A stretch of 32,494 nt of DNA from Candidatus Krumholzibacteriota bacterium (lineage in GTDB: Bacteria; Krumholzibacteriota; Krumholzibacteriia; LZORAL124-64-63): positions 1-32,494 of the forward strand of contig JBDLKA010000033.1 in the NCBI GenBank assembly GCA_039714075.1. Reading direction: 5' to 3'. The notes beneath the pieces are model-generated. The model searched no databases and was not told where the DNA came from. It was given only the letters and a program-made list of their open reading frames with translations. This document shows, in pieces, positions 1-32,494 of this stretch. How positions within the stretch are numbered: the first letter of the stretch is position 1; each line of letters starts with the position of its first letter. The translations under genes were made by a program, and so were the position numbers.

Positions 1-95
1 GGAGGCATGTGGTCGAGATAGTTGTGACCGTGGAACCACTCTTCCACATCGACGGTGATGATGTCGCGAGGAATAACGGCAGCAGGTTGGGCCAT
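1..95 (-). CDS. Polysaccharide deacetylase family protein (DUF3473/PEP-CTERM-locus-like), 5' end only; runs off the window
   Basis: Manual translation from ATG at 95 gives MAQPAAVIPRDIITVDVEEWFHGHNYLDHMP. TVDVExWF is the motif-1 signature of this CE4 subfamily. It starts 3 bp after the methyltransferase stop. Not in the ORF track. Confidence 0.7.
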   Translation of the reverse strand, partial: MAQPAAVIPRDIITVDVEEWFHGHNYLDHMP

Positions 96-98
96 CGG

Positions 99-764
99 TC
101 ACTCCACCCGGCGCCCGGCGCGGGCCAGGCAGGCAAACTGAAGGTATTTCATGTCCGACCACCGTCCCAGGGTCATCAGGTTGACCAGGCCGAACTTGAC
201 CGAACGGGTCGGATTGATGCCTGCGGTGGCCACGGACACGTAGCCGCATTCCTCCAGCAGGCGGATCATGCTCGACCGGGTAAAGAACCGCAGGTGGGTC
301 CGGTCGAGAATACCTTCGTCAGTGTAGTCCCAGCGGCCGTGGACGGCCAGATCCACGACATTGAAAAAATACCGCACGTTGGGGATGGAGGCCACCAGAT
401 GCCCGCCCGGTTTCAGCAGGGGCCGCACCGATCGCAACAGGGCGCCGGGATCCGGGACGTGTTCGACCACGTCGTTCAGGATCAGGCAATCGAAATGGGC
501 CGCCGGCAGGTCCGGCAGGACCGCGGCCACATCACCCTGCAGAACCCGGTCCAGAACGGCGGCCGCCTGCCCGGCCGAGCCCTCGTCCTTCTCGACCCCC
601 CACACCTCGACGGGGCTGCCCGCGGCCTGGCGCACCTTCTTGAGGTTGGCGGCGAAAGCCCCCGCCCCACACCCGATTTCCAGCAGGACCGTGGCCTCGT
701 CCGGAATGAATTCCAGCATTTCGGGCCGGAGGTTCCGGTAATATGCGGCTTGCTTGGTTTCCAT
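99..764 (-). CDS. Class I SAM-dependent methyltransferase (type often found in glycan loci)
   Basis: LLEIGCGAG motif I, DVVEHVPDP, LKPGG and GILDRTHLRFFT. Start overlaps the ClC stop (TGATG). Confidence 0.85.
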   Translation of the reverse strand: METKQAAYYRNLRPEMLEFIPDEATVLLEIGCGAGAFAANLKKVRQAAGSPVEVWGVEKDEGSAGQAAAVLDRVLQGDVAAVLPDLPAAHFDCLILNDVVEHVPDPGALLRSVRPLLKPGGHLVASIPNVRYFFNVVDLAVHGRWDYTDEGILDRTHLRFFTRSSMIRLLEECGYVSVATAGINPTRSVKFGLVNLMTLGRWSDMKYLQFACLARAGRRVE

Positions 765-2872
765 CAGCCGGAAGTTCCTCCGCTTCCCGGGGCGCCGAAG
801 GCCCGGGTGTTCGTTTCGGTTAGCAACCGCTCCAGGTCGCCCGTTTCTCCGACAATGATCAACCGGTCGGTTTCGGTCAGGCCGCGGTCCGGGTCCGGCA
901 TTTCGTTGCGCATCCCTCCCAGGGCATTGCGCCGCTTGACGGCGAGAACGGAAATATTGTAACCCGACCGCAGTCCCAGGTCCCGCAAATTACGCCCCAC
1001 CCATGATTCGGGGGGCGTGAACAGCTGGACCTTGTAGGATTCAGGCAACTCCACGCAATCGTGCATCCGGGCCTCGCCGGTGATCAGGTTGATACCCATG
1101 TCCTGATGCTGCAGGACTTCCCGGTTGTAGACCTCGAAAACCCCCTGCCGGGTGATGACGCCCACCAGGACGGGGTGGTCCCGGTTGTAGAGAACCGGCA
1201 GATCACCCGAATCCTCGTGGCCGAGTTTGAGCAGACAATCCTCGAGATTGTCCCGGCGATAAACAACCGCCGGAGCCTCGTTCCGGATATCGTCCGCGAT
1301 CAGGACCTTGCTCAGGTTATCCTCGTGCAGGATGTCCTTGACGTCGTGGATGGAAATCCGCCCGGCCAGGAAGCCTCCCCCGTCGACCACGTAGTAGTGT
1401 TCATCGGAATTGGTCAGGAACAGCTTGAGGATTCCGTCAAACCCCTGGGTCACCGGTATCGTCAGCGGGTTGACCTCCATGATGTCTTCAACGTGAAAAT
1501 CCCGCAGGATCGCGCTTTCCCGGCCGAAGTTCAGTTTCCTGCCTTCGCGGGCGAACTTGAAGGTGAAGATGGAATCGGACATGAGTGAACGATAGACCAG
1601 GGCGGCGCCGATGCTCGCCAGCATCAAAGGCAGGATGACGGTGTACTGGCCGGTCATTTCGAAAAGAATCAGGATGGCTGTCAGGGGAGCACCGGTGGAC
1701 GCTCCGACCATGGAGGCCATGCCGACCATGGCGAACGTCCCGATGGCCCCGTGCGATCCGGGCACCCACATCTCCACCAGGGCGCCGAAAGCGCCGCCGA
1801 GCATTCCCCCGAGGAACAGGGCCGGCGCAAAGATGCCCCCCGAAAAGCCCGCACCCAGGGTCACGTTCACGGCCAACAGTTTCACGACCACCAGCAGAAC
1901 CATCAACCGCAGGGCCATGTGACCGTCGAGGGCCTGGACCATGGACGAATAGCCCACACCGTATACCTGAGGGAAAAAGAGGAACAGCCCCCCCAGAACA
2001 AGGCCCCCACAGGCGGGTTTTATCCAACCGGGCAGCGGCAGCCTTTCGAAGGCGTCCTCGGACATGTACAGGGTCCGCACGTAGACAACCGCGGTCAGCC
2101 CCACGATGAGGCCCAGCAACAGGTACAGGGGCAGTTCGTGGTAGCCGCTGATGGAAAAGTCGGGAACGGGGAAAGCCGGGGTGGCACCCAGGAATTCCCG
2201 GCTGACGGCGGTCGCCACGACGCTGGCCACGATGATCGGACTGAAGGTGACGACGGCAAAATCCCGCATCAGGATTTCCAGGGCGAAAAAGGCCCCGGCG
2301 ATGGGTGCGTTGAAGGTTGCGGCGATTCCCGCGGCCGCACCGCATCCGATCAGTGTGCGCAGGCGCTGGGGGGACAACCGGAGCCACTGGCCCACGGTGC
2401 TGCCCATGGCCGCCCCTATCTGAACGATGGGACCTTCCCTGCCCACCGAACCTCCGAAAGCGATCGTCAGGGCACTGGCCACCATCTTGACGACCACGAC
2501 GATGGGACGGATCACGCCCTTTTTGAAGACCAGGGCGCCCAATACTTCGGGCACTCCGTGTCCCTTGGCCTCGCGGGCGGCGAAATGGATCAGCAGGCCC
2601 ACGACCAGCCCGCCGGCCACCGGGAGGACCAGGGTCTGCCACCAAGGCGTAGTTGCCAACAGCGAGACCGTGTCCTCTCCCGGCCCGATCGTCAGGCCCT
2701 GGAAAAGGTCCACCAGCCAGCGGAACAGGATGGCCCCGAAACCGCCCAACAGGCCCACGACCACCGCCAGGACCACCATGACGGCGGTTTCATCAGGCGT
2801 GAATCGTTCCATCAGTTTGAAAAATGCTCGCCGCGGACGGTTGACGCCTCCCGCGGAGGGGATGGAATCCAT
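764..2872 (-). CDS. ClC-family chloride channel/transporter with tandem CBS domains and a C-terminal TrkA_C (RCK_C) domain
   Basis: GHGVP, GREGP, FNAPIAG and GIFAP motifs with many TM helices. CBS pair after residue ~460, then a TrkA_C-like tail (WVGRNLRDLGLR...VLAVKR...PDPD...DRLIIVG). Start placed at ATG 2872 behind a GGAG RBS. Confidence 0.9.
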   Translation of the reverse strand: MDSIPSAGGVNRPRRAFFKLMERFTPDETAVMVVLAVVVGLLGGFGAILFRWLVDLFQGLTIGPGEDTVSLLATTPWWQTLVLPVAGGLVVGLLIHFAAREAKGHGVPEVLGALVFKKGVIRPIVVVVKMVASALTIAFGGSVGREGPIVQIGAAMGSTVGQWLRLSPQRLRTLIGCGAAAGIAATFNAPIAGAFFALEILMRDFAVVTFSPIIVASVVATAVSREFLGATPAFPVPDFSISGYHELPLYLLLGLIVGLTAVVYVRTLYMSEDAFERLPLPGWIKPACGGLVLGGLFLFFPQVYGVGYSSMVQALDGHMALRLMVLLVVVKLLAVNVTLGAGFSGGIFAPALFLGGMLGGAFGALVEMWVPGSHGAIGTFAMVGMASMVGASTGAPLTAILILFEMTGQYTVILPLMLASIGAALVYRSLMSDSIFTFKFAREGRKLNFGRESAILRDFHVEDIMEVNPLTIPVTQGFDGILKLFLTNSDEHYYVVDGGGFLAGRISIHDVKDILHEDNLSKVLIADDIRNEAPAVVYRRDNLEDCLLKLGHEDSGDLPVLYNRDHPVLVGVITRQGVFEVYNREVLQHQDMGINLITGEARMHDCVELPESYKVQLFTPPESWVGRNLRDLGLRSGYNISVLAVKRRNALGGMRNEMPDPDRGLTETDRLIIVGETGDLERLLTETNTRAFGAPGSGGTSG

Positions 2873-3096
2873 GTCTTGTCTCCGTAATAAGTGAATCAAC
2901 AACCGGCCGCTGCCAGACCAGGCGACTCAATACTGGGCAACCCGGTCCGGGGCGTCAACCGGCCGTTCCCCGCCCCCATATTTTAGGCGGGACGATTCCG
3001 CATGTCCGCTGTATCATCGGGCACTTTCAGGGGCGGCCCGTGGACGAAATCCCAGGCGCCCCGCCCATGGAATCCCGTGTCCCGGAAAGAGGCGAA

Positions 3097-5805
3097 ATGT
3101 CCGATCTTTTTGCATCCGACGGCCGCCTGGCCGCCAGTGAACTCGCGCACGGCCTGCACACCGCCCGCTTCCCGAACGGTCTGAAGGTGATCATCAAGGA
3201 GGATCACCGCACCCCCGTGGCCATATGCAACGTGTGGGTCCGGGTGGGTTCCAACCGGGAGCCCAACGCCCTGCGGGGTTGGTCCCACGGCATCGAGCAC
3301 ATGCTCTTCAAAGGCACCGCACGCCGCGACGAAGGCGATTTCGCCAACGAGGTGGCCGAGGCCGGCGGCGCCACCAATGCCGGAACCGGCTACGAGACCA
3401 CCAACTACCACATCACCACTCCCGCGAACGCGCTGCCGGCGGCCGTCGACATCCTGGCCGACGCCCTTTTCCACTCAACCTTCATCCCCGAATCCCTGGA
3501 CGCCGAACGTGAGGTCCTGGTGCATGAGAACCACATGTACGACGACATCCCGTTCGGCTTCGGGGTCACCTGGCGCTGGGGAATGGAACTGGCGTTCGAC
3601 CGCAGCCCCTACCACCATCCCATCGGGGGCCGGGACGACAACCTGCGGGACCGGGACCGGGATGACATCATGGCCTTCTGGCGCTCGGCCTACCGGCCCG
3701 ACAACATGACCGTCGTCGTGGTCGGCGACGTGGATCCCGACGAAACCTTCGCCCTGCTGGAAACCCGCTTCGCCGACCCGGGAGTGGACTTCCCCGGGAC
3801 CGTGGACCCCGGTGTCGGAATCGTGGCCGAACCAACCGTGGAACCGACCCAGACGGAGCTTCGCCTGCGGGTGGAACGCGGGGACATCAACAAGGTCTAC
3901 GCCAAACTCCTTTTTCCGGGACCCGGAGAAAGCGACGGCCGGAAACACGTGCTGAGCGTCGTGCGCCGGGTCCTTTCCGACGGCCGCAGCTGCCGGCTGT
4001 ACCGGGAACTCCACGAGGAAAAAAAACTGGTCGACAATTTCACCGTGATGACCGAGACCGGACCCCGGGAAGGCGTGGTCATGGTGGACATCGAAACAGA
4101 TGCGGAAAGGCTCCCCGGCGCCCTTGCGGAAATCGCCCGGATCCTGGAGGACCTGACGGTGAATTCCTGCACGGACCAGGAACTGGAACGGGCCCGGACC
4201 CGGGTGGCCCGGTCCTTTCTGTTCGGCGCCGAAACCGTCCAGGGCCAGGCTTCGAACCTGGGGCATCATGAAGTCATGGACGACTTCGAAGGGGCCTTCC
4301 ACTTTCCGGACCGGGTCGCCCGGGTCACGCGGGGAGATGTTTCCGGGCTGTGTCGCGACCTGTTCCGCCTGGGGAATCTCAATTGCGTGATTTATCTGCC
4401 CGATGACACCGACACCGCCGCCCATTCAATCCCCACCGAGGCCGGTGCCCTGAAATCCCTGCTCGAACCGGTGCTGAACGACGGTTCCGTCGCCGAGCTG
4501 GAATTCGGGACCGGCAAGCCGGCCGCCGCCGAGCTTCCCGTCCCCGCCGTTCCCCCCTTCACGGGGCAGGCCGCCGAACCTTTCCGGACCGAATACCTGA
4601 CCTGCGGAGTGGAAGTCGATTTCCGCGTCGACCCCGCCGTCCCCATCCTTTCGGTGGCCCTGACCCTCAAGGGCGGCGCCACCGGCGAGACAGCCGCCGA
4701 CGCGGGCCTGGCCACCCTGACCCAGATGGTGCAGATCAAGGGCACCGGCCAGCTGGATTCCGAATCGCTGCACGAACTTCTGGAAGGGGAAGGCGCCGCC
4801 CTGTCGCCCCTGACCGATCGCGACTACGGGGGGTTGACCCTCAGCGGCCTGGCCGACCGCATGGACCAGGCCCTGGAGCTGACGGCGCAGCTCATCCACG
4901 AACCTTCCTTCCTCGAATCGGAAATCGAGCAGGAACGCCGGCTGGCCCTGGAACAGCTCGCGGCCATTGCCGATTCACCTTTCCAGGCGGCCGCCGTCAG
5001 GTTGCGGGAGTCGGTCTATGGGGACCATCCCTACGGGCGCCCCCTCCCCGGTACCGTCGAAAGCCTGCCCAACCTCGGGCGGGAAGAACTGCTGGCGCAG
5101 CACCGCCGCATCTGGACCAGGGAGAATCTCCGGATCGTGGTCTCGGGAGCCCTGGATCCCGAGCGTCTTCTGGGCAGGCTCGACGATCTGCTGGCCGATC
5201 TGCCCGCCGGCACCTCCGTTCCGGACCCCGACCCCGGACCGGCCCTCCTGCCGCAGGGGATCGAAGCGGCGAGAATAGAAAAAAAGCAGAATCAAAGCGT
5301 GGTTCTGGTGGCCTGGCCCGGGCCCCATTCACCGGCCGAAAACCGGGTTCCCCTGATGATGCTGAAAGAGGTCCTCAACGGCCAGAGCGGACGCCTTTTC
5401 GAGAGCCTGCGCAACCAGCGTTCCCTGTGCTACAACACCGGCACCCTGAACACCGCGGGTTTCGGACAGGGCATGTTCATGGGTTACGTCCTGACCGCCC
5501 CGGACACGGAAACCGCCGCGCGCGACGCCCTGGTGGACGAGCTCCGGGAAATGACCGCTTCGCTGGTGCCGACGGTGGAATTCGAACGCGCCCGCGCCAA
5601 GCTGCTGGGCAATCTCCTGATCAGCGCCCAGTCCAATGGAGCCCGGGTCGGCCGGACCCTGCGTGACCGCCTCTATGGCCGCAGCCCCAACGACCTCGAC
5701 CTGCTGATCCAGGCCATAGCCGCCTGCACCGCGGACGAGGTCCGGGAAGTCGCCGGCACCATGATCGATCCTGCCGACAGGTTCGAAGTGACGCTCGGCC
5801 CATGA
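3097..5805 (+). CDS. M16 family (pitrilysin/PqqL-like) zinc peptidase, fused two-half form
   Basis: HGIEH inverted zincin motif, NAGT, and a downstream Glu (ERxVLVHE). The second half lacks HxxEH but keeps the R/Y pair (RNQRSLCY). Start at ATG 3097 behind GAAAGAGG. Confidence 0.9.
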   Translation: MSDLFASDGRLAASELAHGLHTARFPNGLKVIIKEDHRTPVAICNVWVRVGSNREPNALRGWSHGIEHMLFKGTARRDEGDFANEVAEAGGATNAGTGYETTNYHITTPANALPAAVDILADALFHSTFIPESLDAEREVLVHENHMYDDIPFGFGVTWRWGMELAFDRSPYHHPIGGRDDNLRDRDRDDIMAFWRSAYRPDNMTVVVVGDVDPDETFALLETRFADPGVDFPGTVDPGVGIVAEPTVEPTQTELRLRVERGDINKVYAKLLFPGPGESDGRKHVLSVVRRVLSDGRSCRLYRELHEEKKLVDNFTVMTETGPREGVVMVDIETDAERLPGALAEIARILEDLTVNSCTDQELERARTRVARSFLFGAETVQGQASNLGHHEVMDDFEGAFHFPDRVARVTRGDVSGLCRDLFRLGNLNCVIYLPDDTDTAAHSIPTEAGALKSLLEPVLNDGSVAELEFGTGKPAAAELPVPAVPPFTGQAAEPFRTEYLTCGVEVDFRVDPAVPILSVALTLKGGATGETAADAGLATLTQMVQIKGTGQLDSESLHELLEGEGAALSPLTDRDYGGLTLSGLADRMDQALELTAQLIHEPSFLESEIEQERRLALEQLAAIADSPFQAAAVRLRESVYGDHPYGRPLPGTVESLPNLGREELLAQHRRIWTRENLRIVVSGALDPERLLGRLDDLLADLPAGTSVPDPDPGPALLPQGIEAARIEKKQNQSVVLVAWPGPHSPAENRVPLMMLKEVLNGQSGRLFESLRNQRSLCYNTGTLNTAGFGQGMFMGYVLTAPDTETAARDALVDELREMTASLVPTVEFERARAKLLGNLLISAQSNGARVGRTLRDRLYGRSPNDLDLLIQAIAACTADEVREVAGTMIDPADRFEVTLGP

Positions 5806-5835
5806 TCAGGAGTCATCGGCCCGGTGACCGGAAAT

Positions 5836-5876
5836 GAAAACCGGCCTCCCCTGTGCGGGGGAGGCCGGTCGTTTTT
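5836..5876. terminator. Bidirectional intrinsic terminator between the convergent M16 peptidase and cupin genes
   Basis: GAAA-ACCGGCCTCCCC-tgtgcg-GGGGAGGCCGGT-cgTTTTT: a 12-bp GC stem with A/T runs on both sides. Confidence 0.8.
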
Positions 5877-5893
5877 CAAGCGGGACAAAAGGA

Positions 5894-6253
5894 TCAGCTG
5901 CCGGCCTTGTACCGGTCCGGCGCGTCCGACATGTCCACCAGCACGGTCCGTTTACTGAAATTGGCCCGATGATGGGCTCCCTCCGGGACGAAATACTGAT
6001 CGCCCGCCTGGTAGAGATTGGTTTCTCCCTCGATTTCCAGGGTCATTTCACCGGAAATCAGAACTCCCCGTTGTTCACAGTGGGCGTGATCGGGAAAGCT
6101 GACGCCTTCCTCGAAAATAAAGAAGGTGACCTGCTTTTCATCGTCGCTCAGGCAATAACCGGTGACGCCGGCGACAGGAATTTCGACTTTGGGCAGGGAA
6201 AGGATCTCGAGCGGAAGGGATTCGTGGGTTGTCCGGGAACTGGCTGCTTCCAT
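5894..6253 (-). CDS. Cupin domain protein
   Basis: PDHAHCEQxGxLISGEM motif 1 and GDQYFVPEGAHH motif 2. AAGGAGG RBS upstream. Confidence 0.85.
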   Translation of the reverse strand: MEAASSRTTHESLPLEILSLPKVEIPVAGVTGYCLSDDEKQVTFFIFEEGVSFPDHAHCEQRGVLISGEMTLEIEGETNLYQAGDQYFVPEGAHHRANFSKRTVLVDMSDAPDRYKAGS

Positions 6254-6328
6254 ATGTGGCGCCCTCCTTGATTTGTTTGCTCGCGCACCTCGGTTCCGGG
6301 TCGATCCCGCCGAAACCTGGATATTGAC

Positions 6329-6356
6329 ATCTTAACACATCGGACCTGTTTGGCAA
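6329..6356 (-). promoter_or_regulatory. Putative sigma70 promoter of the cupin gene
   Basis: Minus strand TTGCCA-16 nt-TAAGAT with an extended -10 TG. Confidence 0.4.
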
Positions 6357-6389
6357 GACAAGCACCGCGGGCGTCCGGGGCCCGGTTTT

Positions 6390-6884
6390 CTAACGAGGCG
6401 CGTAATCCGCTCCCCGCATCGGCAGGACCGGTTCACCGGCCACAACCTCCCATTCCACCACCCGGCCCACGAAGCAGTCGTGGTCTCCGGTGGCAAAACG
6501 GTTTTCCACCCGGCAAAGGAAGCGCACACTGCAATGCTCCAGGGCCGGCACCCCCTCACCTAGCAGGACGTGTGCCGTCCGGGCCCATTTGTCCACATCC
6601 CGCCGCGAATTCAACCCGAACAGGCGCGCCTGCGAGACCTGGTCCCCGGCCAGGATCGAGACCGTGAATTCCCCCCGGTCGGCGAGAAGTTCCCAGGTGA
6701 ATCTTTCGTGACCCACCGCCACCAGCAACAGCGGCGGTTCCAGGGAGACCCGCGTCACCCAGGCGGCGGTCAGGCCCCCGAGAACGCCATCCTTGGCGGC
6801 CCCGATGACGGCCACCGGAGCGGTCAGCAATCTCAAGGCGTCATTCAGTTGTTCGGAAGCGGAGGCGGGGGTCGGATCGGTCAT
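6390..6884 (-). CDS. Flavin reductase family protein
   Basis: VSLEPPLLLVAV, FTVSIL, FGLNS and GDHDCFVGRV motifs. Confidence 0.85.
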   Translation of the reverse strand: MTDPTPASASEQLNDALRLLTAPVAVIGAAKDGVLGGLTAAWVTRVSLEPPLLLVAVGHERFTWELLADRGEFTVSILAGDQVSQARLFGLNSRRDVDKWARTAHVLLGEGVPALEHCSVRFLCRVENRFATGDHDCFVGRVVEWEVVAGEPVLPMRGADYAPR

Positions 6885-6919
6885 CCCGGATGACTCTCCT
6901 GGTCGAAAAGCGTAGCGGT

Positions 6920-7807
6920 TCAGCCGGCCAGGGAGAACTCGGCCAGCACCGGATAATGGTCCGAAGGCAGCGCGTTTTCCCGGTGTTCCATGCTCGCAAA
7001 ATCGATCCTGCTCACCGAGCGGACGGACAACCGGGGCCGGAAAAATACATAATCGATGCGGCGGGGACCGAGCAGCCGGTGGCCGACCTTGTCCCGCAGG
7101 CCGAGCCCGCGGAAGGTGGCGCCGTCATCGCAGTTCCCGTCGCAGCCTTCGGCCCAGGCATCGTACATCGGTTCCAGATTACCGAATTCATCGCCCATCG
7201 CCTTGATCTCGGGGGATTTGGCGCAGGCGTTGAAATCACCCGTCAGGAAGACGGGAATATCCGGGCCCAGCATGGAGACCTTGCTGCTGATGTATTCCCG
7301 CAGCTGCCGGGCGCTCTTCTTGCGGTGCCAGCTGTTGATCGCCTCGAGGTGGGTTGTCCCGAACACGAACTGGCGTCCGCTGCCGATCAGCTCGAAGGTG
7401 TTCCAGGTCACCAGCCGCGGCCTCGTGCCCAGGGGATACTGGGAAGCGGGCACCTCGGGAGTGGGCGAAAGCCAGTGCGTGTCCCCGGTGCCGGCATGGT
7501 CGACGGGCCGGACCCGGTCACGCCGATAGAAGGTGGCGCAGTACCAGTTGCTGTCGCTGTGCGCCTTGTTCCGGCCCAGATTGCCCTCGCCGATGAATTC
7601 GTAATCCGGCAGAAGTTCGGCCAGTTCCCGCAGCTGCTTGAAATTGGCTTCCTGGGTGCCGACCACATCGGGCCGCAACTCGGAAAAGATCCGCGCGATG
7701 TTACGCTTGCGCAGACGCCAGGGATGGCTCCGCCGCTTCTTGGTGGAGGTCAAAAGATTGAAGGTCATGACCCGGAGATTTTTTTCTGACACTTTGTGAA
7801 ACTCCAA
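6920..7807 (-). CDS. Endonuclease/exonuclease/phosphatase (EEP) family hydrolase
   Basis: MTFNL, PDVVGTQE, TTHLE, LTGDFNA, RIDYVF and SDHYPV motifs. Start uncertain (TTG 7807 or ATG ~7768). Confidence 0.85.
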   Translation of the reverse strand: MEFHKVSEKNLRVMTFNLLTSTKKRRSHPWRLRKRNIARIFSELRPDVVGTQEANFKQLRELAELLPDYEFIGEGNLGRNKAHSDSNWYCATFYRRDRVRPVDHAGTGDTHWLSPTPEVPASQYPLGTRPRLVTWNTFELIGSGRQFVFGTTHLEAINSWHRKKSARQLREYISSKVSMLGPDIPVFLTGDFNACAKSPEIKAMGDEFGNLEPMYDAWAEGCDGNCDDGATFRGLGLRDKVGHRLLGPRRIDYVFFRPRLSVRSVSRIDFASMEHRENALPSDHYPVLAEFSLAG

Positions 7808-7859
7808 ATCCTAAAGTTGTCTTCCCAACGCAGCCCGGCGAAAAATGTTCCTGAATATC

Positions 7860-7886
7860 CTATCGACCGACTGGGCCTGCTCATTA
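7860..7886 (-). promoter_or_regulatory. Sigma28 (FliA/SigD/WhiG)-like promoter upstream of the EEP gene
   Basis: Minus strand TAAT-N15-GTCGATAG against the consensus TAAA-N15-GCCGATAA. Confidence 0.4.
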
Positions 7887-7903
7887 GCCTGGGGCCGGCG
7901 ACC

Positions 7904-8458
7904 TCAGTCGAAAAGGTCCATCTGGGGCGGTTCACCCGGCAAATCAAGGGATTCCAGGACCATCCGGGTCCACCCCTCGCGGGAATCACCCGGCAGTTCC
8001 AGGCGCCGCAGGTCGAATTCGTCCAGCAGTTCGTCGATCAGCCGATCGATATCGGCCTGGAAATCCACCGACGTGTCGCGCGTGCCGTCGAAAGCCGGCG
8101 GCGCGATGACCGGGACCTTCACCAGCTGGCTGTAGGTGCCCATCCAGTGGCGGATGAAGGGTTCGATTTCGGGTCGGCGGCCCGCCGCATGCACCATGTA
8201 GGCGTAATTGTCGATGACCGCCCGATCACAAACCGTCACCTGGAAAGCGCTGGTCAATTCGATCTCACGGGCCACCTGGGTGTGCAGAATCCAATTCTGC
8301 GCGTCATCGGTGGTTTCCCGGTTGATGGGCAAGGGGCAACCGCGAGCCACCTCCTTGACCAGATCCACGCTCAGATCCAATCGTTTCAAGGCAGCCGCGA
8401 GATCGAAACAAAGGGTCGTCTTGCCGACACCGTGGGTGCCTATGAACGCAATCTTCAT
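7904..8458 (-). CDS. AAA_28 / NadR-like P-loop nucleotide kinase-type protein
   Basis: MKIAFIGTHGVGKTTL Walker A, EVAR, and CDRAVIDNYAY. Start at ATG 8458. Confidence 0.8.
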   Translation of the reverse strand: MKIAFIGTHGVGKTTLCFDLAAALKRLDLSVDLVKEVARGCPLPINRETTDDAQNWILHTQVAREIELTSAFQVTVCDRAVIDNYAYMVHAAGRRPEIEPFIRHWMGTYSQLVKVPVIAPPAFDGTRDTSVDFQADIDRLIDELLDEFDLRRLELPGDSREGWTRMVLESLDLPGEPPQMDLFD

Positions 8459-8535
8459 ACGGCAAAAATAGGTTTTGGAACGAAAAAAGTCCAATGCGCC
8501 CTGGTTGAACCGGTTATTTAAAAATCAGGCAAGTG

Positions 8536-8564
8536 TTGATTCGATGCCACCTTCGGGGTATCCT
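8536..8564 (+). promoter_or_regulatory. Putative sigma70 promoter of the Na/Pi cotransporter gene
   Basis: TTGATT-17 nt-TATCCT, about 50 bp upstream of the proposed TTG start. Confidence 0.45.
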
Positions 8565-8612
8565 GATGGGCTAAATCAGTTGAAAACCCATCACATCAAG
8601 AGGCGATACGGT

Positions 8613-10709
8613 TTGATAAAGGCCATTCATATTGTTCTTTTGCTTGTTATTTGCCTGACGACGGGATCCGCCCTGCCCGCCGCCGGCCAATCCCTGCACC
8701 ACTACCTGGACCCCGTGACCGGCCGGCTTGCCAGCGGTGACGGCCAGTTGGGCCGACCCGGCGAGGAGTTTCCCGAACCCCTGAAAGCCGAAGTCCGCGG
8801 CCCGGACGGACGGCCCGCCGGCGGGGTGACCGTCCAGTTCGATCTGATGTCCCCCGGCGCCCACTACCTGGGCCAGGCCGTGACCGACAGTCTCGGCCGG
8901 GTCTCATTTCCCGTTACGGCGACCAGCAAAGCCCGACCTCATTCGGTGGTCGCCAGCATCGAGGGCGGGCAGCCGGGTCAGGACAGGATCGTCTACAACC
9001 TCCAAGTCAGGACGGGAAGCTGGGTGCTGTTCCTGATCTTCGGTCTCGCCGGCGGGCTCAGCCTGTTCCTGTTCGGCATGAACATGATGAGCAAGTCGCT
9101 GCAGCGCAGCGCCGGCGGCCGCATGCGCGCCATCCTCAGCGCGTTGACGGTCAACCGGTTCGTGGGCGTGGCCGTCGGGGCCTTCGTCACCATGGTCATC
9201 CAGAGTTCCAGCGCCACGACCGTGATGCTCGTCAGTTTCGTGCAGGCCCAGCTGATGACTTTCGGCCAGACCCTGGGCGTGATCCTGGGCGCGGATATCG
9301 GCACCACGGTGACCGCCCAGCTCATCGCCTTCAAGCTGACCGACTACGCGCTGCTGATGATCGCCGTCGGCTTCCTGCTCCGGTACACGGCCATAAGGCC
9401 CACCTGGAAAAACACGGGCGAGGTGATCCTCGGTTTCGGACTGCTGTTCTTCGGCATGTACGTGATGACCGAAGCCATGTACCCCCTGCGCAGCTATCAG
9501 CCGTTCCTTCATCTGCTGACCGGCCTTGAAAACCCCTGGCTCGGCATCCTGGTCGGCACGGTCTTCACCGCCCTGATCCAGAGCAGCAGCGCCTTCACCG
9601 GCATCGTCATCGTCCTGGCCCAACAGGGTTTCCTGACCCTCGACGCGGGCATTCCCTTGATTTTCGGGGCCAATATCGGGACCTGCATCACCGCCGCCCT
9701 GGCGGCCATCGGCACCACCCGTGAAGCCGCCCGCGTCGCCCTGGCCCACACCCTGTTCAAGGTGCTCGGAGTGCTGATCATGGTCTGGTGGATCCCGTCC
9801 CTGGCCGACCTGGTCCGCGACATCTCCCCCGGACCGGACACCGTCGACGCCAGCCAGGCGGTCATGGCCCGGGTCGTTCCGCGCCAGGTCGCCAACGCCC
9901 ACACCGTGTTCAACGTGGGGCTGGCCCTGCTCTTCCTGCCTTTCACGGGATTGATGGCGCGATTGGCGGTTTTCCTTCTGCCGGACCGGCCGGAACCCGC
10001 CCGCGAATGGTTCTACAAGGCCCGCCACCTGGATGCCGACATGATGGGTGCCCCCTCGCTGGCCCTGAACCTGGCCAAGGTCGAGATCCTTCGTCTGGGC
10101 GAAAAGGTCAAGTCGATGGCCATCGACAGCCTGGAACCGTTCCTCGACCACAACCTCGACGCCCTGGACCACCTGCACCGCGAGGAAAACAAGGTGGACG
10201 CCCTGGACGAGCAGATCACCGATTACCTGGTGGACATCGGCAAGCAGGAGCTGAGCGAAGAGCAGACCCGCGAAGTCTACATGATGCTGCACGTCACCAA
10301 GCAGTTCGAGCACATCGCCGACATCATTGACAAGCAGATCCGCCCCCTGGCCCTGAAGATGGTGGAGAACAACGCGGAGTTCAGCGAGACCGGGCAGTCC
10401 GAGGTGCAGTCCTATCATCTGAAAATGTGCAAGCAGATCAGCCGCGCCCTGGAAGCCTTCCGGGACGGCAGCCTGGAACTGGCCCAAAGGATGAGTGACA
10501 AGCAGAGAAACTACGTGGCCCTGGAAGAGGACTACCGGCAGGCCCATTTCCAGCGCATCCACCAGGCCGTGACCGAATCGGTGGCCACCAGCGAGATCCA
10601 TCTCGAACTGATGGACAGCTACCGGCGCATCAGCAGCTACAGCACCAACGTGGGCCGGGCCATCATGAGGAAGGACCGGTTCGGGAATCCCGATTACGAA
10701 GAGGGCTGA
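8613..10709 (+). CDS. Na+/phosphate cotransporter (NptA/SLC34-like) with signal peptide, N-terminal Ig-like (Big_1-type) domain and C-terminal PhoU-like domains
   Basis: Two QSSS repeats (IQSSSATT, IQSSSAFT), GADIGTT and GANIGTC, and a PhoU-like tail (EENKVDALDEQI, FEHIAD). Start reassigned to TTG 8613 behind AAGAGG, giving a signal peptide. Confidence 0.88.
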   Translation: MIKAIHIVLLLVICLTTGSALPAAGQSLHHYLDPVTGRLASGDGQLGRPGEEFPEPLKAEVRGPDGRPAGGVTVQFDLMSPGAHYLGQAVTDSLGRVSFPVTATSKARPHSVVASIEGGQPGQDRIVYNLQVRTGSWVLFLIFGLAGGLSLFLFGMNMMSKSLQRSAGGRMRAILSALTVNRFVGVAVGAFVTMVIQSSSATTVMLVSFVQAQLMTFGQTLGVILGADIGTTVTAQLIAFKLTDYALLMIAVGFLLRYTAIRPTWKNTGEVILGFGLLFFGMYVMTEAMYPLRSYQPFLHLLTGLENPWLGILVGTVFTALIQSSSAFTGIVIVLAQQGFLTLDAGIPLIFGANIGTCITAALAAIGTTREAARVALAHTLFKVLGVLIMVWWIPSLADLVRDISPGPDTVDASQAVMARVVPRQVANAHTVFNVGLALLFLPFTGLMARLAVFLLPDRPEPAREWFYKARHLDADMMGAPSLALNLAKVEILRLGEKVKSMAIDSLEPFLDHNLDALDHLHREENKVDALDEQITDYLVDIGKQELSEEQTREVYMMLHVTKQFEHIADIIDKQIRPLALKMVENNAEFSETGQSEVQSYHLKMCKQISRALEAFRDGSLELAQRMSDKQRNYVALEEDYRQAHFQRIHQAVTESVATSEIHLELMDSYRRISSYSTNVGRAIMRKDRFGNPDYEEG

Positions 10710-11282
10710 TCACTGGAGGAGCTCCCGGATCCCCGCCAGGGTCCGGTGGAACACCTGCCCATCGAATTCCTGCACGGCAACCTGGATCCGCCGGGTGCCC
10801 AGCGCGTCGAACACCACGATGCTCAAGCGGTCTTCCGCCAGGTCGTAGGCTTTACGGAACTCGCCGTCCCAGTCCATCAGGACCCACTCATCCGGGCTTT
10901 CGGAAAACTTGTTCCGGATGGTTCCCTTCATGAAGAAAGGCGCGCCCTCGAGATGGGCGTGCGGGAGGAATTTTACCCGGTAGCATTTCAATTCGGCCGT
11001 CAGCGAGTCCGTAAGGACCGGAGACCACTCCTCCCGGAAGGAGTTCCCTTTCCTGTCGCCGCTGATGAGCACGACGACGGAATTCCTGAAATAGCCGCTG
11101 GTGCGAAGCTTCCCCCGCTGGTCTTCGATGCAAAAATCGATCAGGGACAACGGTTCGTGCACCAGGTCGGTTTCCTCCGCCGCAGAAACGGTTTCCCCCA
11201 TTCCGGCAAACAGCAGGACAACCACCAGCGTCTGCAGGACGAAGCGGGTCGCCGAATGAAGTCCGGGACCGGTGAATCTCAT
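10710..11282 (-). CDS. Exported hypothetical protein, possibly thioredoxin-like fold without CxxC (YtfJ/ATP10-like)
   Basis: Signal-like N-terminus. DFCIEDQRGK, VLMDWDGEFRKAY and IVVFDALG resemble the redoxin-fold pattern. ATGA overlap with the nitroreductase stop. Confidence 0.55.
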   Translation of the reverse strand: MRFTGPGLHSATRFVLQTLVVVLLFAGMGETVSAAEETDLVHEPLSLIDFCIEDQRGKLRTSGYFRNSVVVLISGDRKGNSFREEWSPVLTDSLTAELKCYRVKFLPHAHLEGAPFFMKGTIRNKFSESPDEWVLMDWDGEFRKAYDLAEDRLSIVVFDALGTRRIQVAVQEFDGQVFHRTLAGIRELLQ

Positions 11283-11884
11283 CGGAACCCGTCACGGAAA
11301 ACAACATCGTCCAGGGGAAGCTGGCCGGAACGGGCACGGGCGGGTTCCAGGGCCTTGCCGACGGTGACGGCCATGATGATGTCGTGATCGGCCGGCAGGT
11401 TGATGATCTCGGCCACGGCTTCGAAATCGAACCCGACCATGGGGCAGGTGTCATATCCCATGGCCTTGGCGGCCAGCATCAGGGTCTGCCCCGCCAGCCC
11501 ACCCGAGCGGAAGTTTTCGTCCCTGCGCAAATCTTCGCTGGAACCGTAGACACCCCTGATCATGGGCACGACTGCTTCCCGCGCCTCGGCGGGTGCATCC
11601 GCCCAGTAGCGTTCCGGCTCCTGATCGTAGGCGTTGCGGTCTCCACAGATCACCACGGTCATGCTGCTGTCGGTGAACTGGGCCTGGTCGTACCCCTTTT
11701 CCCGCACCCGGCGTTTCACCTCCTGATCGGTGATCAGCACGAAGCGCCAATTCTGGATGTTGAAGGAAGTGGGCGTCAGGAGGACCGTTTCCATCAGACG
11801 GTTGATCTCGTCCGGGGTCATCTCATGCCTGGGATCGTATTTCTTTACGGACCGACGGGCCGCGATCGTTTCAAAGGTGTCCAT
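11279..11884 (-). CDS. Nitroreductase family protein
   Basis: RRSVKKY, TPTSFNIQNWRF and LMLAAKAMGYDTCPMVGFD. GGAGGAG RBS. Confidence 0.92.
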   Translation of the reverse strand: MDTFETIAARRSVKKYDPRHEMTPDEINRLMETVLLTPTSFNIQNWRFVLITDQEVKRRVREKGYDQAQFTDSSMTVVICGDRNAYDQEPERYWADAPAEAREAVVPMIRGVYGSSEDLRRDENFRSGGLAGQTLMLAAKAMGYDTCPMVGFDFEAVAEIINLPADHDIIMAVTVGKALEPARARSGQLPLDDVVFRDGFR

Positions 11885-12366
11885 GTCTCCTCCAGGGTCG
11901 AACGGTCGGGTGGTGAAGGAAAAAATTGCTCGAGGAATATAGGCTCGATCCGGGAGACCGCAACGCCGCGCGCGGAAGGATTCAGGCCTCCTTGGAAGAT
12001 CAGGAACCCTACCAGGTACATGAAAAGGTCCCAGGGATCCCCCACGGCCGCCTTCTGGATTCGAGGCAGGAAGGCTTCAAAGAAGACCCCGAAAAACACC
12101 ACCGCGGTCAGTCCGTGGGAAATTGGCAGGGTGCGCCTGCCGGGCCGTCCCGCCAACCGTCGCACCGTCAGGGCCAGACTGAGCACCAGCGGCAGGCAGA
12201 GAAGATCGTCGCCGTATCCCCGCACCCAGCCGGGAGCCGTTCCAAGCCCCTCACCGAGGCGAATCAGCACGAAGAGAATGATCAACAACGGAAGCAGGCC
12301 TCCGCCCCAGGGAATCATTCCGGCCGCACGGTTCAGGGGGAAGTGTCGGGGTGATTCCAATCCCAT
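11845..12366 (-). CDS. Small integral membrane hypothetical protein
   Basis: About four hydrophobic segments with YGDDLLCLP, FFEAFLP and GDPWDLFMY motifs. Start ATG 12366 overlaps the upstream small-ORF stop (TAATG). The 3' end overlaps the nitroreductase start by 40 bp. Confidence 0.6.
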   Translation of the reverse strand: MGLESPRHFPLNRAAGMIPWGGGLLPLLIILFVLIRLGEGLGTAPGWVRGYGDDLLCLPLVLSLALTVRRLAGRPGRRTLPISHGLTAVVFFGVFFEAFLPRIQKAAVGDPWDLFMYLVGFLIFQGGLNPSARGVAVSRIEPIFLEQFFPSPPDRSTLEETWTPLKRSRPVGP

Positions 12367-12452
12367 TACAGGGAAAGTGCCGTGATCAGGATCGCGGATC
12401 CCACGAGAACCAGGAGGGTAAGACCCCATCCCTTGACATCCCAATTCCTCAT
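12366..12452 (-). CDS. 28-aa single-pass membrane micropeptide (MRNWDVKGWGLTLLVLVGSAILITALSL)
   Basis: AGAAAGGA RBS, one hydrophobic helix, and TAATG coupling to the next gene. Below the ORF-track cutoff. Confidence 0.5.
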   Translation of the reverse strand: MRNWDVKGWGLTLLVLVGSAILITALSL

Positions 12453-12494
12453 GCCTGTTCCTTTCTTCTGAAGATCTGGTCGGGGCGCTGGAAT

Positions 12495-15305
12495 CTACTC
12501 AATATCCCCGGGAATCGCTCCCACCGAGCGGAAGAAAGCGCCCTCGCGCGTCGCGGCACGGGAATGGGCAGCAAAAACGAGCGCCTGCCGCCGGGCCTGA
12601 TCGATCCTGCCCGCCGCCAGATTCCACCACACCTGCTCCACCCACAGCCGGATCTGCATTTCGGGCGGAGCGGTTCCGGCTCGCAACCCCTCGACCGGAG
12701 GATAATAGGCCGCGGCCGTTCCAAAGCGGTCGGCCGCTTCGCCGTAGCGTCCGGCCAGGGCCATCAGTTGCCCGCAGGTGGCGTGCTGGTTCGGGTCACC
12801 CACCATTGCGGAAAGCTGCTCCACCCAGCCGCCGTCGCCGTGCGCCAGAGCAGTCAGGGCGGCAGCCAGAGGTTGGCCGGACCGGGGATCGATTTCCGAC
12901 AGCCGCGCCCGGATGTTGTTTTCCAGGCGGCCGGCGTTGGCACCGCTCTCCCCCCCGGGCACCAACCCGTCCAGTTTGGCCTGCACGTACTGGCGATGGA
13001 GCAGCATGAGGTCGGGCCGCCGGGCCCCCGCGCCGCGCGAGGCGAGCCACCGCCTCTCCACCCCGGCAACGATTTCCCGCTGTCTGTCCTGCAGGTTCGA
13101 CAGGGCGACCTCGAAAGCCGCCAACCGAGCCCGGTCCGCGGCCGGGTCGACAAGTTCTCCTCCATTGACCTGGAAATTCTCCAGATGCCACCAGCTGTTG
13201 TGGTCACTTTGCCGGGAAACCGGATCCCGACTCCCCGACGCAGGCGCCACTTTCATGATGCGGTAATGCTCGTTGTCGTAGACGGGGATGAATCCCTGCA
13301 GGATTTCCGGCCGGAAATGCAGCTTCACCACATTCATGTCCATTGTCAGGGGGCCTGCGATTCCCGCCTGATAGGCGAGCGAACCGGGGCCGAGCCCGGT
13401 GGCCAAATTGCGGTTGATGAAGAGGAAGTCGGCCCCGTGTTCCCGGGCGAAGTCCCACAACACCGTTTCGTCCGTGGCGTAGAGGGCTTCCAGGTATCGG
13501 CGGTACCGGTGCCTGATGGCTGCGTTCTCGAACTGGGAATTCATGACGATGGGCCGGCCGGTATACAACAGCAGTTGGGGACTGACCCCGATTTCCCCCA
13601 GGAAAGCCGCCGGTTGTCCCGGCAGACGGGAACCCGGCCCCGGAGTGTTGGCCGTCACCCAGGAGAACATGCCGGTCCAGGACCGCCACAGCCTCTGGTC
13701 CGAGGCCCCCAGGTGCACATCCTGCCCCTGCCGCACGCTGCGCGTGATGCGAATCATGTCCCCCAGGTTTCCGCCCAGGTTCAATACGGGGCTGATCAAA
13801 AGCATTCCCGCGACCACCGGCAGGGCCCGCCCTCCCCAGGCCGGCGTCAGCCGCCGCACCAACCTCTCGGCGGCCACGGCCACCGCAATGGCGGCGAAAA
13901 CCAGGAAGACCACTCCCAGCCGTTCGATCAAAAGGTAGGCGGCCAGGAAGGCCGGGACCGTCAGCAGGAACGACCGTGCCAACGCGTCGATGCCCCGGCG
14001 GATGCCGGCCCACAGGCACCAGATCATCACCGGGACGACTACCCCCGCGTGAAAACCCAGTTTGGCCCAGATCTCCGCACCGGTTGGCGAGTTGAACGGA
14101 GGCGCCCAGAACACGCGGCTGTCGAACGGCAATTGGCCGGGGTCAACGGGCAGACGGAACCCGTGCACGAGTTTCTGGACGAAGAGTCCGAAGACATGAT
14201 TGTAGTCGCCCGTATAACCCCGGTTCAGGAATACCAGGGCTCCCAGCGCCCCGATCAGTCCGGTGAGAAGGAACAGTCGGGCGACCGGTGATCCGGCCGA
14301 CCCCTTTTGCCGCGTCGCCAAAATCGCGACAATGGTCCAGGCGTACAGAACGGACATGGGCAGGCTGATGAAGAACCCACGCGCCAGAAGCGAGGGCGTC
14401 AGGGCGGCCAGCAATCCGGCCAGGGTGTAGGCCGCGGGCATGAGCAGTTCGAAGGGATACTTCCGGTCCGGCGCCGGATCTGTTGGCACGTGCGCCGCCC
14501 AGCCCACAGCCGCGCCCAGCATGACTACCAGGACCAGGAACTGGCTCAGGTGCCAACCCGCCAGGACGGGAATCAACAGCACCGCCGCCAGGACCAACAG
14601 GGGAATGCTGCGGCGGCGCCAGCTCCAGAAGTGGACGGCCAGAAAAACCGCCAGGCACAGGAGGGCAAAATCCTCCTTCAGCAGAAGGGAGCCGGTCATG
14701 CGGACAAAACCCATGGTGCAGGTCGCGTAGAAGACCACCCCCAGAACCGCCGGGATCCGGCGGCAGCCCAGGGCGCGGGCGACCGCGTACAGGGGGAAGA
14801 AAACCAGGACATGGATCAAGGGAATCAGGCGCAGCAGGAATTCCGCGAAGGGTCGGGCCTGGTCACCGGCCAGGCGGTACAAAAAACCGTAGACCGGCTC
14901 CATGAGAAGGGCGTACTCGCGCCACGAATCGACCCCGGCGGGATGCTGCTGCCAGATGTCCCGGGCCAGGATTTCGGGATCCTGGAAATCGTCCACCGCG
15001 AACATCAAGGAGGTGCGGTAATGGAAAGCCCGTTCGCTCCAGAAATAACCGATGTGGCCCAGCTGGCTGGGCGGGCGGGCCGGAGGATCGGTCCGGCCCA
15101 GTTCGGGACCCGCCGCCACGATGGGCAACAGGGACGGGTCTCCCAGAACTTCATATTGCCGGTACAGGGAAGTGGCCACCGCGTTGATCATCTGCCAGGA
15201 CAGCACCGCGAGCAGCAGAACCGCAGCCAGGGCGGCGAGCTCGCGGCGGAATCCGGTCCAACCCGCCCGGGCCCGGGAATTTTTCCTTCCGGAAGGAAGG
15301 CCCAT
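12495..15305 (-). CDS. DPY19-like GT-C fold membrane glycosyltransferase (putative C-mannosyltransferase homologue) with extra helical C-terminal extension
   Basis: About a dozen TM segments with colinear motifs resembling DPY19: FWSERAFHY, DIWQQHP, LLKEDF, WHLSQF, DYNHVF, LIERL, FSWVTANT, AFLG, TGRPIVMNSQFENAAIR and VYDNEHYRIMKV. No WWDYG motif. Start at ATG 15305 behind AGGAG (936 aa). Confidence 0.75.
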   Translation of the reverse strand: MGLPSGRKNSRARAGWTGFRRELAALAAVLLLAVLSWQMINAVATSLYRQYEVLGDPSLLPIVAAGPELGRTDPPARPPSQLGHIGYFWSERAFHYRTSLMFAVDDFQDPEILARDIWQQHPAGVDSWREYALLMEPVYGFLYRLAGDQARPFAEFLLRLIPLIHVLVFFPLYAVARALGCRRIPAVLGVVFYATCTMGFVRMTGSLLLKEDFALLCLAVFLAVHFWSWRRRSIPLLVLAAVLLIPVLAGWHLSQFLVLVVMLGAAVGWAAHVPTDPAPDRKYPFELLMPAAYTLAGLLAALTPSLLARGFFISLPMSVLYAWTIVAILATRQKGSAGSPVARLFLLTGLIGALGALVFLNRGYTGDYNHVFGLFVQKLVHGFRLPVDPGQLPFDSRVFWAPPFNSPTGAEIWAKLGFHAGVVVPVMIWCLWAGIRRGIDALARSFLLTVPAFLAAYLLIERLGVVFLVFAAIAVAVAAERLVRRLTPAWGGRALPVVAGMLLISPVLNLGGNLGDMIRITRSVRQGQDVHLGASDQRLWRSWTGMFSWVTANTPGPGSRLPGQPAAFLGEIGVSPQLLLYTGRPIVMNSQFENAAIRHRYRRYLEALYATDETVLWDFAREHGADFLFINRNLATGLGPGSLAYQAGIAGPLTMDMNVVKLHFRPEILQGFIPVYDNEHYRIMKVAPASGSRDPVSRQSDHNSWWHLENFQVNGGELVDPAADRARLAAFEVALSNLQDRQREIVAGVERRWLASRGAGARRPDLMLLHRQYVQAKLDGLVPGGESGANAGRLENNIRARLSEIDPRSGQPLAAALTALAHGDGGWVEQLSAMVGDPNQHATCGQLMALAGRYGEAADRFGTAAAYYPPVEGLRAGTAPPEMQIRLWVEQVWWNLAAGRIDQARRQALVFAAHSRAATREGAFFRSVGAIPGDIE

Positions 15306-15435
15306 GTAACTTTTCTCCTGTAGGTACGTCATTTCATCTGGTCCCCGTGAGTGGACCACTCTAACATCGGCATCGGGTCGGGAACATCCCGAATTCGATC
15401 CCGGCCGCCTCTTTCTCCGCCTGAAAGGAAAAGCC

Positions 15436-16299
15436 ATGCCGCGCCCTTCCACCGCACGCGTCGCCGGAATACTTTTCCTGGCCCTCGTTGTCGTCATGAT
15501 GCCCGGGATTTCAGCCGGCGGCGGCCTGGGAATCCCCTCCAGCCAAAGCGGTCTGGGTTTCGGGAATTTGCCAAACTTTTCCGGTGTGCGGTTCAATCTT
15601 GTGGACCGGGACGTTGAGCGGGTGAACGGTCTGAACTTCACCTTCTGGATACCCAAAGAAAACAAATCCGCCGTTTACCAGGGTGTGTCCCTCGGGCTGG
15701 TGGGACACGAGTCGGCCCTGACCCAGGGTATTGCCCTGGGGTTGATCGGTGTCGGCAGCGGCGATATCCAGGGCGTGGCCCTGGGCGGCATCGGCGTCGG
15801 AGCCGGTAACATCCAAGGTGTGACCCTGGGCGGCATCGGCGTCGGGGCCGAGGATATCCAGGGTGTGGCCATCGGCGGCATCGGTGTCGGGGGAAATGAC
15901 ATTCAGGGCGTGGCCATCGGCGGAATCGGCGTCGGCGGAAACGACATGTCCGGGATTGGAGTCGGCGGAATCGGTGTCGGCGGGGACCAATTGACGGGAA
16001 TTTTCCTGGGCGGAGTGGGCGTCGGAGGAGACGACCTGTCCGGACTGATGGCCGGCCTCGTAGGCGTCGGCGGCGACCGCATCGAAGGAGCCGCGCTGAC
16101 CCTAGGCTACCTGAAGGGCGAGTCCCTGACCGGACTGGGCGTCGCCGGGTACAGCAACGTGCGGGAAACCACCGGCCTGAGCATCGGCATCTTCAACCGA
16201 GCCCGACGTTTGAAGGGCATCCAGATCGGGCTGTTGAACCATGCCGGCAACAATCCGCGCGGCTTGCAGTGGCTGCCGGGGATCAATGCCCACTTTTGA
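15436..16299 (+). CDS. Secreted Gly-rich repeat surface protein (LA_2272-like repeat family)
   Basis: Signal peptide, 15-aa repeats xGVxxGGIGVGxxDI, GLSIGIFN/GIQIGLLN repeats, and C-terminal LPGINAHF. AAAGGAA RBS. Confidence 0.75.
   Translation: MPRPSTARVAGILFLALVVVMMPGISAGGGLGIPSSQSGLGFGNLPNFSGVRFNLVDRDVERVNGLNFTFWIPKENKSAVYQGVSLGLVGHESALTQGIALGLIGVGSGDIQGVALGGIGVGAGNIQGVTLGGIGVGAEDIQGVAIGGIGVGGNDIQGVAIGGIGVGGNDMSGIGVGGIGVGGDQLTGIFLGGVGVGGDDLSGLMAGLVGVGGDRIEGAALTLGYLKGESLTGLGVAGYSNVRETTGLSIGIFNRARRLKGIQIGLLNHAGNNPRGLQWLPGINAHF
15724..16083 (+). repeat. About 8 tandem imperfect 45-bp coding repeats (15 aa each)
   Basis: Repeated cagggygtggccmtsggcggcatcggygtcgg units. Confidence 0.85.
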
Positions 16300-16356
16300 C
16301 CGTTAATCCTTGACGGCCAACCTAATTAATATGATTTTCAAACAGGTGATTTCTTC

Positions 16357-18285
16357 TTGGCTCACGGGGTTTTCCGGAGGACTGCCTTGCCTGATTCCCG
16401 CCGATTTCGCTGGCTCAAATCCCCCTTGTTCATCCTCCTGGGCATCCTGGCCATCCTGGTGGCGGTTTTCTGGTCGCAGATGATCAACTGGATGCTGCCC
16501 GCGGACAGCCGGCCCGCCTCCATCGCCTTTACCGAGGAAATCCTCACCCAGGAAGGTTTTGAGGCGGCGGCCGCGGCTCTCGAATCAACGCCGCGCGGCG
16601 CGGCCGGAGAGTTCGGGCACATCGACCGGTTTCGTGAGGCCGGCATCCTGGCCTACAAGGGCCCGGCCACGTGTCTGGGCTGCCACGAACAGATCACCTA
16701 CCAGGATGATGAGGGCAACGAAACATCCACGGACCTCATGACCAACCTCACCTCCTCGGCCCACTACCGCTTTTTCTCCAGGGAGCACCCGAACGTCTAC
16801 GGTTTCAACGGGGAACTCGCCGACGATTTTCCGATGGGCAAGCTGAACCGGCCGTGTCCCAAGCCCGGCTCTTTCGCCATGACCGCCTGGGCGGAGCTGG
16901 TCGTCACCCAGGCAGGCGACACCCTGAGCGAGGGTTGCGGACAGTGCCACATCGGCGGCCAGTACCAGGCGCCGCTGGGCGAAATGATGCCCCTGTACCG
17001 GACCGGCGGGGATGAAAAGGACGCGATCGACTGCCTGATCTGCCACGCGACGGCCTACGACATGAACCGCAAGCAGGTCGTGACCGACGCCAATGGCCGC
17101 CGGCGGTGGGACCAGGACCGTTCTTTGCTGGCGGCCCTGTCCGTCACCTCCCCCACGGCCGAGGCCTGTCTGCGCTGCCACCAGCATAATTTCGGCGGCG
17201 ACATCTACGTCGATCCGGCCGGGCCGGAGTTCATGGACAGCCTGCGGAACCTCGGCCGCGAACGGCCCCGGGTCCAGCACCCCGGCTCCAAGCGGGGCAC
17301 CCCCTACTCGCCGAGTTGGGATGTGCATGCCGCCGCGGGAATGTCCTGCATCGAATGCCACGCCACGCGCGGCCATTTCATGGCCAAGGGCACGCACACC
17401 ACCACCGTGATGGCCAACGATCTGCCCCAGGTCGAGGTCTCCTGCCTGGACTGCCATGACCAGCCCCACGACAACCGGAGCGAGGACGGCCGGATACTGA
17501 ACGACCACCTCGACCGGGTGGCCTGCCAGACCTGCCACATCCCTTCCCTGCATCCGGACAACGTCACCCGCCGCGACTTCGGCGATACGGAATTCGAAGA
17601 GGACCCCGGCATACACATCTACCACGACCGGGTGAAGAAAAACGCGCCCGGACACGGCATCGCCTACGTGTGGTGGAACGGGGACGCGACCTTCCTCGGC
17701 AACCCCATCGGCGACAATCCCAACGGGGCCGATCTGTACAGTTTCTACGACGCCCGGTGGCGCTGGTCCGAGTTTGCCGACTTCGACTACGAGGTCTGGT
17801 ACGAGGAGGTCATGCGGCCGATCGCCAAGGCCGGCCGCCCCTCGAAGATCTATCCCATGAAAAGGTTCAACGGCCGGCAGCATATCGATCTGCAGAACAT
17901 CGGGCCGTTCGGCGGCATGTTCGTGCCCTACAACCTGCCCTCGTACTACCGTTTCGGCCACCCCGGCCAGGCCGCCCGCGTGGAGATGGACAAGAGCATG
18001 ATGGGCATGATGTACGGCTGGCTGTTCAAGTTCTACATGATGGACAAGTTCATGTCGTTCATGGCCATCGACGGCTGGAACACCCATTCGTACGTCGATG
18101 TGAGGGCCGGAAAGAAAGTCGAACCGCGCTGGCTGCCCACCGACGCCATGCTCGAGATCAGCCACGCCATCCGCCGCCAAGGCGCCCTGACCTGCAACGA
18201 TTGCCACGGCGTAGGCGGTCTGATGGATTGGCCGGCCCTGGGCTACACTCCCGAGGAAATCGACAACCTCATCATTCCCCGCTGA
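16357..18285 (+). CDS. Membrane-anchored octaheme cytochrome c, OTR (octaheme tetrathionate reductase)-like family
   Basis: Eight CxxCH motifs (CLGCH, CGQCH, CLICH, CLRCH, CIECH, CLDCH, CQTCH, CNDCH). N-terminal TM anchor. MGKLNRPC before heme 2, WDVH, HLDRVACQTCHIP and ISH...ALTCNDCH fit the OTR layout. Start uncertain (TTG 16357 or slightly downstream). Confidence 0.8.
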   Translation: MAHGVFRRTALPDSRRFRWLKSPLFILLGILAILVAVFWSQMINWMLPADSRPASIAFTEEILTQEGFEAAAAALESTPRGAAGEFGHIDRFREAGILAYKGPATCLGCHEQITYQDDEGNETSTDLMTNLTSSAHYRFFSREHPNVYGFNGELADDFPMGKLNRPCPKPGSFAMTAWAELVVTQAGDTLSEGCGQCHIGGQYQAPLGEMMPLYRTGGDEKDAIDCLICHATAYDMNRKQVVTDANGRRRWDQDRSLLAALSVTSPTAEACLRCHQHNFGGDIYVDPAGPEFMDSLRNLGRERPRVQHPGSKRGTPYSPSWDVHAAAGMSCIECHATRGHFMAKGTHTTTVMANDLPQVEVSCLDCHDQPHDNRSEDGRILNDHLDRVACQTCHIPSLHPDNVTRRDFGDTEFEEDPGIHIYHDRVKKNAPGHGIAYVWWNGDATFLGNPIGDNPNGADLYSFYDARWRWSEFADFDYEVWYEEVMRPIAKAGRPSKIYPMKRFNGRQHIDLQNIGPFGGMFVPYNLPSYYRFGHPGQAARVEMDKSMMGMMYGWLFKFYMMDKFMSFMAIDGWNTHSYVDVRAGKKVEPRWLPTDAMLEISHAIRRQGALTCNDCHGVGGLMDWPALGYTPEEIDNLIIPR

Positions 18286-18401
18286 GCCGGGATATTTCCC
18301 CCGGGCCCGGTTTTTTCGGGCGAAAATTTCATCCGTTCGTAGTAATAATGGATATCCTGAATTTCGTCCCCGACCCACCTTCACGCTTCCGGGAGAGAGC
18401 C

Positions 18402-20513
18402 ATGACGTTCCAGGTGATGCACGCGCCCCAACTCCAATCCGGGTCCCCGGAGGCCAAGAGGGACGAAATTCGCCGCTATTTTCAGACGACGTGGGAATTG
18501 TACGAGGACCTGTTCTCGCTGATGGACGGCGACCGGGCCTACTTCACGCGGGCCGATCCGCTGCGGCATCCGCTCATTTTCTACCTCGGTCATACGGCGT
18601 CCTTTTTCATCAACAAGCTGGTGCTGGCCAAGTTCATCACCGAACGGGTCAACCCCCGGTTCGAGTCGATCTTCGCCATCGGCGTGGACGAGATGAGCTG
18701 GGACGACCTGGACGAAAAGAACTACGACTGGCCGACGGTCGCCGAAGTCTGGACCTACCGGAACCAGGTGCGCGCGGTGGTCGAAAAGGTGATCGACGAC
18801 CTGCCCCTGACGCTTCCGGTCACCTGGGACGACCCTTTCTGGGTCATCCTGATGGGCGTCGAACACGAGAGGATCCACCTGGAGACCAGTTCCGTCCTGA
18901 TCCGCCAGCTACCCCTGGATCTGGTGACACCCCGGGACGCCTGGCCCGTCTGCGACACTGCGGGACCCGCCCCCGCCAATGAACTGATGGACGTCGCGGG
19001 CGGAAAGGTCGTCCTGGGGAAGCCCCGGGACCATGGCCTTTACGGGTGGGACAACGAATACGGCAGGCTGGAATCCGAGGTGGCCCCCTTCCGGGCCTCC
19101 CGCTACCTGGTGAGCAACGGCGAGTTCAGGGAATTCATCGCGGCCGAGGGATACCGCACCGAACGCTGGTGGACCGCCGAAGGGTGGGAATGGCGCAACT
19201 ACCGCCAGGCTGAATACCCCGCCTTCTGGAGGCCCGACGAAAAGGGGGATTTCCGCCTGCGATGTCTGGCCGAGGAAATCCCCATGCCCTGGGACTGGCC
19301 CGTGGAGATCAACCAGCTCGAAGCCAAGGCCTTCTGCAACTGGAAGGCCGAACAGACCGGTCGCCCCGTCCGGCTGCCGACCGAAGAGGAATGGTATCGC
19401 CTGCTGGATGTGTCCGGGATCAGGGACCAGCCCGAGTGGGACGGCGCGCCCGGGAACATCAACCTGGTAAGCCAGGCCTCCTCGTGTCCGGTGACCGAGA
19501 ACGTCACCGCCGGTTTCGGCGATGTGGTGGGCAACGTCTGGCAATGGACCGAAACCCCGATCGCGGGCTTCCCCGGTTTCCGGGTGCACCCGCTGTACGA
19601 CGACTTCTCCACGCCCACCTTCGACACCCGGCACAACCTGATCAAGGGAGGGTCCTGGATCTCGACGGGCAACGAGGCCACGCTTCACGCGCGGTACGCC
19701 TTCCGGCGCCACTTCCTGCAGCATGCCGGCTTCCGGTACATCGAATCCGAAACCGAGGCCGAAATCCGGGAAGACATCTACGAATCGGACGCCCTGGTTT
19801 CCCAGTACTGCGAATTCCACTACGGGGCGGACTATTTCGGGGTACCCAACTTCATGGTCACCGCGGCGGAAATCTGCCGGGAACTCGTGGGCGACCGCCC
19901 CATCGCCCGCGCCCTGGACCTCGGGTGCGCGACCGGCCGGGCCACCTTCGAACTGGCCCGGTTCTGCGACCAGGTCACGGGCATCGATTTCTCCGCCCGT
20001 TTCATCCGGGTGGGACACGAACTTCAGCAGAAGGGGATCACCCGCTATTCCATCAGCGAAGAAGGCGATCTGGTTTCCTACCACGAAAAGACCCTGACGG
20101 AACTGGGGCTGGAGAAGACGAAGGAAAAGGTCGAATTCTGGCAGGGGGACGCTCATAACCTGAAGGAACAGTTCGCCGGCTATGATCTGGTCCTGGCCTG
20201 CAACCTCATCGATCGGCTGTACGACCCGGCCCGCTTCCTCGACCACATCGCCGGCCGCATCAACGCCGGCGGGCTTCTGGTCCTGCTGTCGCCGTACACC
20301 TGGCTCGAGGAATTCACCCCGAAGCAGAAGTGGCTGGGCGGATTGAAAATCGACGGGGAGAACGTGACAACCCTGGACGGATTGAGGGCCCGGCTCGAAC
20401 CGGGATTCAGGATGATCGGGGAACCGCGGGACGTGGAGTTCGTGATCAGGGAAACGGCGCGGAAATTCCAGCACACGGCCAGTCAATTGACCGTGTGGGA
20501 AAAAAATGGCTGA
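18402..20513 (+). CDS. ovoA: Ovothiol biosynthesis enzyme OvoA (5-histidylcysteine sulfoxide synthase plus C-terminal SAM methyltransferase)
   Basis: DinB-like RHPLIFYLGHT and iron motif HERIHLET. FGE-sulfatase domain (GNVWQW, HPLYDDFS, KGGSW, RRHFLQHAGFRY). MTase domain (LDLGCATGR, NLIDRLY, SPYTWLEEFT, RETARKFQH). Start at ATG 18402 behind GGGAGAG. Confidence 0.9.
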   Translation: MTFQVMHAPQLQSGSPEAKRDEIRRYFQTTWELYEDLFSLMDGDRAYFTRADPLRHPLIFYLGHTASFFINKLVLAKFITERVNPRFESIFAIGVDEMSWDDLDEKNYDWPTVAEVWTYRNQVRAVVEKVIDDLPLTLPVTWDDPFWVILMGVEHERIHLETSSVLIRQLPLDLVTPRDAWPVCDTAGPAPANELMDVAGGKVVLGKPRDHGLYGWDNEYGRLESEVAPFRASRYLVSNGEFREFIAAEGYRTERWWTAEGWEWRNYRQAEYPAFWRPDEKGDFRLRCLAEEIPMPWDWPVEINQLEAKAFCNWKAEQTGRPVRLPTEEEWYRLLDVSGIRDQPEWDGAPGNINLVSQASSCPVTENVTAGFGDVVGNVWQWTETPIAGFPGFRVHPLYDDFSTPTFDTRHNLIKGGSWISTGNEATLHARYAFRRHFLQHAGFRYIESETEAEIREDIYESDALVSQYCEFHYGADYFGVPNFMVTAAEICRELVGDRPIARALDLGCATGRATFELARFCDQVTGIDFSARFIRVGHELQQKGITRYSISEEGDLVSYHEKTLTELGLEKTKEKVEFWQGDAHNLKEQFAGYDLVLACNLIDRLYDPARFLDHIAGRINAGGLLVLLSPYTWLEEFTPKQKWLGGLKIDGENVTTLDGLRARLEPGFRMIGEPRDVEFVIRETARKFQHTASQLTVWEKNG

Positions 20514-20518
20514 GAGTC

Positions 20519-21052
20519 CTAGTTCTGGTTTCCCCGCTCCATGGCCGCCCGCCATTTTCCGAACCAGATATTGAGGATGTGATTGCGCGACAACCAGCGG
20601 ATGACCGGCGGACGCCGGGGATCCAGACGGCTGACTTCGCCTTCCATTTCCCGGTCACCGGTGGCCAGGTGGCGGGCCTTCTCCAGGTTGCGAAAGGCCG
20701 ATCCACGGCGGCTGCCCAGGAGATTGACCCGACCCAGGGCGTAATAGGCGATCGCATCGAAGGGGTTGTTGCGGATCACGTTCTTGGCCAGTTTTTCGGC
20801 CGAAACGAATTTCCTCTTCCCCGCCAGACAGACGGCGATATAGGCCTGGCATTCCCGGTGGTCCGGCACCCGTTCCAGGGCCTGCCTCAGATACAGTTCC
20901 GCATCCTTGTGGCGGTTTTCCTCGATCAGACGCTTGGCCCGGCGCACCATTTCGGCCGCGAATTCCATGTCCACTTCCCGTGTCGTGGAATAGGTCATCT
21001 CTTCGTGGATCTTCTGCCCCGGAGTCAGCAGGTTCTGTTTTAAATCGGACAT
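20519..21052 (-). CDS. Tetratricopeptide-repeat protein
   Basis: TPR-like helices (AELYLRQALERVPDH, NNPFDAIAYYALGRV) and a C-terminal RRPPVIRWLSRNHILN segment. Start at 21052 behind GGAG. Confidence 0.75.
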   Translation of the reverse strand: MSDLKQNLLTPGQKIHEEMTYSTTREVDMEFAAEMVRRAKRLIEENRHKDAELYLRQALERVPDHRECQAYIAVCLAGKRKFVSAEKLAKNVIRNNPFDAIAYYALGRVNLLGSRRGSAFRNLEKARHLATGDREMEGEVSRLDPRRPPVIRWLSRNHILNIWFGKWRAAMERGNQN

Positions 21053-21127
21053 GACATCTCCCATTATCGCGTAATCGGCCCATGCCCCGGCGGGAACCAG
21101 ACCCCGCTCGGATACCCTGGATTAATA

Positions 21128-21154
21128 TTATCGACCTCCGAAAACTATTTTTGA
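21128..21154 (-). promoter_or_regulatory. Sigma28-like promoter upstream of the TPR gene
   Basis: Minus strand TCAA-N15-GTCGATAA. Confidence 0.5.
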
Positions 21155-21246
21155 GGGTTTTCTGCTCCCCAAAGCCCTCCTGAATGGTTTGGGGGGATTC
21201 GGGAAAATGGTATCGGAAGTGAAAATCATCTAAGGTGTTTCCTGCA

Positions 21247-21307
21247 AAGGATTCATGTGATATCCTTAAAGTTCAAAAGGAAATCTGGAGGGTTTTTGGA
21301 TTTCCTT
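21247..21307. promoter_or_regulatory. Two imperfect inverted repeats upstream of the rpfF-like gene (candidate operators)
   Basis: AAGGATtcatgtgatATCCTT (21247-21267) and AAGGAAATC-N13-GATTTCCTT (21277-21307) in an AT-rich intergenic region. Confidence 0.4.
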
Positions 21308-21368
21308 AATCGCCTGAATCTGTGGCAGCTCCATAAAGACAACCTGATCAGCCGCCACAGGAGGAATA

Positions 21369-22271
21369 ATGAACGCAGATATCGCCCTGCCCCGTGAATG
21401 GGGTCCGTATGAACAGTTGTTCGTGCGGTATGATAAAAAACAAAAAGCCTTGTGGTACCATTTGGCACCAAGGTCGAGACCCTGTTTCAATCTTGACCTT
21501 TTGGGTGAATTGCGGGGATTCCAGCAGAAGATCAAGATGCTCAATCACGCCCATGACGCGGGTGTCGATTCGGTGCCGATCCGTTACACCATTCTCGCCA
21601 GCAGCGTGCCCGGGGTGTTCAACCTCGGCGGCGACCTGCAGCTCTTCTCCAAGTTGATCAGGGATGGCGACCGGGACGGATTGTTCAATTACGCGAAATC
21701 CTGTATCGATGTCCTGTACCCCAACGCCGTCAACTTCGACATGCCCCTGACCACCATCACCCTGGTTCAGGGCGACGCCCTGGGCGGCGGCTTCGAAGCC
21801 GCCATTTCCAGCAACGTGGTCATCGCCGAAAAGAGCGCGAAGTTCGGTCTGCCCGAGGTGCTGTTCAACCTGATTCCGGGTATGGGCGCCTACAGTTTCC
21901 TGGTGCGCCGCACCGGGCCCGACCTGGCGGAAAAAATCATCATGAGCGGCGAGCTGCTCACCGCCCAGAAAATGCTCAACCTCGGTCTGGTGGACGAGGT
22001 GGTCGAAGACGGGCAGGGTGAAGAGGCCGTCACCCGCTTCATCCAGCGCCATGGCAAACGCGGCAACGCCCATGCGGCCATGAGTCGGATCAAGAAATGC
22101 ATCAATCCGGTGACATATGAGGAACTCATCGATATCACGAAGATCTGGGTCGACGCCGCCCTGAAACTCACCAGCCGGGATCTGCGCATGATCGAACGCC
22201 TCGTCCAGGCGCAGAACCGCAGGGCCGGGGTCCAGAAAACGACGCCCAAGGCCCTTGAAGGGCTGGGCTAG
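21369..22271 (+). CDS. rpfF: RpfF-like enoyl-CoA hydratase/thioesterase (DSF fatty-acid signal synthase)
   Basis: RPCFN, LASSVPGVFNLGGDL, QGDALGGGFE and LPEVLFNLIPGMGAYSF, with both catalytic Glu retained, plus ITKIWVDAAL. Convergent with an RpfC-like kinase. AGGAGG RBS. Confidence 0.82.
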   Translation: MNADIALPREWGPYEQLFVRYDKKQKALWYHLAPRSRPCFNLDLLGELRGFQQKIKMLNHAHDAGVDSVPIRYTILASSVPGVFNLGGDLQLFSKLIRDGDRDGLFNYAKSCIDVLYPNAVNFDMPLTTITLVQGDALGGGFEAAISSNVVIAEKSAKFGLPEVLFNLIPGMGAYSFLVRRTGPDLAEKIIMSGELLTAQKMLNLGLVDEVVEDGQGEEAVTRFIQRHGKRGNAHAAMSRIKKCINPVTYEELIDITKIWVDAALKLTSRDLRMIERLVQAQNRRAGVQKTTPKALEGLG

Positions 22272-22292
22272 CAGGCTGACGGGGGTATGTGA

Positions 22293-23966
<1,674 letters not shown>

Positions 23967-24036
23967 GCGAGGTTCCTGCGAATTGACCATCATCCGCCAT
24001 TTCCGAAAACATTTTGGTTCGATGGACTCGTCCTGG

Positions 24037-24063
24037 TTATCGGCGTTAATGGAAGGTATTTAA
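24037..24063 (-). promoter_or_regulatory. Sigma28-type promoter upstream of the rpfC-like gene
   Basis: Minus strand (T)TAAA-N14-GCCGATAA with a perfect -10 octamer, just after the upstream terminator. Confidence 0.6.
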
Positions 24064-24092
24064 CAAAAAAATTCATCCGCCGGGCGGGAACG

Positions 24093-24125
24093 AAAAAATG
24101 CGGAGGAGCAGGGGCTCCTCCGCAT
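24093..24125 (-). terminator. Intrinsic terminator after the secreted Cys-rich protein gene
   Basis: Perfect 12-bp stem ATGCGGAGGAGC/GCTCCTCCGCAT with a 4-nt loop, followed on the minus strand by a T run. Confidence 0.85.
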
Positions 24126-24149
24126 GATCAGACGCAAGTCGGCAGGCGG

Positions 24150-24899
24150 CTACCGGAACATGGCCTTGATGCTTCCCCACGTGCTCTCGTCGGTGGCCAC
24201 GGGGTTGTTGCAGCAGATGATCTCGGCGGACAGGGCGATCTCGCCCGGGAAACCGAAGTCCAGCAGATCGTTCCAGCCGGATCCGTAGTCGTTCCAGCTG
24301 GTGCAGCCGACCGGGAATTCATCGGTAACCAGGTCCGGCTCCATGCCGCTGGTGAACGCGGTCATGAACTCGAAGGAGATGCCGTACCAGTAACCGAAAT
24401 GGGCGCAGGCGCAGGCGGCATCCATCGGCAGGGAAATGTTGTAGAGGCCGGGATTGTCGATGGTCACGGTGTAGGTCGAGGAAACACATACTTCCGGACC
24501 GGGATAATGACACTGCAGGGTCTCGTCCCAGATGGCCTCTTCGAAGTCGACACGGGCGTCGAAGGTGGAGGGAACGTCTTCGGGGCCGAACTGCAGCACG
24601 AGGTTGACCGATTCCACGGTGAACCCTTCGGCGCAGGCGGTGCACAGGCCCGGGTCGGCGTAGAACATGTACTTGTACTTCTCGGCGCCCCATACCCAAT
24701 CGGTAATCGCAAAGGCGAGGGGATTCAGGTTGCCCATCTGGCAGACCCCGTTGGCGCCGGTGGGCTGGATCACCGGATTGACGGTGACCGCGTCCCCGCT
24801 GACGGGAGTGACGACGGCCTGACGGTCGGCGGCAAAAGAAGGCCCGGTCAAAAGGGCCAGGCACAGAACGGACAGGACAAGCATTGACAATTTTTTCAT
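24150..24899 (-). CDS. Secreted Cys-rich hypothetical protein with C-terminal 'PVATDESTWGSIKAMFR' motif
   Basis: Sec signal peptide (MKKLS...SFA), 10 Cys in the mature part, acidic beta-rich body, and a GGAGG RBS. Confidence 0.8.
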   Translation of the reverse strand: MKKLSMLVLSVLCLALLTGPSFAADRQAVVTPVSGDAVTVNPVIQPTGANGVCQMGNLNPLAFAITDWVWGAEKYKYMFYADPGLCTACAEGFTVESVNLVLQFGPEDVPSTFDARVDFEEAIWDETLQCHYPGPEVCVSSTYTVTIDNPGLYNISLPMDAACACAHFGYWYGISFEFMTAFTSGMEPDLVTDEFPVGCTSWNDYGSGWNDLLDFGFPGEIALSAEIICCNNPVATDESTWGSIKAMFR

Positions 24900-25136
24900 G
24901 GTCCCCCTCCAACAAAAGAAGCCAGGTGGAATGACGATCGGGGATGTTGAACAAATTTCGGAAAACTTGACCAGATTCCGAATTTTTTGAGCACTTCCCC
25001 TAATTGTCCTGCCACCCTATCAAAAATTCCAGACTCCTTCAATCTCAAAAAGTCTTCAATGGTAAAATCCATCCCGCAAACCGGAGAATTGAGCTGTTGG
25101 CCCCTGGAATGATCATGAATGGCAGTCAAAGGGGAT

Positions 25137-25454
25137 TCAGTCCCAGATACCGAGCTCGGCCCGCACGTCTTCGGATGCGTCTTGGCGGGGATCCCAGGGG
25201 GGGCTCCAGACCATCTCCACCTGGCACCGTTTCACTCCGGACACGGATAAAGTCTTTAGCCGCACCGAGTTCATGATTTCCGGGCCCATGGGGCACATGG
25301 GGCTGGTCAAGGTCAGGCCGATGGTGGCTTCACCGGTTTCCTCTTCAAAAGCGACCCGGCGGACAAGGCCCAGATCCACGATGTTCAGGTTCAATTCGGG
25401 ATCGATGACCCGGCGCAGGGCTTCGGTGACCGCCATTTCCAGCTGGACGCTCAT
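25137..25454 (-). CDS. sufT: DUF59/SufT metal-sulfur cluster assembly factor
   Basis: DPELNLNIVDLGLV, TLTSPMCPMG and VWSPPW. Last gene of the suf run, with a GGAGG RBS. Confidence 0.88.
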   Translation of the reverse strand: MSVQLEMAVTEALRRVIDPELNLNIVDLGLVRRVAFEEETGEATIGLTLTSPMCPMGPEIMNSVRLKTLSVSGVKRCQVEMVWSPPWDPRQDASEDVRAELGIWD

Positions 25455-25455
25455 T

Positions 25456-25929
25456 TCATACCTCCGTGGTCGCTTCACCCACCGGCCGCCCTTCCCGGCG
25501 GGCCGTTACGGCCTCCAGCAGCGTGATCCAGGGCAACAGGGCGCACTTGACGCGCACCGGGAACTTGCGCACCCCGGTCAGGACCTCCAGGTCGCCGGGA
25601 TCGAGGTCGTCGGCCAGTTCGGCCTGGTCGTCGTGCATGATCCGGCGGAAGGCCTCGGCCAGGCGGCCGGCCTCCGCCTGCGTGCGGCCGACCAGCAACT
25701 CCCCCAGGATCGAACCGCTCGCCGTGGCGATGGCGCACCCTTCGGTCTTCACCGAAACGGCGCTGATGCGGTCTCCGTCAAAAGCCAGCTGCAGGGTCAC
25801 CTCGTCGCCGCAGGAAGGGTTCTTGCCGGCGGCCCGGGCATCGGCCCGGGACAGGGGCTCGCGGCAGCGCGGGCTGCGGTGGTGGTCCAGGATCACTTCC
25901 CGGTAAAGGTCGTCCATACCCGCGTTCAT
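25456..25929 (-). CDS. sufU: SufU (NifU-family) Fe-S assembly sulfur-transfer protein
   Basis: LYREVILDH, NPSCGD, GCAIATAS and RVKCALLPW: all Cys/Asp Zn ligands present, plus the SufU-type insertion. Confidence 0.92.
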   Translation of the reverse strand: MNAGMDDLYREVILDHHRSPRCREPLSRADARAAGKNPSCGDEVTLQLAFDGDRISAVSVKTEGCAIATASGSILGELLVGRTQAEAGRLAEAFRRIMHDDQAELADDLDPGDLEVLTGVRKFPVRVKCALLPWITLLEAVTARREGRPVGEATTEV

Positions 25930-27224
25930 GTGGCGAACACACTCCTGGCGTAGGTGACGGCATCGACCAGGGCGTCAATGTCGTCATGGGAATTGTACAT
26001 GGCGAAGGAGGCCCGGGTGGTGGCCGCGACACCCAATCGTTTGTGCAGGGGCTGGGCGCAATGATGCCCCGCCCGCACCGCGACGCCGCGGGCGTCGAGC
26101 AACTGGGCCATGTCATGGGCATGGACGGAGGGATCGTGGAAACTGATCAGTCCCCCGCGCGCGGAGGGATCAGCGGGCCCGTACAGGGTCAGGCCGCCCA
26201 GGCGGGACAACCGCTCCCAGGCGTAACCCGTCAGGGAAATTTCGTGGGTCCGCAATCTCTCCAGGGAAACCTCGTCGATCAGGTCGAGGGCCGGCGTGAA
26301 GGCCGCGGCGGCGCCCACGTTGGGCGTGCCCGCTTCCAGCCGGTGCGGCACCTCGGCCCAGGTGGCGTCAGCCATGGTCACGGTCTCGATCATCTCGCCC
26401 CCCGACTCCAGGGGATCAAGGTCCTCGAGGATTTCCCGGCGGCCCGCCAGAAAACCCAACCCCATGGGGCCGTATGTCTTATGGGCGGAGAAGGCCAAAA
26501 GATCAGCACCCAGGTCAGACAGCGATACGGGTAGATGTCCCACCGACTGGGCGGCATCCACGACCACCAGGGCGCCCCGTCGACGGGCCGCGGCGGCGAT
26601 TTCCGCCACCGGATTGATGGTGCCCAGGACATTGGAAACATGGGTCAGGGCCACCACCTTTGTCCGATTGTTCAGCAGTTCGCCCAGGCGGTCCAGATCC
26701 AGGAGCCCGCCCTCGGTCACGGGCAGGTACCGCAGGACAAGCCCTTCGCTCCGCGCAACCCGGATCCAGGGCACGAGATTGGCGTGATGCTCCATCCCCG
26801 TGACCAGGATTTCGTCTCCGGGCCGGAAGCGGTGGGCCAATCCGCGGGCCACGATATTAAGGGACGAAGTCGTCCCCCGCGTGATCACGACCTGACCCGA
26901 GCGATCGCTGCCCAGGAATCGCGCCACCCGGGCCCGGCATCCCTCGTAGAGATCCGTGGCCTCGGCCGCGAGGGTGTGCATGCCCCGGTGAACGTTGGCG
27001 TTGTGCTCCCGGTAATACCTGGCCTCGGCCGCGATCACCCCTTCTGGTTTCTGGGTGGTGGCCCCGTTGTCCAGATAGACGAGGGGCCGGTCGCCCATTT
27101 GGCGGCGCAGAATGGGGAACCTTTCGGGGCACAGGGGACCGCAGCGACTGCAGTCGCCCTCCTGGCCATCGCAGGGCTGGGTTCCGGCCGGCGCCGACAG
27201 GGCGAGGTCACGGGATTTGCTCAT
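25926..27224 (-). CDS. sufS: SufS group II cysteine desulfurase with a Cys-rich N-terminal extension
   Basis: YLDNGATTQKP, ANVHRG, PLP Lys in SAHKTYGP, and catalytic RAGHHCAQP. ATGA overlaps with sufD and sufU. Confidence 0.93.
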   Translation of the reverse strand: MSKSRDLALSAPAGTQPCDGQEGDCSRCGPLCPERFPILRRQMGDRPLVYLDNGATTQKPEGVIAAEARYYREHNANVHRGMHTLAAEATDLYEGCRARVARFLGSDRSGQVVITRGTTSSLNIVARGLAHRFRPGDEILVTGMEHHANLVPWIRVARSEGLVLRYLPVTEGGLLDLDRLGELLNNRTKVVALTHVSNVLGTINPVAEIAAAARRRGALVVVDAAQSVGHLPVSLSDLGADLLAFSAHKTYGPMGLGFLAGRREILEDLDPLESGGEMIETVTMADATWAEVPHRLEAGTPNVGAAAAFTPALDLIDEVSLERLRTHEISLTGYAWERLSRLGGLTLYGPADPSARGGLISFHDPSVHAHDMAQLLDARGVAVRAGHHCAQPLHKRLGVAATTRASFAMYNSHDDIDALVDAVTYARSVFAT

Positions 27225-28522
27225 GACTCCTCCCCCAACCGGACCAGGCGTCCGGTGACAAGTTCTTCGACACCGGGACGCAGGGCCTCGGGAATGCTCT
27301 GCAGGGTCTTCTCCAAAAATCCCCGCACCACCAGACGCAACGCCTGGCCGGGGTCCAGGCCCCGGCTTTCCAGGTAGAAGAGCTGGTCCTGGTCCACCGG
27401 CGCGACCGTGGCGCCGTGGCTGCAGCTGACCTCCTCGTTGAGGATCTCCAGTTCCGGAATGGCGTCGGCCCGGCTCTTTTCCGACAGCAGCAGGTTGCGG
27501 TTCACCTGATAGGCTTCGCTGACCCGCGCCTCCTCCTCGATCCGGATCAACCCGGTGTAACTGCTCCGGGAATGATCCGCCCCCACCGACTTGAAATCGA
27601 TGTCGCTCCAGGTCCGGCCCGCCAGATGGCGGTGCCGGGTGTGGTGGTCGAAGCGCTGATTTTCTCCACCCAGCGCCACGCCGACCATGCGGCTGCGGGC
27701 TCCCTCACCCTGCAGATCGGCATTCAGCTCCATCTTGACCCGCTCGCCGCCGAAGGTGGCGAACACCGACAAAAGTTCCGCGTCCCGTCCGACCCGGGAT
27801 TGGACCGTCAGGTGTCCGTTCGTTCCCGCTTGCCAGGTCTGAAGAACAACATGCCGCAACCGGGCCCCCGTACCGGCCACGAGATCACTGCGACCGACAA
27901 CCGCATTACCGGTGCCGCCGTCGACGTGCTGCTCGACCAGGGTGGCGGCCGACCCCGCGCCGGCGCGGAAGAGGATACGGGGCAGTACGGTCGGACCCCG
28001 GGCATGGATCCGGACCACGACCGGGCCGGGCAGAACCGCGCCCTCGGCGACGTCGATCTGCAGGCCGGCGTTCCAGGCCGCCGCGTTCAGATGGCGGAAT
28101 AATGCCGAGGGAACATCCTGGTCCTCCAGGGTTCCGGCGGCCATGGCGCCGTCCAGGGGCCCCACCGTCAATGAACCGTCGGCGACCCCGGCTCCCCCTT
28201 GGACAACCGGATGCCGGCCGGGCCACAAGTCCACCGTAGCTGCGGCCTCCACAACAGGGGGCAACTCGGCCGCGGCTACGTCCGAGCCTGTCAGGGCGGC
28301 CGCGGATAGATCAGCGGGCACCAGGTATTCCGGGTTGGTGAAACGCCACAGGTGCCGGGCCCGATCGGGGAAACCGGCCTGGGTATACCTGGCAAGGGCG
28401 GAACGACGCGCCGACCGGGCGGTCTCCACTTGCCCCAAACGCTCACAGAGCGCCTTCAGATCCCCGTCCGCAAGGGCGGACCCGACAGCGGCCAAGGTCG
28501 TTTCAGTGGTCAAATCAGCCAA
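27221..28522 (-). CDS. sufD: SufD Fe-S cluster assembly protein
   Basis: [29 protein letters not shown] and LFYLESRG. Lies between sufB and sufS. Confidence 0.9.
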
Positions 28523-29933
28523 CGGACCCCTCCATTTCCAGTTCGATCAGGCGATTGAGCTCGACCGCGTATTCCATGGGCAGTTCCTTGACGAAAGGTT
28601 CGATGAAACCGTTGACGATCATCATGCGCGCCTTGTCCTCGTCCAGACCGCGGCTCTGCAGATAGAACAACTGCTCCTCGGCCACCTTGGAAACGCGCGC
28701 TTCGTGTTCCACGCGCACATCCTGTTCGGCCACGTCCATGGTGGGATAGGTGTCGCTGCGGGCCCGCTCGCCGATGAGCAGGGCGTCGCATTCCACATTC
28801 GTCCGGCACCCGGTCGCGCCGCGGGCCACCTTGACCAGGCCGCGGTAACTGGAGCGCCCGTCATCCTTGCTGATGGATTTCGAAACGATGCGGCTGGTGG
28901 TGTTGGGAGCCGCGTGGGTCATCTTGGCGCCGGCGTCCTGGTGCTGGCCGTGGCCGGCAAAGGCGATCGACAACACCTCGCCGTGGGCCCGTTCGCCCTT
29001 CAGGACGATGGCCGGATACTTCATGGTCAGCTTGGAACCGATGTTGCCGTCCACCCACTCGACCACGGCGTCCTCATGGGCGTGGGCCCGCTTGGTGACA
29101 AGGTTGAAGACGTTGGTGGACCAGTTCTGGATGGTGGTGTAGCGGATGTGCGCTCCCTTGAGGGCCACCAGTTCCACCACCGCCGAGTGCAGGGAGTCGG
29201 AAGAGTAGGTCGGCGCGGTGCAACCTTCGATGTAGTGCACGCTGCTGCCCTCGTCGGCGATGATCAGCGTGCGTTCGAACTGACCCATGTTCTCGGCGTT
29301 GATGCGGAAGTAGGCCTGCAGAGGAATGTCCACCTTGGTGTTCGGCGGCACGTAGATGAACGACCCGCCGGACCAGACCGCCGTGTTCAGGGCCGAAAAC
29401 TTGTTGTCCCGGGTGGGGATGATCCTGCCGAAGAACTTCTTCACGATGTCCGGGTGCTCGCGCAGGCCCGAATCCATGTCCATGAACAGGACGCCCAGTT
29501 TTTCCAGGTCTTCCCTGATGGAATGGTAGACCACTTCCGATTCGTACTGGGCCGTCACCCCGGCCAGGAACTTGCGTTCGGCCTCGGGTACACCCAGACG
29601 GTCGAAAGTGTTCTTGATGTCCTCGGGCACGTCGTCCCAGTCGCGCGCCTGTTCGCCCTTGGGTTTGATGTAGTAGTGGATGTTGTCGAAATCGATTTCC
29701 CCGAGCAGGTCGCCGTTGCCCCAACCGGGCATGGGTTTGGCGAGAAAGATGTCCAGGGCCTCGTGGCGCATCGCGCGCATCCAGTCGGGCTCGTTCTTTT
29801 TCCGGGAGATCATCTCCACCACCTCGTGGTCGATCCCCTTGGGCGCCTTCAGCAGGTAATCCTCGGGATCATGGAACCCGTATTTCTCCGCGTAGTCCTG
29901 ATTGATTCCCGCCACTTTCTGCCTGGAGCTCAT
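28515..29933 (-). CDS. sufB: SufB Fe-S cluster scaffold
   Basis: [41 protein letters not shown] and ELPMEYAVE. Confidence 0.96.
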
Positions 29934-30715
29934 GAAGCACCCCCGGAACCGGCCGCACTGGATTCCAGCAGCCAGTCGTAGCCCCGGGTTTCCAGTTCAT
30001 GCGGAAGTTCGGAGCCGCCGGTGCGGACGATCCGGCCCTCCATGAAGACGTGGACGATGTCGGGCTTCACGTAGTCCAGAATCCGTTGGTAGTGGGTCAC
30101 CATCAACATGCCGTTTTCCGGACCGGTGGCCTGGTTGATGCCGGCTGAAACGACTTTGAGTGCGTCGATGTCCAGGCCGCTGTCGGTTTCGTCCAGCAGG
30201 GAGAAAACGGGCTGGAGCATGAGCATCTGGAGAATCTCCAGGCGCTTCTTTTCCCCACCGGAGAACCCGTCGTTCAGGTAGCGGGAAACGAAGCTGCGGT
30301 CGATGCCCAGTTCCTTGAAGGCGGCATCCATTTCCCGGCGGAATTCCCGCACCGGGATGTCGGCGCCCCGCCGGGCGGACAGCGCCGCGCGAAGGAAATT
30401 CGCCACCGAAACGCCCGGGACGGCCACGGGATACTGGAAGCTCATGAACAGCCCCTTGCGCGCCCTCTCATGGGGTTCCAGTTCGTCCACGCGCTCGCCG
30501 GCGAGCCAGATCTCCCCGGATACTTCGTAGCCGGGGTGGCCCATCAGGGCGGCGGCCAGGGTTGATTTCCCCGATCCGTTCGGCCCCATCAGGGCATGTT
30601 TCTCTCCCTTGCGGACCGTTAGATCCACGCCCTTGACCAGTTCCCTGGTCCCGTCATTGTCCTGCACCGAAACCTTCAGGTCGCGACAGGCGAAAACGAT
30701 ATCCTGGCTGTCCAT
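29930..30715 (-). CDS. sufC: SufC Fe-S assembly ABC ATPase
   Basis: [34 protein letters not shown] and THYQRIL. Start ATG 30715 or GTG 30730. Confidence 0.95.
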
Positions 30716-30780
30716 TGCGGAGTTCTGCACTTCCCTACCCCTTGCGAAGACTGACCCGGCGCCCAAAATCCAACCGGTTC

Positions 30781-30803
30781 AACAAGACTGAATTACTATT
30801 GTT
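30781..30803. promoter_or_regulatory. Candidate Rrf2/IscR-type operator upstream of sufC
   Basis: AACAA-GACT-gaatt-ACTA-TTGTT: flanking inverted repeat with a GACT-N5 core resembling IscR type-1 sites, just downstream of the putative -10. Confidence 0.4.
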
Positions 30804-30812
30804 TACAACTAG

Positions 30813-30840
30813 AAGATAGATACATTACTTTTTTTATCAA
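30813..30840 (-). promoter_or_regulatory. Putative sigma70 promoter of the suf operon
   Basis: Minus strand TTGATA-16 nt-TATCTT in an AT-rich intergenic region. Confidence 0.5.
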
Positions 30841-31020
30841 GTATTTTTCCGCGTCGTCCCGAAACCCTTTTAACCCCTACCATTATTATCAATATTTCCC
30901 AAATCTAGGTGCCAATGTGGTATCATCCCAGGCTGGGGGAATATGAATTCAATGGATTTGCTCGAGGAAGTTTTTTGAGCTTATTATTGACCGGACAGCC
31001 GGGGGAGGGATTTTTCCCCA

Positions 31021-32494
31021 ATGCTTATCATCACACGTATGCCCCGGGTCGGAACCTTCCTGGTCCTGATGGTCGCACTCGCCACCGCCGACGCGTCCGC
31101 CCTCGTCTGGGATCATCTTGCCAGTAATGTCGGCGACCTCCCTTCGCCGGGCCCCGGTGACCAGCAGACCGGCTGCCATGTCCTGGACATCGATCAGGAC
31201 GGGCTGAATGATTTCGTCATCGCCGAGCGGACCCTGTCTCCGTCCATCGTCTGGTACCGGCGCCACGCCTCGGGTTGGGACCGCTATGTCATCGAGGACC
31301 TGGTCATGCCGATGGACGCCGGCGGGCACTTCGCCGACATCGACGGCGACGGGGATCTGGACATCTCCTTCGGCGGCGGATTCGACAGCAACGAGATCTG
31401 GTGGTGGGCCAATCCGGCACCCGTTTTTCATCCCGACTCGACCTGGACCCGCCGCCTCATAAAAAATACCGGCTCCAACAAGCACCACGACCAGCTGTTC
31501 GGCGATTTCGACCAGGACGCCAGGGAAGAACTCGTGTTCTGGAACCAGCTGGCCGGCGGCCAACTAATGATGGCCGAGATCCCGGCCGATCCCCTGCTTC
31601 CGGACCCCTGGGCTTTTGCCCCCATCTTCACCGGTGACCCGAATTCCGAAGGCCTGGCCGCGGCCGACGTGGACCTGGACGGCCATCCGGATATCGTCGG
31701 TGCCGGGTTCTGGCACGAGTTCGACGGCGCCGGAGGCTTCATCCCCCACGCCATCGCCCCGGACATGGCCTTTTCCCGCACCGCGGTCGGCCAGTTGATT
31801 CCCGGCGGCCGTCCCGAAGTTGTCTTCTGTCCCGGCGACGGCAGCGGTTCCTTGGCCTGGTATGAATGGCAGGACGGCGTCTGGACCGAAACCATCGCCC
31901 TGCCCCTGGTCGTCCACGGCCACTCTCTGCAGGTCGCCGACATCGACGCCGACGGCCTCCAGGATATCTTTGTCGCCGAAATGCATACCCCCGGGGCCGG
32001 CAGCGCGGCGCAGGTCCGCATTCTGTTCGGCGACGGGACCGGGAATTTCACCACCGAGACCTTGGCCACCGGGCTGGGCACCCACGAGGGCCGCGTGGCC
32101 GATCTGGATGGCGACGGCGACCTCGACATTCTCGGCAAGCCCTTTTCCGAGGCAGCTCCGAACATCAACGTCTGGCTGCAGGAAGGCGCGCCCGCCGCCC
32201 TGTGGAATTTCAGCGGCCAGATCCTGGATCCTTTTCCCCATCCGGAGCCGACCGGCCGGATCGATGACCTGCAGGTGGCCGACATCGACGGTGATTCGTG
32301 GCCCGATCTGTGGCTGCCCGGCAGCGCCGGCCAGGACACCCTCTATCAGATGCATTGGTACAAGGGGCCCTTCTGGCAGCGTTTCGCCATCAACCAGGGC
32401 AACTTCGGCCCGGGCGCCTGGTGCGACCTGGACGGGGACGGCGACCTGGACCTTGCCGTCGAGCGCACGTCCGGTACACCCACCGTGGTGTGGC
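31021..32494 (+). CDS. Secreted FG-GAP/VCBS-repeat beta-propeller protein, truncated by the window end
   Basis: Manual translation MLIITRMPRVGTFLVLMVALATADASA... with repeated Ca-binding motifs DIDQDGLND, DIDGDGDLD, DFDQDAREE, DVDLDGHPD, DIDADGLQD, DLDGDGDLD and DIDGDSWPD. GGAGG RBS. Missing from the ORF track because it has no stop. Confidence 0.88.
   Translation, partial: MLIITRMPRVGTFLVLMVALATADASALVWDHLASNVGDLPSPGPGDQQTGCHVLDIDQDGLNDFVIAERTLSPSIVWYRRHASGWDRYVIEDLVMPMDAGGHFADIDGDGDLDISFGGGFDSNEIWWWANPAPVFHPDSTWTRRLIKNTGSNKHHDQLFGDFDQDAREELVFWNQLAGGQLMMAEIPADPLLPDPWAFAPIFTGDPNSEGLAAADVDLDGHPDIVGAGFWHEFDGAGGFIPHAIAPDMAFSRTAVGQLIPGGRPEVVFCPGDGSGSLAWYEWQDGVWTETIALPLVVHGHSLQVADIDADGLQDIFVAEMHTPGAGSAAQVRILFGDGTGNFTTETLATGLGTHEGRVADLDGDGDLDILGKPFSEAAPNINVWLQEGAPAALWNFSGQILDPFPHPEPTGRIDDLQVADIDGDSWPDLWLPGSAGQDTLYQMHWYKGPFWQRFAINQGNFGPGAWCDLDGDGDLDLAVERTSGTPTVVW

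Follow-up and report, generated by a model that had tools for sequence, protein, structure and literature searches.

The gene described here lies on the minus strand of a window of 32,494 nucleotides (the whole stretch of DNA that was analysed) and encodes a 936-aa protein; the host most probably belongs to Candidatus Krumholzibacteriota. Within the GT-C(A) membrane glycosyltransferases, this bacterial protein falls into the DPY19 branch, a homology that is well supported. Its closest known systems are C. elegans DPY-19 (CeDPY19) and the human DPY19L1-L4 proteins (PF10034; PDB 7zlg, 7zlh, 7zli and 7zlj), a family which we take to be CAZy GT98. As to function, we consider it probable that this DPY19-branch enzyme transfers a hexose from a polyprenyl monophosphate to secreted or periplasmic proteins, with tryptophan as the leading candidate acceptor. 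The homology in itself is not a discovery, since the PF10034 tag is already attached to these proteins in public protein tables, and the gene, far from being unique, is one of a large bacterial family carrying this tag.

The reading frame is open from position 15665 (TTG, 1056 aa) to a stop codon at 12495-12497, and the ATG at 15305 gives the 936-aa form with the N-terminus MGLPSG; an alternative ATG lies 9 codons upstream of this start. Close homologues cover 100% of the 936-aa query, and among 25 aligned relatives at least 90% share its M1. A scan for promoters and terminators returned sites no commoner than in shuffled sequence. Open reading frame, hydropathy and the AF2 model all agree with the sequence-only reading, which had described a polytopic membrane protein of 936 aa. 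Hydropathy and the model give about 13 TM helices (an approximate count) and a first outer loop of 113 aa, while the part following the last predicted TM helix is soluble and comprises 424 aa (aa 513-936), with no TM segment predicted by hydropathy beyond aa 512. Given about 13 TM segments, these C-terminal 424 aa are placed outside the cytoplasm. The nine motifs by which the protein had been likened to DPY19L1 are likewise all present and colinear, namely FWSERAFHY at aa 88, RDIWQQHP at 115, LLKEDF at 208, WHLSQF at 251, DYNHVFGLFVQK at 367, LIERL at 459, FSWVTANT at 547 with AFLG at 567, TGRPIVMNSQFENAAIRHR at 582 and VYDNEHYRIMKV at 675. The layout of gene and protein is compiled in Table 1.

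Table 1. Coordinates of the gene and of the protein regions and motifs it encodes.
Feature	Position	Strand	Basis
Whole gene, 936-aa DPY19-like GT-C membrane glycosyltransferase	12495..15305	-	ORF and translation; Pfam Dpy19; CeDPY19 best by profile and fold
Basic short cytoplasmic N-terminus (aa 1-11) and TM helix 1 (aa 12-49)	15159..15305	-	Hydropathy; 4 K/R within aa 1-16; helix 12-49 in model
First periplasmic loop EL1 (aa 50-152): FWSE with E91 (codon 15033-15035), D116, E136, R144	14850..15158	-	Weak CeDPY19 alignment stretches; conservation in 65 relatives
Membrane core TM2-TM13 (aa 153-511)	13773..14849	-	Within significant HMMER stretch to 7zlg_A
Core residues R202, K210-E211-D-F213, W251-H252, R462	14700-14702 (R202); 13920-13922 (R462)	-	
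EL5 motif FWAPPF (aa 399-404)	14094-14111	-	
Periplasmic alpha/beta 'dome' (aa 512-690)	13236..13772	-	Mixed helices and strands in model
Dome motif RPIVMNSQFEN (aa 584-594)	13524-13556	-	Aligned to CeDPY19 RPIVNHPHYEH with two profiles
All-helical family-specific C-terminal extension (aa 691-936), predicted periplasmic	12498..13235	-	Folded-alone model; profile-profile alignment; hydropathy

Family membership is evident from sequence profiles. In Pfam, Dpy19 (PF10034) was the sole family found at E<=10 (35.6 bits, curated cut-off 27.2, E 4.2e-9), with no match of the query to the STT3, PMT or PMT_2 models at this threshold, and no family of NCBIfam matches the 936-aa protein. Searching the PDB with the single sequence (phmmer) gave only DPP-IV at E 1.5, a chance match, and family profiles were needed. 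CeDPY19 ranks first in the PDB with all three of them (A1 E 0.0028, A2 1.1e-30, A3 2.7e-34). The PDB matches of profile A2 were dominated by TPR proteins, and A3 was rebuilt from mostly TPR-poor members, 4 of the 27 members in its alignment still matching a TPR family. With A3, the match to CeDPY19 (chain 7zlg_A) reaches 121.7 bits over profile positions 102-601 and STT3A follows at 75.8 bits (E 2.2e-20), whereas PMT, ArnT and Emb gave no match at E<=1 in this search. DPY19 is therefore preferred over STT3/AglB, ArnT and PMT by both Pfam and the PDB profile search, as would be expected from the earlier assignment. In HMMER alignments to 7zlg_A, the nine motif pairings moreover keep their order; seven of them lie inside the stretch with E 2.7e-34, and the remaining two fall in the first outer loop, in stretches that are non-significant alone (0.3 and -1.2 bits).

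The predicted fold leads to the same branch. For the AF2 model, which is a confident one (pLDDT 86.6, pTM 0.83), the top three Foldseek matches are the CeDPY19 entries 7zlh, 7zli and 7zlg (E 7.9e-16 to 2.6e-15, TM 0.73-0.75), aligned over 740-751 columns at an identity of only 13-14%. Runners-up are STT3 (E 2.6e-12, TM <=0.69), AglB (6e-10) and PglB (4.5e-6), and weaker matches include AftA (E 1.1e-5), ArnT (3e-3) and, at rank 33, Pmt4 (9e-3). CeDPY19 consequently outranks STT3, AglB, PglB, ArnT and Pmt4 in the structure comparison, and the bacterial protein resembles DPY19 in its PF10034 match, its set of about 13 TM helices and its outer alpha/beta dome, besides being matched best by profile and fold.

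As second-best relatives by both profile and fold, STT3, AglB and PglB share the same GT-C(A) architecture, and 4 of the 27 A3 members, 26 of which match Pfam Dpy19, also match Pfam STT3. Because the STT3 match is itself significant, homology alone leaves the acceptor atom unfixed. An oligosaccharyltransferase of this type catalyzing N-glycosylation is nevertheless highly improbable. The motif WWDYG at the start of the outer domain defines STT3, AglB and PglB, but neither WWD nor WWDYG occurs in the protein, its absence having already been pointed out from the sequence, and the WWDYG of STT3A falls opposite unconserved profile positions. Moreover, the query lacks a Pfam STT3 match at E<=10, the DPY19 score lies 46 bits above that of STT3, and the dome retains the DPY19-type motif RPxV-x-H/N-S/P-x-F/Y-E.

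Residue equivalences were read from the A3-profile HMMER alignment to 7zlg_A and their conservation was counted over 65 diverse relatives, with the roles of the CeDPY19 residues taken from PMC10154233. The first-outer-loop catalytic carboxylate of the DPY19 proteins is Glu71 in CeDPY19 and Asp in DPY19L4; E91 aligns with it, in a weak stretch that scores 0.3 bits alone, and is Glu in 61 and Asp in 3 of the 65 relatives. Further pairings in weak stretches of this loop are D116 with D98, E136 with E118 and Y143-R144 with Y125-R126, where D116 is found in all 65 relatives, E136 in 57 and R144 in 59. Counterparts of the two phosphate-binding arginines, R202 for Arg211 (58/65) and R462 for Arg471 (65/65), lie in the significant stretch. 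The core also features KEDF opposite RESF of CeDPY19 and highly conserved E211 (64/65), W251 (65/65) and W400 (64/65), and in the dome, where the motif resembles RPIVNHPHYE, both R584 (62/65) and E593 (64/65), the latter aligned with Glu579, are kept.

At the cage around the acceptor Trp(0), F399, F404 and F592 align with Tyr395, Phe401 and Tyr578, so that, unlike in CeDPY19, both cage tyrosines are Phe here; the register near 399/400 is uncertain by one residue. Position 404 is aromatic in 59 of the 65 relatives (F 55, Y 3, W 1) and position 592 in 63 (F 55, Y 5, W 3), whereas position 399 varies (L 31, F 21, M 8) and is L or M in most members of the wider family. S590 aligns with Pro576, which contributes the cage carbonyl; 35 relatives have S at this position and 27 have P. 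In the Trp(+3) pocket, R202 and V465 (opposite Leu474) are present, but Lys473 is lost, being replaced by G464 at a position whose residue varies across the family (S16, G13, A6, E5 and others), and the pocket is thus not kept in full.

Based on these counterparts, the enzyme would draw from the membrane a hexose linked to a polyprenyl monophosphate of the undecaprenyl type, hold the phosphate with R202 and R462 and, with E91 as putative acid/base, pass a single sugar to a segment that a secreted or periplasmic protein presents in extended form. This acceptor segment could sit in the groove between the dome and the outer loops, and the helical tail might aid substrate recruitment. Compared to DPY19, which acts in the ER with dolichol, the bacterial protein is predicted to be periplasmic, and its donor would have to be a bacterial polyprenol; also in contrast to DPY19, it has no known TSR-type substrate. 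Since F399, F404 and F592 are located at the acceptor-Trp site of CeDPY19, tryptophan C-glycosylation is the leading specific hypothesis, whereas the differing +3 pocket cautions against presuming a WxxW sequon. The proposal drawn from the sequence, namely that proteins may be C-glycosylated in the periplasm or that a related GT-C reaction may use a polyprenol-phosphate sugar, is compatible with the data.

A further difference from DPY19 is the helical tail of about 245 aa, which takes the place of true TPRs found in wider relatives. The extra helical C-terminal extension had been recognized in the sequence-only reading and proved to be real and conserved, with a length of about 230-245 aa. 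Folded alone, the tail (aa 691-936) forms ten helices (pLDDT 92.7), and it contains a conserved WW at aa 705-706. No PDB fold matched it at E<=0.001 in Foldseek, although many TPR proteins are among the weaker matches; the query has no Pfam TPR match at E<=10, the family profile matches the PEX5 TPR weakly (E 0.03), and Atlas scores of 0.84-0.87 count as leads only. Canonical TPR repeats follow the dome in 21 of 25 distant relatives, and the hhalign profile-profile alignment continues from the query into the TPR region of those relatives that combine Dpy19 with TPR. The tail occupies the position taken by the TPR domain in the wider family and may itself be weakly TPR-like. In general, TPR repeats are protein-binding modules.

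This combination of a GT-C core and a TPR tail, seen in those 21 of 25 representatives, parallels the TMTC-type O-mannosyltransferases, full-length homologues of which have been reported from prokaryotes (PMC7801869). TMTC1-4, TMEM260 and their prokaryotic look-alikes follow the shared logic of a membrane GT-C core with helical repeats of the TPR type behind it, outside the cytoplasm, but their core is from another family, and the query gave no PMT, PMT_2 or TMTC-type Pfam match. A DPY19-fold enzyme could also attach its sugar to proteins through an O-glycosidic (Ser/Thr/Tyr) or N-glycosidic (Asn/Arg) bond and function like PMT, TMTC or TMEM260. The missing Lys473 of the +3 pocket and the Phe residues replacing the cage tyrosines would fit such a bond, as would the fact that donor handling and a carboxylate base are common to GT-C enzymes regardless of the acceptor (PMC10154233). 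We regard this option as unlikely, however, because Pfam yields neither PMT nor PMT_2 at E<=10, Pmt4 comes only 33rd by fold, and the conserved aromatic trio stands where CeDPY19 encloses the indole of its acceptor.

In the gene neighbourhood, the order cytochrome c, Gly-rich repeat protein, DPY19-like gene, small membrane ORF and nitroreductase recurs at 10-14 of 26 loci, which may reflect plain synteny, as all those loci belong to close relatives. A polyprenol-phosphate-sugar synthase (GT2) was absent from the 38 ORFs scanned in the window, and neither a GT2 synthase nor other glycosylation genes appeared among the 45/97 ORFs scanned around 12 more distant loci. Similarly, the window showed neither a TSR domain nor a protein rich in WxxW; in a WxxW/C count over 25 of its ORFs nothing was conspicuous, with a single WxxW/C in only two other predicted proteins.

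Many bacterial GT-C enzymes use lipids or glycans as acceptors, and this lack of an evident substrate protein in the neighbourhood would also suit a non-protein envelope acceptor (lipid A, a lipoglycan, a polysaccharide or a peptidoglycan-linked polymer), as used by ArnT and the Emb/Aft arabinosyltransferases, of which AftA and ArnT are detectable by fold. Both matches are, however, far weaker than those to DPY19 and STT3, which modify proteins, no polysaccharide or LPS gene cluster is visible in the window or at the 12 other loci, and the TPR tails of the relatives point to protein partners, making an acceptor of this kind rather improbable.

Regarding its distribution, the full-length form occurs in Krumholzibacteriota MAGs, and the wider Dpy19-like family comprises at least 604 clusters (50% identity, E<=0.001 to the 936-aa protein). 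Of 25 distant representatives that were sampled, every one matches Dpy19 at E<=0.001 and 23 exceed the cut-off, while PMT_2 is matched by one. A second homologue search with A3 returned the same Krumholzibacteria-type family, with eukaryotic DPY19 absent among the matches, and a search of the main texts of openly accessible papers yielded none on bacterial DPY19 homologues. According to PMC9338275, the emergence of metazoans seems to have been accompanied by a co-evolution of DPY19 with TSR domains. The large bacterial DPY19-fold family keeps counterparts of the catalytic Glu and of the two phosphate-binding Arg as well as mostly aromatic cage positions, and both the existence of bacterial protein C-glycosylation and the origin of DPY19 now become directly testable. 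If bacteria do C-glycosylate Trp, protein C-glycosylation would not be a eukaryotic invention of the metazoan era. A possible, though still speculative, extension is that a widespread and ancient bacterial DPY19-type family C-glycosylates secreted or periplasmic proteins on Trp or on a different aromatic residue and that eukaryotic DPY19 descended from it. In this context, a bacterial enzyme might also offer an easier model for studies of structure and mechanism.

The DPY19-like protein belongs to the DPY19 family of GT-C proteins, as judged from its sequence, its fold and most of its functional residues. Dpy19 (PF10034) was the sole Pfam family at E ≤ 10 (E 4.2e-9; 35.6 bits vs a gathering score of 27.2), the STT3, PMT and PMT_2 models gave no match at that threshold, and no NCBIfam model matched. 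A single-sequence search of the PDB returned no real match. Profile A1, built from 25 full-length relatives, placed C. elegans DPY19 (CeDPY19, 7zlg_A) on top over the outer domain (E 0.0028), with RPvvLNSQFEN opposite RPIVNHPHYEH. Profile A3, drawn from 27 relatives that are more distant and mostly TPR-poor, matched CeDPY19 with E 2.7e-34 and 121.7 bits (profile positions 102-601, chain residues 163-687), followed by STT3A (2.2e-20, 75.8 bits) and further STT3 chains; up to E ≤ 1 the list contained no chain of PMT, ArnT or Emb/Aft. The ranking held with a 65-member profile (DPY19 1.1e-30, STT3 ~1e-21), whose PDB list was headed by TPR proteins because of the TPR tails of the relatives.

The AlphaFold2 model, built from the 25-sequence alignment (mean pLDDT 86.6, pTM 0.83), was compared with the PDB by Foldseek, where CeDPY19 structures 7zlh, 7zli and 7zlg took ranks 1-3 (E 7.9e-16 to 2.6e-15, target-based TM 0.73-0.75; 740-751 alignment columns, identity 13-14%). 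These were followed by eukaryotic STT3 (E from 2.6e-12, TM 0.60-0.69), AglB (from 6e-10, 0.43-0.51), PglB (from 4.5e-6, 0.48-0.49), AftA (1.1e-5, 0.42), ArnT (3.1e-3, 0.41), ALG9 and ALG12 (3.2e-3 and 7.6e-3; 0.37 and 0.46) and Pmt4 (9e-3, 0.46). On this ranking the DPY19 assignment of the sequence-only reading, for which a better match to STT3/AglB, ArnT or PMT had been set as the test, is not refuted. In the model comparison STT3 is the clear second-best relative by fold. An oligosaccharyltransferase of the STT3-like kind is a rival reading, though an unlikely one; the WWDYG motif is missing from the protein, as had been noted before, and the nine DPY19-like motifs named at that time were all recovered in the order described.

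Equivalences to functional residues of CeDPY19 are listed below. The next part of the loop carrying E91 was colinear in the second, independent profile A1 (D116~D98, E136~E118, Y143-R144~Y125-R126).

Residues of the DPY19-like protein aligned to CeDPY19 (numbers counted along the A3 HMMER alignment; roles from PMC10154233; conservation among 65 diverse relatives)
CeDPY19	Role	Aligned residue	Conservation
Glu71	catalytic acid/base	E91	E 61/65, D 3/65; stretch 0.3 bits alone
Arg211	phosphate and Trp(+3) contact	R202	58/65
RESF 219-222		KEDF 210-213	E211 64/65
Tyr395	Trp(0) cage	F399	L31, F21, M8 of 65; register near 399/400 uncertain by one residue
Phe401	Trp(0) cage	F404	F55, Y3, W1 of 65
Arg471	phosphate	R462	65/65
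Lys473	Trp(+3) contact	G464	variable, not kept
Leu474	floor of +3 pocket	V465	V/I 39/65
Pro576	backbone H-bond to Trp(0)	S590	S35, P27 of 65
Tyr578	Trp(0) cage	F592	F55, Y5, W3 of 65
Glu579		E593	64/65

We predict an active, probably metal-independent transferase, which would use a polyprenyl-monophosphate sugar as donor and act on the periplasmic side of the membrane, with proteins as its most likely acceptors; a non-protein acceptor in the cell envelope is the rival on this last point. Since aromatic residues are retained at the cage positions, an aromatic (Trp) acceptor is plausible from the alignment; given the different +3 pocket, this does not extend to a WxxW sequon. A rival to such a Trp-directed reaction would be O- or N-linked glycosylation of proteins by an enzyme with the DPY19 scaffold. 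W400 is W in 64/65 relatives. Just C-terminal of the dome domain (aa 512-690) lies a WW pair (aa 705-706), which does not coincide in position with the STT3 WWDYG motif; none of the 25 close relatives departs from W706, and all 65 wider ones have Y, F or W at this site.

The helical C-terminal extension (aa 691-936) described from the sequence was borne out, as this part folded alone into ten helices (pLDDT 92.7). It is conserved within the close family. Pfam detected no TPR in the protein at E ≤ 10, and Foldseek of the lone tail against the PDB gave nothing at E ≤ 0.001; its weak matches included many TPR proteins, e.g., Sti1, PEX5, PilF and YbgF, and the ESM Atlas gave weak TPR-like leads (0.84-0.87). 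In the wider family, canonical TPR repeats occupied the tail position in 21 of 25 sampled representatives, and a profile-profile comparison of the close family with 20 Dpy19+TPR proteins covered aa 80-931 (E 1e-104 and probability 100%, both for the whole alignment). We take this tail for a TPR-like module that has degenerated and that corresponds in position to the wider-family TPRs. By hydropathy the N-terminus is basic, the first outer loop measures 113 aa, and ~13 hydrophobic segments are followed by 424 soluble C-terminal residues; with ~13 TM helices, the tail is predicted to lie in the periplasm. The frame is open from its stop up to a TTG (1056 aa), and the ATG yielding 936 aa is a reasonable start given that close homologues (929-944 aa) span 100% of the query and that at least 90% of the 25 relatives in the alignment keep M1.

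A word-indexed search found 63 homologues at E ≤ 0.001, 61 of them already tagged PF10034; where a source name exists, which is rare, it reads hypothetical protein or is otherwise uninformative. An exhaustive search over cluster representatives gave at least 604 clusters at E ≤ 0.001 (the matches listed being the best 150 of 604), of which 401 passed E ≤ 1e-10 and 105 passed E ≤ 1e-30. GTDB species genomes contained 26 confirmed loci, the best at 78% identity, which makes a Krumholzibacteriia bacterium the probable source of the window. L001-L020, the 20 best and for the most part near full length, were recovered from MAGs titled Candidatus Krumholzibacteriia or Krumholzibacteria, with some titles differing (‘uncultured Fibrobacteraceae’ or ‘bacterium’); Krumholzibacteria MAGs also hold a partial locus (L021) and a shorter paralogue (L026), and MAGs of Ignavibacteria, Kapaibacterium, Spirochaetia and Hyphomicrobiales supply four relatives with 28-29% identity. 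Two Krumholzibacteria MAGs carry two paralogues each in different contexts (L017 and L020 in MFD04716.bin.2.70; L019 and L026 in MFD05684.bin.2.24). DPY19 has been linked to the rise of metazoans (PMC9338275). Term searches of a 2026 review (PMC12990085) gave no ‘prokaryot’ or ‘archaea’ and three passages with ‘bacteria’, none on homologues. Searches of openly available full texts turned up no paper on DPY19 homologues in bacteria; public Pfam tags already imply the homology.

The genes around the DPY19-like gene in the window are housekeeping or respiratory, and their local order is conserved in 10-14 loci, close relatives only. Neither a GT2 nor any other gene for glycosylation adjoins it in the window, and none turned up around 12 more distant loci, where 45 of 97 ORFs were scanned; the genomic context therefore offers no functional lead.

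Features in the window
Position (strand)	Feature	Remarks
8475-10709 (+)	Na/Pi cotransporter-PhoU fusion	N-terminal Big_1-like stretch weak, below cut-off
11845-12444 (-)	small hydrophobic ORF, directly downstream on same strand	no Pfam or NCBIfam family; conserved in 12 related loci; true start probably internal Met; putative co-transcription with the glycosyltransferase gene possible
12495-15305 (-)	DPY19-like gene	stop end 12495, ATG 15305, TTG 15665
13188-13193 (-)	WW codons	
15306-15665 (-)	120 open codons upstream of accepted ATG	alternative ATG 9 codons upstream
15436-16299 (+)	divergent secreted protein, signal-peptide-like N-terminus, many Gly-rich GIGVGG-type repeats	no Pfam family; VC2662 family similarity weak (30 bits vs cut-off 140); adjoins DPY19-like gene in 10 loci
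16357-18285 (+)	multihaem c-type cytochrome, two genes from DPY19-like gene	conserved in 11 related loci; below cut-off: octahaem tetrathionate-reductase family, MtrC/MtrF-like domain
17670-20513 (+)	complete OvoA (ovothiol biosynthesis) gene	ovoA_Nterm 698 bits (cut-off 400), aa 252-691; ovoA_Cterm 343.7 (cut-off 170), aa 704-945 (NCBIfam); DinB_2, FGE-sulfatase, methyltransferase (Pfam); true start probably after 18285
25926-30766 (-)	iron-sulfur cluster assembly operon	SufC-SufB-SufD-SufS

A multihaem cytochrome ORF (5311-6471, -) also lies ~1.5 kb upstream of the L026 paralogue in another MAG. The proximity of such cytochromes to DPY19-like genes may be coincidence or a substrate hint.

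Follow-up and report, generated by a model that had tools for sequence, protein, structure and literature searches.

The window analyzed here, the whole stretch of 32,494 nucleotides, encodes a membrane protein, P0001, of an uncultured bacterium whose most likely placement is Ca. Krumholzibacteriia. On the basis of sequence profiles and a predicted structure, P0001 is a member of the DPY19 family of glycosyltransferases. Its nearest studied relative is CeDPY19, the tryptophan C-mannosyltransferase DPY-19 of C. elegans (PDB 7ZLG/7ZLH/7ZLI, Pfam PF10034), which has the vertebrate paralogues DPY19L1-4; PMC10214176 places DPY19 in CAZy family GT98. As the catalytic residues are kept and part of the sequence-recognition site is lost, the aligned sequences suggest that P0001 probably glycosylates a different target than DPY19. 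In the reading that we favor, with about even odds (roughly 0.5), P0001 would be a metal-independent GT-C enzyme of the DPY19 branch, located in the inner membrane and facing the periplasm, and would C-glycosylate tryptophans of exported proteins in a sequon other than WxxW. The fold, the residue conservation in alignments and a candidate donor synthase in the genome are observed; topology, donor, acceptor and chemistry are inferred.

The Gene and Its Features

The reading frame on the minus strand comprises 936 codons and a stop, with zero internal stops, in agreement with the first-pass annotation of a 936-aa membrane protein. Its ATG at 15305 has AGGAG 9 nt upstream, and the same Met is the start in most close homologues; an ATG at 15332, 9 codons upstream, is a possible alternative, matched by 2 of the 14 homologue rows shown. 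GC3 of the gene (0.80) falls inside the genome interquartile range (0.79-0.85). No match to a sigma-70 promoter was found for the gene, and terminators were at chance level. The features are as follows (Ce, CeDPY19).

12495..15305, minus strand: complete gene for the DPY19-like GT-C glycosyltransferase P0001, 936 aa (ORF translation, Pfam, start-site context)
13245..15257, minus strand: GT-C core, membrane module plus extracytoplasmic dome, residues 17-687, superimposing on CeDPY19 23-684
15033..15035, minus strand: Glu91 in EL1, aligned by profile with the catalytic acid/base Glu71 of CeDPY19
14667..14702, minus strand: EL2 motif R202...L209-K210-E211-D-F, with R202 = Ce R211 and E211 = Ce E220 by profile alignment
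14538..14555, minus strand: W251-H-L-S-Q-F, with W251 = Ce W262 and L253 = Ce F264 by profile alignment
14094..14198, minus strand: EL5 loop from H370 to F404, with F399/W400 at Ce Y395-C397, F404 = Ce F401 and no Cys, by profile alignment
13911..13922, minus strand: R462-L-G-V, with R462 = Ce R471, G464 at Ce K473 and V465 = Ce L474 by profile alignment
13587..13595, minus strand: E571-I-G, at the place of the STT3 WWD (absent), by profile alignment
13512..13556, minus strand: dome loop R584-R598, resembling the CeDPY19 acceptor loop H575-R584 by profile alignment
12498..13238, minus strand: helical C-terminal extension, about residues 690-936, of which 727-936 are TPR-like (predicted structure, fold search)

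Assignment to the DPY19 Family

Dpy19 is the sole Pfam family that matches P0001 at E<=0.1 (35.6 bits, cut-off 27.2, E 4.2e-9); PMT, PMT_2 and PF11028 give no match at this threshold, and STT3 matches neither P0001 nor any other protein of the genome. The members of profile A3 behave similarly, with 36/36 matching Dpy19 and 3/36 matching STT3. As a single phmmer query against the PDB, P0001 retrieved no glycosyltransferase, and an NCBIfam search gave no match. For four family profiles (A1, A2, A3 and A5), CeDPY19 is the top glycosyltransferase, with E 1.3e-5 for A1, E 1.7e-33 for A2, 100.5 bits versus 78.6 for the best STT3 with A3, and 66.3 versus 41.7 with A5.

The predicted structure (pLDDT 90) leads to the same relative. 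Among 48,161 solved chains, C. elegans DPY19 is the best match (Z 31.1), followed by STT3B (26.4), AglB (24.8) and PglB (20.1). PMT-type folds lie far below DPY19 at Z ~20, and GT-C enzymes with lipid or glycan acceptors lower still (ALG9 15.8, ArnT 15.0, AftB 13.9, AftD 13.2). CeDPY19 came first in three separate structure searches; the core matches it with a VIA Z of 31.7 and an rmsd of 3.1 over 596 residues at 14% identity, and with a Foldseek E of 1e-16. The proposed ranking of DPY19 above STT3, AglB, PglB, PMT and ArnT therefore holds in profile and fold comparisons; neither a better match to STT3/AglB, ArnT or PMT nor a misplaced active-site Glu, the computational outcomes named beforehand as speaking against it, was found.

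A further claim, that ten motifs run collinearly with human DPY19L1, stands in part. The ten motifs are present in P0001 in the order given (beginning at residues 88, 115, 208, 251, 367, 459, 547, 567, 582 and 675), and the comparison was made with C. elegans DPY19 instead of the human protein. The absence of WWDYG extends to WWD, which occurs nowhere in P0001.

Catalytic and Donor Site

The residue equivalences with CeDPY19 come from HMM profile alignments and not from residue-level superposition. In these, the Glu of SER, proposed earlier as the active-site residue, aligns with Glu71, and position 91 is E in 72/72 covered near homologues. CeDPY19 E71, R211, E220, W262, R471 and E579 all have equivalents (E91, R202, E211, W251, R462 and E593); W262 contacts the donor phosphate and lipid in the worm enzyme, and E579 is reported to be near-essential. 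The set, with E or D at 91 and 593, is jointly kept in 227/265 covered homologues, a partly redundant collection in which 42 rows were picked by a motif that includes E593. R202, E211 and R462 also occur in STT3 and are thus not diagnostic of DPY19.

STT3, AglB and PglB (family GT66) share with P0001 the membrane module and dome (Z 20-28), these three positions and the EL1 Y/H-P-x-G segment. The differences are a Glu for Asp in EL1, L209 in place of the metal-binding Asp of the STT3 DNE (DxE), P403 at the position of the EL5 Glu, the missing WWD and a DPY19-type dome loop. CeDPY19 is a metal-independent enzyme; it lacks the OST metal and WWD residues, as does P0001.

Acceptor Site

The DPY19-type dome loop, absent from STT3, is retained in P0001, and in CeDPY19 it touches the acceptor indole. 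Its equivalents are S590 (P576), F592 (Y578), E593 (E579) and R598 (R584), so that H575-P576-Y578 reads N-S-F. The pocket for Trp(0) would consist of F399 (or W400), F404, F592, S590 and E593; the Y395 equivalent is ambiguous owing to a one-residue alignment gap. Its aromatic character is kept and both Tyr are replaced. The Y395 position is Tyr in 3/275 homologues and the P576+Y578 pair occurs in 6/275. W400, a difference from CeDPY19, is invariant across the bacterial family.

The expectation that WxxW is recognized fares less well. Lys473, the grip on Trp(+3), whose replacement by Ala costs CeDPY19 90-100% of its activity, is Gly464 in P0001, and K/R stands there in only 4/275 homologues. 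The EL5-dome disulfide of DPY19 is also impossible, since the only Cys are residues 181, 196, 217, 430 and 844 and none lies between 431 and 843.

C-Terminal Extension and Relation to TPR-Bearing Mannosyltransferases

The extra helical extension noted earlier is real, with a length of ~245 aa, and is another difference from CeDPY19. A long helix pair is followed by TPR-like helices; the fold matches reach Z ~10, as helical repeats commonly do. Pfam TPRs are present in far homologues. A single-sequence model of this part (pLDDT 43) was set aside. With TPR-like helices placed after a GT-C module, the layout recalls that of TMTC1-4 and TMEM260, which differ from P0001 in their core (PF11028 and PMT families) and in modifying Ser/Thr. 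In the protein mannosyltransferase TMEM260, the TPRs have been proposed to be client selectors. According to PMC10214176, TMEM260 has distant bacterial homologues, and one is encoded in the genome of P0001.

Donor Synthase and Candidate Substrates

The suggested search for a polyprenol-phosphate-mannose synthase yielded a DPMS-like GT2 gene in the genome, with dolichol-phosphate-mannose synthase as best PDB match (E 5e-23). Being present in 200/208 genomes of the phylum, it is uninformative for P0001 specifically. GMP-PMI has a partial match in the genome.

No thrombospondin-type (TSR-like) WxxWxxW substrate arrays were found in the genome, a further difference from the CeDPY19 system. Among 414 predicted secreted proteins, WxxW occurs 70 times versus 55.6 +/- 7.6 (6/200 shuffles), a weak excess for one of five patterns tried, with gene calls and signal peptides from rough heuristics; W[GAS]xW shows no excess (12 versus 14.2). 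Two secreted operon partners of homologues in family f6 contain no WxxW. With Lys473 lost and no real sequon excess among secreted proteins, an assay with WxxW peptides alone could mislead by a false negative. C2-hexosyl-Trp is diagnosed by a loss of 120 Da on fragmentation.

Two candidates were set aside. The C-terminal motif W-G-x-[VLI]-K-x-x-[YF]-R was considered as an acceptor because its small +1 and aliphatic +3 residues would suit a pocket without K473. It has 34 exact matches in the genome, and does not co-occur with the gene (motif in 196/208 genomes of the phylum, gene in 80/208). Five genomes with 27-61 copies, all candidates scored, gave only TPR-region matches, and of four gene-carrying genomes outside the phylum two lack the motif and two have one match, which leaves the motif unsupported as an acceptor. 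An adjacent multiheme cytochrome, tried as a partner, is found in 39/90 family-f1 genomes versus 20/90 for the gene, both being present in 14/20; its W-S-E-F stretch reads W-P-E-F in 7/8 aligned copies.

Distribution and Gene Neighborhoods

The bacterial DPY19-like family comprises 604 clusters at E<=1e-30 from several phyla. No named eukaryotic DPY19 was among the homologues returned by a second homologue search; scans found no viral relatives, and no RNA holder of the family was listed. In a midpoint-rooted tree of bacterial-type homologues, from which the AglB-like P0214 was dropped for coverage, the P0001 clade branches separately from f8 and f9, two families found in its phylum.

P0001 has unrelated neighbors, as do most of the other loci scanned. 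An exosortase adjoins the gene in 8/56 metagenome loci and a TPR gene in 6, 3 of which also have a T9SS-tailed C25 peptidase; a PorV-like barrel and a FlgD-Ig protein adjoin it in 5/8 f6 loci. Protein-export genes thus adjoin the gene in three lineages.

Possible Function

For the reading that we favor, tryptophan C-glycosylation, the following course could be imagined. A cytoplasmic DPM-synthase-like GT2 would make a polyprenyl-phosphate-hexose, probably mannose, which would then be flipped outward. R202, R462 and W251 would hold the lipid phosphate, and the acceptor Trp would be stacked by F399/W400, F404 and F592, with the backbone of S590. Indole C2 may then attack the anomeric carbon, with E91 serving as acid/base in line with the proposal for CeDPY19. 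As the Lys473 site no longer exists, clients would be recognized through a different local sequence, through the TPR-like tail or through both.

The loss of K473 and of the disulfide and the change at Y395 would also fit a DPY19-branch enzyme that glycosylates proteins on another residue or atom (O-Tyr/Ser/Thr or indole-N), its clients being picked by the TPR tail; C-glycosylation would in that case have arisen in eukaryotes on this scaffold. Retained STT3-like features include the EL1 Q-Y/H-P-x-G segment and the ASW segment, and the layout is that of the O-mannosyltransferases TMTC and TMEM260. However, the conserved dome loop, which meets the indole in CeDPY19, and the much lower scores of PMT-type folds make this rather unlikely. 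Slightly more doubtful is an envelope glycosyltransferase acting on a glycan, glycolipid or lipid-linked oligosaccharide, like ArnT, Aft/Emb or ALG. It would account for f6 homologues lying among GT-C-like, O-antigen-ligase-type and Wzz-like genes, for one metagenome lineage with a sugar transferase and an epimerase next to the gene, for the dome core shared with arabinosyltransferases, and for the missing sequon signal in predicted secreted proteins. Yet enzymes with such acceptors match much worse (ALG9 and below), both nearest solved families, DPY19 and STT3, act on peptides, and the P0001 gene has no polysaccharide genes alongside.

That P0001 is a non-catalytic or degenerate scaffold, binding lipid phosphate and presenting its TPR domain, appears very improbable. 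Such a role is suggested by the f8 and f9 homologues, which have lost R202 (0/11 across both), E211 and the dome loop, with E91 kept in 1/5 and 4/6, respectively, and nevertheless persist in conserved gene order; the separate P0001 clade, in contrast, keeps E91, E211, W251, R462 and E593 in all covered sequences. Least credible of all seems a divergent oligosaccharyltransferase of the STT3/AglB/PglB type that N-glycosylates Asn. STT3 chains are second-best in fold and profile, and an Atlas feature search also gives STT3-like clusters at 0.98-0.99, but WWD, the DxE Asp and the EL5 acid are all missing, and the Pfam STT3 model is silent for protein and genome alike.

Significance

A 2026 review (PMC12990085) describes C-mannosylation as limited to metazoans and alveolates, from glycoproteomics and enzyme occurrence. 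In the literature searched, mostly open-access, no description of bacterial DPY19 members was found. The existence in bacteria of a family numbering hundreds of clusters, its catalytic set intact, challenges this restriction. It is tempting to speculate, tentatively, that many uncultured phyla C-glycosylate Trp of exported proteins in non-WxxW contexts with TPR-picked clients, and that the family, old and diverse, bridges STT3 and DPY19 and is the source of the metazoan and alveolate enzyme. If the favored reading is true, bacteria gain a type of protein glycosylation absent from the papers found, and the family could be a source of single-subunit enzymes that follow new sequon rules. Its members, found in nature and falling between STT3 and DPY19, offer material for tests of the rise of C-C bond-forming glycosylation and of the reasons for the patchy occurrence of DPY19 in eukaryotes. 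Should the acceptor be something other than Trp, the family even then shows the residues by which an OST-like scaffold becomes a C-glycosyltransferase.

A DPY19-like protein in a bacterial genome

The reading frame of P0001, the DPY19-like protein under study, is unbroken on translation, with an AGGAG 9 nt upstream of its ATG. The window spans the entire contig C33; the genome behind it measures 4.06 Mb and is 92% complete; the GC3 of the gene (0.80) is ordinary for it, and the flanking genes are plainly bacterial and unrelated to P0001. The gene is therefore not a contaminant, nor was it recently imported from a eukaryote. The nearest named relatives (70-78% identity) are from Ca. Krumholzibacteriia MAGs, which makes this the probable class of the host.

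Features of the window
12495-15305(-), P0001, 936 aa
15436-16299(+), Gly-rich GIGVG-repeat protein, divergent from the P0001 gene
16357-18285(+), multihaem cytochrome c, unclassified (octahaem matches weak, below cut-off), also divergent from the P0001 gene
18402-20513(+), full-length OvoA (ovothiol synthase); its two NCBIfam domains both pass the cut-off
21369-22271(+), enoyl-CoA-hydratase-like gene, facing the next
22293-23993(-), membrane hybrid histidine kinase; we take this pair (21369-23993) to resemble the RpfF/RpfC diffusible-signal pair
24150-24899(-), secreted protein with a C-terminal W-G-x-[VLI]-K-x-x-[YF]-R tail
25137-30766(-), SUF iron-sulphur cluster operon: ABC ATPase, two SufBD, class-V aminotransferase, NifU-like and FeS assembly protein

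The first-pass annotation had proposed a DPY19 homologue on the basis of ten motifs, all of which occur in P0001 in the same order, and of a missing WWDYG; WWD is indeed absent. Dpy19, above its cut-off, is the sole Pfam family returned, while NCBIfam returned no family and a PDB search with the single sequence no glycosyltransferase. With every family profile, the C. elegans tryptophan C-mannosyltransferase CeDPY19 comes first among glycosyltransferases (E 1.3e-5 for A1 and 1.7e-33 for A2; 6.6e-28 for A3 and 1.6e-17 for A5, against 2.7e-21 and 4.3e-10 for the top STT3). All 36 members of A3 match Pfam Dpy19, and three match STT3, so that the suggested profile comparison comes out in favour of DPY19. 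The structural one agrees with it. The AlphaFold2 model (pLDDT 90.1, pTM 0.88) has CeDPY19 as its top Foldseek hit (E 1e-16), as its top hit on VIA re-alignment (Z 31.7, rmsd 3.1 over 596; STT3A 27.7, AglB 27.6) and as its top hit when 48,161 chains were searched without Foldseek (Z 31.1), followed by STT3B (26.4), AglB (24.8), Pmt2 (20.8), PglB (20.1) and ArnT (15.0). In the Atlas, a relative retrieved a bacterial Dpy19 cluster, followed by eukaryotic ones, when STT3/PMT clusters were left out; without this exclusion, STT3-like clusters score just as high.

Active site

Residue roles are taken from the Results of PMC10154233 and from parts of PMC6801728 and PMC8433626, and the equivalences come from HMM alignments (profiles A1 and A3).

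Aligned catalytic, donor-site and acceptor-site residues (CeDPY19 = P0001)
Kept: E71=E91, R211=R202, E220=E211, W262=W251, F401=F404, R471=R462, E579=E593, R584=R598
Conservative changes: Y578=F592, P576=S590 (a backbone-type contact), F264=L253, L474=V465, Y395=F399

W400, adjoining F399, is invariant across the bacterial family. Of 275 collected sequences (a partly redundant set, with 42 picked by motif pattern and one AglB-like outlier), 265 cover six key positions (E/D91, R202, E211, W251, R462, E/D593), and 227 of these keep all six together. R202, E211 and R462 are common to STT3 and hence non-diagnostic; what is DPY19-like rather than STT3-like is the EL1 Glu together with the dome loop. 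In contrast to oligosaccharyltransferases (OST), P0001 lacks the DxE Asp, the EL5 Glu and the WWD. It differs from CeDPY19 in that K473, which grips Trp(+3) of the WxxW sequon, is replaced by G464 (K/R occurs here in 4 of the 275 homologues), and in that the disulphide joining EL5 to the dome is lost. Judged by predicted fold, aligned catalytic set and family profile, P0001 is DPY19-like, without these last two features.

The helical C-terminal extension noticed earlier is also present in the model: over residues 690-936, two long paired helices precede others that align with TPR proteins (also matched by A1), at a Z of about 10, which is frequent among helical repeats. Distant homologues have clear Pfam TPRs, and at 6 of the 56 metagenome loci a TPR gene adjoins the DPY19-like gene, mostly with short, ~600-aa forms. 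By analogy with TMEM260, as presented in PMC10214176, we infer that the tail may bind clients.

Distribution and phylogeny

Among 1.84 billion representatives, profile A1 matches 1,510 clusters at E<=0.001, of which 604 reach E<=1e-30; the best 150 were inspected, and weaker matches may include TPR-only and eukaryotic proteins. Beyond the host class, named carriers bear the labels Ignavibacteria, Ca. Kapaibacterium, Spirochaetia and Hyphomicrobiales, and in the Atlas cluster the most frequent phylum is Planctomycetota. In the host phylum the gene occurs in 80 of 208 genomes, distributed over families f1 (20/90), f6 (27/43), f8 (21/23) and f9 (11/13), with no carrier in the other five families surveyed. 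In two genomes of genus g2, the nitroreductase and OvoA genes that flank this locus lie ~1.1 kb apart, and the P0001, Gly-rich and cytochrome genes are all missing between them; the gene is therefore dispensable within the family.

In a midpoint-rooted FastTree phylogeny (170 bacterial-type sequences of <55% mutual identity, 551 columns), the P0001 clade is joined by the Ignavibacteria and Spirochaetia sequences with support of 0.97, and the f6, f8 and f9 copies fall elsewhere. This placement suggests either transfer or an old paralogy. Copies from f8/f9 (L033:6769-9132, L036:6724-9027, L042:7135-9429 and other loci) have a degenerate active site, yet keep W251, W400 and mostly R462; they are possibly pseudo-enzymes. 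Their loci have a conserved order of PTS-EIIA, Zn-ribbon, sigma54-TPR activator and NIF3, often with a SurA-like PPIase.

Several homologues stand out individually. Two genomes have extra copies (L027:7665-9973; L018 and L021), that of L027 being broken by a frame change close to the dome loop, perhaps an assembly error. L062:7131-10874 is a predicted 1,247-aa open frame with ~500 residues ahead of the Dpy19 match. An 878-aa homologue is found in both L023 (labelled Ignavibacteria) and L024 (Hyphomicrobiales), the latter on a 2,962-base contig that may be misbinned.

Donor supply and candidate acceptors

The search for a polyprenol-P-mannose synthase proposed in the first-pass annotation yielded a DPM-synthase-like GT2 candidate on another contig, C44. 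Since such a gene is present, together with a partial GMP-PMI match, ten PMT_2 matches and one TMEM260-like gene, a lipid-phosphate sugar donor is plausible, but DPM-synthase-like genes are near-universal in the phylum (200/208 genomes). On C44 (L048; 2510-3265 and about 11081-11599) the DPM-synthase-like gene, several GT2 genes and the TMEM260-like gene stand together, a candidate locus for bacterial protein O-mannosylation.

Gene neighbourhoods do not point to the acceptor. A homologue is present in 51 of 56 metagenome loci, and 52 proteins scanned from these loci showed mostly housekeeping neighbours. The f6 loci L028-L032, L043, L046 and L047 place the gene amid several unannotated GT-C-like membrane proteins, two of them TPR-tailed, along with Wzy_C, Wzz-like genes, a PorV-like barrel and a FlgD-Ig protein. 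The short (~600-aa) lineage near exosortase genes (L061, L073, L079, L084, L090, L092, L102, L104) often has EpsI, a sugar transferase, an epimerase and two redoxin genes nearby.

No TSR-like (thrombospondin-type repeat) arrays were found in the host genome, and the WxxW excess among its predicted secreted proteins is marginal. The pattern W-G-x-[VLI]-K-x-x-[YF]-R of the secreted protein's tail is matched exactly 34 times in the host genome, and 196 of 208 phylum genomes have matches (reversed control, 0); the tail looks like a sorting tag. Neither this W-G-x-Phi-K tail, as acceptor, nor the neighbouring multihaem cytochrome, as partner, passed a co-occurrence test.

Proposed mechanism and alternatives

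We propose, at a probability of about 0.5, that P0001 is a metal-independent C-glycosyltransferase. It would move a hexose from polyprenyl phosphate to the indole C2 of a Trp residue of an exported protein, using the chemistry of CeDPY19, and its clients would be chosen by a changed +3 rule with TPR help. CeDPY19 is reported to modify WSEF and WSEA peptides in vitro (PMC8433626), and therefore Trp(+3) is not strictly required for the chemistry. Export machinery or cargo adjoins the gene in three lineages (exosortase; T9SS-tailed C25 peptidase; PorV-like barrel with FlgD-Ig protein); this arrangement is consistent with a protein acceptor. Formation of another protein linkage is a less likely reading. 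A glycan or lipid acceptor appears slightly less probable again; polysaccharide-type genes, also found at the f6 and exosortase loci, fit a glycan.

Active-site degeneracy is seen in the f8/f9 copies, and P0001 itself keeps its catalytic residues; a non-catalytic scaffold is quite improbable. Least probable of all is a divergent OST, although STT3 proteins are the runners-up in several searches; STT3 itself gave no match in the host genome (92% complete). Transfer to Trp remains the preferred reading. No paper describing a bacterial DPY19 was found in a literature search whose reach excluded most subscription papers and all supplements. The Pfam Dpy19 label on these proteins was already precomputed, and the databases therefore silently contain them.
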